This document shows, piece by piece, positions 1 through 64,000 of a DNA stretch of 64,000 bases. The stretch lies in contig JAUCBJ010004634.1 in assembly GCA_032718475.1 (NCBI GenBank), positions 1-64,000 of the forward strand, given 5' to 3'. How positions within the stretch are numbered: the first letter of the stretch is position 1; every line of letters begins with the position of its first letter. A program made the translations under genes and the position numbers. The stretch is from Nemertoderma westbladi. Taxonomy: Eukaryota > Animalia > Xenacoelomorpha. The notes under the pieces were generated by a model. The model was given only the letters and a program-made list of their open reading frames with translations, had not been told where the DNA came from and searched no databases.

Positions 1-55
1 AAGACATATAAATTTTGGCAGGTTAAACTGCTAAAGGTCTTCAAAAGCGCGTACA
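1..55 (+). repeat. 3' end of the 5' LTR of the BEL/Pao element (rest lies upstream of the window)
   Basis: Bases 1-55 are identical to 10743-10797 and end ...GCGTACA. Confidence 0.85.
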
Positions 56-119
56 ATAACAGTTATTGACTTTATTGCAGTAAGCAATAAAGTTGAAAGT
101 ACCGGTCAACCGGTAAACC

Positions 120-245
120 TGAACCGGTACTTCTGTAGGTCAGTAGGCCCAACTGCCAGAACCGGTACTGCTGTAGGTCCGTAGGTCCAACTGTCAGAAC
201 CGGTACTTCTGTAGGTCCGTAGGCCCAACTGTCCTAACCGGTACT
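120..245 (+). repeat. ~38-bp tandem repeat, ~3 copies, in the BEL 5' leader
   Basis: gaaccggtacttctgtaggtc(c/a)gtaggcccaactg repeated. Confidence 0.8.
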
Positions 246-429
246 TCCAGTATAAGTACATTAGTATTATTCGATTTTGATTATTGTATACTGGTAGGTC
301 TTAGTATTTAATCAGGGACGGCCGCCCTGGTTTTTTATTGAGATTTTTACTTATTTCTGTCGGTTTTATTTACATGTAAGTTAATATTGAGCTGAAGACG
401 TGTAAGTCTGCTCAGATTGTTCAGATAAT

Positions 430-1005
430 TGTAGGCCGGACTGTTGTCGGATTGTTGTTGGGTTTGGAGAGATTACGGCGTGTGTAGAGTTTGTCCGATA
501 GAGTGCCAGTTAGTAAGTTGGGGCAGCCATAGCTGTAAGGTCAATCCCCTCTTAAAGAATAAATCGTACTACCGTGTTAGAACGCATACTAACTAACAAT
601 TTTGGAATCTGCACATACTGTAGTTTATTTAGGCTTGACAGTATTCTGCCAGCGCTTTGGACTGTGTTTGTTTGTGTGGTCTGTTCAGGTACCGTAATAG
701 TTATTACTCAGATATTTTGTAGGCTGGATTGTTGTCTAGCTATTATTAGGTCTGAAGAGATTGCTGCTTGTGTAGAGTTTGTCTGATAAAGTGCCAGTTA
801 GTAAGTTGGGGCAGCCATAGCTGTAAGGTCAATCCCCTCTTAAAGAATAAGTCGTACTACCGTGTTAGAACGCATACTAACTAACCGTTTTGGAATCTGC
901 ACATACAGTAGTTTATTTAGGCTTGGTGGTAGTCTGCCAGCGTTTGGTTTGTATTTTGTTTGAGTATTCTGTACGGGTAGCGTAATATTTATTATTCAGA
1001 GTTTA
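430..1005 (+). repeat. ~289-bp tandem duplication in the BEL 5' leader
   Basis: tgtgtagagtttgtc...gaacgcatactaactaac occurs at ~481 and ~769. Confidence 0.8.
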
Positions 1006-2326
1006 TGCGATTATTCGCAACATTCATGTCCCCAAGTTTATTCATACAGTAATTGTGTTTGTTATACATACCGTTATAGTTAAATTAACCCCGGTACTAC
1101 ACGGGCTGCTTGGCGTAGGAAAAGACTGGTGACTTTGTGCTTCGGTCACTCCAGCAGATGCCGTGGTTCTTTTAACTGTTCAAGTATATTTAACTACTGA
1201 TTATTTGTTGTACCAGTACTTGTACCTAATTTAGGGTTTAGTGTACAGTGCTTTCCGAAGTAATTAGTGTGTAGGCAGTATATTTGTGTTGTAAAGTGGT
1301 TAATAGGCACGCTGGATCTGGTAGTCCGCGGTAATTAACTTCTAGGTAGGAACACTCCGTGATACATAACGTAGTACCTATAGCGATACGGTTATAGGTC
1401 GTCAGGCGGTGGTATTTTCCTATCTGGACAGTGCAATATATTTACTACTACTTATTATTTTCAAATACCGTAGTACCCTGTCCGTTGTAATAACCAGAGT
1501 TCTAACCCTTTGTTAGACTGGTTTGTAGTTTCCCTGTAAAATTACCCTAAAATTTCGTACGTAATATTTTTGTTGTGTTTAGTTAGAGAATTAATCTCAC
1601 CCGTATCGTAAGTAATTCGTAGATAAGTAACTTAGGAAGTAGAATTATCTGTTTTAGTGTCTAATAAGTAGCACTTCACTGAGAGCGCACAGCTTTTGTG
1701 TAGTGATTACTTCCCAGAAATAATAACATCTATTTCAATATTGTAACAAAAACCCCTTTTTAACGGGTATATATCTATTATAAATCAACTCAAACGATTT
1801 ATAAATAGTAGGCCTGCCATACAACAACTAGGTCTCAATATCAGTTGGACTACTGCTTAAATAACGGTAATAAAGTAAGTTAAAGTAACCAAGTAACCCT
1901 AAAATATTCAGAAATTCAATTATTCTAAAATAATTGACATACCGGTATTTACCATAGGCTTATTATATTTATTTCTATAAATTTGTGCTGAAATCATACC
2001 GGTATTCTGTAATTAATTCTAGTCTGTAATAATTATACTTATATATACTATAAGTGTCAGCTGTATACCGGTATTCACGATAGGCCTATTATATATTTAT
2101 ATATATTTGTGCTAAAATTATATACCAGTACTCTGTGACAAATCTAGTCTGTAATAATACTTATATATATACTATAAGCATACTGGTATTCTAATATATT
2201 ATATATATATCACGCTACACTGAGTAGCAGTATCGGTAATTAATTGTTAGGCTAACAGTGATACTGAATTACTAGACTTACTTTGACTGTATTTATAGCC
2301 GTAGGCATTCAACTGTGTAAACAAAC

Positions 2327-5300
2327 ATGTCAGACGCAACCCAATCACTGTCAGATAGTCTCTTAGAAAGTGTTAGAATGAGTATTAGACTTAGACAGCG
2401 TATTAAAAGGATCTGTGACCAAGATAAAAGTATAGAACATCCCAGATCCAAGTCTAAGTCACCTACTATTGTAAAAAAGGCCATCCCTACAGTAGTAGTG
2501 TCAGACCCTAGGCTAGTAGAACAACGTAGGTCTATCATCGGCACTCGGGCCCAAGTCAAGCGGGATCAAGAAGCAGCTGTCAAACCGCAGCAACATCCTA
2601 GCCAAGAACCTAGTTCTCAGCGGCCCGATAGCTCCGGTGGTTCGGATACTGCTGAGCGGACACCCGAACGCGGAGCGAAGATGGCGGATACGGTTTATGA
2701 TGAGCGGCCAACCTATGAAGAATCAGCCGACGCCACTTCTTCTCAAGTGGAAAGCGAAGTGGAAAGCGAATTAACAGCAGCAGAGAAGCCGCGAACTAGA
2801 GACGCCATTGACATCTATCTGTCAGACTATCAGCGATTCATAGGAGACGAAGAGTTGAGGAGACGACTGTCTGGACTTCGCCCTAATAGTGAAGGAACCA
2901 AGCTTGTGTTGGACGCAATCGATGCGGAAATGTTAGCTGCGAACCAAGCTAAATTTGATGAACGACTCCGCCTCGTTAGAGTCCAAGAAGAACAAATAAA
3001 GAAAAAACAGATAGAGGACCGAAAGGCAGCAGCAGTAGCAGCGACAATGGCAGAGGTAGAAGCAGAAAGAAAGGCGGCAGCGGCAATGGCAAAGGCAGTG
3101 GCAGAAGCAGAACGGAGAGCGTCTGAGGAGACTACCCAACTGGAGTTGGAAAATCTGCAAGAGACGCAAGACTACATAAATAAACAGCTAACTGCTAGTC
3201 GAATGCAGATGATGAGACGATCTACTCCAAAACGCCAGGGATACACATCATCGGAGGAAAGCGAAACCACCGATCCTGAAGGCGGAGGAAATAGATCTCC
3301 TCTAAGCAGGCGTAGAAAAACATCTCACCGTCATAAACTGCCTGATTTGCCCCCAGCTGTCAGAAGACAACTAGCTAGCACAGACTTAGGTAGTACAGAA
3401 CCCACAGACCAAATTATTAAGGTCAAAAGACTCCCTACCATAGTTGATGAGCCTGAAATAATTAGGCCTGTCATTCCCAAAGCCACTCCTGTGCTAGAGA
3501 CCCCTGTACTTCCAGAGCTTAACTCTAAATTCCCTCTACACAGTACTACACTGCCTGTACCCGGTAGAACAGTCCATGAGAATATCCCTGTCCTGGAAGC
3601 TGAGAGAGAAATCAAAGATTTGTCTCCCGTCGTCCCGCGTCAGCCTGCTACAATGTTGGCGACTCCCGCTTCGGCGGTCGAGTGGGTAGAGGAGGGACGG
3701 CGGGGGATGAATCTCCTGCTCGGACAGATGCAGGAGACTGTCCACCAACTTAAGGGAACAGTAAGGGAAGGTAGGGCCGAATTGCAAGAAGTGCAGCAAA
3801 GTATCGCTCTAGAACGCGACAAATTAGTCAATATACAAAAAGCGATACCAATAACCCCTGTAACATTGTGTCAACCTGTTAGGTCTGAAGTATTACATGC
3901 GCAAGGTGTGGAACCTACACGCATCTATACTGCTAGCGAAGTAGAAACTCCTATAGCAAACCCTATTAAGGGTGATTATAGACCTGTTGTTAATGATATT
4001 CCCTATAGACCTGATAATGATCCGAGAAATTTATATACCGATAATTCGATATTAAATAACACGATGGCCCAAGAAAGCTTTACGCGTCAGATGGCTAGGA
4101 CAGAAGCCCGCCAAGCGGTCAAAGTGGGAGAGATCGTCAAATTCAATGGAGATGAGATGAAATGGTTACCTTTCAACGAATATTACAAAGACAGCATACA
4201 AAACTCTGTACTATCTAACGGAGAGAAACTTAGGTTCCTCATCAAGTGCTTGGAAGGACCTCCCAGGTTAATGGCGTTAAAGTTTATTGGACATCCAGAA
4301 GGATTAAGACAAGTATGGGATACATTAAACATCAGGTATGGTAACAAGGATAACATAGCTAAGTATTTGTATGCAAAATTAGTAGCCCCCCGACACTTCC
4401 TTAGTAGCGGGATTATAGAGTTTTCCGATGAAATTCAGGAAATCTGTAGACAATTGGACTGGTTAGGTAAGTCTCATGAATATCAGAGTTCCATGGTTAT
4501 TGGAGCAGTAGTCTCTACTTTACCCAAGGGTGGAGTATGTACACGTTGGGACAAGAAAGTGTTGTACATGAATGAACAACAACGACGAAGCCCTACCATG
4601 ACTGATCTCATGTCCTTCTTAGATGGTGAAGTAAAACTACAACTCATCAAGCAGTCCAGAGAGAAAACATCGGAAAATAAGGTAAGTGAGAAACCCGTTT
4701 CTAGAAGGGTAACACCAGTGTGTTATACTGACGACGGCGAAAGCCAAGTCTCTCAGGAAGAGGACAGCGGGAAAGACACAGCAAAATCTTACTATGATAA
4801 CAAGACCTATAAAGACGTAAGTAAATATAAGTCTCGAACCAGTGACCGGAGAGAACAGGTAACAACAACTCCTCCTACGTCTCCTAAGAGAATTCACGGA
4901 AGAAAGCCCGAAGAAAGAACGAGAGTGCATAACGTTACCCAAGGTAAAGTGAGTAACATCAAACCAAAATGTGCGCTGTGCGACGGGCCCCACCGTTTGA
5001 GTGCGTGTGCTGAATTTCTAAAGAAATCCCCTGTAGACAGACGTACAGTCCTGTGGAATAAGCGGTTATGCTATAATTGCCTCAGATCAGGACACCAACG
5101 GCGAACCTGTTACTCCGACGTAAAGTATGCAAAGTGTGACGCGAAACATCACATCTTGTTACACAGTGAGTTCGAACAAGACAACCCGAGTCAGGTAAGT
5201 GAGCCCGAACTACATGTCCAATTCAGTGATGTAAATGACACTGATCAAGAGTCTGAGATGGAAGGATTCTATACTGACGAATTCTCCGACGCCAACGAAT

Positions 5301-6403
5301 CCTGTTACCTAATAAATACCTCAGTGTATCGAGCACTTACTTATGAAAAGGACATCAACAATGAGTTTCCCCCAACTACTTTTGCCAAACAACCATCGTG
5401 GAAAGCTCCAACTTCCAACGTAGGAATCAGAGAATTTCCTGTAGTGCAGGTAAGAGTTCATGGTCCTAACAAAAGTTACATAGTGAACGCCCTCCTTGAC
5501 TCCGGCAGCACAGGAACATTCATCGATCAAGAACTAGACGAAGATATTTTTGCTGGACAACCCAAATTCCGGACTAAATTGAATATGTCAGGAATTATGC
5601 AGGTCTGGAAATCTACCCTAACGGCAGACTACTATGTAGGTGTGTTGTCCACCCCCCAGGATAAATTAGGAGCACAAGGTATAAGGTCGGTAAAAATGGT
5701 GGCTATAAAGAACTTCGCTGCTACCCAAGCAGACCTTTATAATTGGGACGAGGATGAGAGCATCCAACATCTTAAGGTACCTCGATTCCAGACAGATTAT
5801 CCTGGAGTGCAAATACTCATCGGCCAAAACGCGCATGAGGCGCTCGAGACATTGGAGAAACGGCCTGCTCAACCGCAGCCACTACAAACCTATGCGGTAA
5901 GAACTAGAGTAGGTTGGTACTTCACTGGCCCTTCCCGTAGAACTCTCAAAGAGAGATTACTTCAACAACAGGTATACCAAGTAAAGGAATGGGAAGTGGA
6001 GAGCAGCGATGTGGACAATCCAACTGAGGGAACACCATACTCCTCAGATAATGACGATATTAACTCCAATGTAGATCAATGGAGACATTGCCTTGGGACG
6101 ATTAATCCAGCCGACATCGCTTCCAGAGGAGCAACTCCTCAAGAACTGATAGATACTCCAGGCTGGTTAGGTGGATCCGACTTCTTAAGTAAAGAAGAAG
6201 AAGAATGGCCTCCTCATCTTACCCCGGCGGAGATTAGACAGGCCAAGGGAGCGGAGAAAGTAACACAACAACTCAATCGCCCAGCTAGTCGTTTATGTTT
6301 ACTGGAAAGAGACCAAAAACTGTCCGGAAACTATGGAAGGCAAGATACTCTTCCTACGACCACTTCCCTAATCCGACAAGTATCTAGGGACTCCATAACG
6401 TAA
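2327..6403 (+). CDS. BEL/Pao gag-protease polyprotein fused in frame to the RNase H C-terminal remnant
   Basis: 1358-aa ORF. DUF1759-like gag (KFNGDEMKWLPF...EKLRFLIKCLEG), BEL zinc knuckles (CALCDGPHRLSAC, CYNCLRSGHQRRTC, third degenerate: YAKCDAKHH), protease LLDSGS, then WRHCLGTINPADIASRG. No RT motif and no integrase. Confidence 0.85.
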   Translation: MSDATQSLSDSLLESVRMSIRLRQRIKRICDQDKSIEHPRSKSKSPTIVKKAIPTVVVSDPRLVEQRRSIIGTRAQVKRDQEAAVKPQQHPSQEPSSQRPDSSGGSDTAERTPERGAKMADTVYDERPTYEESADATSSQVESEVESELTAAEKPRTRDAIDIYLSDYQRFIGDEELRRRLSGLRPNSEGTKLVLDAIDAEMLAANQAKFDERLRLVRVQEEQIKKKQIEDRKAAAVAATMAEVEAERKAAAAMAKAVAEAERRASEETTQLELENLQETQDYINKQLTASRMQMMRRSTPKRQGYTSSEESETTDPEGGGNRSPLSRRRKTSHRHKLPDLPPAVRRQLASTDLGSTEPTDQIIKVKRLPTIVDEPEIIRPVIPKATPVLETPVLPELNSKFPLHSTTLPVPGRTVHENIPVLEAEREIKDLSPVVPRQPATMLATPASAVEWVEEGRRGMNLLLGQMQETVHQLKGTVREGRAELQEVQQSIALERDKLVNIQKAIPITPVTLCQPVRSEVLHAQGVEPTRIYTASEVETPIANPIKGDYRPVVNDIPYRPDNDPRNLYTDNSILNNTMAQESFTRQMARTEARQAVKVGEIVKFNGDEMKWLPFNEYYKDSIQNSVLSNGEKLRFLIKCLEGPPRLMALKFIGHPEGLRQVWDTLNIRYGNKDNIAKYLYAKLVAPRHFLSSGIIEFSDEIQEICRQLDWLGKSHEYQSSMVIGAVVSTLPKGGVCTRWDKKVLYMNEQQRRSPTMTDLMSFLDGEVKLQLIKQSREKTSENKVSEKPVSRRVTPVCYTDDGESQVSQEEDSGKDTAKSYYDNKTYKDVSKYKSRTSDRREQVTTTPPTSPKRIHGRKPEERTRVHNVTQGKVSNIKPKCALCDGPHRLSACAEFLKKSPVDRRTVLWNKRLCYNCLRSGHQRRTCYSDVKYAKCDAKHHILLHSEFEQDNPSQVSEPELHVQFSDVNDTDQESEMEGFYTDEFSDANESCYLINTSVYRALTYEKDINNEFPPTTFAKQPSWKAPTSNVGIREFPVVQVRVHGPNKSYIVNALLDSGSTGTFIDQELDEDIFAGQPKFRTKLNMSGIMQVWKSTLTADYYVGVLSTPQDKLGAQGIRSVKMVAIKNFAATQADLYNWDEDESIQHLKVPRFQTDYPGVQILIGQNAHEALETLEKRPAQPQPLQTYAVRTRVGWYFTGPSRRTLKERLLQQQVYQVKEWEVESSDVDNPTEGTPYSSDNDDINSNVDQWRHCLGTINPADIASRGATPQELIDTPGWLGGSDFLSKEEEEWPPHLTPAEIRQAKGAEKVTQQLNRPASRLCLLERDQKLSGNYGRQDTLPTTTSLIRQVSRDSIT

Positions 6404-6949
6404 TAACATATGGAGTGGGCGTGTGACTATATCATTTTATATTTGTTTTTATTTTATAGTTATGTATGTATTATTATGTAATTTTATTATAATCGTTTTC
6501 TTTAATTTTATTTAGTAGAATGTTCTTTTAGTGATTATTTAGTAGATTAGTGCAATATATTAGTGTTTATTACGTACGTAATTACTTATAATATATATTT
6601 AGTGCGACGGCGAGAAAATAATTATTTTTCTCTTTCCTTACTGTCCGTATCATATTATAAATACGTGACTACAGTAAGATGAAATGTCCGTACTTATTAA
6701 AGTACAATAAAGCCACTACTATATTCAAGTATTATTGGTAGGCAGAGTATTAGGAATGCAAAGTTCAGATCCTCGTGTCTTGGCTAAACCAAGCTCTGGG
6801 TAGACCTTGGAAACGACTTGCCTCTTCACACTGACATTGCTTCGTGCGATATTGCTCTCATACCATATATAATAATACATATAGTAGCGTGATGTCCCTC
6901 TAACAGTAGCGTGAAACGCAAATAAATATGTTAAACCTTTTGACCATCT

Positions 6950-7225
6950 GTAATTCTAGTCGATTAAGATATCGCGGCACCCACCGATATACTTGAAAGA
7001 CAAATTCTAGAATCAGTGGTTAACGTCCCCAGACAAGTTCTGGAATAAATCGGTGCCCATCTTAAATATTAATTTAATATTTAGTAAAATCTGTAAAATT
7101 CAGATCCGTTAACAATTCTAGTCGATTAAGATATCGTAGCACTTACCGATACTCTTAAAAGACAAATTTTATAGAATTAAGGATCCTATGTCCCCAGACC
7201 TGCTCTGGAATCAAATTGTGTCAAT
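6950..7225 (+). repeat. ~160-bp-period direct duplication in the BEL 3' internal region
   Basis: aattctagtcgattaagatatcg...aagacaaatt...tccccagac at ~6952 and ~7114. Confidence 0.7.
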
Positions 7226-8030
7226 TTTAACATCAAATAATAAAATTCACGGGAATAAATTTAAATTCATGTTTTAAATGAATTTCATAAATTGTCATTT
7301 TGTACAATTTATAGCATTCCCAAAATTCCATTAATTAATAGATCATGGGAGCGGAGATTCATCCTATTGAGTGTATTAGAGTGCGAGAATCTCCAACATA
7401 TAGTCAATAGCCGATAAAATTAATAAAATCATGCATAAAGAGGATATTGACAATTAAAGAATTATTATTAAATAGCATCCCAGATCTGTATGCATGAGAA
7501 TTACCCTAATTCTACCGCTAGCTTTCCATAATGTCACCATGGCAACAACCACGCTAGAATTAGAAGCAAGTTAAAAGAACAATAGAAAGCTTGTCCCATT
7601 GCATAGCATAGAGAATATAACACACTGTTAGTATCCAAAGATACACAGTAATAACGTGACATTCTGGAAGGCACTGACTAACGGACAAATGGCCTGTATG
7701 TGTACAATTGGTGACAGTTGTGTAGAATTTGTGCGTTTGTAGGTGAATGTTACTGCTAAGGTGTGTTTACAGTAGCTAGTCGCAATTGTGAAAGTAACCC
7801 AACTCTCCTATAGAAAGAACCTAAAGTGGATTCAAGCCTTTGGGACGGACAGTGGAGTGACTTGTGCCGGTTATCGTTGTCGTGCTGTTGCTACATGTTG
7901 GCGTAAATACCGCGACAACGGTACATCGGCGCTGAGAATCCCACTGTCCGGGGGCAAAGAGAGGTAGGCAGCGACGTCCGCTCGCCTAAACATAAACTCA
8001 TTTCGATATTAATAAACTCAGATAGCAGAT

Positions 8031-9483
8031 ATGACGGAGTTGATAGAAGATGATCTTGGTATCAGGGAGCGATATACTCTACCTTTACAAGCATTTGTGG
8101 ATAGCTTGATACGCGGTGAAACCGATCCAACCATTACGGAGGACGATGGTCGTTATATCGAACCGCCGATGTCCCAAGAGCAACTTACGCGTGAATTGGA
8201 CTAGCGAAAATTCACCGCTCGCTATACGCATCGTAATAGTACGTATATGGACTTCCTAACTACCGGCCATCCTATCGATTTACATGATACGGACGATGTA
8301 GACACCGAAAGGGAAATGGTTCTATTTAAATATCATACCCAGCGGAGTCGTAACGATAAACCGAGAATAGATCACGAAAATTCTATTCGTAACAGACTGG
8401 GAAGACAAACCAGTATGCCTAGAATCTGAGGAGATTCAGCCTATCGCGCCCGGAACAGCGACAACGATTACATCCTAGAATGGTATCAAGGTCCACAGTG
8501 TCTCACTGCGTACAATTATCGCCATGCCAACTATGTTTCTCGGCAACGTTGTCGGTTATGCGCATCGAGAGACCATGTTACGCCCATGGACACAAACGTC
8601 CGCTGTTCCTATTTCCACGAACAACCGGTGATGGAAATTTATTGTGCATATTGCAGACTCAATAACTTGCACATTTTTGCGGTTTGCCCTCAATTTATGA
8701 CTCAATGTCACCATTGTCAACTAAAGGGACACGCCAGTTTCGATTGCCCTTTTAATCACGATTTGGAAAGCGTAGATGAAATGATCACACTACGTTACAT
8801 CAGAGCTTGGGAAGCGAACGCTGATTTACATTGTGATTCGCGCCATCGCTATTATCCCGGACGCGCTTACGAAGGAATTTATGCGTTCCATCCTTATCTA
8901 TTCGCTTCTGTCGAACAGAAATCACGCATAACGAGTTACGAACTACTGAAGCGCGTCGGAGAATGTATTTCAACCAAGTTCGTACGTAAATTTCTCAGGA
9001 GTGTTAATCCTAGCGACCTTCATTCCTATAACTTAATCAATTACATCCGTCAGGATCCGGACTATGGAGACTTATTTGTTAACTCACACCCCGAGTTACA
9101 GGAAGTATATCGACGGCCGAGCCCGCGAATACCGAGCCCGCGAACGCGAGTTGGAAAGAACCATTAAACCCCTGAGGTTTCTAACTGCCTATGGTCCACC
9201 CACGGCTCTCGTTCAGACCACTCGTAAAGGACCCGTAAGAGCGGCTGTCTTAAAACGAGCTCTCAAAGCCGTTAGACCCCTCTCCCCCGACGTTCATGTC
9301 AATCAACCCAGTACTTCGACTGGCGGATACACCGACCATAATCCTACACTCTCTGATGCAATCATATTGCACCCTTCACCCAGGAGTTATAGCCCTCCTT
9401 GTAAAGTGGCTCGCCACAAAGAGAAAAGGACTCTGGCTAGCTTTAAAAAACTGCGTAAACGCCGTCCGCGCAAGAAAGACTAA
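8031..9483 (+). pseudogene. Accessory ORF of the BEL element: Cys/His zinc-knuckle protein with a basic tail
   Basis: ATG 8031, ORF 8247 and ORF 8586 are in one frame, broken by TAG 8202 and TGA 8427. Motifs CRLCASRDH..C, CAYCRLNNLHIFAVC, CHHCQLKGHASFDC. A probable frameshift near 9100 leads into the frame ending KKLRKRRPRKKD. Confidence 0.65.
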
Positions 9484-9561
9484 CTGTTTAGAGTATTTAC
9501 GTATATTAGAAACTGTGATTTTGTATATTTTATAGACTCAAATCCCATTTTCTGGGAGCGG

Positions 9562-10797
9562 TGTAAAAGCTTCTGTGGGATATAACTGGCCCCTTTGCTT
9601 CGCAATCCAGTTTCCCCCCAGGCGCTGGAATACTCTAAAAAGGTTCTCTAACTGTATATATATTCCCCTCGCCCGCAAGGTACCGTTATAGGTGTTTTAA
9701 CGGACATAAAAGTCATTCTGCTATATACGTGTTTTGGCGGACATGGTAAGGCAAAAAACCTGCAATGCACCAAATACCTTTCACAGCTTAGCCGTGATGA
9801 TTCAGATTGCGACATCTAGCAGCTGGTTGCTGGCATGGAAACAGCCATTGGACGCACGGTTCTTTGTTTGGTTTGAGCCAATCAGAGCGATTTTTTCTGT
9901 CGACGTGTAGATATTTGGTCGATCATACTAGGAGTGTTCAGTCTTACTGTTTTTTGTGATACTTTGTGTTATTGCTATCTAGGCCAGGAACAACGGCTCT
10001 AGAGTCAATTCGTTTCAGACTTTAGAAGAAACATTAGTAGGCTTAAGATTATAGAGCGTATAACTGTTATCGGTCCATATCAGTACATTGTCATATCATA
10101 TCTTAACCTACCGTCTTAATAGTTTGCTGTTGTTTGGTTGAATATTATTTGGAGAACATTTATAAAGAACCCAAATTTCCCAATTTTCTTGATACACTAC
10201 AGGTTAGAGAGACGGGTTATATATAGCGATTGCGACTTATATTATTGTGGTTTGTAGTGAATTTAATGCTATTTGATAAGCACTACATGAATCCGTTGCT
10301 GTTCTCTTTATATATGATAAAATTCATTGACGGTCGGCAAATTAGTGAGCAGTATTGTGTGTTACCGGTAGTGTGCATGATTGTGACTGATAACTAAGCA
10401 TTTCCTAAAGAATGCGCCTCATACGTGAATCATAAGCCTTACCGACTTACCGTTGTGATTAGTATAAGTCATATCTCTGTTTACCTAGATAGAGCGCCAC
10501 GTCCTAAAGGAACTGTTAATATTTCCAGAAAGTAAATAATATTAGTCAGAAATTAATTATTAACGATCAATCGAATAATACAATCCAGTAAGCTTACACT
10601 GCAATAATAATCTAAGCCCTCAGAATCCAGCCCCCCGGGTATATCCAGCGGGTGAATGGACGCGCACTAGGCTAGCTTCTGCTAATGTTGTGTTTATTGG
10701 TGTTAAATATTTGTCATCTTCTAAAGTATATTTATAAACCAAAAGACATATAAATTTTGGCAGGTTAAACTGCTAAAGGTCTTCAAAAGCGCGTACA
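9562..10797 (+). repeat. 3' LTR (1236 bp)
   Basis: TGTA...TACA termini, preceded by GGGAGCGG. The end is identical to 1-55. CCAAT at ~9878 and Inr-like TCAGTC at ~9938. Confidence 0.8.
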
Positions 10798-10859
10798 ACC
10801 TGCTGATGTCAAGCGTTATAATTTTGGATAAATAAATTTATTATAACTGTAAGACAGTT

Positions 10860-11058
10860 ACACTGGTGCTGCACGAAGGCCCCAAGCAAATTCAACTTGG
10901 AAAATCTCTAAACTTTTGACAGACTATTTGTGTACCAAGTTTGGTTACATTTCATCGGGGATCGTTCAAAATTGAACACTGCAAAAAAAGCGACAGAACG
11001 ACAGGTTGATTAATGGTACCCCTACGCTAAGCTCACTCACTTCGTGGCTCGCCCCACA
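10860..11058 (-). mobile_element. HINE-like (Helentron non-autonomous) short element, family A
   Basis: Shares gtaccaagttt, a (gac)-type microsatellite and the ...ttcgtggctcgccccaca end with 18300-18467 and 22200-22507. Confidence 0.45.
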
Positions 11059-12044
11059 CCATTTTCAACCTGCCTTTTAAAGGAAATTAATTATTTTACA
11101 GTATAAGATTTTAATAATTATACTTAAAAATTATACAGATGTAATCCACATACCCCATTCTATTATAGTTTTTAATTAGTTCAAGTGATTTGCTTCAATA
11201 AATGTGTCTTTAATTGATCTAAACGTAATTAAACGGCACAATTATTGAGTAAAAATTTAATCCTGCCCATTATTGGTCAAGTATCTGCTGGTATGGAGCT
11301 AGCTGGCTGGGAGTTGTGGCTGTAGACTAACCATAGAGGAATTGTAATAGGCAACCAGTATTGCTATTCCAGCCCAGACAGCATTCTTTAAATCCCACAT
11401 ACCACCATCCTTCCTGTATTCCAATTCCTATTGACTCTACTATAAATGTTGTATTGCTATCTCAGGTAAATGACAGATATAATAACATAAATACTATCCA
11501 TGGCATGGCTGTTGTGTAGGCTTATATCTGAAATAGTTTATTCCACAATGTATTTGTCTGGTTATTTTTTAATTGAATTTTTGTAAAGTAGTAAAATTAA
11601 TGTTCTTAAAAATAATTTTATTATTTTATATGTAACCAAGGAAATTAGCTACAATTTTTCGCTGCAGCTTTAAGAGTGTACATTGATTTAATATTATTTC
11701 AATACCCATATTACTACATCGGCATTCGATGCGTTGGCGTTGTATCACACATCTCCACATAGATGTATCAGCAGTTACTCGCACAGTTTCGAAACTTCGC
11801 ATAGTTATAACTGTATAAAGGTCGTCAGTCTGCGTTTAGGAAAAATATTTTATGACAACACAGGACGAGCGACGAGCGCAACGAGGCATATAATGAAGAC
11901 GAGTACTGCGTAGACTATATTCCTATAAACCATACCTGGCTGCGCCTATTGAACGCATCGGTAGTTAAAAAGATCGTCCGTCAGTCTGCGTTTAGGAAAT
12001 ATGTTTAAATACAAAACAGGACGAGCACAACGACGTTTATAATA

Positions 12045-12081
12045 ATGAAGACGAGTACTGCCAACTGCGTTGAAGGCATCG
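12045..12081 (+). CDS. Possible first coding exon of the host gene (MKTSTANCVEGI)
   Basis: Ends in phase 1 at a weak donor (G|GTAGTT). Joined to 17856 it gives a plausible signal peptide, MKTSTANCVEGIVLVVIRLWSPAICG. Confidence 0.3.
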
Positions 12082-12244
12082 GTAGTTATAAATTACTGGT
12101 GGGTGGAAGGGTGGAGGGGGGGGGGGTGCAGATTAAAAGGGGTGAACACGTACTGTCCCCCTTTCTTTGATTCATTGGTGGTGTGGGTAAATTTCTCAAA
12201 ACCTGATTTTGTGATACAGTCGCTCAATTTTAACCTGTATCTGA

Positions 12245-12655
12245 TAACTGAGCCTCGTCCTGCGCGATGGCCCCACGAACGTGTAGAGTAGAGTGATAAT
12301 AAAACTTGGCAGAGAAAGTACTTCTTTGTTAGTTGCCCTTCCTTTTGAATGCATTACCAGGCCATCTTTATACATTTTTCATGAGTGCCAGCTGGTGTTT
12401 TATCATTGCGCCTATGGCAATTTTCGTGTTTTGGGGCTATTTTTCGAATTAAAACAAGTTGAAATGTTTCAATTTAAACCGCGATTTCACAAGCACCCTT
12501 AGAAATCTATTTTCATGGTCCATGCAAAATTTCATCAAAATCGTTAGAGCCGTTTTTGCTCTAGGTCAGCAGCCAGTAGCCAGTAGTCAGTAGCCAGTAG
12601 TCAGTAGCCAGTAGCTTTTTTTTCTTACAGTAATCAAGTCTAACGACTTGCTAAT
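12245..12655 (-). mobile_element. HINE-like short element, family B, copy 1
   Basis: Near-identical to 57948-58297. Terminal hairpin caagtc-taac-gacttg next to a (cagtagc/t) microsatellite. Confidence 0.55.
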
Positions 12656-13584
12656 TACAGTACATTATATTAGTACATTAGTTCAGTTACAACAACAAAA
12701 GAGGGGATGGCGAAAGGCGCCGACCGAAAATTACTGACTGGGGCTATATTGATGCCTTGTCATACTTACAAAAGGGTGGTTTGTCGGGTGGTTAAAACCC
12801 TCATTAATGAAAAATTAATGAACAGAATTTAAAAAAATTAATGAACAGAATTTAAATAAGTATCAATAACCCAATTTGATTTTTAATATTGAAAAAAGTA
12901 TGATTACGATACAGAAACTGATTTAAAATCTACGTGTAACATATTTTATAAACTATTTAAAATGACGTACATAGTTTACCTAGGCCTACTTAAAAAAATT
13001 TAGGTTTTCAATAAAATTACCCTGCACATAATAATTTATGCATAATATATTTTTATGTGCATACAGCTTTGTATTAAATTATTAACAAAAATATATTTTA
13101 TGAAATATATTTTATAATACAACACTTTGTAGTTATCCGACACAGGTAGAGTTACATGTAGAGGGATATCGGGCTTCTTTGGACCTGGAACCATATTGAT
13201 CATTATGGATCCAGGGGAAGTCATATTGACGTTGGTACATTTTAAATTAAAACCTTGTAATTTAAATCACCGGTTTACCCAGCCGGCCGAGCCACGCAAT
13301 GGGCGTGTAAACCTCAGAAATATTAATTGTCAAAATTTGCAAAGCCCAATTGGCAAACCAAAGTTGGTTATAATTACCTTGACAACGGATATCTGATATC
13401 ACTTCTCTATCTGCAGTTACATTTTATTTATTTTAATTTGAACTGGTTGTGATGTGGCTAAATTTGGTTCTATCTTGAAACTTGAATGTTAAGTCCAACG
13501 CTTAAGCCTAGTGAGCTAAGCTACTACTATTACTGTTATTGGTATGCTACAATGCAGCTGCATTATATATATTACATATATTGA

Positions 13585-14295
13585 GAATGCTGTGCCGGCT
13601 TGTCGACAAAATTGCGCCGCCACAACTCCCTATCACTCATGACATTTGCTAGATAATCCGCATCTTCAAGGCCAGTTTCCTTACTTTAATTTAAGAGGCG
13701 TCTCATCAAGAAAGTCATGGGCTGTCCACCATGCTTATTCACTCCATGAGGCGGCCAAAAGCTCAAGATTGTGCACTAGCTGGTCTTAACGGCGAAAGCA
13801 ATGTCCTGCAAAGCAGAGGCGGCTTCGCTCAAGTGTCAAGCTAGGGGAAGGGGAGACTAAAGCACCTTCTATTTTTTATAGTTTCTGATTGAAAGTTTGG
13901 TCATTGTACTTGACACAATGAACTCGGCGTAAAATTCTTGTGAATGTGCCATCCAGAGATTTAATGTTGCGGATTGACGTCGAGCGTGGCGTGAGCATAT
14001 TATATGTTGAGCCTCCTGGGGGCTGGAGGGAAGAACTGGGGTGGGGGTCTTGCCACGTATATAAATAAAAGAGTGACATAAACTCTTTTATTTATATACG
14101 TGGCAAGACCCCCACCCCAGTTCTTCCCTCCAGCCCCCTGGAGGCTCAACATATCATATTCAGAGATTTGGTATCCTCTGCAGTTAGAGCCCAGTATGGA
14201 CTCCCATAGAGTACTGCAGTACTGGTACTAATGCTGGCCTAAATAATCGGATCTTAAGGTTCCGTTTTATTCTATTCTATGGGACTTCCAAATCC
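13585..14295 (-). mobile_element. Degraded RTE-clade non-LTR fragment, interrupted by a hairpin insertion
   Basis: Reverse-complement homology to 20700-21190 (SLDGTFTRILRRVHCVKYN). Confidence 0.8.
13963..14160. mobile_element. 198-bp foldback/MITE insertion with a 9-bp TSD
   Basis: ~78-bp near-perfect inverted arms (13997-14074 / 14082-14159) with a 7-nt loop. CAGAGATTT at 13954-13962 and 14161-14169. Confidence 0.8.
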
Positions 14296-15281
14296 AAGAC
14301 AGACAGAGTAGGCCTATTCAATGATGTTGACAATACTATTCAGTTCCGACTTTGCAAAGCTAAGCTAAGTGGAAAGGAATCAACTACAAGAAAAACAACA
14401 GAGTGCCAATTAACCCTATTAAACCCGGGGGGGGGTCAATATGACCCCCCCCCCCCCCCGTGGTTTTTTTATTATAATTCTGAAACAAACGCAGTTGGGA
14501 ATTGAAATTTTATGACTTTTCCTAAAAATATATTGTCTTCCTAGTAGTGAAAACGGTTTTCAAAAATATTGGGTAGTTTTCGAGTTATAGCACCATTTTT
14601 AACTCTACTTTTGGCACTTTTTTAGACGTTTTTTGAAAATTACATTTCGTTAAATATTAATTGTAACATCTTTATTTTGATTTACACCGGTTTTTTGGTG
14701 TTAGCAATTGGATGGAATTAATATAAATTGATTTAAAATTTCAAACTTGTTTTTTTCGGCGGGTGCTAAATTTTGGTGCTAGCACCAAATTTTGAAATAT
14801 GTCAATTTTGTAAATTGATTGTTTGAAACTTGTTTTTTACGCAATTGGGGTTTTTTGGGGTTCTGGTTTCGATAAAATATATACGAGTTACACCAAGCGT
14901 ATCAAACTTGTATTTTTCGGTGCTGTGTGCAAATTTTGGTGCTAGCACGAAAAATTTGAAAATCCATTCAATAGATAAAATTGCTTGTGACAAATTATTT
15001 CTTGCATTTTAGAGGTTTATGGCTGTTCTGAATTCAATGGAATATATAATTATCGACCTAGACAACTCAAAAGATAGAGTACTGCAGTACTGGTATTAAT
15101 GCTGGCCTAAATAATCGGATCTTAAGGTTCCGTTTTATTCTATTCTATGGGACTTCCAAATCCAAGACAGACAGAGTAGGCCTATTCAATGCTGTTGACA
15201 ATACTATTCAGTTCTGACTTTGCAAAGCTAAGCTAAGTGGAAAGGAATCAACTACAAGAAAAACAACAGAGTGCCCATTAA
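14206..15281 (+). repeat. 208-bp direct duplication (14206-14413 / 15074-15281) flanking a one-ended piggyBac-like MITE
   Basis: Both copies end in TTAA. The first is followed by CCCTATTAAACCC (TTAA|CCCT terminus) at 14414. Confidence 0.7.
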
Positions 15282-15520
15282 TAAAGGTCTTACTACTAAA
15301 CTAGGTCCTAAACTATAATTGTACTGAATATAATTTAAGTAGTTACTAGTTAGGCTTACATCTCATCATTACCTTATTATACCATTATTTAGTTACCAAA
15401 CCACTCTTACTAGATAGTGTTATTCTTCTTGTTCTGATTAGAAACTACAAACTGGCTGGAATTGTGGTGTGCAAAGTTCGCCCGCGTCCAACCTTTCCCC
15501 GGGGGAATCCTTCGCCCGCA

Positions 15521-16635
15521 GGGTAAATCTTTTCGACCTACGCGTAGGCCTACGCGTAGCTACGCGTAGTTTGTAACTTCCATTCCTGTCATTTACCGGT
15601 AGGGCCAGACTTACTGCCTTTTTAACAACTACGCGTAGGTGTTTTAAAACTACGCGTAATAATTTTGGAACTACGCGTAGGTATTTTGAAACTACGCGTA
15701 GGTACTACGCGTAGCAGTCCTGATAACAATGATTTTTCATTTCAGGTCCGGTAGGGTTGAGTTGTTAGGCAAGTATCGGTATATGTCAGGTATCTGATTA
15801 TCAGACAAATGTAATAACAGAATCGGAAACTCATATCTCTACATACAGAAATGGTAATAAATAATATTCGGCTCTTTCACATACAAACACAGAGGATGAA
15901 TAAAAAGTAAACTTAAAATTCACGTCTCATGATTCAAGTATCTTTGTTTCCATTGGATTATTTAAATATTGAACAGTAGTAAATAAAGCGACCAGTCTAC
16001 CGGTGAAGAGGTTAAGCGAAAGCTGATAAATACTGCATAATATAATCAAATTGTTTGGTCAAATAACAAGTACAACCAATCATGGAGGACAATTTAGTCT
16101 CCCCCTTCCCTTGTCAAGGGGTTAACATATTAAATACAGTATATCCTTGCCCTATCGTGAACAAAGGCAATAAAAAGCATAGAGAATCGATAAGAACCAT
16201 CGGCCTATTTCCTTTGTAAACTATTTTTGAACTCTAAACATTAATTATTAACACATTTTACCGCCCGCAACGCATGAAGTGAAGAATATGTAGTCTTCGC
16301 GTATTCCTCTATATAGAGTATACAGGTATAGGATACATTACTGTTGAAAGCATTTGATGGTTTTGGGTTGTTTATTGAACATACCGTATTGTGTCTTATT
16401 TTAGTACTGACTCGCTTGGAATACGTAAGCCTACTAATGATAAACGACGTATAGGCATAGTTATGGGTAGCACCTATGCGTAGGTCGCGTAGGACCTACG
16501 CGTAGCTACGCGTAGCACCTACGCGTAGTTATTGTTAAAACTCTGAAACTGGTGATATATGACCCAATGTTGCGAACTACGCGTAGCTACGCGTAGCTAC
16601 GCGTAGGCCTACGCGTAGGTCAAAAAGATTTACCC
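15521..16635. mobile_element. 1115-bp non-autonomous TIR element (MITE) with an 8-bp TSD
   Basis: TIR GGGTAAATCTTTT(C/T)GACCTACGCGTAGGCCTACGCGTAG at both ends. TSD CGCCCGCA at 15513-15520 and 16636-16643. Many subterminal CTACGCGTAG palindromes. Confidence 0.85.
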
Positions 16636-16699
16636 CGCCCGCACGGCAACTTCGCCCACGAGCAACTTTCACCCAATAAGATTTGTGTTAGAAACCATT

Positions 16700-16960
16700 T
16701 TTGTTACCAATTAAAGGAAAGGACCAGGTTACAGAGACGGCATTTTCTAAAAAAAAACAATAAACGATGTTGTTACCAATTGAGGGAAAGGACCAGGTCA
16801 CAGAGACGCCTTTTCTAAACAAAACAATATAAACGATGTTGTTACCAATTGAAAGAAAGGAGCAGGTTACAGAGACGGCATTTTCTAAACAAAACAATAT
16901 AAACGATGTTGTTACCAATTGAGAGAAAGGAGCAGGTTACAGAGACGGTTATTTCTAACC
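16700..16960 (+). repeat. ~70-bp minisatellite, ~4 copies, inside an older MITE-like element (~15463-17102)
   Basis: gttaccaatt...ggaccagg/ggagcagg ttacagagacgg...ttctaaac units. The flanks carry ttcgccc/gggcgaag inverted motifs. Confidence 0.7.
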
Positions 16961-17855
16961 AAACCAATAATACTTTAATGGGCGAAGGTGGTTTCCGCCG
17001 GTCGACAGTTTCTAATTTTGAGGGTGAAGTTAGCTGCGGGCGAAGTTCGCTGCGTACCGCTGGAATTTTAATGTGCACTGCACGCACAGTGCGGTGAGCC
17101 ACTACATATTACAAAGATTAATAAAAGCCCACAATACATTATAGTATTATTATGAAGCGATAAATATTTGATGAGTTTCTTTAGGTGTTTGGGAGTAGTT
17201 ATTTATGACCAGGTGTCCACAGAAAGATAAATAATAATAGGTAAAATTGTTGCTTAGAAACCGTTTATCGTCGATTCAATATTCCCCCTATCAAAGGAAA
17301 TGTAAATTTTTTCTACATACATGATATAAACGCCAACCAATTTATCTTTTAAAGTTGGAATATTTATTTATTCAAAAAATAAATTATAAAATTAAAAAAA
17401 AAATTAAAATTAAAATATAAAATAAAACAAAATAAATATATAATATAAAATTCATATTGGACTTTGGTGGAAGTAATAATAAAGCCAATTTGTTGGGCCT
17501 ACTACTAAAAATGGCGGCTTTTTTACCTTCAAATACAGTACATTGGATGATGGCTTAAAACAATTGTAGGCATATTTTACCGGTACAGAGCCCAACTCCA
17601 ATTATATTTCTTATGGACACTACTTGGCTATACGCAGACTTGACTACCTGTATAAGTTACTCTAAGTTACTCTATCTAATATTGATATAAGTATGATTAA
17701 GTATGAAGTATAATATAATATTATAGTTTTTTTAGTTAATTTATAAATAATGTAGTTTCAATGACAAATTCATCTTCTGCGTAAAAATTGTAAGTGTTAA
17801 TAAGATATATATATTGCAATTATGTTTGTTTCTCACGTTTTCCAATTATTATCAG

Positions 17856-17933
17856 TACTGGTGGTGATCAGACTGTGGTCTCCTGCTATATGTGGGGTGC
17901 CCTCACCAACAAATCCAGTTATAAGCGGAAAAG
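17856..17933 (+). CDS. Host gene exon: signal-peptide-like segment
   Basis: AG/GT bounded, phase 1-1, LVVIRLWSPAICGVPSPTNPVISGK. Confidence 0.65.
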
Positions 17934-18022
17934 GTAAGTAGACCTAATTAACCATACTGATAATGGGGATTAACCCACCAACACCCGTGGTAAATTTTAA
18001 ACACAAGGGCCGTAGGGGTCAT

Positions 18023-18100
18023 ATTAACCCTTTGAGACCGGCAGACGGGCGGTGCCCGTTGATAACCTGCACGGCGGACGGGCACCGCCCGTCACTGCTC
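18023..18100 (+). mobile_element. piggyBac-like MITE left end
   Basis: TTAA|CCCTTT followed by an internal inverted repeat gacgggcggtgcccgt / acgggcaccgcccgtc. Confidence 0.45.
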
Positions 18101-18299
18101 TATGCTTTGCTATAGTGATTTGTTATGGCGCCGGATTTCGACCTGTTTTGTCTTAAAATAATTTTCCTAAACGGAGACTAACGACCTTTATAACTATGCA
18201 AAGTCTCGAAACTGTGAGAGTAACTGCTGATTTATGGCAGATTGATATTCGTATCGATTGTAAACTCGTTGCGTTCGTTGTTTATAACCAAACTTCCGA

Positions 18300-18467
18300 T
18301 TCTTTCTAAACTTTTGCCGCCCTACATACGTACCAAGTTTCGTTTAATTCCGTCAAGGAATAACCGAGTTATTAGCGATCAAAAATTTACGACGACGACG
18401 ACGACAGACAACTCGTTAATGGCACCCATATGCTAAGGCTTCGCCCACTTCATGGCTCGCCCCACAT
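18300..18467 (-). mobile_element. HINE-like family A copy
   Basis: gtaccaagttt core, (gac)n tract and ...ggctcgccccaca end. Confidence 0.45.
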
Positions 18468-19011
18468 TATGTTGTTTTATTACAGGTCTTCTGTTTGCCT
18501 GTTTGTGAAAATCTAATTATATAATAAATTTAATTTATTTGAAATTTCGTCCAAATTCTGGCAATTTACCAAATAATTGGTGATTATGACACAACTATGC
18601 AGTGTGCATGTGAAGTTGCTTCTATGGCAACTGTTAAACAATGGTAGTCGATATGGGGGAGTCTGTCGGTTTATCGGTCTTCAAAACACCCTATCAGTGG
18701 ATTAATGGCAAAGTCATGAAATTTCAAATATCGTTTCTTTGCTTGTCAAAAAGAATAGCTATTGAAGTTTAATCCCAGTAAGATCAAAATTAATAATTAT
18801 AAAAAGTTATTTTTGTAGTATTCTTGTTTATTAATTTAATGGACAATAATAATACACAACAATGGGAATTGTTGGTCATTAAATGGTATTATATTCGTAT
18901 TATAATAATTGTGGATTACATAATTCTGATATCAGATATTTATTTAATAGGCCCCTACTCTTAGTACCTAAATAATAATCATATAATATATTGTTTCTTT
19001 ATTGTCTTCAG

Positions 19012-19119
19012 CTTTGGAATTGTCCCATTGTGACTCGACAGAATCTAACTGCCTAAATATAGTGGTGAAGCACTGTCCCAGCGGACTGAGATGGGACAGT
19101 ATCACGGATCAATGTATCG
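19012..19119 (+). CDS. Host gene exon: Cys-rich module (CPSGLRWDSITDQC resembles the peritrophin-A/CBM14 C-terminus)
   Basis: ttcag|...|gtgag, phase 1-1, open. Confidence 0.75.
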
Positions 19120-19385
19120 GTGAGTTTAATTAAGTCGTCTATAGAACAATAGTAGGCCTTTTTATATGTTGGTGTATTTAATTAAATGTTCAATAAAGGT
19201 GTATACTTTTGTCCCATAAGATATTTAATTAAATAGCTTATGGGACAAAAGTAGAATCGTAATGTTTATAATAATTTAAGTATTAGTAATAATAATATTA
19301 AGGTAAATGTGTCTTTAAGCTCAATTAATTTAATTAATTAACTAAAATATATTACTAATATTGATTGTAAACATGTTCTTCCTAG

Positions 19386-19484
19386 CCGAATGCGGTCAAG
19401 TTGGTTCAGACAACGACCACTGTGACCCCCAAGGAAGATGTTGGACTCCATTCTTTGAGAGCCTAGACGATGGAACCTGTTACG
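19386..19484 (+). CDS. Host gene exon: Cys-rich module
   Basis: ctag|...|gtaag, phase 1-1, ECGQVGSDNDHCDPQGRCWTPFFESLDDGTCY. Confidence 0.75.
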
Positions 19485-19904
19485 GTAAGAGGGCATGTAA
19501 TCACTCCCGAGTTTATTGTCTTGCTCTTAACTTCAATTTAGTATTTTATAAAAAGTTGAAAAACTTTAATATTTTAATAAACAAACATTAATCAAATCTA
19601 TATCAAGGCGTTAAATTTGTCACGGACAATCATTCTGGGGGATTATTTCCCTAAAATTGTCAAGGATAACTGACACATATATTTCCCAAGGTTAAACCAT
19701 CGAAGATCGACCATCGATTCTAACCAAAACAATAACGAAAGTAAATGTAACGGTGACAGTTATTCTTTTGAGAGTAATCAGCTGTTATTTGTTTCGAATT
19801 TCCCATGGAGAGGGATACACTCACCCCCTCCCAGGTTTTCTACGAATTAATTTGCATGAATAATTGTCGCGGCATAATTTTCCACTACCATTGCTCTGGA
19901 CAAT

Positions 19905-21234
19905 GCTCTGATTGATCTCGATTGCTGCAAAGCTATACAATATAATTCTATTAAATCGCATCAGGGATCCCATTGAGAGACTGCTCCGTGGAAATCAGAA
20001 TGGGTTCCGTAAAGGTCGTGGGACCATGGAGCCAATTTTGGCACTTAGAAGGATACTTGAAGAGTTATCAAAAAGGAAAGACAGGCATCTGGCTGTTATC
20101 TTTGTTGACTTCTTCAAGGCCTTTGATTCATCTTACTTTCATTATATGGGATTCCTGATGAAATTATTGCAGCAATCAGATCAGTATACGATGGTTCGAC
20201 AACATTTGTGTCTACTGTTGACGGTGACACAGAACCATTTGAAGTGTTATGGGGCGTCCTCCAGGGAGACACACTTGCACCATTCTTGTTCATAATTGTT
20301 GTTGACTATGTTCTACGCATGTCCTTAGATCATCAAAATGATGATGGGGTGATGATAACTCCACCTACTGGCTCCAGAAGTCGAGGAAATCCTCGCAAGT
20401 ACCTAACTGATCTAGACTTTGCTGATGACTTAGGAGTACTCTCAGAATCATTAGAGGGAGCCCAACGGCTCCTCAGCTCATTAGAACATGCTGCTTCTGG
20501 TGTTGGTCTTTTTATTAACTGAAAGACCAAATTTTGACAGTTAACTTTGAAAGTCCTCAGCAAGTCTCTGATCGGATGAGCATAAGCTCAAAAGTTGGTA
20601 TGCGTGAGCATGTCGACGACTTCTGTTACCTGGGATCATGGATACGGAAGTTAGGTGAGCACCTTCGAATACGTAAGGGAAAGGCATGGGCGGCCTTGAA
20701 TAGGCTTTCCAGGATTTGGAAGTCACCGAGAATTAATCGGAAACTTAAGGTCCGATTATTTAGAGCAGCAGTAGTTCCAGTACTCCTCTATAGGAGTCCA
20801 TGCAGGGCTCTAACTGCTGAGGACACCAAATCTCTGGATGGCACATTCACAAGAATGCTACGCCGGGTTCATTGTGTTAAGTACAACGCACACATCTCTA
20901 ACCAGACACTATATAACATTGGAAGTGTCTCATTGGTTCCACCAAGCTTGACACTAGAACAAAATCGCCTCCGCTTTGCAGGACATTGCTTTCGCCGTGA
21001 GGACCAGCCAGTGCATAATCTTGTACTTTGGCAGCCTCATGGAGTGAATAAGCATGGTGGACAGCCCATGACTTTCTTGAGACGCATCTTAAAGGACACT
21101 GGCCTTGAAGATGCGGATCATCTAGCAAATGTCATGGGTGATAGGGAGTTGTGGCGGTGCAATTTTGTCGACAAGCCGGCACAGCATTCTTAAAAATGCA
21201 GCTGCAATGTAGCATGCCGATACTAGTAGTAGTA
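19905..21234 (+). mobile_element. 5'-truncated RTE-clade (RTE-X-like) non-LTR retrotransposon, frameshifted
   Basis: RT motifs QNGFRKGR, FVDFFKAFDS, GVLQGDTLAP, DLDFADD. (TAG)n tail. 12-bp TSD GCTCTGGACAAT at 19893-19904 and 21235-21246. Confidence 0.9.
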
Positions 21235-21568
21235 GCTCTGGACAATAATAATTAGCTCCGGATCAAAAATCCGCGATAATAATTCGAGGAAAATAAATTT
21301 CACAAGTATATAATTACAGTATGTTATTTTATCTTAGAGGCTCAAAATGACCACAGAGACTAAATATGTGTTTAGCGCGTTTAAAAACATAATTTGATTT
21401 AATTTAAAACATTAATGGAAATTAGCATGTTACAGTGTCGGAGTTTTCTCACCAAAACAAATAAACGAGACTTTATTTCATATGCGACCAATTTTCGCTG
21501 AAGTCAATGTGCAACACTAGCTGTTATATTTTATCACTCCGTTGTTATATTCATATACCGTATTACAG

Positions 21569-21697
21569 CTGCCTGTACCTCCTCGTCTGATTGCACCACT
21601 CCCAATGCAGAATTGAAGGTTTTGCCGAGTTGCAAAATTGGTACAAAATCCAAAGTATCGCTCACACACGATGTCTCCAATCAATGCTTAAACATAG
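21569..21697 (+). CDS. Host gene exon: Cys-rich module
   Basis: tacag|...|gtgag, phase 1-1, ACTSSSDCTTPNAELKVLPSC...NQCLNI. Confidence 0.75.
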
Positions 21698-21804
21698 GTG
21701 AGTTTTATATTAATTAATTTACGAATTAATTATTATTGTAATTAGGAATCAAATACTATAGAATGTAAACCTCGACAAAATCTCTAAATTGATTTCATAT
21801 GTGT

Positions 21805-22167
21805 TTAGTGTTTATCCGTGGGAGTTAGTGTCATGGTCTACCTGCCTTACAGGTAACAGCCAAGAGAGAGAAGCCTTAGTGTTTATCCGTGGGTGATAGT
21901 GTCACAATCTGCCTGCCTTACAAGTAACAGCCAAGAGAGAGTAGCCTTAGTGTTTATCCGTGGGAGTTAGTGTCACGGACTGCCTGCCTTACAGATAACA
22001 GCCAAGAGAGAGGAGCCTTAGTGTTCATCCGTGGGAGTTAGTGTCACGGTCTGCCTGCCTTACAGGTAACAGCCAAGAGAGAGGAGCCTTAGTGTTCATC
22101 CGTGGGAGTTAGTGTCACGGTCTGCCTGCCTTACAGGTAACAGCCAAGAGAGAGGAGCCTTAGTGTT
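21805..22167 (+). repeat. 71-bp minisatellite, ~5 copies
   Basis: ttagtgtt(t/c)atccgtgggagttagtgtcacggtctgcctgccttacaggtaacagccaagagagaggagcc units. Confidence 0.9.
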
Positions 22168-22199
22168 ACCTCCGATTCACCGATAACATTACACATTAC

Positions 22200-22507
22200 A
22201 ACAAACAGTAATTGTAAGTTGATCGCGCATAGTTTTGTCCAGATGATCCTTTACGCCAGAGGTACAATTTGTCTACCAAAACATTCGCCCCCCAGCGGTC
22301 GATTGGAAAAGATTGGAAATCTGTCTTTGTGTAAGATTGCTCAACCTTTGATAGTCAACATATGTACCAGGTTTGGTTACATTTTGGTTTGGTCTGTTTG
22401 GTAGATTGACTGACTTATTGGCGTTCAAACATGTCCAACGACGACGGCAGACGGGTTATTTGTACCCCAACGCTAAGGCTCACCTAGACTTTGTGGCTCG
22501 CCCCACA
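22200..22507 (-). mobile_element. HINE-like family A copy
   Basis: cgcccccagcgg, gtaccaggtttggttac, (gac)n and ...gtggctcgccccaca. Confidence 0.45.
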
Positions 22508-22533
22508 TATTATATATCGTATCGTTTTTATAG

Positions 22534-22665
22534 GTTGTTACCGTTTACCTTTGTTTGCTAATGGCTCTGCTTTATCGGACTGCATGGAGGACATTAAATC
22601 ACCCTACTGCACTGCCAATGTAGAAGCTTTCCGTTACTACAACATTGATGAAGGCAAATGTAAAG
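22534..22665 (+). CDS. Host gene exon: Cys-rich module
   Basis: tatag|...|gtaag, phase 1-1, CYRLPLFANGSALSDCMEDIKSPYC...EGKCK. Confidence 0.75.
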
Positions 22666-23652
22666 GTAAGTGCCAACTACAGCTGTTTTACTAAAGGTGA
22701 GTGCCAACTACAGCTGTTTTACTACCAACTACAGCTGTTTTACTAAAGGTGAGTGCCAACTACAGCTGTTTTACTAAAGGTGAGTGCCAACTACAGCTGT
22801 TTTAAGAGAGGTGAATGCCAACTACAGCTGTTTTACTAAAGGTGAGTGCCAACTACAGCTGTTTTACTAAAGATGAGTGCCAACTACAGCTGTTTTACTA
22901 AAGGTGAGTGCCAACTACAGCTGTTTTACTAAAGGTGAGTGCCAACTGCAGCTGTTTTACTCTAAAGGTGAGTCCCAACTACAGCTATTTTACTAAAGGT
23001 GAGTGCAAACAAACAGCTGTTTTACTACCAACTACATCTGTTTTACTACCAACAACTGCTGTTTTACTAAAGGTGAGTGCCAACTACAGCTGTTTCACTA
23101 AAGGTGAGTGCCAACAAACAGCTGTTTTACTGCCAACTACAGCTGTTATTACTATCAACCACAGCTGTTTGTTTACTACCAACTACATCTGTTTTACTAC
23201 CAACAACAGCTTTTTTACTAAAGGTGAGTGCCAACTACAGCTGTTTCACTAAAGGTGAGTGCCAACTACAGCTGTTTTACTAAAGGTGAGTACCAACAAA
23301 CAGCTGTTTTACTGCCAACTACAGCTGTTATTACTATCAACCACAGCTGTTTGTTTTACTACCAACTACATCTGTTTTACTTGATTAACAAAGTATAGTT
23401 TTTAATTGTTTTGTGTTTGTATTCGTATTTTGTGATCTCGTCTCGTGCCTAATATTTGTTTTTTTCTATTACATTTATCAGCCAATATAAAACGTAAAAA
23501 AAAAAAAGTTTTACTACCAACTACATCTTTTTACTACCAACTACAGCTGTTTTACTATCAACTACAGCTGTTTTACTACCAACTACATCTGTTTTACTAC
23601 CAACAACAGCTGTTTTACTAAAGGCGAGTGCCAACTACAGCTGTTTTACTAA
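22661..23652 (+). repeat. 31-bp (and 21-bp sub-unit) minisatellite containing the splice-donor sequence
   Basis: taaaggtgagtgccaactacagctgttttac repeated, starting at the real exon donor. Confidence 0.9.
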
Positions 23653-24224
23653 ATCTATTCGCTTTTCAATCATTTCCACTGTCTCCGATATAACTGCTGT
23701 CAAACATTATTATACATTTACCACATTCTTTACCAAAGACTTCAAGGTAAGTTAGTAATGCAAATGTTTTACAGTAGGAACTGGAACAGTTTATCTCGTA
23801 ATCTTCCATACTGGTTGATCGTCGGTTGACAACCTTGTCAAGTTATTAGTTATACTTGGATGGATATGCTGTTTCCTTATTTTAAATCACCAAAAATTAC
23901 AATAATTTAAGAATAGAATAGCAAATTAAAGCAAGTTAATATGTCGGACTACCGGTTATATACCATCCATAATCGGTTCAAGTTGTTTCGATCTATTGTG
24001 GTTTCTCCGCGATTTTCTTTTTCTACATAAATTTTGCAATTTAATTCCCTACCAAGCGTTTTTCTAGATTTGCGTTGTTTTATTTCGCTGTCTAATGCGT
24101 TCCAGAAAATGGCACCATGTTATTTTAGTAAATTTTGGGTTAGTATTGTCGGGTCCGTTTTGCCGACATGCCATTAATCGAGTATTATAGGAATGTTTGA
24201 ATCAAGACTGCGATAAGTGATCTG

Positions 24225-25311
24225 TTGAGAGACCAAATTTCCGTAAAGGTCGTGGGACCATGGAGCCTATTTTGGCTCTTAGAGGAATAATCGAAGAGTT
24301 ATTAATAACGAGAGACAGGCGACTGGCTATTATTTTTGTTGACTTCTTTAAAGCCTTCGACTCAGTTTTCACACCACGTATGTTCAGCTTACTGGTTGGA
24401 TATGGCATTCTTGAGGAAATTATTGCAGCTATCAGATCACTGTGCGATGGTCCCACCACATTTGTATCTACTGCTGATGGTGACACAGATCCATTCGAAA
24501 TCTTATGGGGAGTCCTTCAGGATGACACACTTGCACCGTTCTTATTAGGAATTGTTGTTGATTATGTTCTACGCATTTCCTTAGAGAACATCTTAAAGGA
24601 CACCGGCCTTGAAGATGCGGATGATCTAGCAAATGTCATGGGTGATAGGGAGTTGTGGCGGTGCACTTTTGTCGACAAGCCGGCATAGCATTCTTAATAC
24701 TGGCACTCCACCTACTGGCACAAGAAGTAGAGGAAATCCAGCAAAGTTCCTTACTGATCTAGATTTTGCTGATGACTTAGGGGTACTGTTAGAATCACTA
24801 GAGGGAGCCCAAAGGCTGCTCTGCTCAGTGGAGCAGGTTGCTTCTAGTGTTGGTCTTTTTGTAAACTACAAGAATACCAAAATTATTACTACAAGAAATG
24901 TTATTATTATTAACAAGTTATTATTACAAGAAATGTCTGATCGTAATGGTATAAGCTCTAAGGACGGCTTGCTTGAGCACGTGGATGACTTCTGCTACTT
25001 GGGATCTTGGAGCAGGAAGTCAGGTGAAGATACGTAAGGAGAAGGCATGGGCAGCATTGAATTGTTTGTCTAGGATTTGGAAATCCCATAGAAAAATCGG
25101 GATCTCAAGATTCGATTATGTAGGGCATCGCATGGTGGGCTTGTGCTTTGGCGGCCTCATGGAGAAAATATGCATGGTGGATAGCCCATGACTTTCTTGA
25201 GACGCCTCTTAAAGGACACTGTCATTGAAGGTGCAGATGATCTAGCAAATGTAATGGGTGATAGTAAGTTGTGGCGGCGTGATTTTGTTAACAAGCCGGC
25301 ACAGCATTCTT
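24225..25311 (+). mobile_element. Rearranged/internally deleted RTE-clade fragments (two 3' ends)
   Basis: FVDFFKAFDS, GVLQDDTLAP, DLDFADD. The 3'-end sequence ...aagccggca(t/c)agcattcttaa occurs at ~24690 and ~25305. Confidence 0.85.
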
Positions 25312-25515
25312 AATATATTATGGTATTATGTAGTAAGTATTAAGTTTTGTATTAAGTTAAGTATTATAATTAATTATAAGTTATTAAGTATTAAGTTTTT
25401 TCGTTCAGTTTTGCAGGGTAAGACACCCCCGTTTCCTTTCGTAAGTGTAAATTCTATAAGTTGACTAATGGTAGAACTTCTTTAATACAATATTGTTTAT
25501 TTGTTTATGTTTCAG

Positions 25516-25617
25516 ATACAACATGCAATCAAATTGAAAGTCAGTGTGACGAAGGATGCTGTGACACATGCACAGACAACACAAAGGCTAGGGTAGAACA
25601 TTCCAACCAATGTGTAG
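25516..25617 (+). CDS. Host gene exon: Cys-rich module
   Basis: ttcag|...|gtgag, phase 1-1, TTCNQIESQCDEGCCDTCTDN...NQCV. Confidence 0.75.
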
Positions 25618-25848
25618 GTGAGTAAGTTACATGGTAGAACTACGGTGGCTGAATGCGGCCAAAATAATTCACTACTTTTTAAATTTTTATTTTTATCATA
25701 TTTTTTTCTTGAATTTCAACCCGGGTTGTGACGAATGTTGATGAGGCAGAGGGAAATTTAAAATACCGCGGAATGAGTCACCAGGTAAATGGGTGTCATA
25801 AATCTGGCTACCGTCTACCGCTTAATTTCTAATTAATTGATTAAATAG

Positions 25849-26061
25849 ATTGTGGATCATTGTCTACTGGTGGTCCTAGCGAAGGGGGCGGCCGTCAAAA
25901 AAACTGTTATAGAGTTAACGTACATAAAACCTTGACATACTCCGGGGCTGTGGCGGACTGCAGGGCTCAGCCTACACATGGTATATTCCGTAGGGGCTGG
26001 CACCTAGCAACAATTCAAAAGGACACTCCCGAACAGGATACAGTAAAGAATTTGCAAGCTC
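25849..26061 (+). CDS. Host gene exon: C-type lectin domain, N-terminal part
   Basis: phase 1-1, NCYRV...LTYSGAVADCRAQ...WHLATIQ...EQDTV. Confidence 0.8.
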
Positions 26062-26074
26062 GTAAGTGAATTAA

Positions 26075-28263
26075 TATAATATTTACTTATATCACTCTAA
26101 ATATATAATATTTACTTATATCACTCTAAAATATAATAATTATCACTCTAAAATATAATAATTATCACTCTAAAATATATAATACTTACTTATATCACTC
26201 TAAATATATATTATTTACTTATATCACTCTAAAATATATAATAATTACTTATATCACTCTAAAATATATAATAATTACTTATATCACTCTAAAATATAAT
26301 AATTATCACTCTAAAATATATAATACTTACTTATATCACTCTAAATATATATTATTTACTTATATCACTCTAAAATATATAATAATTACTTATATCACTC
26401 TAAAATATATAATAATTACTTATATCACTCTAAAATATAATAATTATCACTCTAAAATATATAATACCTACTTATATCACTCTAAATATATAATATTTAC
26501 TTATATCACTCTAAAATATAATAATTATCACTCTAAAATATATAATACTTACTTATATCACTCTAAATATATATTATTTACTTATATCACTCTAAAATAT
26601 ATAATAATTACTTATATCACTCTAAAATATATAATAATTACTTATATCACTCTAAAATATAATAATTATCACTCTAAAATATATAATACTTACTTATATC
26701 ACTCTAAATATATAATATTTACTTATATCACTCTAAAATATATAATAATTACTTATATCACTCTAAAATATATAATAATTACTTATATCACTCTAAATAT
26801 ATAATAATTACTTATATCACTCTAAAATATATAATAATTACTTATATCACTCTAAAGATATAATATTTACTTATATCACTCTAAAATATATAATAATTAC
26901 TTATATCACTCTAAAATATATAATAATTACTTATATCACTCTAAAATATATAATAATTACTTATATCACTCTAAAATATATAATAATTACTTATATCACT
27001 CTAAATATATAATATTTACTTATATCACTCTAAAATATAATAATTATCACTCTAAAATATATAATACTTACTTATATCACTCTAAATATATAATATTTAC
27101 TTATATCACTCTAAAATATAATAATTATCACTCTAAAATATATAATACTTACTTATATCACTCTAAATATATAATATTTACTTATATCACTCTAAAATAT
27201 AATAATTATCACTCTAAAATATATAATACTTACTTATATCACTCTAAATATATAATATTTACTTATATCACTCTATAATATAATAATTATCACTCTAAAA
27301 TATATAATACTTACTTATATCACTCTAAATATATAATATTTACTTATATCACTCTAAATATATAATATTTTCTTATATCACTCTAAAATATATAATACTT
27401 ACTTATATCACTCTAAATGTATAATATTTACTTATATCATTCTAAAATATATAATACTTACTTATATCACTCTAAATATATAATATTTACTTATATCACT
27501 CTAAATATATAATATTTTCTTATATCACTCTAAAATATATAATAATTACTTATATCACTCTAAATGTATAATATTTACTTATATCATTCTAAAATATATA
27601 ATACTTACTTATATCACTCTAAATATATAATATTTACTTATATCACTCTAAATATATAATATTTTCTTATATCACTCTAAATATATAATATTTACTTATA
27701 TCACTCTAAATATATAATATTTTTTTATATCACTCTAAAATATATAATACTTACTTATATCACTCTAAATGTATAATATTTACTTATATCATTCTAAAAT
27801 ATATAATAATTACTTATATCACTCTAAAATATATAATAATTACTTATATCACTCTAAAATATATAATAATTACTTATATCACTCTAAAATATATAATAAT
27901 TACTTATATCACTCTAAAATATATAATAATTACTTATATCACTCTAAAATATATAATAATTACTTATATCACTCTAAAATATATAATAATTACTTATATC
28001 ATTCTAAATATATACCGGTAATATTTACTTATATCACTCTAAAATATAATAATTATCACTCTAAAATATATAATACTTACTTATATCACTCTAAATATAT
28101 AATATTTACTTATATCACTCTAAATATATAATACTTACTTATATCACTCTAAATATATAATATTTACTTATATCACTCTAAATATATAATAATTACTTAT
28201 ATCACTCTAAAATATATAATAATTACTTATATCACTCTAAAATATATAATAATTACTTATATC
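26075..28263 (+). repeat. 29/30-bp AT-rich satellite, left array
   Basis: (tacttatatcactctaaaatatataataat)n, with shortened and variant units. Confidence 0.97.
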
Positions 28264-28490
28264 TTAATTATTCCAGAATATAAATCTTGTTTAATAGAGT
28301 CCAGATATACATTAAAGCAAAACTAAATTACAAGAAACCGGTTAACTACATAATATTGTACAAAGTTCGTATATAGAGGAGCTAAAATTCGTAAAACATC
28401 AAATTCTCTCTCAGAGTAAGAAATACTCTAATACGAACAGACGGTCAATCATCCATCTATTGTTATAAAAGTAATCTCAAGTCTCCAGGG

Positions 28491-28679
28491 TTACAGTTTT
28501 GTACTATCGAGTGTGCTATGCCTCGTCATTTCCGAATTGTAATTGACAGTTCTTTGATTGATAAAAGCCAAGCGCTGTTGGTTACCCCGGCAACAAACGC
28601 GACGAAAGTCCCGACGAAATTGTTGTGACATAATATTATATAATATTGGGTTCACTGCTGAGTTGAGATAAATTAACAC
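28491..28679 (-). pseudogene. Isolated last exon of a class A GPCR (TM7 + helix 8 + C-tail; TRH/ETH-receptor-like)
   Basis: [30 protein letters not shown] has NPxxY, the helix-8 FR motif and palmitoylation-type Cys. Preceded by ttctcatAG; followed by a UTR with ATTAAA at 28295-28290. Confidence 0.8.
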
Positions 28680-28697
28680 CTATGAGAATTCCTGGAT

Positions 28698-31600
28698 TCA
28701 GAGTAGGAATACCTCATCAAGGCCCGCCTGGTGGGGGGTGGTACCTAGGACAGATGTCGCGTTCCCTCTGACCACTGCAATTGAGAGCCGCTGGAAAAGG
28801 AATTCTGTGGACCTAGGTTCACCTGTTTCCTTGGCGATTCTCCGCCCTATCTCCCGCAGTACTGCGGTGCCTTCTGCACCGATTGGGCCTAAGGTCTCTA
28901 AGGCAATAGTGCGGAATAAGTGGTGGTGCTGGAGCGCAGCATACTTATTTCCTTTACTGGTCTCTGCCATTAAAGCGGCTGCACCTGCAGATTTACTTGT
29001 CTCGGGTAGATAGGAAGGAGCGAGGGTGTCCCTGCAAGTAAAGTCCCAAACGAGTGGGCGGCCTGAGGACCAAGGGGCAAAGGTCAAACCGTCTGGTGTC
29101 TTGCCGTCTTGTGAAAGTCCTCGAGGCTCCAAGGTGGAGGCAATGCCGGCTGATGAGAGTGCACGGTGAATGATGTCATTGGCCTCTGCATGACGGGTGT
29201 ATTTCCCATAATTGTGTAAGCAGCTGAGGCCATGACTTCCACTCGTGTCGACTTCCAACCCGCAACCCCTGCAGGAATGCTCCTCGCAAATAGGTGTACC
29301 CAAGCGGAGAGCTGCTCCCACCCGCAGCTGCTCATCACTGAGGCGAAGGCCTAGGGATGATACCGGCAGTGCCCTTAGCCAGTCCCCGGCGTGGTCTGCG
29401 GCGGCAGCTAGGAGACGAGCCTTCTCTTTTGCTGATGAGGCTTTGGTGATCAGTTCATCCTGTCGTGATGAGCACAGCGGGGCATCCCATCCTTTCTGAA
29501 TGGCTTGATTGATTGGTTCAGGAAAATCGGTAGGTAGTAGTTGCTTCGCAGCTATTAGGAGTGGGTTGGGGATGCTGGAAATGGAACTGGGTAGTAGGGT
29601 GTTAAGCAGTGGGATGCACCCATGGCTGGAAGCCAGGAAAGCTGGTAAAGCTACGTCGGATGTGCTTCTAACCCCCAGTCCGCCCAAAGATATTGGAAGG
29701 GAAGCCTGGGCCCAAGCATCGCCCCCAATCCTAGTGTTGAGCACAATTTGGCAGCACTGCCGAATCTTATCATCTAGAGACTTCAATCGAGGCGATCCAA
29801 AGGCGGGTGAACACCGCAGCACATACATCAACTTCGGAATGGCAAAGCAATGTCTGAGTAGGTATAGGGCGTCATGCGCCGATAGAAGGTGGAGGCGGTC
29901 GGCGAACCTAGAGAGGTCTGATTCCTTCTCTTCAAGGATCTTCTCCATGGCTGAATCTCCTAGGGGTGATCCAAGCAACAGCGCATCAGAAAAATCGATT
30001 GGTTTAATGCTTGGTGTGATGGCATCAAACAGAGCTGTTGTCTCTTCTTTCAGTTCTAAGGGAAAGTGCTTGCCAAAGATTAACTCACACTTGGATGCCT
30101 TGACCATAAGCCCTAGCTTTGCTGCCTCGGCTATGACCCTCTTCAGGTCAGAAGCAACAACAGATGGTGTTCCACCCAAGGAACCGTCATCCAGGAACCA
30201 CACGTTGAGAGGAGATTCCATGCTATCGACAAGTTCAATTGTGTCGTTGCTGAAGAATAGAGAGGCTAGTGGGTCTCCCTGTTGCATACCATCGTCAGAG
30301 GCAATTGTTGTCCCATTGTAGAATAGGAGAGAGGGTTGCGAATATGACTGATATGCCAGGTTGTATAGTGGTGGGAGGTTCTTTAGCACTGCCCTCAAGG
30401 CTGGTCCACGGTGAATACTGTTGAAGGCATTTGAGAAATCAATTTTGATCATGACTGTCTCTCTCTCTATTGACTCACTGAGGAAACGCCTGGCTGCATG
30501 TACTGCTGCTTCTGCACCCCGGGGGGTCCCGAACCCTAGCTGATGGGGTCCTAGCTTTAAACCGGAATGCTTTGCCGCTGAATGGCAGCCTGTTTTGGCG
30601 GTAAGTCGACGCAGAGTGCACCCCACGGCTATGGGGCGAACTCCACCTGCTGGTTTAGTGAAAGCACAAAGCCTGGCGCCATAGAGGTAAGGGAGAACTT
30701 CCTGGGGCACTCCTCCCTTTAGCATGATATTAGCTACCGATGTCATAGCCTTGAGGGAAGCCAGGGCAGCATCCCCCGCTGATGATGAGATCATGTCCTT
30801 GAGGAACTGAGGACGGCAGTTGTCGGGACCTGGTGCCGAGCCATTGGGGAATAGCTTGATTGATTTTAGAACCTCTGGGTAAGATAGCTCGAGGGTCGGG
30901 ACATCTGCTTCCTCTAATGACGGTACTCCGTGGAAGTCATCTGATGGGCGTGTAGGATGAAGGAGTCGGAGGGCTTCAAGGGTCTCTGAGGTGGCTGGGG
31001 CTATAGTGGCTGATGAGGATGCTAGTCGTGCAGCTGCTTTCACATTTCCTTCTTCTATCTTAGAGGCTATCAATTTCCCAAGCATGTCATCCGAGGATTG
31101 TTGAGTCTTGGGCTTCAGATGGGATGGAAGGCTAGTCGTAGGCAGTACTAGTATTTCTTTGGTGTTCTTGACCATCTCTTCAAATTCCAACAGTTGGTCC
31201 TTTACCTTGGCTGTGAGTGATTTGCAGGCTGGACCGATAGCCCTCCGGCCACGTCTGGACCTTGATCCCTGGGAGGGTACTCTGAGAGAGAATGGAAAGG
31301 CCAGCAGGTTTAACCAGTTTGACTGACTGTTGTTGAGGACGATGGCATCACAGAGACTACTGTAAAGTGTGGCTGCTTTTAGTCTTGCACCCCTGGGGAT
31401 ACGAGTCAGGGTTCTGATCCTAGTGAGGGTTTCGAATGCACTGCTAAGTGAATCTGATATGGCGCTCTGGCTGGCTACCACAGGAGCAGGGGATGGAGTG
31501 TCATTGGTAAACGGTTGGGACAGTAGTCCGGGTGACCCTTGAGACATGGCTGGCTGATTAGAGTGTAAGTCGGGTGGAATTGCAGCTTCAGCAGGAGCGG

Positions 31601-32687
31601 AGGAACCGGTGGCTGGAAATGTAATGATGGAACCTGACCCAGGACAAGAGGTGCCTTCAGTGGATCTGTGTTTGCGCAGCCCTCCCTTGGGGTTGACACA
31701 GCATAATTTAGAGCAGGTGGTGCATGGGAACTTGAGGGACAGTCCTCCACTGGTAACGGTGGGAGGTTGTCCCGGCTCTAGCGGTGCAATTGATGGAGTA
31801 TGGGTAAATAGGGGTGGATGAGAGTTCGGGACCAGAGTGGGGTCTCCAATTTGATTGTTATCCTGGGAGGATTCGGCTGATTGGATTGGAGGTTGTTTCG
31901 GCTCTAGCGGTGAGATTGATTGTGTATGGTTAAGCACGGGTGGGTGAGAATTCGGAAACGGGGTGGGATCTCCAATTGGAGGTGGTGTAGGTGTCGATGC
32001 CTTCTGTTGATTGGCTGACCAAACTAGAGGGGCATTTCTGGAAATATCAGAATACAGATCACTACGATGCTTGGAAATGGTAATATCATTGATATCCTCA
32101 AAATCCGATCGTGAGTAACCTTCAATACACCACTTTGCATACCTACAGATATATACCCCACATTGATAGGTGTTGTATTGCACCTTTTGAATGGAGGGAT
32201 AAACGGTAATTGGGGGGAGGTCCACATTGTAATGAATGGCAACAAGATGCACCCATTCTTTGATAGAATCAACAACTGTTTGGTTAGAGCCCCCCAGTGA
32301 GTCGAAAAACCAAATTGCTGACTTTAAAGGGGAGTAAACAGCAAGGGTCCAGTGGCAATTGTTTACATTTATAGGGAAAAATATGAAATCGTTATCAAAA
32401 ACTGGCACTGAAGCGCCCTTGCTCAGACTCTGTATGTTCTTAAAGCCGCCTTCTTGAAAGATGTCAACGAAATGAGAGTTAAAAACTCTTGCATGGTCGT
32501 TGTAGCCTAAACACAAGCTGGATATAACTGCTTCAACAATGTTATCTGTCAACCAGTTTTGCCCATTTAACGATTCTATATCGTGCCTCGAGAGAGGCAG
32601 ACCTCCAAATTCGTACATGTCTTCAGATTCGGGAGGTGGGTCTGCTAGAAGCTCACTATCAGTGAGACTAATGCAGGGTATTTCCAT
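28698..32687 (-). CDS. Ulp1/SENP (C48) protease - zinc finger - reverse transcriptase - CCHC - restriction-like endonuclease polyprotein
   Basis: 1329-aa intact ORF. Protease: WLTDNIV, FPINVNNCHW, FFDSLG, QYNTYQCGVY. ZnF: CTTC...RKH...CPGS. RT: GGVRPIAVG, DFSNAFNS, GMQQGDPL, WFLDDG. RLE: CRGC...HGLSC, RH, PDG...WDFT, KGNKY, ETLG, RLSIAVVRGNA. Confidence 0.9.
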   Translation of the reverse strand: MEIPCISLTDSELLADPPPESEDMYEFGGLPLSRHDIESLNGQNWLTDNIVEAVISSLCLGYNDHARVFNSHFVDIFQEGGFKNIQSLSKGASVPVFDNDFIFFPINVNNCHWTLAVYSPLKSAIWFFDSLGGSNQTVVDSIKEWVHLVAIHYNVDLPPITVYPSIQKVQYNTYQCGVYICRYAKWCIEGYSRSDFEDINDITISKHRSDLYSDISRNAPLVWSANQQKASTPTPPPIGDPTPFPNSHPPVLNHTQSISPLEPKQPPIQSAESSQDNNQIGDPTLVPNSHPPLFTHTPSIAPLEPGQPPTVTSGGLSLKFPCTTCSKLCCVNPKGGLRKHRSTEGTSCPGSGSIITFPATGSSAPAEAAIPPDLHSNQPAMSQGSPGLLSQPFTNDTPSPAPVVASQSAISDSLSSAFETLTRIRTLTRIPRGARLKAATLYSSLCDAIVLNNSQSNWLNLLAFPFSLRVPSQGSRSRRGRRAIGPACKSLTAKVKDQLLEFEEMVKNTKEILVLPTTSLPSHLKPKTQQSSDDMLGKLIASKIEEGNVKAAARLASSSATIAPATSETLEALRLLHPTRPSDDFHGVPSLEEADVPTLELSYPEVLKSIKLFPNGSAPGPDNCRPQFLKDMISSSAGDAALASLKAMTSVANIMLKGGVPQEVLPYLYGARLCAFTKPAGGVRPIAVGCTLRRLTAKTGCHSAAKHSGLKLGPHQLGFGTPRGAEAAVHAARRFLSESIERETVMIKIDFSNAFNSIHRGPALRAVLKNLPPLYNLAYQSYSQPSLLFYNGTTIASDDGMQQGDPLASLFFSNDTIELVDSMESPLNVWFLDDGSLGGTPSVVASDLKRVIAEAAKLGLMVKASKCELIFGKHFPLELKEETTALFDAITPSIKPIDFSDALLLGSPLGDSAMEKILEEKESDLSRFADRLHLLSAHDALYLLRHCFAIPKLMYVLRCSPAFGSPRLKSLDDKIRQCCQIVLNTRIGGDAWAQASLPISLGGLGVRSTSDVALPAFLASSHGCIPLLNTLLPSSISSIPNPLLIAAKQLLPTDFPEPINQAIQKGWDAPLCSSRQDELITKASSAKEKARLLAAAADHAGDWLRALPVSSLGLRLSDEQLRVGAALRLGTPICEEHSCRGCGLEVDTSGSHGLSCLHNYGKYTRHAEANDIIHRALSSAGIASTLEPRGLSQDGKTPDGLTFAPWSSGRPLVWDFTCRDTLAPSYLPETSKSAGAAALMAETSKGNKYAALQHHHLFRTIALETLGPIGAEGTAVLREIGRRIAKETGEPRSTEFLFQRLSIAVVRGNATSVLGTTPHQAGLDEVFLL

Positions 32688-32828
32688 GATTGATCGTTTG
32701 AAGGAAGGAGGCCTTTAGTTTGTTTAGCTAGTCGCATTCATTTGGACGTGCAGACGCACCATCACCGCCTACCATCGACAATAAATGGACATGGTTCTGT
32801 TTTTATATACAATCTAACTCAAAAAACC

Positions 32829-35800
32829 ATTACTTATATCACTCTAAAATATATAATAATTACTTATATCACTCTAAAATATATAATAATTACTTATATC
32901 ACTCTAAAATATATAATAATTACTTATAACACTCTAAAATATATAATATTTTCTTATATCACTCTAAAATATATAATATTTTCTTATATCACTCTAAAAT
33001 ATATAATATTTTCTTATATCACTCTAAAATATATAATAATTACTTATAACACTCTAAAATATATAATATTTACTTATATCACTCTAAAATATATAATATT
33101 TTCTTATATCTCTCTAAAATATATAATAATTACTTATATCACTCTAAAATATATAATAATTACTTATATCACTCTAAAATATATAATAATTACTTATATC
33201 ACTCTAAATATATAATATTTACTTATATCACTCTAAAATATATAATATTTACTTATATCACTCTAAAATATATAATATTTTCTTATATCACTCTAAAATA
33301 TATAATAATTACTTATATCACTCTAAATATATAATATTTACTTATATCACTCTAAAATATATAATATTTACTTATATCACTCTAAAATATATAATATTTT
33401 CTTATATCACTCTAAAATATATAATAATTACTTATATCACTCTAAAATATATAATATTTACTTATATCACTCTAAAATATATAATATTTTCTTATATCAC
33501 TCTAAAATATATAATATTTACTTATATCACTCTAAATGTATAATATTTTCTTATATCACTCTAAAATATATAATATTTTCTTATATCACTCTAAAATATA
33601 TAATAATTACTTATATCACTCTAAAATATATAATAATTACTTATATCACTCTAAAATATATAATATTTTCTTATAACACTCTAAATGTATAATATTTACT
33701 TATATCACTCTAAAATATATAATATTTACTTATATCACTCTAAAATATATAATATTTTCTTATAACACTCTAAATGTATAATATTTTCTTATATCACTCT
33801 AAAATATATAATATTTTCTTATATCACTCTAAAATATATAATAATTACTTATATCACTCTAAAATATATAATATTTACTTATATCACTCTAAATATATAA
33901 TATTTTCTTATATCACTCTAAAATATATAATAATTACTTATATCACTCTAAATATATAATATTTACTTATATCATTCTAAAATATATAATATTTACTTAT
34001 ATCACTCTAAAATATATAATATTTTCTTATAACACTCTAAATGTATAATATTTTCTTATATCACTCTAAATATATAATATTTTCTTATATCACTCTAAAA
34101 TATATAATATTTTCTTATATCACTCTAAAATATATAATAATTACTTATATCACTCTAAAATATATAATATTTACTTATATCACTCTAAAATATATAATAT
34201 TTTCTTATATCACTCTAAAATATATAATAATTACTTATATCACTCTAAATATATAATATTTACTTATATCATTCTAAAATATATAATATTTACTTATATC
34301 ACTCTAAAATATATAATATTTTCTTATATCACTCTAAAATATATAATAATTACTTATATCACTCTAAATATATAATAATTACTTATATCACTCTAAAATA
34401 TATAATATTTTCTTATATCACTCTAAAATATATAATAATTACTTATATCACTCTAAATATATAATATTTACTTATATCACTCTAAAATATATAATAATTA
34501 CTTATATCACTCTAAATATATAATAATTACTTATAACACTCTAAAATATATAATATTTTCTTATATCACACTAAAATATATAATAATTACTTATATCACT
34601 CTAAATATATAATATTTACTTATATCACTCTAAAATATATAATATTTACTTATATCACTCTAAAATATATAATATTTTCTTATAACACTCTAAATGTATA
34701 ATATTTTCTTATATCACTCTAAAATATATAATATTTTCTTATATCACTCTAAAATATATAATAATTACTTATATCACTCTAAAATATATAATAATTACTT
34801 ATATCACTCTAAAATATATAATATTTTCTTATATCACTCTAAAATATATAATAATTACTTATATCACTCTAAAATATATAATAATTACTTATATCACTCT
34901 AAAATATATAATAATTACTTATATCACTCTAAATATATAATAATTACTTATATCACTCTAAATATATAATACTTACTTATATCACTCTAAAATATATAAT
35001 ATTTACTTATATCACTCTAAATATATAATATTTACTTATATCACTCTAAAATATATAATATTTACTTATATCACTCTAAAATATATAATATTTTCTTATA
35101 ACACTCTAAATGTATAATATTTTCTTATATCACTCTAAAATATATAATAATTACTTATATCACTCTAAAATATATAATAATTACTTATATCACTCTAAAA
35201 TATATAATAATTACTTATATCACTCTAAATATATAATAATTACTTATATCACTCTAAAATATATAATATTTACTTATATCACTCTAAATATATAATATTT
35301 ACTTATATCACTCTAAAATATATAATATTTACTTATATCACTCTAAATATATAATATTTACTTATATCACTCTAAAATATATAATATTTTCTTATAACAC
35401 TCTAAATGTATAATATTTTCTTATAACACTCTAAATGTATAATATTTACTTATATCACTCTAAAATATATAATATTTACTTATATCACTCTAAAATATAT
35501 AATATTTTCTTATAACACTCTAAATGTATAATATTTTCTTATATCACTCTAAAATATATAATATTTTCTTATATCACTCTAAAATATATAATAATTACTT
35601 ATATCACTCTAAAATATATAATATTTTCTTATAACACTCTAAATGTATAATATTTTCTTATATCACTCTAACATATATAATATTTTCTTATAACACTCTA
35701 AATGTATAATATTTACTTATATCACTCTAAAATATATAATATTTACTTATATCACTCTAAAATATATAATATTTTCTTATAACACTCTAAATGTATAATA

Positions 35801-38322
35801 TTTTCTTATATCACTCTAAAATATATAATATTTTCTTATATCACTCTAAAATATATAATAATTACTTATATCACTCTAAAATATATAATATTTACTTATA
35901 TCACTCTAAATATATAATATTTTCTTATATCACTCTAAAATATATAATAATTACTTATATCACTCTAAATATATAATATTTACTTATATCATTCTAAAAT
36001 ATATAATATTTACTTATATCACTCTAAAATATATAATATTTTCTTATAACACTCTAAATGTATAATATTTTCTTATATCACTCTAAATATATAATATTTT
36101 CTTATATCACTCTAAAATATATAATATTTTCTTATATCACTCTAAAATATATAATAATTACTTATATCACTCTAAAATATATAATATTTACTTATATCAC
36201 TCTAAAATATATAATATTTTCTTATATCACTCTAAAATATATAATAATTACTTATATCACTCTAAATATATAATATTTACTTATATCATTCTAAAATATA
36301 TAATATTTACTTATATCACTCTAAAATATATAATATTTTCTTATATCACTCTAAAATATATAATAATTACTTATATCACTCTAAATATATAATAATTACT
36401 TATATCACTCTAAAATATATAATATTTTCTTATATCACTCTAAAATATATAATAATTACTTATATCACTCTAAATATATAATATTTACTTATATCACTCT
36501 AAAATATATAATAATTACTTATATCACTCTAAATATATAATAATTACTTATAACACTCTAAAATATATAATATTTTCTTATATCACACTAAAATATATAA
36601 TAATTACTTATATCACTCTAAATATATAATATTTACTTATATCACTCTAAAATATATAATATTTACTTATATCACTCTAAAATATATAATATTTTCTTAT
36701 AACACTCTAAATGTATAATATTTTCTTATATCACTCTAAAATATATAATATTTTCTTATATCACTCTAAAATATATAATAATTACTTATATCACTCTAAA
36801 ATATATAATAATTACTTATATCACTCTAAAATATATAATATTTACTTATATCACTCTAAAATATATAATATTTTCTTATATCACTCTAAAATATATAATA
36901 ATTACTTATATCACTCTAAATATATAATAATTACTTATATCACTCTAAAATATATAATAATTACTTATATCACTCTAAAATATATAATAATTACTTATAT
37001 CACTCTAAAATATATAATAATTACTTATATCACTCTAAATATATAATAATTACTTATATCACTCTAAATATATAATACTTACTTATATCACTCTAAAATA
37101 TATAATATTTACTTATATCACTCTAAATATATAATATTTACTTATATCACTCTAAAATATATAATATTTACTTATATCACTCTAAAATATATAATATTTT
37201 CTTATAACACTCTAAATGTATAATATTTTCTTATATCACTCTAAAATATATAATAATTACTTATATCACTCTAAAATATATAATAATTACTTATATCACT
37301 CTAAAATATATAATAATTACTTATATCACTCTAAATATATAATAATTACTTATATCACTCTAAAATATATAATATTTACTTATATCACTCTAAATATATA
37401 ATATTTACTTATATCACTCTAAAATATATAATATTTACTTATATCACTCTAAAATATATAATATTTTCTTATAACACTCTAAATGTATAATATTTTCTTA
37501 TATCACTCTAAAATATATAATATTTTCTTATATCACTCTAAAATATATAATAATTACTTATATCACTCTAAAATATATAATAATTACTTATATCACTCTA
37601 AAATATATAATATTTTCTTATATCACTCTAAAATATATAATAATTACTTATATCACTCTAAAATATATAATAATTACTTATATCACTCTAAAATATATAA
37701 TAATTACTTATATCACTCTAAATATATAATATTTACTTATATCACTCTAAAATATATAATATTTACTTATATCACTCTAAAATATATAATATTTTCTTAT
37801 AACACTCTAAATGTATAATATTTTCTTATATCACTCTAAAATATATAATATTTTCTTATATCACTCTAAAATATATAATAATTACTTATATCACTCTAAA
37901 TATATAATATTTTTTTATATCACTCTAAAATATATAATATTTTCTTATAACACTCTAAATGTATAATATTTTCTTATATCACTCTAAAATATATAATATT
38001 TACTTATATCACTCTAAAATATATAATATTTACTTATATCACTCTAAAATATATAATATTTTCTTATATCACTCTAAAATATATAATAATTACTTATATC
38101 ACTCTAAAATATATAATATTTACTTATATCACTCTAAAATATATAATATTTTCTTATAACACTCTAAATGTATAATATTTTCTTATATCACTCTAAAATA
38201 TATAATAATTACTTATATCACTCTAAACATATAATATTTACTTATATCACTCTATAAAATGTATAATATTTACTTATATCACTCTAAAAGATATAATATT
38301 TACTTATATCACTCTAAAATAT
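32829..38322 (+). repeat. 29/30-bp AT-rich satellite, right array, with a ~2017-bp higher-order duplication
   Basis: Same unit as the left array. Identical variant runs and translated ORFs recur at a 2017-bp offset (33774/35791, 34041/36058, 34694/36711). Confidence 0.97.
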
Positions 38323-38656
38323 ATTTTATTTTTTATATCGCTTTATCGTTTTTATATTTTAAATATAAAATGCTTTGAATGCTTCCGAGCACCAGCCAGA
38401 ATTGTTATAGCCAATGTCTGAATGACTGAGTGCTCAAAGTATCAATGAATAGTCCAAGCAGTCTAAGAATAAAATTGCTTACAGTATTACCTATAAAAAA
38501 AATCGGGATATCATTTTTTAAAACTTTATCGCTACTTTTTATCAAACTCGCGTCACTCAATAAATGTAATAAATACCTAGAAAATCGTGAAAAAATAGTC
38601 CTAATATTTTTTCCGAAGTAGGCCTATAAATATTTATTATATTCATTTTCATACAG

Positions 38657-38763
38657 TTGGTCTGGCAACTGGAGCGTGGGTAGACATGACAGCGACCACC
38701 GAAGAGGATTGCAACGTATTCGGATTAAATTGCGATATAACATGCCATTGGAAGTGGAGAGGG
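38657..38763 (+). CDS. Host gene exon: C-type lectin domain, middle part
   Basis: atacag|...|gtgagt, phase 1-0, GLATGAWVDMTATTEEDC...CHWKWRG. Bridges the phases of exons 25849 and 50165. Confidence 0.8.
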
Positions 38764-40225
38764 GTGAGTAGAACTGCCTCATGTAGTGGCCTCGTCGTAT
38801 CACACGGCTCGCCCCATCCAAAAGACGTGTGCAAAAAATTGCAAAAAAGGGTCAAAAAAAATAAAAAATGTTCTTCGGCCGTTAGGCCAGAGATTGTACA
38901 CAAAGTCTAACGACTTATTTCCAATGCGGTCCCCCCAGAACTATACTCCCAGAGGAAACTCCAATACTCATTTAGCTACCACTTAAGGATGCCACCAGAG
39001 ATCCCCCATGGTTTTTCTCTTTAAAGCATTCTTGCCGAAACCAAAATTCGTCTGGCCCCCATGCGATTATTGAACCCAAGAAAAACCCGAGAGAAAGACA
39101 ATGCAAGGCCCAAGGGAATGAAAGATAAATTCAGACATTGCGTTTAACCAAAGAGTGACCTAACTACGTACGTACTATAACATTACTAGGTGGGGTAAAG
39201 GCTCGGACATTGGAAATGAAACCTCAGTAAAAAGCGACCTAAGTAACAATACTAATATATTGTATATATATACGGGGAGAGATAGTCATTTGTAGGGCTC
39301 CTCACTGATTGGTTCATTCCGGTTTAAAAACCTGTAAACCTTTGATATGAGTAGGGAATACAACTTAATTGAAACAGCGTCTGCCATAGTCTACTATGTT
39401 AAAGACTTCACCAAACGACTCTCGCCCCGCCCACTTACTATGGTTACCATTGTGCATATGTAACATATGTCACCACTGTGTGTGGTATAAGACCAGTCCA
39501 TAGACGGAAGTAATTTAATTAATTAGTATATTCTGGTTGGCGTTTGACCTTGAACCACAATAGGTAAAACCCAATATAGTAAGTAGGTGGGTTGCAGACG
39601 TTTGGTAAAGTCTTTAACATGATAGACTATGACAGACGCAACAACTAAAAAAGGTAAATAAACACCGACTAACGGCAGCAACCGACAATACTACAATTCT
39701 ACACTTATTGCTAAGTAACAAGTTGTGGGGCGAGCCGCAAAGTGAGTGTCAGGTTATAGTATTTATAATATTATTTTTAATTTGATTATTGTACTTATAT
39801 GGGGAGGGGCGAGCCATGACGTGAGTGAAAGCATATAGGTGTCATCAGCGAGTTGTCTTATCACCGTCTGTCACCGCCATACATTTTTGATTGCTAATAA
39901 CTCAGTTATTTCGTGATTTGATGAAAAAATGGGGCGAGCCATGTGTTATAATATTATTTTTAATTTGATTATTCTACTTGATGGGAGGGGGCGAGCCATG
40001 AAGTGTGTGAAAGCATATAGGTGTCTTCGGCGAGTTGTCTTATCGCCGTCTGTCGTCGTCATAATTTTTTTATTGCTAATAAATCAGTTATTCCAAGATT
40101 CGATAATTTATAATTATAGGTATTTATAATTTTATTATTTTACTTAAATCCGTCACCATTTATATTTTAAAATTTCTCCCATCACCTTACCCGTTTATCC
40201 CGCTATCACCATCTGTCCATTCTTC

Positions 40226-40582
40226 TTAATCCCCCACATCATCGCCTTTGCCACCACCATCCAACATCTCCCAAATTCCCAACAACATTTCGATTTTCTT
40301 CTCCATCGCTTTCTCCCGTGCACAGCTCTCCACCTCCTGTGCTCTTCTATCTCCCTCAGCCTCCATTTCCAACTCCCAATCTTCTCCCCACACACTCGAG
40401 TTATTTTTCGCCTCTTCCTCCAAATAATAATTTTTCTCTTTCTCTTCCCACTCATTTCTCGGATTCAACAATCTCTCCACCCGCGCTTCTTTTTTTTCTC
40501 TCTCGTAAATCGCAACCAGTATCATCTCATTCTCCTTATCAATCTCATCCGCTACAATCTCATTTTCTCCCTCCTCATCCAT
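40226..40582 (-). CDS. Acidic, Glu-rich orphan protein in the Polinton-like segment
   Basis: 118-aa ORF with ATG, tandem with the 244-aa ORF; low complexity. Confidence 0.4.
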   Translation of the reverse strand: MDEEGENEIVADEIDKENEMILVAIYEREKKEARVERLLNPRNEWEEKEKNYYLEEEAKNNSSVWGEDWELEMEAEGDRRAQEVESCAREKAMEKKIEMLLGIWEMLDGGGKGDDVGD

Positions 40583-40686
40583 GTATAATAAATAAAGTAA
40601 ATATGTGTATAATAATAAATGTATAATACTATAAATATATAAATTTATATAACATTTTAATAATATTTATTTCAATCGATAATTTA

Positions 40687-41421
40687 TTATATCAACAAAT
40701 AATTTAACAATTTAAAATTTTCCACCACAAAATAATAATTATTATTTAACCATGTCTGGCTCGTTACAGCGACATAGCTAGGTGTTATATTCGCGATGAG
40801 ATCAATTTTTCGCTTAAGCGCTTGTTCTTTCATGGCTTGAGGTGTTTTCATCTGAGTGCTCACATCCCCAATGAGGGTATCAATATCCTTATAATCATTC
40901 TTTTTTTCAGCACCGTCTCCCCGTTCATTTTCCGCAATCGTTGGCAACCAGATTTTTTTCTTGCCCATTTTCTTAGCGGTGACTTTTACTGCCTCGGACG
41001 TCTTCAGCTGACTAGTGTTGTTCAGCATTTCAACTTTCATTAGTTCCTTGTCCGCTAATTCATCAATCACAGCCTCAACAACTAACTTTTTAATCGGTAG
41101 AAAGTCACACCCAGTCGGAATATTGTGGCCTTCGTACTTCTGTAATTCCTTAATTATCTTGACAATTGTGTAATCTTGACATAATATTTGTGTTGTTTCA
41201 ATGGATGAAAATAACCTCGGTGTCGAAGTTGTGGCGTTGAAGTCGAAGCTGTCGAAATTACCTCTGGTGTATTCCTTGTAATATTCAATAGCTATTTTCT
41301 TATAATTGAGGAAGTCGAATAGGAATCTTATGTTCTGGTAAGTAAGACTTACTGATTCTTGCACGCCGTTGCGGCCTTTGTTGGCATCACCCCCAGCGAT
41401 TGAATCGAACGTATTTCCCAT
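40687..41421 (-). CDS. Orphan 244-aa protein in the Polinton-like segment
   Basis: Long open ORF in AT-rich context with an A-rich start context. No recognisable motif. Confidence 0.55.
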   Translation of the reverse strand: MGNTFDSIAGGDANKGRNGVQESVSLTYQNIRFLFDFLNYKKIAIEYYKEYTRGNFDSFDFNATTSTPRLFSSIETTQILCQDYTIVKIIKELQKYEGHNIPTGCDFLPIKKLVVEAVIDELADKELMKVEMLNNTSQLKTSEAVKVTAKKMGKKKIWLPTIAENERGDGAEKKNDYKDIDTLIGDVSTQMKTPQAMKEQALKRKIDLIANITPSYVAVTSQTWLNNNYYFVVENFKLLNYLLI

Positions 41422-42263
41422 TAAATGCTTTTATTTTTATTCCTTCCTCCACAAACTCTTACCTGTAGCCACTGTTACGTATGGGGCGGGTGCCCTGCTA
41501 GTAGAGCTACTGCTTAATGGCATCATTTTTGGTTGTGATGGTTTCACAGATTCCATCAACAAATTTTGTGAAATATTAAGTGTAAAAATAATCAATAATA
41601 TTGTGCTAAAACAATGTGCGAAAAATATGAAATAATGAATTAACCCGAATGATGAAATAAAGTATTTTACGGCGTATTTATAATAGAATGATGGGCTATC
41701 GGGATATCGGGTTTATTTTAACCACTCAACCAGTTTAATCGCTATTGTCCTGCGATAATTTTTTTTGAAAAACTTCCCAAATTTCAATGGAAATATTTAT
41801 TTACGCTTAAATTGGTTGACGTAAGTGGTAACAGCTTTTCGCTGGTGATTATTGTGACCAGCATAAATTTCTAGACACATACACCAAATTTCCACAGAAT
41901 ATTACTCATGGTTAAATATGTATGGTAATATGGTGGTATTAACCGCGTAGCTTCTTGGAAGTTTCATAATTTTATGCATGAGCGAATTTAATTTAATGCT
42001 GGCATCATAAAACTTTCTCGTCAAATATTTACTGTAATCATTTAATAAAAATGAACGATCACGGCGAGCGAACGAATGACGTTTTAAAGACACACCCATT
42101 ATAAATATACCCATTGGCCAAAATATTATTGATTAAGCGGTATGACAATGTCAGGGCAGCTTGAGTCTATAGATAAGATCATTTTTTCAAATATATTATT
42201 CATTATTTCATTTCTTTTCGGAATTTTTTTAGGTAAAATACGCCGTAATAAAAATTGTTTCCA

Positions 42264-42780
42264 ATGATACAACCTGAAAATTGTTACTGAGGGCCTAATT
42301 CAATTATTCCAATAAAAATTGAATTGTTAACCCCAACAGCTCGAGTGCCTGTATGTGGAATGTGGATCATATAGTCCGGCTGGGATTGACATATATAGCG
42401 CTGTGAATAGAACAATAGAGCCGTACTCGCGAATATTAATTGAGACCGGCTTTAAAATATATTTACCCGTCAATTATTTTGGAAGAATTACATCGACTTT
42501 TACCTTGGCAAAAATTGGAATCGATGTTGTCGAATGTGTGTTGGATGCGAGCGTTGCACGCAGTAATATAGATCAACTTGTAATCATATTGGCTAACAAC
42601 ACATCCAAGGAATACGTTGTTACAGCGGGCGATAAAATTTGTCAGCTTATATCCCAACAATGTAATGCGCCAATACTCTATGTTTCTAATATTTATTCGG
42701 ATGATTATTTTGGGTTTTTACCGACGAATTTAACGCCATATAGGGAAGATATTAATTCGGCAGTTCACCGTACATATTAA
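42264..42780 (+). pseudogene. Degenerate trimeric dUTPase-like gene
   Basis: ARVP..GS..PAGIDIYS (motif I), IETG, GRI, GDKICQLI (motif IV). An N-terminal stop and a 7-nt duplication (ATGTGGA x2, 42353-42366) shift the frame. Confidence 0.75.
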
Positions 42781-43088
42781 ATATGTGACATTAAACGCAT
42801 AACATCGGTTGGTCAATACTATTTCAATACTCTTACACGCGTTTATAAAGCCTAGTCAATAGAGCATATAAATAGGATAATTTGTCAGTTCAGTAAATTT
42901 TGGTTGGCTAAACGGTTTCTAGTACAGGGTGGCTGACTGGGTATTGGATATATTTATCTACATATAATCTACCGCATCTCCTTCATCGGTATAATATTAA
43001 TTATGAATTAAATTTAAAGCATAAAGCAATATTGTAAATATATTTTCTGTACCTACGTTAATAATATATTATAATTGTAATAATTTTA

Positions 43089-46000
43089 ATGACGGAGATT
43101 GATTGCATTTTTTGTGTTGTACTGTACTTAAGAAAATTTATTTACAGCATTTAAGCACACATTTCAATGGGTATGTTTGCGATAATTGTAATTGCCGAAC
43201 TACTTCAGAAAGATTAGCAATATTTCACAGTAATAGATGTTGTGGGTTGTCTCGCCCGAATTATACCTACCACAATTATGCGCTATCCTGTCTGACATGC
43301 TCTGATGATTTCGAAAATTTCGATTCATATTTGAACATAATTGCCATCAAAACCCTTACAATTCTCACAAACGTAAACATAATAAAAAAACAATCAGAAC
43401 CGACATTTCAACCGGATCTCAAAGTTGGTTCGCCTGTAAGCGTTACAAACAGCTCAGATATACCCAGCGAAGGTTTTCATCTCTCAAAAACATGTCACAA
43501 ATCACGCGTTCAAGAATTTACCCATTATGTGCCATCTAATGAGATGTATCCGGATGTGCCGAATTATTTAAATTATATGGGGATATATGCTTCACGCGCT
43601 TTTAACTTGATTGCGTCGACTTTTATTGATATGTTTTATAAAGTGTGGGTGATTGCTTCGGTGATAATGGAACGTGGTGATGCTAATTATACTTTACAAG
43701 ATGAATTCCATTTTACTTCGATATTCATAATTCACAATTACTTCATAATTGTGATTGATAATTACTACTTCATAATTACATTGAAAATAGCGCGGATCTT
43801 GATGTGTGGTACTCCACAGTCATTTCCCATATCAGCAAAAAAATATCGCAATTTATTAGGCGGGGTAGCGGTTGGAAACTTGTAACTGTATTGTGCATCA
43901 AACTTACTATTGTGTCATACTTGCGATTGGTATATCATTTTGGACATAGTGGTGATGCCAACCAATCAATTCCAACAAAATTAAAAAATAAACATTGTAT
44001 AATAAATGTACCGTGTAATGAAGGCGAATGTTTTAAGTGAGCGGTCCTGACAGCAAAATTTTCAAAACATATATTAGATGATCACACACTGCGCCATGTT
44101 TCACGCCAAAGTTCTTATAATCAGTATTTAGGGTTTTTTAATTTAAGCAAATTAGATTCTACCCTATCATGGAAACTAAATATTCTAAAATTTGAAAAAA
44201 AATAATCCAAATTATTTAATAAATTTATTGTATTTCGATAGAAGATTTCCTTTCTACGACAACCGAGCGCTAAATAAGCTGAAGGTAAAAGACTGCAAAT
44301 TTTATTGCTTATTGAACGTAAAAATTTAACGTCAACAAATCACATCATTGGGGTTTCCAAATTAAATATATTATTTAATGGTCGTGGGGAAAGCAATAGC
44401 GACACTCATTGTCTTCGTTGTGAGCGATGTATTCGTGGCTTCTACAGTCCAAATGAGTTAGAACGCCATAGATTGGGGTGTTGGCAAGGTGGGCGCCAAA
44501 TAGTGGATATGCCATCTAGACTGAATTTAGGTTTTACTAATTACTATAAGTCTGTGAGTACACCTTTTATAGTATATGGGGATTTCGAAGTGGTGCTAGC
44601 CCCAACAAATAATATAAAAAAATATTATATAGCCGAACTCCCTTCGGCTGCTTCATATTTGATTGTCCCCAATAGCGAATTAATTAACCCACGAAATTTA
44701 TTTTTGTCTACATTTAGACAAAATATTGATAATAACTCGGTACAGAATTTTATCGATAGTCTGGTTTTTGATTTATTTAAGTTTTATGAATGGTCTACCT
44801 TTAACACGCACCACCCCAAACACCTGGATCACACACAACACCAAGCTTACATGCATGCCACAAATTGCTTTAATTGTAAATCATTTTTTCAGGAAGATAT
44901 AAATCCAAGTGTAATGCATCACAACCATTACAACGGAGCTTTCATTGGTGTGGAGTGTATTTCCTGCAATAAACAATTAAGTGTGAAACGTCACCTATTC
45001 CCAGTAGTCTGTCATAATTTTTTTTCATATGATTCCCATTTAATTTTACAAAAAGGGTTCGCTGATAAGAAATATAAAAACTGGAACATTAAAACCATTG
45101 CAAAAACTGCTGAAAGGTATATCTCACTTCGCATCGATATTCCAATGTCAGAAGCACTTAGTGTGCTCAGTTATGCTATTCCGGAAAAGGATGTAAGAGG
45201 ACTCCCAACCAGCAAATCAATAACTATACATTTTATTGATTCATTCGCGTTTATGGGGTTTTCCCTTTCTGCTTTGGCTGGGTTTTTGACAAAAGATGTG
45301 TTAGATTTAATAACCATTATCCCACACATTGTGAAGCAAATGAGAAAATTATATCCAAATGTAACCAACGAAATTTTACAACGTCTTTTACGACGTTTAG
45401 TCAGTTTTTCCTTATGAATATGTCGATTCATTAAGTAAATTGGGGGATACTAAATTACCACATCCGAAAGAATTTTACAGTGAATTAACATTAACATCTA
45501 TTAGCCCTGAAGAATATACATTTGCTCATCTTTCGTGGGAACAATTTGGATGTGAGACACTTTTTGATTATTTGGAAGCTTACTTACATCTTGACGTGTT
45601 GCTACTAGCCGATATTTTCGAAAATTTTTGCGCTTATTGTACTAAACATTATTCGCTTGAGGTCTCAAACTAGTACACGATGGCGGGCGCGGGGGTCAGT
45701 TGGGACGAAACCTTGAGATATTCCAAGTCACATATTCGTCTACTCACAGACCATGAAATGTATTTAACATTCGAAAATTCCCTTAGGGGTAGAGTTTCTT
45801 ACACCAACCTTCATATTGCAAATTCGAATATACCAGGCACAGAAACATACGACCGTAATAAACCTGAAGCTCATTTATATAATTTAGTTCTTTGTTGGAG
45901 AAACTTCCTTATTCTGACTTCGAATGGTTGGACGTTGATAGTGTCGATATCATGAGTCTGGAAATTGACGATATATACGGATATTTTGCCGTATTAGATC

Positions 46001-46119
46001 TTGGATACCCAACGACTATTCAAGATGCCACAGCCGAGCTTCCATTTGAGCCTGAGCATGTTAAACTCGATAGTAGGTATCTCAGTCCATACATGGAAAG
46101 CTCACACATCTCACACTAA
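43089..46119 (+). pseudogene. Protein-primed family B DNA polymerase (Polinton-type), frameshifted and truncated
   Basis: N-terminal Cys/His fingers, GSGW, ECFK, YGDFE, HNHYNG..C..CN (EndoVII-like), HNFFSYDSHLI, FIDSFAFM, FYSEL, LDVLLLADIFENF, LPYSDFEW. The motif-A region is missing. Confidence 0.85.
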
Positions 46120-46640
46120 ATGTACCGGCAATCTTCTATTTAATTTAATGTGCGTTTAATTAAGATACCCTAGCACCTAAAGAAGGTTCTTAATTAAGGA
46201 TGTGAGTGCTTAATTTGAGTACAAAGTTTAAAAGTAAAAGTTAAACTCTTTTCACCTTGTTGTAGGATATATATTATGGCGAACAAATTAAAAGAGAACG
46301 AGCGTAACGAGGCTTGTAAAGTGGGCGTTGCGCGAGTAAAGTTCTACACCTGTGCACTAACTATTCGTAAATGTCTAAATGACAAAGTTTATAGTAAATT
46401 GAAAAGTATATGATTTGAACAGTTTCATTATAAGTGCCTTTTTTTAATTAACAACGTATGATAGGGTATAGAAATGTTATGTATCAAAACAAACTACTGT
46501 AACATATTAATAATAACAATAACAATAACAAATTAAGAACGAATTAATAATATAAACAAAGTAATGAAACAGATTAACAAAAATAAATAAAATCAAAATA
46601 ATAAAAAAATTAATGTAACACTTAAAAATAACAGAATTAA

Positions 46641-48785
46641 TTAATACACAAATTTAAGTAAGCATAGATTGAATTTTATAAAGAGCAACATTTCAGCTTT
46701 CTCTGCAGCCAGACGATTTCGGAGTGGTGTATAAATTATACCAGCATGGGTGAACAGCTGTTCGGATGGCACACTGCTGGGGGTCGTAGCAAGATATATG
46801 CGTGCCATCCTGAACAAAGTCGGGTACTTAGAAGAATTGTCCTTCCGCCATGCCAAAACGTTGGATGAGTTATCAATTTGCTTTTCCATGAGATATGAGC
46901 GCAGTTCGCACACCCCCTCAGCAGCCGGAGCTGCATTGTCTGATTCCATAGAGGAGGTACCCAGGTCTTCTTCCTCACTTTCTATCATTTCCTCCGCCAT
47001 GGTTAGTAAGTCACTACTACGCGCCGTATCTATTCTTGGGGCTTTGGCCACTGGGGGAGGCGATGGATCACAGAGTTTAATGGCAATACGTTCTGCAGCC
47101 TCACATGCTGAACTGCGCACGCTATCCGATGAAAACAATTTTAGTTTGCGACGTGGATCCAGAATAGCGGCCAGCTGAACTGGTTCAATACACACAATCT
47201 TGTCAAATCGTTTCTTCACAGCAGTGTGCAATGAATGCATGACAGTACGAAGCCCCATGAAGTCCGGTTCATTGTAACGACCTAAGAATAATATTAACTC
47301 CTTACTTAGAAACAATTCATCAGCAAGAGTAGCATCGCTGCCACTCAATGAGACAGTCATATCCTTGATGGGTTTAAGGATCTTGATCAGCTTGCGGAGC
47401 AGATCGATTTCAGATTTAGTGAGATTTATGTCGAAATCAACACAAAAGTGTATGTAGCTAACCTGCATTTCCAGTTGCCCCTCGACCATGTCAAAAGTAG
47501 AATTCCACCGACTATCTACATCCTGAATAAATGATAATTGCTTCGGGTCATACTTCTTCTGAATTTCGCGCAAATGATGACTGTCCTTGAAGCTCTTATT
47601 AAAGTGCTGTGAGATCTTCCGGCATTTGGAGACTGCATTGTTCCAAGATGCTTGCACTTTGATGGCCTCGCCAACTGCCAAGTGCAATTGGTGACATGCG
47701 CAATCAAGGCTAGTCAACCCCATGTCTCTGAATGCTCTGACCATGTTTGTTCCACCATCACGCAAATACAACATGCACATCTTCTTGTTTAAGACCCCAC
47801 TGCTGAAGGTCCCCATGGAACTTGGCCTCAATCGTTGCATAGTTGTGTGAATCATCAAACTCAGACACACTGAGCACAACCTTGTAGCGCTTCGCTTTTT
47901 TTATCAATGGCGTGCAGTGTGAGACTTAGCAAGCTAACCTTACAGTTTTTGTTTGTCCATATGTCGGTGGTGAATGAGTACTTTTCGAAGCACTGGATGA
48001 AGTTGCGTACCATCTCAGACAACTTATTATAGATCTCAGGCACCTTAGTTTGCGAAAAAAAAACGTGCTTGACTTTATCTTATATTGCTTGTGTGAAGCA
48101 TTAGGCGTCGAAAACCCAACCCCTCTACATGCAAGAAGGGCAAATCGTCAAGTGCCAGCATTTCTGCAATCAGTCGATCAACTTCCTTTGCTTCAGGGCT
48201 GTCATAGGCCCATGTCCTATTTCGATTCAGGCTTTGCTCGATAGTCAGCTGTGTTTTGACAGTTTCTCTTGCAGCAATAAAGCTAGATTAAGTAACCATC
48301 TCTGAATCTCGATCTTTCGTCATCCTCCCCTGTTCCGCTTCCAGCTCCTCCAGTTGATTGTGCTGCTTCTTGTGCACCAACCTCAGGTGCTTTTTCAGTG
48401 CAGTACATGATCCACCTCGCTTGAGCATTTTATTGCAGATTTTACATAGCCCATACTTATTCTCAAAGAAATGCCATGTTTGGCTTTTATCTACCTCTAT
48501 TGGGGAGAAAAGTTCAAATGTCGATCGCGTGTCAGCTTGTTCAAGGTTTACCATCACCTCATTACTGTTCACCAACATTACTGTTGTCTCATTACCTTTT
48601 TCCAATATTGAAGCAGCTGATACCCCACTGCCACCCATTTCAAATTCGGAAACTTCATGCAACTGGTTCTCAACCGCTGAACCAATCTCACTACCTCCAG
48701 CATCATCAAATCCCTCAAATTCCTGTGAATCCTGAAAGTAACTTTCATCAGATGAATGGCTTGATTCCATGACAAAACGTGACAT
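46641..48785 (-). pseudogene. hAT-family transposase (BED finger + DDE + dimerisation domain), frameshifted
   Basis: WHFF...CKICNK...LKKHLRLVH, FTTDIWT, CACHQLHL, SRWNSTFDM, YPTL...SSVPSEQLF. Confidence 0.9.
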
Positions 48786-48869
48786 ATAATGATATTATAA
48801 AGGCTAGGCAATAAATTCAAGTTATAAAATTCAAAATTCAAGTAGGCTTACCGGTTCTGGTACAGAGAC

Positions 48870-49911
48870 TATAGTTGCAATGGGATCGGGATCCTAAAAA
48901 TTGGCATCCTGATGGAAAATCCCCAACCCGATGGAAAAATATCGGGATTTTTCGAGATTTGCTAAAGCTGACTTTATATGACTTGTATATATATTGTATA
49001 AAAAAAATAATAAATTGAAATAATTCTCTAGGGGTCTATAATGTTTCAGTTCTATTTATTTATTTCTACCTTATACATTATATTGCATGTGTCTGAGTCT
49101 AACTTACCGGTAAATGTTTTATACAATAGAATAATTTTTTATTGAACGTAGTAAGAATTATTTAGGCCTATTCATATTCCCCGCCATACTGATTTTTTAA
49201 GAATGGTCGAATTGCATTTGTTTTGCGGTAGCGTTACTTATTTATGCCATTAGCTTGATCCAAACTTCAGTGGCCAAAGTTTACCAGGAGTTGGTGGTAG
49301 TTATTATTGATAACGAAAATATCAATAATTGTTGATTACCGAAAAACAATTAAGTGTTAGTTATTTGTACATATATCACCGGTGTCGTTCCCTAAAATCA
49401 GGATCCCCAGTTACAATTACAGTATATGCTATCACTGATATGTAATAAATAAACTAAAAAACATACTGTATTTGTGATAGCATACCTACATAGCGCATAG
49501 TGAAAATTGGCCAGACAAAAGCAACAACACAGTCGGTCATTATGCTAGAACCTCTACCGTTAGTTGTATAATGACAACCACAACATACTGATTACTGAAC
49601 ATAAGGCTTTAAGTTAAGGTAGATAACAATATCGGATTACTACAGTATTAGGAGGCCTACATAATGAAACTGGAAGTTTACACTATCAACCAGATACCGG
49701 CGCAACAGGCCTATCTGGTTTCGTTTATACATACTGGTCTCAGTTCGTTCATTCGTACACGGTACCTGTTTGTGATATAATCAATTGCAAGTACAAAAAT
49801 AAGCAAAGTCTCTGATCTCTGGCTCTGGTCTCCGGTATTTTTCAAAATAATTCTCTGGGTAGGGCTCTGGTTCACCGGGATTAAGAAAAACAGGTCTCTG
49901 TTGCAACTCTA
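48870..49911. mobile_element. hAT-type terminal sequences (TA(T/G)AGTTGCAA) with subterminal repeats
   Basis: tatagttgcaa at 48870 and ttgcaactcta ending at 49911, with atcggg and ctctgg subterminal repeats. No matching TSD. Confidence 0.5.
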
Positions 49912-50164
49912 GTGACATGTCTTCGTTATGGCGACAGCTGAGAAAAATCATGATATAGGATCTGCATGGGGGCATAGCTCACACGTAAGTCCAGACTAGA
50001 CCTGCGTAGAGATACAATTAGTGGATCTAGTCTATCGCCCCCTAGCGGATGTTACAACAATGTTTCCATATGTAAATTATATATATTGTCGCTTTTCCAC
50101 CAGTTCGTGGACAGTTTGAATGTTTTATTCATAAAGACAATAAAATTAATATTTATTACTGCAG

Positions 50165-50297
50165 GGAGTACGGGTGCCATCTTCTATATCCCCTGAAACT
50201 GATGATTGTAACTACGAATATGGTGCGCTAACGACTGCGGGATATAGAGATAAAGATAAAGGCAGTTATCTTAGATACATTTGTATGAATTCACCGG
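50165..50297 (+). CDS. Host gene exon: C-type lectin domain, C-terminal part
   Basis: ctgcag|...|gtaag, phase 0-1, GVRVPSSISPETDDCNYEYGAL...LRYICMNSP. Confidence 0.75.
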
Positions 50298-51610
50298 GTA
50301 AGTAGAGGCCTATATAAAACCAGATTCATTCAGCCTCTGTGCACAATTTTGGTCTCTTCTGAAAACATTGGTTGATGTGTGAATAGAGTTGGATGGTTGA
50401 CATTGACAACATCTATATCCAAGAACATCGGATTTTTCATGAAGACACTGCCATCAAGTTTAGCAGCAATAAAAATTGTTAGAAATTTATCATCAACCTT
50501 GTTTATCGGAGAGGAAAAGCAATATCAAAGGATATGAGAAACCAATAATATACCGATATGTAGCGAGATATGATATTACATGATGCTACCAATTAATTAT
50601 GAGAATGTATGCACTACGTGATATCAGAGTGTGAGGTGTGAGTTTGAAAGCATGTGAATATAAAAGTGGATGGTATCATTAGGGCCAATTAACATTGCCA
50701 TTGTATCATAGCTAATTGTTATGCGTGTAGTACATAAGAGCTTCATCTATTTTGGCCTTTAATGTAACTTCATACTCTCTTTACTCAGTGTTGCTATCTT
50801 AATTGATCACTACCGACCACCATACCTGTGTCATGATGACCTGTGTTCGTTCACCGGTTACACATTCACCTGTTTAGACAGTGCATTATTAGCACCATTC
50901 GTTCACCCGTTTAGGAAGTGCATTATTATTATATTGACATGAAGTTGGAGCTATATATATACGAAGGATTGTTTCATTCGTGAGGTATCTCATGATTGAT
51001 CTGTAGACTTTATTAAAACCGACCCGGTTTGTTTAAAATTTTAGATTTAAAATAATTAATTAGATAAAATAAATACTAATAAAATAACATTATGGCTATA
51101 AACTAAAATATTATGGCTATAAACTAAGTCAAGTGTGTTTAAGTACAATGCCAGTAGTAAGGTAGATTTACAGGCCATGACGTGCGAATAATCATATGGT
51201 GGTTCCCTGTAGAACTTGCAGACGCATGATGGGGGCAATAGCATATATTCTGGGAAGTCTAGTTTAGTTGAGGAGCCTGTGTTGATTTCGCCATTATAGG
51301 TAGGCAATAAAAGTTGCAAGGTTTGGGAATAAAGTATGATTGCAGCATATTGGAAGATCAGGATGCATTAATAGCAACAACACATGAGGACATTATGGAA
51401 AGTTTATTAATGTATTATTGCTGAAGTTAATGTAATGAATGATCTTTCAGAAGAGATTGATTTTTTTTAATAGAACAGATATACAGATGATATATTACAA
51501 ACTAAGTATTCTCAGCAAAGATTTAATACTTAAACTGTGATTTTCTACAACTTCCCTTTCACTTTTTGTCTGTTTTTCATTCTTGTTACTCTATTATTTT
51601 TTGTTCACAG

Positions 51611-51739
51611 ATATACCATCGCCAGGAACCTTTGAATGCCCAGATTGCTCGGAAGGGTTAGTTACCGAATGTAAGACAGGGTTCGCCGCAGTAATGCACG
51701 AGGGCTATATGAGTGGTGCCATGGACTCGATGTGTATAA
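51611..51739 (+). CDS. Host gene exon: degenerate EGF-like/Cys module
   Basis: phase 1-1, ECPDCSEGLVTECKTGF...DSMCI. Confidence 0.7.
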
Positions 51740-52281
51740 GTAAGTATGATACAATGGGTGATACAGTAATACCAATTAAACCGTGCGAACTAGGATTAAC
51801 TGGAGTTCTGACTATTCGCCCCCTAGCTGCAGACAGAGGAACTGTAAGAGTCTGTCTGTGTGCATAATTTCTAATTAAGCAATGCTCGTAGGTTACTCCT
51901 AGCAAATTTCAGATGAATCTGATGTTTGGTTCTATAATTACAGCTACTTTACGTTTCTGTTAATTCGCCCCTTAGCGGCAGACTAAGGAACTATAGAAGT
52001 CTGTCTGTATGTAGAATTTCGAAACAACTTTTGATAGACTAAATGTGTTCCAAGTTTGGTTCCATGTCATCCATGATTGAACGACTTATTAGCGTTCAAA
52101 CATTCCTGCTACACACACACACACACACAGCCCTACAAACACCCCTACAAACTAATAATAGCTGCTGGAACTCGAGCAGAGCTCCAGTGATAGTCATGGT
52201 GCTGTAGATGTTTTGTTTATAAGGAGAGTCTTTATTATAAATTTAAGATACTTAACTAACTCTCTCATTTAAATTGTCCAG

Positions 52282-52407
52282 AACATCCAACCTCTATAAG
52301 CGATCAATGCGACACGATTGGATGCAATTACGAATTCGGGGTATGTGAGAATGGGTTTATATCCAATGGGAAAGGAGATGACAATGGAAATGGAGACGGA
52401 TGTGAAG
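52282..52407 (+). CDS. Host gene exon: degenerate EGF-like module
   Basis: phase 1-1, DQCDTIGCNYEFGVCENGFISNG...GDGCE. Confidence 0.75.
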
Positions 52408-52524
52408 GTTAGCTTCATGGGATTCGATGACGCTTTATAAACTACTGTAGATACTTATATCTTAATCACACTTTACTCTAGACAATAGACAAAAAAGTAT
52501 TATAATTTATCGTCAATATTGTAG

Positions 52525-52642
52525 ATCTCGACGCTATTGATACGGTTGTTGTGTTGGAAGGTACTGGATATGTTGTCTATGAAGATTCATTTATCTCGGC
52601 ACGGTGTGACACCAATTTCGGAACATTTGCTGAATTTGATAA
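52525..52642 (+). CDS. Host gene exon: Ig-like domain 1, first half
   Basis: phase 1-2, VVYEDSFISARCD; joins the next exon as N-YRWEKDG. Confidence 0.7.
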
Positions 52643-53035
52643 GTTTGTACATTTTAGTTATAATTGAATTACATAGGCTACTTCAGATTGCTGGGACGCA
52701 AATTCATCCCTCTCAATGGGAAAATCTATGCAAATAACAGCTGATTGCTCCCAATTTGTTTTGGTTAGAACATAACATGCCTCTGTAACCTGTTCCTTTC
52801 CCTTTGTTAATTTAACATTAAGGCGAAATATTAATTCGGTTGGGGTCCAATTGTCTTCTGTTTTTTACAGCAAATGTGGCAAAGTTCTACTTTTACTTTT
52901 CCGAAACTTTATCGCTAAATCGTTAAAACTTTATCGTTAATAGCTACATCGCTAAAACTTTCTCACTTTTGGGATCGCGTTCTATAGAAATACCTGGAAG
53001 ATTCTCCATTTTAATATCATAAAATTATTCTCCAG

Positions 53036-53196
53036 CTACCGATGGGAGAAGGACGGTGTAGTGATGTCGTTTGAAACCGAGACCATACACTTTATGGAAC
53101 CGCTCGGCGTTTACAGTATAGTTTGCAGTTTCTACACCAAGAAATACAGAGAGTACGAATTGAGTCCCCCAGTAACCGTTCAAGTAATACAATTAT
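53036..53196 (+). CDS. Host gene exon: Ig-like domain 1, second half
   Basis: phase 2-1, YRWEKDG...GVYSIVCSF...SPPVTVQV. Confidence 0.75.
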
Positions 53197-53514
53197 GTTA
53201 GTGAATATTTAACTAGAATTTATTTATATAATGGTATAATGAATGTTAGAACGACTTCTCATCTTCCCACCATATGGTCATGTATTCGAAACTGAGTGCA
53301 ATCAAATATAACTAATTCAGAAGTGTTAACACTAATGAACCAACCCCAGTCCACACATCATTTATTTATTTGTACTTTCCTCCTGTTTCACTCTAACATA
53401 CTTGTGGCCGGTAGGTCTGCTGTTATTAGAGATGTGATATTCAACTAAAGACTGCTTGTTCAATAGAAGTGGATTAGGTGGGAGAGTAAGTTTACTCCCC
53501 TATATTATTTCTAG

Positions 53515-53678
53515 CGATATTCGTAATATCTCCGTTGGACGCCCCAACTACGAATGGAGGTCTGTACGAAGTAATAGACGGAAATGAGGCGCAAGTTCGT
53601 GGGCCGGATAGATTCTCTCTCAAGTGCCTCTTCGAGATGAGTAACGATATACCCGGTGGCTGCCCCAATCCTATAGAG
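53515..53678 (+). CDS. Host gene exon: Ig-like domain 2, first half
   Basis: phase 1-0, ...GPDRFSLKCLF...PIE; continues as WYR in exon 56190. Confidence 0.75.
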
Positions 53679-53847
53679 GTATGTGGCAGATTGTTAAAAT
53701 ACTGTTTACTTTGGTATACAAAATGTTGGTATGTATAGCTACTATTTATTTAATTATTATCTTCTGCTGGTTGGTTGTATTTCCACCACATACAGTACAT
53801 ATTCTATTGGTCAAGAGACATTCGCAGTATGTCGTCTACGAGTACAC

Positions 53848-54753
53848 CTTGTTCATAATTGTAGTTGACTATGTTCTACGCATGTCCTTAGATCATCATA
53901 ATGATGATGGGGTGATGATAACTCCACCTACTGGCTCCAGAAGTCGAGGAAATCCTGCCAAGTACCTAACTGATCTAGACTTTGCTGATGACTTAGGAGT
54001 ACTCTCAGAATCACTAGAGGGAGCCCAACGGCTCCTCAGCTCATTAGAACAGGCTGCTTCTAGTGTTGGTCTCTTTATTAACTCCAGAAAGACCAAAATT
54101 TTGGCAGTTCACTTTGAAAGTCCTCAGCAAGTCTCTGACCGGATGAGCATAAGCTAAAAGGATGGTATGCTTGAGCATGTGGACGACTTCTGTGACCTGG
54201 GATTATGGATCCGGAAGTCAGGACTTACGTCATACGTAAGGGAAAGGCATGGGCAGCCTTGAATAGGCTTTCCAGGATTTGGAAGTCATCGAGAATTAAT
54301 CGGAAACTTAAGGTCCGATTATTTTGCGCAGCAGTAGTACCAGTACTCCTCTATGGGAGTCCATGCTGGGCTCTAACTGCTGAGGACACCAAATCTCTGG
54401 ATGGCACATTCACAAGAATGCTCCACCGGGTTCATTGTGTCAAGTACAATGCACACATCTCCAACCAGACACTATATAATATTGGAGGTGTCTCATTGGT
54501 TCCCCCAAGCTTGACACTAGAACAAAATCGCCTCCGCTTCTTTGCAGGACATTTCTTTCGCCGTGAGAACCAGCCAGTGCATAATCTTGTACCTTGGCAG
54601 CCTCATGGAGTGAATAAGCATGGTGGACAGCCCATGACTTTCTTGAGACGCATCTTAAAGGTTAAACGATTGTAGCGGCGCAATTTTGTCGACAAGCCGG
54701 CACAGCATTCTTAAAAATGCAGCTGCAATGCAGCATGCCGATCCTAGTAGTAG
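53848..54753 (+). mobile_element. 5'-truncated RTE-clade copy
   Basis: LFIIVVDY, DLDFADD, same 3' UTR and (TAG)n tail as 19905-21234. Confidence 0.9.
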
Positions 54754-55203
54754 TATGACCCGTAATATAGTGTATTGTCTGATGAAATTCATAATTTTAT
54801 ACAAATCGTTGTTTCGACTGGAAAATGGTTGTAATATTGCTTTAAATTTCAAATCGACTAGATCAAATCACCGTCTTTGTTACCATGACGCCAGAATTTT
54901 CGATTTTGCCTGTAGATTCGCTTTAAGCGTTTTAAACAAGTGTATTGTGTAAAATCACCCCCGTATCGTAGCCATTATTAGTCGAAATTCTGTCATATCA
55001 TCACAAGGATTCCTAATGTGTTACAATATCTGAATTTTATTGAAAAACATGTGAGATATAGCCGTTCAAAGATTGCAATAATTATTGTTCGCTGTAGGAT
55101 ATTTATTTATACTATTTAATACTTTCACATAATTCTAAATCGTTATTTCATGTACAGTATTTCATGAGTAGGTCTGCACCAGCGGTATGCTGCCTATGAA
55201 TAT

Positions 55204-56102
55204 GGGGTGATGGGGTGATGATAACTCCACCTTCTGGCTCCAGAAGTCGAGGAAATCCTGCCAAGTACCTAACTGATCTAGACTTTGCTGATGACTTAGG
55301 AGTACTCTCAGAATCATTAGAGGGAGCCCAACGGCTCCTCAGCTCATTAGAACATGCTGCTTCTAGTGTTGGTCTTTTTATTAACTCCAGAAAGACCAAA
55401 ATTCTGACAATTAACTTTGAAAGTCCTCAGCAAGTCTCTGATCGGATGAGCATAAGCTCAAAGGATGGTATGCTTGAGCATGTGGACGACTTCTGTTACC
55501 TGGGATCATGGATCCGGAAGTCAGGTGAGGACCTTCGAATACGTAAGGGAAAGGCATGGGCAGCCTTGAATAAGCTTTCCAGGATTTGGAAGTCACCTAG
55601 AATTAATCGGAAACTTAAGGTCCGCTTATTTAGAGCAGCAGTAGTTCCTGTACTCCTCTACGGGAGTCCATGCTGGGCTCTAACTGCTGAGGACACCAAA
55701 TCTCTGGATGGCACATTCACAAGAATGCTACGCCGGGGTTATTGTGTCAAGTACAATGCACACATCTCCAACCAGACCCTATATAACATTGGAGGTGTCT
55801 CATTGGTTCCCCCCAAGCTTGACACTAGAACAAAATCGCCTCCGCTTTGCAGGACATTGCTTTCGCGGTGAGGATCAGCCAGTGCATAATCTTGTACTTT
55901 GGCAGCCTCATGGAGTGAATAAGCATGGTGGACAGCCCATGACTTTCTTGAGACGCATCTTAAAGGACACTGGCCTTAAAGATGCGGATGATCTAGCAAA
56001 TGTCATGGGTGATGGGGAGTTGTGGCGGTGCAATTTTGTTGACAAGCCGGCGCAGCATTCTTAAAAATGCAGCTGCAATGCAGCATGCCGATTCTAGTAG
56101 CA
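55204..56102 (+). mobile_element. 5'-truncated RTE-clade copy with a 12-bp TSD
   Basis: DLDFADD, FCYLGS, same 3' end. TSD GCCTATGAATAT at 55192-55203 and 56103-56114. Confidence 0.9.
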
Positions 56103-56189
56103 GCCTATGAATATCCGGAGGATAACATAAATTTATAATTTAATATTATTGATTAATTGGTATTATAAAACATTTCTACTAACATTTAG

Positions 56190-56415
56190 TGGTATAGAAT
56201 AAATGTGGACAGTAGAGGTCGGTTCAAGAGTCTGGAGTTGGGTTCGGGTGACGCGTCTCAGATTACCAATGGAGCGACTATAAGGTTTCCAGAAACAACA
56301 GAAGTGGATCAGGGTTCGGTCAGCAACTTCCGATGGTCTTGTGGCTGCAAATTCGGAACGGATGTTACCCCCTTGATAAACCTTCCGAAAGAATTTTACA
56401 ATGTTGATGTGATTG
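56190..56415 (+). CDS. Host gene exon: Ig-like domain 2, second half
   Basis: phase 0-1, WYRINV...TIRFPETTEVDQG...WSCGC...VDVI. Confidence 0.75.
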
Positions 56416-56939
56416 GTGAGTCGTTGTTAAATATGTAAGACCCTCAACCCTTAGTGTTTCATACTAAAACTATATAACAGTAGGCCTAGTACTGTAGTAC
56501 ATGTAGTTACAGATGTGGCACATTTCCTTGTAGCATGTTTTAATACCGAGGTATATTCTCGGCTGCAAGTGCAAGATACCAGCAGGCAGAATGTTATATT
56601 AAAATGGCTGTAAAGTGTAGATTATTATAATAATTAAATTAAAATTATAAACAATAATATGAAACCACTCATTAACCAAAAAACACTAATTATTAATTAT
56701 TATTACATGTTGTGGCCGAAATATTGGCACTCACATTAACACCTTTTTGATCACCCTAAAGATCCGACCTCTCGTTTTTCCCCCCTCCCAACCCGAAACT
56801 CGAAAAAACACTAATGATAAATCAGTCTTCATTTCTATTGTGCCCGCCATGTAAATTTTTTGGTCTGCCAAAAAAGATTATTCTTAAATAAATCAACGAG
56901 AATTCATCCGTGCCGAACAACTGTTATTAATTGTTGCAG

Positions 56940-57048
56940 ATCCGCCGAGAGTAGAAATGGTTATGCATCCTATTGTCGTGTTTGCTGGCGATACAATGAG
57001 AATCGCGTGCGACATCTCCCGTATAAACGCCCCTTCAGTTGATTACAG
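56940..57048 (+). CDS. Host gene exon: Ig-like domain 3, first half
   Basis: phase 1-2, PPRVEM...VFAGDTMRIACDI. Confidence 0.8.
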
Positions 57049-57083
57049 GTCAGTTGACGGGAATAAGTTGGCTTATTGAGGCT

Positions 57084-57357
57084 TTTTTGGTCCGCGTAAC
57101 GAGACCTCTAGTAATCACTCCGTTGTTGATGTTGTTATTGATGTTTATTTCCAGTTTGGTTTTAGTTTTTTAACGCTTCATACGGCGCATTGGCGAAGTT
57201 GGTCGAGCGTTGGACTTGTGATCTCTAGGTAATGAGTTCAATCCCACTTGCCGGTGAATTTTTTTGGTTGTAAGATTAGTAGTAAAGCCATTCAAGGAGG
57301 AGACAGTTTATCATGCGTTAGTAGACGCGGATCTTTGCGCTATTTCGCGCTTGTTTA
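57084..57357 (+). mobile_element. HINE-like element carrying a tRNA-derived (A/B box) segment
   Basis: Subterminal IR ggtccgcgt / acgcggatc, 3' hairpin gcgctatttcgcgc before TT, (gtt/gat) microsatellite, and TGGCGAAGTTGG...GAGTTCAATCC at 57184-57255. Confidence 0.5.
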
Positions 57358-57428
57358 TGTTATTTGCCTTTGATGTTTTATCAAGCACTCTATTATTTGC
57401 AAACTACATATATATATTTTATTTTCAG

Positions 57429-57604
57429 TGTCGGAATGTACCGAGACGAAAACCCCGGGACTAGAATCGAGATGGCGACCTCAGATCGGGTTATTTTTCT
57501 AGGTGCCAGTCGCGCCAACAACGGCGTATACGATTGCCGTGTTAAAATAGGTATCAGTTACTATAACAATTTGGAAGACACGAGGATTAGACTAAAAGTT
57601 ATAG
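57429..57604 (+). CDS. Host gene exon: Ig-like domain 3, second half
   Basis: phase 2-1, ...ASRANNGVYDCRV...IRLKVI. Confidence 0.8.
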
Positions 57605-57947
57605 GTATGTTAGATGAAACTCTTTGGTAACAATAGGCCCTTGAATAGACCAAAGCACCTTGTGTTGAGTACTGACAGATTAAATTCCTTTGGTTGACTA
57701 GAGACGGGCCTAGCGGCCCGTGAAGCAAGTCGTAGGAGACAGTACGAGTCAAGTAAAAGCTTTTTGTTCTGTCAGATAATCAATTAGTGTGAGGGTAGTC
57801 CCGGTGGTGTACGAAAAATTTTCTAGACAACTTCAAACTATAATTATTATGTTGTAATCATCTAATGAATTATTGGTTGAGATTGTAATAACCAGCTAAA
57901 ACAGTTAATGTTTTGTTTGATTACTGTCTGGGTTGTAGAGTAGAGTT

Positions 57948-58297
57948 AGAGTGATAATAAAACTTGGCAGAGAAAGTACTTCTTTGTTAGTTGCCCTTCC
58001 TATTGAATGCATTACCAGGCCATCTCTATACATTTTTCATGAGTGCCAGCTGGGTTTTATCATTGCGCCTATGCCAATTTTCGTGTTTTGGGGCTATTTT
58101 CGAAATAAAACAAGTTGAGATGTTTCAATTTAAACCGCGATTTACAAGTACCCTTAGAAATCTATTTTCATGGTCCATGCAAAATTTCATCAAAATCGTT
58201 TGAGCCGTTTTTGCTGTAGGTCAGCAGCCATTAGTCAGTAGCCAGTAGTCAGTAGCTTTTTTTTCTTATCACAGTAATCAAGTCTAACGACTTGCTA
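57948..58297 (-). mobile_element. HINE-like family B, copy 2
   Basis: Near-identical to 12290-12655. Confidence 0.55.
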
Positions 58298-58468
58298 ACT
58301 AGGGCACATATTTCTGATTAAAGCCACATGGCTGACTGTAGAGCACACCATGGCATGGGTTGTATAGATCGACTGATGAACTGTTTGTTGACCAACACAA
58401 ATCTACGATCCCGGGCCCTTTTAGGTACCTGAAAATTGCCAATTTGTAATTTAATTTATATTTTTCAG

Positions 58469-58692
58469 TTATCAGCGCTGATTCTGTGAAAATGATAGAA
58501 ATGCCTGGCAGCGCCATAGTAGAGGAACCTCCAGCAGTCGGCTGGTTCATGGTGGGGGAACCAATCAATTTCTTCTGTAACATAACCGAAGATATCATTG
58601 TAGACAATAATCTCGTGTTCGGTTTCTATTGGTTTAATGGACGCAATGCTATTGCTTCGCTAGAGGGCGTTACAACATTCGCTAAAGGAACA
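58469..58692 (+). CDS. Host gene exon: Ig-like domain 4, first half
   Basis: phase 1-0, VGEPINFFCNIT...FYWFNG. Confidence 0.8.
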
Positions 58693-59077
58693 GTTAGTAA
58701 CTGTTTATCAAAAAATACATAAAAATGAATGTTTATTTACAATATAAATTCAGGTGTGTAGACATATCTACTCTACGATGTCTACTCATTTCTTCCATTT
58801 ACGATGGATTAATATTTTCATTTTATTTTAATAATAATAATTAGTTTTAAATTTCCCGCCTTGGCCTGTCTTTCTGTGTCTTTTCATTCATTGGTTAATA
58901 GGTTCGGTGCAAATACTAATTGTTTACTCTAAAATATACCATTTATTTATTTTTACAATATTGATTTGTTCTATTTTATACCAATTCAGCACTAATAATA
59001 ATTAATAATATATAATAAAATAGCACATAATAATAATTGTAATATATAATAATACATAATTAATATCTCTATAACAG

Positions 59078-59216
59078 AGGGTTGGAACACTAGATAAGGA
59101 ACTGTTTACGTTGGAAATGCCTCAGTACGAAGACTCCGGCCTCTACACGTGTCGCTCGAAATTAGCCTTGTCTAAAATCATACAATCATCCGACAGATTT
59201 GAGATTAATATTTATG
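59078..59216 (+). CDS. Host gene exon: Ig-like domain 4, second half
   Basis: phase 0-1, TLEMPQYEDSGLYTCRS (DxGxYxC). Confidence 0.85.
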
Positions 59217-59265
59217 GTGAGTTTTGTCGTCTTTACAAACTAAATAGTAATTCAGATTATACTTT

Positions 59266-62200
59266 CTGGTACTACAGGCAGACACACATTGCATTCCTTA
59301 TCCTTTCTGCCCTTGTACCGGTACTACAGTCAGACACACATTGCACTCCTTATCCTTTCTGCCCTTTGTGACGGTACAACAGTCAGACACACATTGCACT
59401 CCTTATCCTTTCTGCCCTTTATGACGGTACTACAGTCAGACACACATTGCACTCCTTATCCTTTCTGCCATTGTACCGGTACTACAGTCAGACACACATT
59501 GCACTCCTTATCCCTTCTGCCCTTTATGACGGTACTACAGTCAGACACACATTGCACTCCTTATCCTTTCTGCCCTTTGTGGTACTACAGTCAGACACAC
59601 ATTGCATTCCTTATCCTTTCTGCCCTTTGTGATGGTACTACAGTCAGACACACGTTGCACTCCTTATCCGTTCTGCCCTTTGTGGTACTACAGTCAGACA
59701 CACATTGCATTCCTTATCCTTTCTGCCCTTTGTGACGGTACTACAGTCAGACACACATTGCACTCCTTCCTTATCCTTTCTGCCCTTTGTGACGGTACTA
59801 CAGTCAGACACACATTGCACTCCTTATCCTTTCTACCCTTTGTGACGGTACTACAGTCAGACACACATTGCACTCCTTATCCTTTCTGCCCTTTGTGGTA
59901 CTACAGTCAGACACACATTGCATTCCTTATCCTTTCTGCCCTTTGTGATGGTACTACAGTCAGACACACATTGCACTCCTTATCCTTTCTGCCCTTTGTG
60001 GTACTACAGTCAGACACACATTGCATTCCTTATCCTTTCTGCCCTTTGTGACGGTACTACAGTCAGTAACACATTGCACTCCTTCCTTATCCTTTCTGCC
60101 CTTTGTGACGGTACTACAGTCAGACACACATTGCACTCCTTATCCTTTCTGCCCTTTGTGACGGTACTACAGTCAGACACACATTGCACTCCTTATCTTT
60201 TCTGCCCTTGTACCGGTACTACAGTCAGACACACATTGCACTCCTTATCCTTACTGCCCTTTGTAACGGAAAACGGTACTACAGTCAGACACACATTGCA
60301 CTCCTTATCCTTTCTGCCCTTTGTGACGGTACAACAGACAGACACACATTGCACTCCTTATCCTTTCTGCCATTTGTGACGGTACTATAGTCAGACACAC
60401 ATTGCACTCCTTATCCTTTCTGCCATTTGTGACGGTACTACAGTCAGACACACATTGCACTCCTTATCCTTTCTGCCCTTTTAACGGTACTATAGTCAGA
60501 CACAAATTGCACTCCTTATCCTTTCTGCCATTGACGGTACTATAGTCAGACACACATTGCACTCCTTATCCTTTCTGCCCTTTGTGATGGTACAACAGTC
60601 AGACACACATTGCATTCCTTATCCTTTCTGCCATTGTACCGGTACTACAGTCAGACACACATTGCACTCTTTATCCTTTCTGCCCTTTATGACGGTACTA
60701 CAGTCAGACACACATTGCACTCCTTATCCTTTCTGCCCTTTGTGGTACTACAGTCAGACACACATTGCATTCCTTATCCTTTCTGCCCTTTGTGACGGTA
60801 CTACAGTCAGACACACATTGCACTCATTCCTTATCCTTTCTGCCCTTTGTGACGGTACTACAGTCAGACACACATTGCACTCCTTATCCTTTCCGCCCTT
60901 TGTGACGGTACTACAGTCAGACACACATTGCACTCCTTATCCTTTCTGCCCTTGTACCGGTACTACAGTCAGACACACATTGCACTCCTTATCCTTACTG
61001 CCCTTTGTAACGGAAAACGGTACTACAGTCAGACACACATTGCACTCCTTATCCTTTCTGCCCTTTGTGACGGTACAACAGTTAGACACACATTGCACTC
61101 CTTATCCTTTCTGTCCTTGTACCGGTACTTCAGTCAGACACAACACATTGCACTCCTTATACTTTCTGCCCTTTGTGGCGGTACTACAGTCAGACACACA
61201 TTGCACTCCTTATCATGTCTGCCCTTGTACCAGTGCTACAGTCAGACACACATTGCACTCCATATCCTTTCTGCCCTTTGTAACGGTACTACAGTCAGAC
61301 ACACATTGCACTCCTTATCATGTCTGCCCTTGTACCAGTGCTACAGTCAGACACACATTGCACTCCTTATCATGTCTGCCCTTGTACCAGTGCTACAGTC
61401 AGACACACATTGCACTCCTTATCCTTTCTGCCATTTGTGACGGTACTATAGTCAGACACACATTGCACTCCTTATCCTTTCTGCCATTTGTGACGGTACT
61501 ATAGTCAGACACACATTGCACTCCTTATCCTTTCTGCCCTTTGTGACGGTACTACAGTCAGACACACATTGCACTCCTTATCCTTTCTGCCCTTGTACCG
61601 GTACTACAGTCAGACACACATTGCACTCCTTATCCTTACTGCCCTTTGTAACGGTACTACAGCAAGATACAATTGCACTCCTTATCCTTTCTGCCCTTTG
61701 TGACGGTACTACAGTCAGACACACATTGCACTCCTTATCCTTTCTGCCCTTTGTGACGGTACTGCAGTCAGACACACATTGCACTCCTTATCCTTTCTGC
61801 CCTTTGTGACGGTACTACAGTCAGACACAATTGCACTCCCTATCCTTTCTGCCCTTGTACCGGTACTACAGTCAGACATACATTGCACTCCTTATCCTTT
61901 CTGCCCTTGTACAGGTACTACAGTCAGACAGACATTGCACTCCTTATCCTTTCTGCCCTTTGTGACTGTTCTACAGTCAGACACACATTGCACTCCTTAT
62001 CCTTTCTGCCCTTGTACCGGTACTACAGTCAGACACACATTGCACTCCTTATCCGTTCTGCCATTTGTGACGGTACTACAGTAAGACACACATTGCACTC
62101 CTTATCCTGTCTGCCCTTGTACCGGTACTACAGTCAGACACACATTGCACTCCTTATCCTTTCTGCCCTTGTACCGGTACTACAGTCAGACACACATTGC

Positions 62201-63213
62201 ACTCCTTATCCTTTCTGCCATTTGTGACGGTACTACAGTCAGACACACATTGCACTCCTTATCCGTTCTGCCCTTGTACCGGTACTACAGTCAGACACAC
62301 ATTGCACTCCTTATCCTTTCTGCCTTTTGTGACGGTACTACAGTCAAACAGACATTGCACTCCTTATCCTTTCTGCCTTTTGTGACGGTACTACAGTCAG
62401 ACACACATTGCACTCCTTATCCTTTCTGCCTTTTGTGCCGGTACTACAGTCAGACACACATTGCACTCCTTATCCTTTCTGCCTTTTGTGACGGTACTAC
62501 AGTCAGACACACATTGCCCTCCTTATCCTTTCTGCTTTATGTGACGGTACTACAGTCAGACACACATTGCACTCCTTATCCTTTCTGCCCTTGTACCGGT
62601 ACTACAGTCAGACACACATTGCACTCCTTATCATTTCTGCCCTTTGTGATGGTACTACAGTCAGACACACATTGCACTCCTTATCCGTCCTGCCCTTTAT
62701 GACGGTACTACAGTCAGACACACATTGCACTCCTTATCCTTTCTTCCCTTGTACCGGTACTACAGTCAGACACACATTGCACTCCTTATACTTTCTGCCC
62801 TTTTAACGGTACTACAGTCAGACACACATTGCACTCCTTATCCTTTCTGCCCGCCTTTTAACGGTACTACAGTCAGACACACATTGCACTCCTTATCCTT
62901 TCTGCCTTTTGTGACGGTACTACAGTCAGACAGACATTGCACTCCTTATCCTTTCTGCCTTTTGTGACGGTACTACAGTCAGACACACATTACACTCCTT
63001 ATCCTTTCTTCCCTTGTACCGGTACTACAGTCAGACACACATTGCACTCCTTATACTTTCTGTCCTTTTAACGGTACTACAGTCAGACACACATTGCACT
63101 CCTTATCCTTTCTTCCCTTGTACCGGTTCAACAGTCAGACACACATGGCACTCCTTATCCTTTCTGTCCTCGTACCGGTACTACAGTCACACACACATTG
63201 CACTCCGTCCTTT
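59266..63213 (+). repeat. ~53-bp minisatellite array (~3.9 kb)
   Basis: (ggtactacagtcagacacacattgcactccttatcctttctgccctttgtgac)n with 50-58-bp variants. Confidence 0.97.
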
Positions 63214-63508
63214 CTAACTATAGAAACGGTAATACTGTACAGGAAGAAATTTATGAAATTATTAATGTAATTTACTTTACAAGTAATATGGTAGTAGGAT
63301 TTTTTTTTTCTCGATATGTATATTATAATTATCGCAAAAACGCACTAAATGATCAATAGGATATTGCTTGCAGTACAGATGGTAACAACTCCATTACACA
63401 GTTACAATGAGCAATAATTATGTAATATACAATACCATACCATACCACTCAAGTAATATGGTACCTCGCTTGTATGTTGTATGAAAAACTACTTTATTTT
63501 ACAAATAG

Positions 63509-63661
63509 ATCCATCCGTAAAGGTGCCTGGCAAACAAAAAGGGATGTTGTTGAGTATCTCGTTGGAGGGTCACCCTGTACTCCCCAGCTGGCAGCTGGTA
63601 ATTGCTAATGACTCCGAACAAGTTCATTTTGTGTGCGACAACTTTGGCATGGAAACTGAAA
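63509..63661 (+). CDS. Host gene exon: probable start of a further Ig-like domain; the gene continues past the window
   Basis: aatag|...|gtaagt, phase 1-1, ...NDSEQVHFVCDN. Confidence 0.65.
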
Positions 63662-64000
63662 GTAAGTAGTAACAACAAAATGTTAAGTTAATTGTTAGTT
63701 TTTATGATTTTAATTTTTTTACAACCGTAGATTTTTTATCCAATGATCTCATATTTTTCCGTTTATGAACATATTTATCGAAACTTTCCGCACAAAAGAT
63801 TCCGTTTATATCTTATAGATAGATAGATTTATTTATACTTTATGTAAAAAACAATAACAAATACACCAAACAATGTACCGGTATAAAGGTATTGTCCAAC
63901 ATAACATAAAGGAATACCCCTAAAGCTTTGCAGCTTATTTCCAAGGGGGTCCTTTATGTTTCTTGGTTACAAATACAATATTACACTACGCTAACCTAAA

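What the first reader, a model, noticed from the sequence alone, without database searches (positions are those of the whole stretch)
28264..28697. Retrotransposon 3' end is the terminal exon and 3' UTR of a neuropeptide GPCR
Seen: only 18 nt after the element's stop codon, an acceptor-like ttctcatAG precedes an open 62-codon TM7/helix-8/C-tail ([27 protein letters not shown]). A ~225-nt UTR with ATTAAA ~25 nt before the satellite junction follows, all inside the candidate TSD. Known: YLNSA.NP..YN.MS..FR is the TM7-H8 signature of TRH- and ETH-receptor-like class A GPCRs, and 3' transduction is well known for L1. Inference: either a source element sits in the last intron of that GPCR and reads through to its poly(A) site, or the family has permanently adopted a host GPCR 3' end as its UTR. 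I know of no report of this for a CRE element. The fragment is antisense in the host intron, so it could also yield antisense RNA to the receptor.
Basis: partly seen in the sequence, partly recalled or inferred. Interest (0 to 1): 0.8.

Follow-up and report, generated by a model that had tools for sequence, protein, structure and literature searches.

The report
Jumping gene wears receptor's last exon
A retrotransposon in an animal genome ends in the intact last coding piece of a hormone-type receptor gene, the same join is present in three separately sequenced samples and likely in most copies of this young family, and it was likely picked up when the element's RNA ran on into a neighbouring gene, a route well described for human L1 and SVA elements.

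Summary
A 4.56-kb CRE-like element (Ulp1-RT-CCHC-REL ORF, 12-bp target duplication) sits in a 30-bp satellite inside a predicted host intron. Eighteen bases after its stop come 62 open codons of class A GPCR TM7/helix 8/C-tail (best solved match TRH receptor, E 3e-8) and 227 further bases.

It is neither a nested gene nor a misjoin. No TM1-6 exon lies in the window, and contigs from 3 samples bridge the ORF-exon join. In 3 runs (2 samples) the tail has the element's depth, roughly 6-11 times that of single-junction contigs; about 12-14% of depth leaves 10 nt after the stop. The tail looks like a trait of a young family (7 differences in 4,564 nt).

A paralogue contig shows 11 synonymous and no amino-acid changes over 10 codons, so the exon was coding until recently.

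Not supported: ATTAAA as the family's poly(A) signal (3' paths diverge at five places, three upstream of it; no poly(A)). The parent gene was not found and expression is untested.

Best reading: 3' transduction that founded a subfamily, as for SVA_F1 H10_1; no report for a CRE element in 9 searches.

The parts
28491..28679 (-). Captured class A GPCR terminal coding piece: TM7 (from its middle), helix 8, Cys-Cys, 32-residue C-tail, stop
   Evidence: no variant listed in 28494-28679 in 4 of 4 runs (table 3)
28680..28687 (-). Acceptor-like 8 nt, inferred remnant of the parent's last intron
   Evidence: sequence; weak pyrimidine tract; lies beyond the branch point at 28688
28688..28697 (-). 10 nt after the stop shared with a minor branch that then leaves: inferred native 3' end of the element
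   Evidence: record 6 (X1, depth 57.5); a record of depth about 90 in X2 inferred from depth bins
28264..28490 (-). AT-rich (30% GC) non-coding tail, likely the GPCR 3' UTR; paths diverge at 28362, 28311, 28308, 28291; 29-nt indel at about 28432-28461; ATTAAA 28295-28290
28698..32714 (-). Intact 1,338-codon ORF of a CRE-like non-LTR retrotransposon
32046..32555 (-). Ulp1/SENP-type (Peptidase_C48) domain with His, Asp and Cys motifs
   Evidence: PF02902 E 3.6e-14; SENP1/Ulp1 E 1.5e-11; motifs
30078..30656 (-). Reverse transcriptase core
   Evidence: PF00078 E 7.6e-10; QGDP and FLDD motifs
29043..29273 (-). CCHC knuckle and restriction-like endonuclease motifs
   Evidence: against the SLACS/CRE pattern quoted in PMC12857005
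32715..32827 (-). 5' non-coding remnant; the window copy is 5'-truncated, run contigs continue at least 114 nt further
   Evidence: tables 7 and 8 (record 16)
28252..28263 (.). Target-site duplication, 3' side (12 bp)
32829..32840 (.). Target-site duplication, 5' side (12 bp), preceded by one extra base at 32828
26074..28263 (.). 30-bp satellite, about 77 copies (target array, left part)
32830..38339 (.). Same 30-bp satellite, about 185 copies (target array, right part)
25516..25617 (+). Predicted host exon upstream of the 13-kb intron that holds the insertion
38657..38763 (+). Predicted host exon downstream of that intron

Best explanation
A CRE-like retrotransposon ends in the last coding piece and downstream sequence of a class A GPCR gene, most likely because one full-length copy landed about 8 bases before that exon's predicted splice acceptor, its RNA likely ran on through the exon, and that read-through RNA likely founded a young subfamily in which most copies carry the tail. 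Shown: the anatomy, the GPCR homology, the absence of other GPCR exons in the window, the same ORF-exon join in 3 samples, equal depth of ORF and tail, near identity of the window copy to run contigs, several 3' divergence points. Inferred: copy number (about 6-11 per single-junction contig), the capture point at 28688/28687, read-through as the route, recent capture, and target-primed insertion of the window copy (5' truncation, one extra base, 12-bp duplication). It would follow that this enzyme primes on foreign RNA some 330-430 nt beyond its own end. The captured piece is most likely a non-coding passenger.
For: Join bridged by X1 record 4 (28362-28717), X2 record 13 (28456-28717), X3 (978 nt, 28392-29369) and X4 (770 nt, 28622-29391): 4 of 4 runs, 3 samples, 3 studies. 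Tail/ORF-end depth 415/446 (X1), 568/561 (X2), one contig in X3; contigs holding individual junctions have depth 37.7 and 66.7 (X1) and 81.5 (X2), ratios 6.2-11. A minor branch leaves right after 28688, 12-14% of depth. 7 fixed differences from run contigs in 4,564 nt. ORF ends like its relatives and 0 of 7 related metagenome loci and 0 of 120 homologous proteins carry a GPCR piece, so the tail is not ancestral. X4 record 26 (1,696 nt, depth 61) is a paralogue: 8 differences in 62 nt, then 10 codons with 11 synonymous and 0 amino-acid changes (my hand translation table 7), so the exon's lineage was under protein-level selection until recently. Two copies (window, X1 record 1) share 17 nt beyond the main 28308 divergence, which implies a template longer than most copies. 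Precedent: SVA_F1 H10_1 with at least 13 3'-transduced copies (PMC3287187).
Against: No parent locus was seen: no contig in 4 of 4 runs joins the exon to an element-free intron at 28687 (low-depth branches can be pruned or filtered). The acceptor is weaker than 8 of 8 host acceptors, and the paralogue has no intron at this position. No poly(A). Contig depth is not a copy number by the tool's own statement and varies about 370-580 along the element in X2. The branch at 28688 has only 2 loose letters, so it may be a variant and not a native end. The divergence points may be indels or other repeats, not 3' ends. No run covers 28264-28290 or the satellite junction. X4 holds only 28311-29391 at depth 60, so the multi-copy state is not in every sample.
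Confidence: 0.68

Rival explanations
1. Same read-through, but the founding copy landed inside the coding TM7 of a GPCR gene with no intron there, knocking out that allele; the AG is a coincidence.
For: The closest paralogue reads through this position in frame for at least 10 codons with no AG or stop (hand translation); weak acceptor; 6 of the 11 bases 28687-28677 match the paralogue (by hand).
Against: Those 11 bases include an in-frame stop where the paralogue has His, in a piece otherwise free of amino-acid change over the 10 codons compared; 6 of 11 is weak.
Confidence: 0.11
2. Template jump: the reverse transcriptase began on the 3' end of a GPCR mRNA or pre-mRNA and switched to the element RNA, making a chimeric master copy with no source element in the gene.
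For: No element-bearing parent locus was identified; the element part ends only 10 nt after its stop, which would fit a jump to the RNA end. Chimeras of this kind are recalled for L1 (no call).
Against: A spliced mRNA would not supply an in-frame stop and AG exactly at a codon boundary before the exon; several 3' extents suggest a genomic template.
Confidence: 0.1
3. The tail is kept by selection on the element or host: it is translated by reinitiation or spliced in, or supplies RNA that regulates the receptor family.
For: Frame open to a natural stop with no variant listed in 4 runs; synonymous-only divergence from the paralogue; in this copy the host pre-mRNA would carry it antisense.
Against: The family is so young (0.15% differences) that intactness needs no selection; the only Met lies 17 codons in; two in-frame stops separate it from the ORF; no RNA data.
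Confidence: 0.05
4. A real nested antisense GPCR gene whose last exon lies here, or an assembly misjoin.
For: Intact frame and acceptor-like site; upstream exons beyond the window end (over 35 kb away) cannot be excluded from the window alone.
Against: 0 of 2,541 open stretches other than the tail score below E 0.2 against a 23-sequence GPCR profile, whereas 7 of 7 held-out 40-residue control pieces scored below 1e-6 (controls are closer to the profile than this family may be); same satellite and a duplication on both sides; tail at element depth; join in 3 samples.
Confidence: 0.03

Closest known systems
SVA_F1 source element H10_1 with 3'-transduced AluSp (PMC3287187, passages read)
   Same: One source element reads through a weak end into flanking DNA and founds at least 13 copies that carry the flank; tailed and tail-less forms coexist.
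   Different: SVA is non-autonomous and moved by L1; the cargo is an Alu, with poly(A). Here the element is autonomous, REL-type, the cargo is a protein-coding exon, and no poly(A) is seen.
L1 3' transduction (recalled; listings only)
   Same: Flanking host sequence, including exons, moves inside one target duplication.
   Different: L1 uses an APE endonuclease and primes on poly(A); transductions are usually a minority of copies, here the majority of depth.
CRE-group elements SLACS, CRE1/2, CZAR, MoTeR, FoTeR (PMC12857005, PMC4640811, passages read)
   Same: Single ORF with RT, CCHC knuckle and C-terminal REL; insertion in a tandem repeat; best named homologue is annotated SLACS protein (P0006, E 6e-206, 46%).
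   Different: N-terminal Ulp1 domain; motif spacing departs slightly (CX2CX9HX3CX8RHA); host-exon tail; no shared target seen among the few junctions.
R2 elements (PMC13580325, passages read)
   Same: REL-type target-primed reverse transcription.
   Different: R2 protein binds its own 3' UTR to position the RNA end; here only about 10 nt of own 3' UTR appear to precede foreign sequence.
Human TRH receptor (PDB 7X1T) and arthropod receptors with the same TM7 motif (P0003, P0004)
   Same: YLNSAxNPxxYNxMSxxFRxxFRxxC signature; 73% identity over about 30 residues to P0003/P0004.
   Different: Only the last half of TM7 onward is present; C-tail unrelated; subfamily not assignable. The ETH-receptor label is recalled, no call named these proteins so.

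Membership tests
CRE group non-LTR retrotransposon | Single ORF with RT followed by CCHC knuckle and restriction-like endonuclease | tested here: met
CRE group non-LTR retrotransposon | REL motif spacing of SLACS/CRE1/2 as quoted in PMC12857005 | tested here: inconclusive
   order and core residues match; spacings 9, 8 and 15 lie one outside the quoted ranges and RHA replaces RHD/N
CRE group non-LTR retrotransposon | RT phylogeny groups with named CRE elements | not tested
   no named reference set held; only a SLACS-annotated best named hit
CRE group non-LTR retrotransposon | Target-specific insertion in a repeat | tested here: inconclusive
   window copy lies in a satellite; loose ends are not that satellite by eye
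3' transduction | Non-element sequence between element end and 3' target duplication | tested here: met
3' transduction | Cargo traces to a parent locus directly downstream of a source element | not testable with these tools
   no genome held; no parent branch in 4 runs
3' transduction | Poly(A) tail after a downstream poly(A) signal | tested here: not met
   no A tract at the junction; most depth diverges upstream of ATTAAA. This feature comes from L1/SVA and need not hold for REL elements
3' transduction | Same cargo on several independent insertions | tested here: met
   distinct 3' continuations at 28362, 28311, 28308, 28291, 28264 and distinct 5' junctions at 28956 and 32827; depth ratios are indirect
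Class A GPCR | TM7 NPxxY motif followed by amphipathic helix 8 and Cys | tested here: met
TRH/ETH receptor family | Orthology by full-length phylogeny and the TM7 Arg of the TRH receptor | not testable with these tools
   position lies upstream of the captured piece; the paralogue in X4 has His there (hand translation)
Nested antisense GPCR gene | Upstream TM1-6 exons on the same strand | tested here: not met
   within the window only

The most novel reading that the evidence does not exclude
A restriction-endonuclease-type (CRE) retrotransposon whose own 3' UTR is only about 10 bases and whose enzyme copies whatever RNA lies downstream, starting at variable foreign 3' ends without poly(A); a read-through master copy has spread a neuropeptide-receptor exon around the genome, in both orientations relative to host transcripts, making the family a dispersed source of small RNAs against that receptor and its parent gene possibly still alive with the element in its last intron.
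Probability: 0.25. Interest if true: 0.72.

Novelty: new variant of a known kind. Interest (0 to 1): 0.5.

Why it matters
Exon mobilisation by 3' read-through is documented mainly for L1 and SVA. REL-type elements such as R2 bind their own 3' UTR to start copying (PMC13580325). A CRE-like family whose successful form ends in several hundred bases of host gene would show relaxed template-end recognition in an early-branching group, give a very young natural case of exon dispersal in an animal outside mammals (host taxon not determined), and point to an enzyme worth testing for copying foreign 3' cargo. It also sets up a direct test of whether transposon silencing spills over onto a captured receptor gene. 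If the parent turns out to be a dead allele and the tail a passenger, it is a neat but modest example.

Tried and rejected
No whole genome is held, so the proposed genome-wide BLASTn could not be run. No RNA holder listed among 6 runs: no evidence on expression either way. The parent protein was not found: 2 hits among 13 candidates and 155 hits among 1.84 billion representatives, best 150 listed, none above 76% identity. An exact 24-nt exon pattern gave 0 metagenome contigs. 7 related metagenome loci (37-53% identity) carry no GPCR piece; only 2 of the 7 reach the ORF's last residues. The open frame alone was rejected as evidence. Rfam: 0 matches at E 0.5 over 28200-32900. Ulp1 in relatives: 0 of the 120 listed homologues (of 483; most are shorter than the query) and 0 of 285 candidates. 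X4's single locus as the source gene: its depth equals the paralogue's, which fits, but its 3' continuation leaves at 28311 and does not match the longer tails, and the rest of the element is not covered there; left open. X4 record 28 (depth 23, exon from 28671 with a 44-nt AT-rich loose end) was considered as the element-free allele and rejected: no AG at the join, stops in frame (by hand). The paralogue was seen in 1 of 4 runs; absence elsewhere is no evidence. Literature: 9 searches showed no listing on 3' transduction by a CRE element; subscription journals and Repbase are not covered, and no supplements were read. Earlier scan notes: 4 look-ups, none on this feature; one search showed 8 of 26 fitting notes.

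Full report
Observation. The window holds a minus-strand element at 28264-32827 with an intact 1,338-codon ORF (28698-32714). It has Ulp1 protease (PF02902, E 3.6e-14) and RT (PF00078, E 7.6e-10) domains and a C-terminal CCHC/REL motif set. A 30-bp satellite lies on both sides, with a 12-bp duplication at 28252-28263 and 32829-32840 and one extra base at 32828. Eighteen bases after the stop an AG precedes 62 open codons (28679-28494), then a stop and 227 nt of 30% GC sequence with one ATTAAA 26 nt before the satellite. There is no poly(A) tract. The whole insertion lies in a predicted 13-kb intron of a + strand gene; the flanking exons are open and phase-compatible.

Is it a GPCR piece? The open frame alone is unremarkable (318 of 1000 shuffles) and Pfam does not call it. 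The best solved match is human TRH receptor TM7-helix 8 (E 3.3e-8), and 155 representatives match at E 0.001. Two top hits scanned carry 7tm_1; two short ones do not. The subfamily cannot be fixed from about 30 conserved residues.

Is it a nested gene or a misjoin? tblastn with 151 GPCR hits found only the tail. A profile of 23 longer hits scored the tail at E 1.1e-19 and nothing else of 2,541 open stretches below E 0.2, while 7 of 7 held-out control pieces scored below 1e-6. No genome is held, so I laid contigs of 4 of the 6 listed public DNA runs (3 samples, 3 studies; X2 and X3 are one sample; one may be the window's source) on the element. All 4 runs bridge the ORF-exon join by more than 31 letters on each side, counting from the stop/acceptor at 28680-28697 for X3 and X4 and from the acceptor for X1 and X2, whose contigs end at 28717. 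The join is real.

Is it a family trait? In X1-X3 depth is level across ORF end and tail (415 vs 446; 568 vs 561; one 978-nt contig at 378). Contigs holding individual junctions have depth 37.7 and 66.7 in X1 and 81.5 in X2, ratios of 6 to 11. The tool warns that contig depth is no copy number, and it varies along the element (about 370-580 in X2), so this is a rough guide. A branch leaves right after 28688 at depth 57.5 in X1; a record of depth about 90 at the same place in X2 is inferred from depth bins, not displayed. That is 12-14% of depth. I read it as tail-less copies, which puts the native end about 10 nt after the stop; it has only 2 loose letters and could be a variant. The window copy differs from the X1-X3 contigs at 7 of 4,564 positions, none in the GPCR codons, and is 5'-truncated by at least 114 nt. 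A second 5' junction at 28956 is shared by X1 and X2. The ORF's last residues are ordinary for its relatives, and no GPCR piece was found in 120 listed homologues or 7 related loci. The tail is thus a recent addition carried by most of the family in those two samples. X4 differs: it holds only 28311-29391, at depth 60, followed by 954 nt of other sequence.

Where does the RNA end? Paths leave the window sequence at 28362 (about a third of depth or more in X1-X3), 28311 (X4), 28308 (main, X1-X3) and 28291 (X1, depth 67); the window copy runs to 28264, and no run covers 28264-28290. Three of these five points lie upstream of the ATTAAA, so it is not the family's main signal. The window copy and X1 record 1 share 17 nt beyond 28308, which suggests a template longer than most copies. 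Some of these points may be indels or shared repeats.

How old is the capture? X4 record 26 (1,696 nt, depth 61) matches 28615-28676 with 8 differences. Its loose ends, translated by hand, continue in frame: downstream the same ten residues [10 protein letters not shown] with 11 synonymous base changes and no amino-acid change, then divergence; upstream ten more TM7-like codons with no intron. With about a quarter of random changes synonymous, 11 of 11 has a chance near 2e-7 to 2e-6. These codons lay outside the aligned stretch, so they did not drive its detection. The captured exon therefore comes from a gene kept under protein-level selection until recently, a paralogue of record 26. I could not read the 8 differences inside the aligned stretch.

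What is missing. No contig shows this exon behind an element-free intron. In X1-X3 such a branch could have been pruned at a tenth of the depth; in X4 it could not easily, so either X4's locus is the gene itself with a truncated element in its last intron, or the parent is absent or filtered. Against the first, X4's 3' continuation does not match the longer tails. The acceptor is weaker than 8 of 8 host acceptors and the paralogue lacks the intron. No RNA run was listed.

Mechanism. Most likely (0.68) a full-length copy inserted about 8 nt before the last acceptor of a GPCR gene, read through the exon, and that RNA, or a daughter master copy, produced the burst; the window copy then entered the satellite by target-primed reverse transcription. 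Rivals: insertion into an intronless TM7 (0.11), template jump (0.10), selected function of the tail (0.05), nested gene or misjoin (0.03).

Comparison. The closest worked case is SVA_F1 H10_1, whose read-through into an AluSp gave at least 13 transduced copies (PMC3287187, passages). R2 binds its own 3' UTR to position the RNA end (PMC13580325, passages), which is why a REL-type element with a foreign tail is of note. The CRE label rests on domain order, a near match to the SLACS/CRE motif pattern (PMC12857005, passages) and a SLACS-annotated homologue; no tree with named references was built. Ulp1 domains are described for NeSL and one Utopia (PMC4640811, passages). Nine searches of the held library listed no report of 3' transduction by a CRE element; the library is incomplete, and no supplements were read. 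L1 transduction and L1 chimeras are recalled.

Verdict. Real, family-level capture of a recently functional GPCR exon by a young CRE-like element; a new variant of a known process; parent locus, expression and any effect on the receptor unshown. Interest 0.5.

Noticed in passing
window 32046-32555 (-): Ulp1/SENP-type protease with catalytic motifs at the N-terminus of a CRE-like ORF; none of 120 listed homologues matched it. The paper read names such domains for NeSL and one Utopia only.
   Followed up: partly
window about 19386-59216 (+): Large multi-exon host gene with short Cys-rich, mostly phase-1 exons and weak Ig-like matches near 59080; no confident Pfam family in 9 exons scanned.
   Followed up: partly
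runs X1-X3 over window 29042-29231: A second, diverged (about 83% identical) element family at depth 158-378, plus further relatives as loose ends.
   Followed up: no
run X4 record 28 over window 28622-28671: 94-nt contig, depth 23, with the exon starting mid-codon behind an AT-rich 44-nt end: possibly an extremely 5'-truncated, exon-only copy.
   Followed up: partly
window about 28432-28461: 29-nt indel in the tail: absent bases in X4 and, from a loose end and depth bins, in about 40% of X2 depth.
   Followed up: partly
runs X1, X2 at window 28956: 5' junction of a truncated copy whose flank starts with bases resembling both the element just inside the junction and the window's target duplication (10 of 12 by eye).
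   Followed up: no
window 2321-6403 (+): 1,360-codon ORF with DUF1759, likely BEL/Pao gag region, ending without an intact pol.
   Followed up: no
window about 40100-46200: Cluster of intronless ORFs with a dUTPase (PF00692, E 1e-12) and a weak endonuclease VII match; may be a decayed Maverick-like element (label recalled, not tested).
   Followed up: no
window 46644-48794 (-): hAT transposase remnant with BED finger and dimerisation domain.
   Followed up: no
window 13584-13962, 19912-21234, 24221-25315, 53848-54755, 55208-56100: Several fragments of one LINE family (RVT_1, DUF6451), 75-95% alike.
   Followed up: no
window 13997-14159: 163-nt near-perfect palindrome (94% self-complementary) interrupting a LINE fragment.
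   Followed up: no
window 59268-63206: Second intronic satellite, 53-bp unit, about 75 copies.
   Followed up: no

Follow-up and report, generated by a model that had tools for sequence, protein, structure and literature searches.

We identified in the window (the whole 64,000-nucleotide stretch of Nemertoderma westbladi DNA under analysis) a young LINE of the RLE type whose polyprotein begins with a SENP/Ulp1-type domain. From the sequence we propose, with confidence that falls a little short of even, that this domain is a leader protease that would cut the polyprotein after Gly314-Gly315, in an element that likely belongs to the CRE group. The single ORF (28698..32687; this and all other features of the element are on the minus strand unless noted) encodes, in order, a C48 protease, a linker, a zinc finger, a reverse transcriptase (RT), a CCHC knuckle and a restriction-like endonuclease (RLE). 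The stop-to-stop frame covers 28698..32714 and has its ATG at 32687, which gives 1329 aa uninterrupted by a stop. Hence the uninterrupted 1329-aa ORF reported in the first-pass annotation was confirmed as an open frame from that ATG, and the Pro-rich linker, CxxC..H..C finger, RT (FLDD) and CCHC/PD..D..K region that it had listed could all be located by motif. The finger (aa 322-348; 31644..31724) is near the N-terminus in relatives. The RT core matched Pfam RVT_1 over aa 678-870 (30078..30656; E 7.5e-10) and carries QQGDPL at 802 and FLDD at 831. The CCHC knuckle (aa 1139-1156; 29220..29273) is followed by the endonuclease motifs RH..E..PD..D..K (aa 1165-1249; 28941..29195), with PD at 1198, WD at 1214 and E..K..KY at 1242. 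A single ORF with an RT, then a CCHC and a PD-(D/E)XK-like endonuclease, and no APE agrees with the definition of RLE-type non-LTR retrotransposons (PMC3636483). The order and catalytic residues of the REL motifs match the consensus C-C-H-C..RHD/N..E..R/KPD..D/E (PMC12857005), which is not specific to CRE; the spacers (2/9/3/8, off by one) and RHA deviate slightly from it, as they do in most relatives.

The Ulp1/SENP (Peptidase_C48) domain spans aa ~24-216 (32040..32618) and was recognized by Pfam, by sequence matches in the PDB, by modeling and by fold search. The Pfam profile aligned to aa 45-214 with an E value of 3.6e-14 (53.6 bits, cut-off 20.7), and a sequence search of the PDB retrieved SENP1 (1.1e-12) and Ulp1 (2e-12), with SENP8 weaker at 1.7e-3. 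An AlphaFold model of aa 1-230 (pLDDT 85.5) had SENP5, SENP2 and SENP-type Ulp1 as its best Foldseek matches (E ~1e-13, TM 0.68-0.75). The motifs HW (112), FFDS (127) and QYNTYQCG (170-177) provide a complete His112-Asp129-Cys176 triad and the oxyanion Gln170. Residues H112, W113, D129, Q170, C176 and W45 were 95-100% conserved in 110 C48 domains selected by similarity to the query. Profile, fold and residue census therefore agree on the C48 domain with full triad and oxyanion glutamine noted earlier. The Ulp1 triad (C580-H514-D531) and the residues forming the tunnel around Gly-Gly (W448, S513 and W515) (PMC9603560) align to C176, H112, D129, W45, C111 and W113, respectively. The domain thus has in common with cellular SENP1/2/3/5 and yeast Ulp1 the fold, the triad, the oxyanion glutamine and the tunnel tryptophans, but it is only 19-23% identical to them in structural alignments, has no N-terminal regulatory region and carries replacements at several near-invariant surface residues. 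In the C48 tree, which does not resolve the donor, the query had a long terminal branch (1.23), fell outside every starred group and was not grouped with the Ulp1-bearing DNA transposons.

Between the protease and the finger is a Pro/Ser-rich linker (aa 226-321, 96 aa; 31725..32012) that is predicted to be disordered (pLDDT <50 in an AlphaFold model of aa 1-360) and contains an internal duplication (31762-31854 versus 31888-31980, 81% alike). Its only Gly-Gly, Gly314-Gly315 (31743..31748), is 7 residues upstream of the finger and is the candidate self-cleavage site. The ORF has no Met between residues 24 and 381, whereas the nearest Met upstream of the finger in relatives is a median of 19 residues before it. 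In the proposed pathway, a protease gained in the lineage of this element, apart from NeSL, would be translated from Met1 as part of one 1329-aa chain, and 90 residues of disordered linker would be long enough for Gly314-Gly315 to enter the tunnel formed by Trp45 and Trp113. Cleavage there would release a finger-RT-RLE protein of 1014 aa, close in size to the whole protein of relatives (median 992), which would then carry out ordinary target-primed reverse transcription; the other product, a free protease, might have host SUMO or further ubiquitin-like conjugates among its substrates. Against self-cleavage, Ulp1 is described as recognizing SUMO via an extensive interface (PMC9603560), and no ubiquitin-like fold lies ahead of Gly314-Gly315. 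Among protease-less relatives, GG occurs within 10 residues of the finger in 4 of 81 and within 15 in 6 of 81, a background of 5-7% that makes for a modest contrast, with one protease-bearing family for comparison. Predicted as a complex without an alignment, aa 15-225 and aa 296-330 scored an uninformative 0.01.

Two functions had been suggested for the domain, polyprotein processing and deSUMOylation. The sequence lends support to the former and takes some from the latter, since non-catalytic positions that SENPs conserve have changed: N to T47 (N in 101/110 domains), R/K to S87 (93/110), W to L88 (99/110), P to K168 (106/110) and D to Q175 (107/110), the alignment being less certain at positions 82-90. 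The equivalents of T47, S87 and L88 in Ulp1 (N450, R489 and W490) presumably contact the SUMO body. D48, F73, G81 and R208 are retained, and SUMO binding may still be possible with them; the replacements may also be plain drift on the long branch. We consider it possible, but on the unlikely side, that the domain is a tethered deSUMOylase which, whether it remains attached to the RT protein or comes off incidentally, strips SUMO from chromatin, from silencing factors or from the protein of the element itself, thereby aiding expression or integration in heterochromatin. SUMO proteases are indeed the top matches by sequence and fold, with the NEDD8 protease behind them, and loss of SUMO in Drosophila raises R1 and R2 RNA ~1000- and 300-fold, respectively (PMC7676866). 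Ulp1 and OTU domains also recur in DNA transposases (PMC2836005), some relatives of the element carry chromatin-type accessory domains (PHD, PHD+RFX and a sub-threshold PWWP) and one, P0096, carries a USP domain, and the window copy is located in a satellite. Yet an anti-silencing role has to accommodate the replacement of the equivalents of N47, R87, W88, P168 and D175, it leaves the Gly-Gly and the missing Met unexplained, and a single copy in a satellite does not amount to targeting, one other copy having a 3' flank of a different, non-satellite AT-rich sequence. On these features we favor self-cleavage over anti-silencing deSUMOylation as the putative role.

The protease sets this element apart from its relatives. 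C48 was absent from 217/217 other family proteins and from 80/80 related loci (the best 80 of at least 541), with P0002, the closest relative, entering the count without its N-terminus. Related proteins and loci begin just upstream of the finger: in the 49 loci with a 5'-closed ORF, the distance from ORF start to the pre-RT motif had a median of 130 aa and a maximum of 296, versus 438 in this element, and 46 of them have a CxxC..H..C-type finger. Two MULE+C48 proteins (P0217 and P0207) were among the matches. The OTU-like N-termini seen by eye in P0021 and P0227 had no support from Pfam or phmmer. Searches for proteins with both C48 and RT returned no match among 655 candidates when query region 1-230 was run against proteins of 730-2326 aa, and none with both domains in the best 150 of 2589 matches (50%-cluster representatives) to aa 1-620. 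A metagenome scan with the protease domain alone gave 154 pattern matches, 0 of them confirmed; an alignment query gave three proteins, none with RT, a weak negative given that known RT relatives failed to come up as well, as did NeSL proteins of any kind. The viral contigs searched had no match, and the ESM Atlas yielded no usable match for aa 1-620 and unnamed RVT_1 clusters for aa 530-1329. In the literature covered, which did not extend to Repbase Reports or subscription journals, we found no report of Ulp1 in a CRE element.

Presence in one family only, with copies too similar for a selection test, would also fit a passenger, that is, a host or transposon SENP-like sequence that template switching attached to the 5' end and that is carried unused. 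The base composition points the same way, with a G+C of 0.42 (GC3 0.42) in the protease domain versus 0.51-0.55 (GC3 0.49-0.53) from RT to RLE. We regard a passenger as unlikely, however: the domain is at most 28% identical to any of the 110 C48 domains and yet retains all catalytic residues, and no stop interrupts the reading frame in the window or, judging by the differences listed, in the main contigs from runs X1-X3. An assembly chimera or a one-off nested insertion, to which the failure of the searches to find a protease-bearing relative elsewhere could be attributed, is extremely improbable and largely refuted by these contigs. One from X2 (record 15) runs over 30373-32600 (~aa 30-772), across the protease-RT region, with 3 differences from the window copy, and another from X1 (record 7) covers 31414-32693 with 1 difference. 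Because near-identical contigs from two samples, one of which is possibly the window's own source, join both domains, the protease-RT fusion is real. The protease is present in contigs of other sequenced samples. Contigs from X4 are near-identical too and cover 28311-29391 alone, an absence of coverage that proves nothing. Depths of ~240-580 on the main contigs and 13-67 on variant ones hint at several copies, without giving a copy number.

The description of the element as potentially active suits the family more than the window copy. Intact does not mean active here, because this copy differs from the X1-X3 contigs at seven sites, one of them in the endonuclease motif. At that site (29098; codon read by hand) the window copy encodes Thr1197 and the X1-X3 contigs Lys; the residue before the catalytic PD is Arg or Lys in 95 of 120 relatives, in place of which the window copy has TPD.

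The element, present once in the window, extends over 28264..32828 (~4.57 kb) and its insertion split one array of an AT-rich 30-bp satellite into a left (26074..28263) and a right (32830..38339) part, neither assigned a strand. Apparent 12-bp target-site duplications flank it on the left (28252..28263, plus strand) and right (32829..32840, plus strand); the size is ambiguous, since 12, 42 and 72 bp fit a target array of 30-bp units equally well. Satellite targeting was not supported, as none of the contigs listed joins element and satellite. The 3' UTR (28264..28697) has a part in common with other copies that stops at ~28291-28308, and no poly(A), which is usual but not universal in the CRE clade, was seen at 28264-28310. 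The 5' UTR of the window copy is likely shortened; the X1-X3 contigs run past 32827 with other sequence, including 114 letters at a depth of 583 in X2. Folding of the 5' UTR showed no excess over shuffled sequences (z -0.46). An Rfam search of 26000-34000 found no match, such as SL RNA, and the insertion is in the satellite instead of the spliced-leader RNA genes that trypanosomatid CRE elements occupy. This does not exclude the wider CRE group, because fungal relatives target telomeres (PMC12857005).

The element is likely a member of the CRE group, a placement drawn indirectly from shared features, the NCBI name of one relative and the distance from solved R2 proteins; the tree of the 49 loci took in unnamed relatives alone. 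The YLDD-type motif that typifies CRE occurs in the family. As described, the group (SLACS, CZAR and CRE1/2, with the related MoTeR, FoTeR and Cnl1) has in common with our element the single ORF, the N-terminal zinc finger, the RT, the CCHC and RLE, and the target duplication (PMC12278014; PMC3636483; PMC12857005). Of these traits, one or two N-terminal zinc-finger-like motifs are given for the CRE clade (PMC12278014), as seen here at aa 322-348, and target duplication for all known CRE but not for NeSL elements, which delete the target site (PMC3636483). The N-terminal C48, in contrast, sets our element apart from the group as described, the word 'protease' being absent from the main text of PMC12278014 and PMC12857005, and the lack of a visible poly(A) and the AT-rich satellite target are further differences. 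It is very unlikely, in our estimation, that there was no independent capture and that the element is a NeSL/Utopia or an already catalogued Ulp1-bearing CRE family. The N-terminal Ulp1-like protease is a NeSL trait, and the domain order is identical to that of NeSL and of Utopia-1_TSP, from the NeSL clade (PMC4640811). However, each of the 11 NeSL rows shown in S5 Fig of PMC4640811 has, by eye, P-[IVL]-C-[EA] ahead of HW and no FN[ST]FF, whereas our protease has PINVN and FNSHF, as in the cellular rows. Furthermore, this copy has a target duplication instead of a deletion and lies in a satellite instead of the SL genes targeted by NeSL or the U2 genes targeted by Utopia. A 43%-identical relative (P0003) bears the NCBI name 'SLACS protein', and the family profile matched solved R2 proteins with an E value of 1e-14 at best. 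Because the protease resembles cellular SENP1/Ulp1 and not that of NeSL, an independent gain is likely. The independent capture put forward in the first-pass annotation thus stands as likely, from this resemblance and from the absence of C48 in the relatives, and the protease was probably taken up separately from NeSL. Ginger1 and Mutator/KAONASHI DNA transposons likewise carry a C48 of unproven role (PMC2836005), although C-terminal on a DDE transposase and not N-terminal on an RT polyprotein.

Ulp1 domains are already known in NeSL/Utopia and in DNA transposons, and this fusion is a variant of them. Ulp1-like domains have been reported in several transposon groups, and in the papers covered their function is only proposed. 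The element offers a test case: its family is young, the triad is complete, the single candidate cut site falls on the boundary of the ancestral protein, and the many relatives that lack the protease provide natural controls. RLE elements are also mined as gene-insertion tools, and N-terminal processing may bear on construct design. Self-cleavage, if true, would mean that a LINE processes its polyprotein, and SUMO cleavage, if true, that a LINE encodes a counter to SUMO-dependent silencing. Should the gain be separate from that of NeSL, the same layout has arisen in two deep RLE lineages, an argument for selection. In a broader scenario, plausible though somewhat doubtful, a CRE-type LINE took a SENP-type protease apart from NeSL and shifted it from the SUMO body to the Gly-Gly of its own linker, converging on a virus-like self-processing polyprotein. 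Together with the USP-bearing P0096, the family would then count at least two captures of ubiquitin-like deconjugases, which would suggest that selection generally draws ancient RLE LINEs in this direction.

The element (28264-32828, minus strand) carries one open reading frame (ORF) of 1329 aa, which runs in one frame from an ATG at 32687 to a stop codon at 28698, uninterrupted as the first-pass annotation had claimed; every motif listed in that annotation was located where expected. Pfam searches identified two domains, Peptidase_C48 (aa 45-214, E 3.6e-14) and RVT_1 (aa 678-870). SENP1 and Ulp1 were the nearest to the N-terminal domain in sequence (E about 1e-12), with SENP8 far weaker (1.7e-3). 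Its AlphaFold model (pLDDT 85.5) best matched the structures of SENP5, SENP2 and Ulp1; the model was computed from an alignment of C48 proteins, which makes the fold match dependent on the sequence match. Comparison with 110 C48 domains revealed that the catalytic residues are all retained, as are the two tunnel tryptophans (tunnel residues as named in PMC9603560). Five positions that are 85-97% conserved in these domains have been replaced (T47, S87, L88, K168 and Q175). Three of the five presumably contact the SUMO body in Ulp1.

Relatives of the part from aa 420 onward number in the hundreds (417 matches among 7988 scored candidates) and are 38-47% identical to it; PF02902 was found in none of the best 120 of the 417. 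With the query left out of its construction, a C48 profile that matches the window at 6.7e-41 detected no protease in six frames of 80 related loci (best match, 34 residues on the other strand, E 0.0016) or in 217 other family proteins. In 49 of the 50 loci with both marker motifs in the ORF, the frame was closed by an upstream stop whose distance to the pre-RT motif had a median of 130 and a maximum of 296 residues, versus 438 in the element; 46 of these 49 have a finger of the same kind. Together, the lack of C48 in relatives, the short upstream ORF and the common finger suggest that the ancestral layout was finger-RT-RLE, to which the protease and linker were added. On the evidence of the loci and proteins searched, the protease is restricted to the element's lineage; coverage of the nearest relative, P0002, which is the element's sister in the tree (100 SH-aLRT), begins at the equivalent of about aa 410, that is, 3' of the protease region. 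Other relatives have added domains too: PHD, PHD plus RFX or a sub-threshold PWWP fills the N-terminal slot in P0142, P0184, P0043, P0053, P0029 and P0039, all from outside the window, and by eye the N-termini of P0021 and P0227 resemble OTU, a likeness that Pfam and phmmer did not confirm. The relative P0096 (1661 aa; cluster member P0272), likewise from outside the window, has a USP domain (UCH, E 1.3e-43, aa 1253-1642) in frame C-terminal of the endonuclease; its starred sister P0043 (1119 aa) has no such domain. P0096 is a possible second capture of a deconjugase within the same family.

Placement of the element as CRE-like is indirect. A 43%-identical relative bears the NCBI name 'Retrotransposable element SLACS protein', and the family profile's match to solved R2 proteins, about 225 positions long, reached only E 1e-14; the single element sequence had no match to them at E 0.01. 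CRE elements are described as having one or two fingers on a single ORF (PMC12278014), and target duplication is reported for all known CRE, as opposed to target deletion for NeSL (PMC3636483). The element likewise has a single ORF with a finger and a target duplication but differs in having neither an SL target nor poly(A) at its 3' end. Ulp1-like domains are described for NeSL and Utopia-1_TSP (PMC4640811) and also in the transposases of Ginger1 and Mutator (PMC2836005). In a comparison by eye with S5 Fig of PMC4640811, the NeSL proteases carry a P-[IVL]-C-[EA] signature without the FN[ST]FF stretch, whereas the element's protease follows the cellular pattern. This difference favours a capture separate from that of NeSL, and we consider it improbable that the element belongs to NeSL or has an already catalogued origin. 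Identity to the 110 C48 domains was at most 28%, and the long branch in the tree singled out no donor. NeSL is already a known case of Ulp1 joined to an RLE LINE; what would be new here is the protease in a CRE-like LINE, for which no report was found in the literature accessible outside subscription journals, Repbase and Dfam. The supplements of a survey of RLE elements that covers CRE elements (Fell et al. 2025, via excerpts in PMC13580325 and PMC13708176) may bear on this novelty.

The insertion split an array of an AT-rich 30-bp satellite. The element's flanks have 12 bp in common, and 42 or 72 bp also fit because the target is an array. Four public DNA runs contain the stretch or part of it, three with 90-94% of its words. 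Contigs from runs X1-X3 (two samples, one possibly the source of the window itself) span the whole ORF, and the protease-RT fusion is present in them too. One X2 contig (record 15) covers about aa 30 to 772 in one piece and one X1 contig (record 7) the ORF start to aa 425; they join protease and RT, so the fusion is no assembly artefact, and a chimera is extremely improbable. Over about 4.5 kb, the window copy and the main contigs differ at seven sites, of which two lie in the 3' UTR, two are silent and three, by codons read by hand, alter residues 64, 512 and 1197. At 1197 the window copy has Thr, the X1-X3 contigs have Lys, and 95 of 120 relatives have Arg or Lys. This endonuclease-motif change may have impaired the copy, so the earlier description of the element as potentially active suits the young family better than the window copy. 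All three runs have contigs that continue past 32827 into other sequence, which makes a shortened 5' UTR likely for the window copy; at the 3' end, sequence common to copies stops at 28291-28308, with one differing flank. From alternative ends and minor variant contigs, from which no count was made, we infer several copies per genome. A second element of the same kind, about 82% identical, was seen in X1-X3 over 29042-29231 (endonuclease region). In X1 and X2, depth is raised over the 3' UTR part 28362-28432, which also shows a loose end there and may be common to another repeat or a non-autonomous partner.

Among the five glycines of the 96-aa linker is its one Gly-Gly, residues 314-315, which lies seven residues ahead of the finger. 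Tentatively, we favour a leader protease: the N-terminal domain would cut the polyprotein after Gly315 and free an ancestral-sized finger-RT-RLE protein. We do so because the lone Gly-Gly lies near the finger, there is no Met between residues 24 and 381 (in relatives the nearest Met is a median of 19 residues before the finger) and the predicted product has 1014 aa versus the relatives' median of 992. Gly-Gly falls within 10 residues of the finger in 4, and within 15 in 6, of 81 distinct protease-less relatives, a set that excludes those without a finger or with <12 residues before it and in which the stretch counted for loci can include residues before Met. The support is circumstantial: it comes from one family, this background rate is modest, and Ulp1 itself requires a broad interface with SUMO. 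The linker also holds a duplication (31762-31980, 126-bp period, 81% alike) with the Gly-Gly after the second unit only. Anti-silencing deSUMOylation, a strong rival though a less probable one, fits the closest structures being SUMO proteases and the strong derepression of R1 and R2 in flies on SUMO loss (PMC7676866). Leader cleavage and deSUMOylation could both hold, the protease acting once freed. That the protease is a passenger is unlikely; this reading, a NeSL or catalogued origin and a chimera all rank below leader cleavage and deSUMOylation.

Outside the element, the window contains further transposon remains, which would fit repeat-rich, animal-like DNA. A 1360-codon frame with DUF1759 (2321-6403, E 2.6e-12) is presumably a BEL/Pao-type gag-protease; 46641-47900 (minus strand) encodes the C-terminal part of a hAT transposase (E 2.4e-17). 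Several broken copies of another LINE, which we take to be RTE-like, lie at 20519-21193, 24221-25037 and 53645-55871 (RVT_1 and DUF6451 in 55200-55868), and 59268-63206 is taken up by a further satellite, with about 75 copies of a 53-bp unit. The element itself is a young, CRE-like LINE whose SENP-type protease is restricted to its lineage. It is of value for the probable convergence of NeSL and a CRE-like element on Ulp1 and for the cheap, precise test that it offers of Ulp1 function in transposons.
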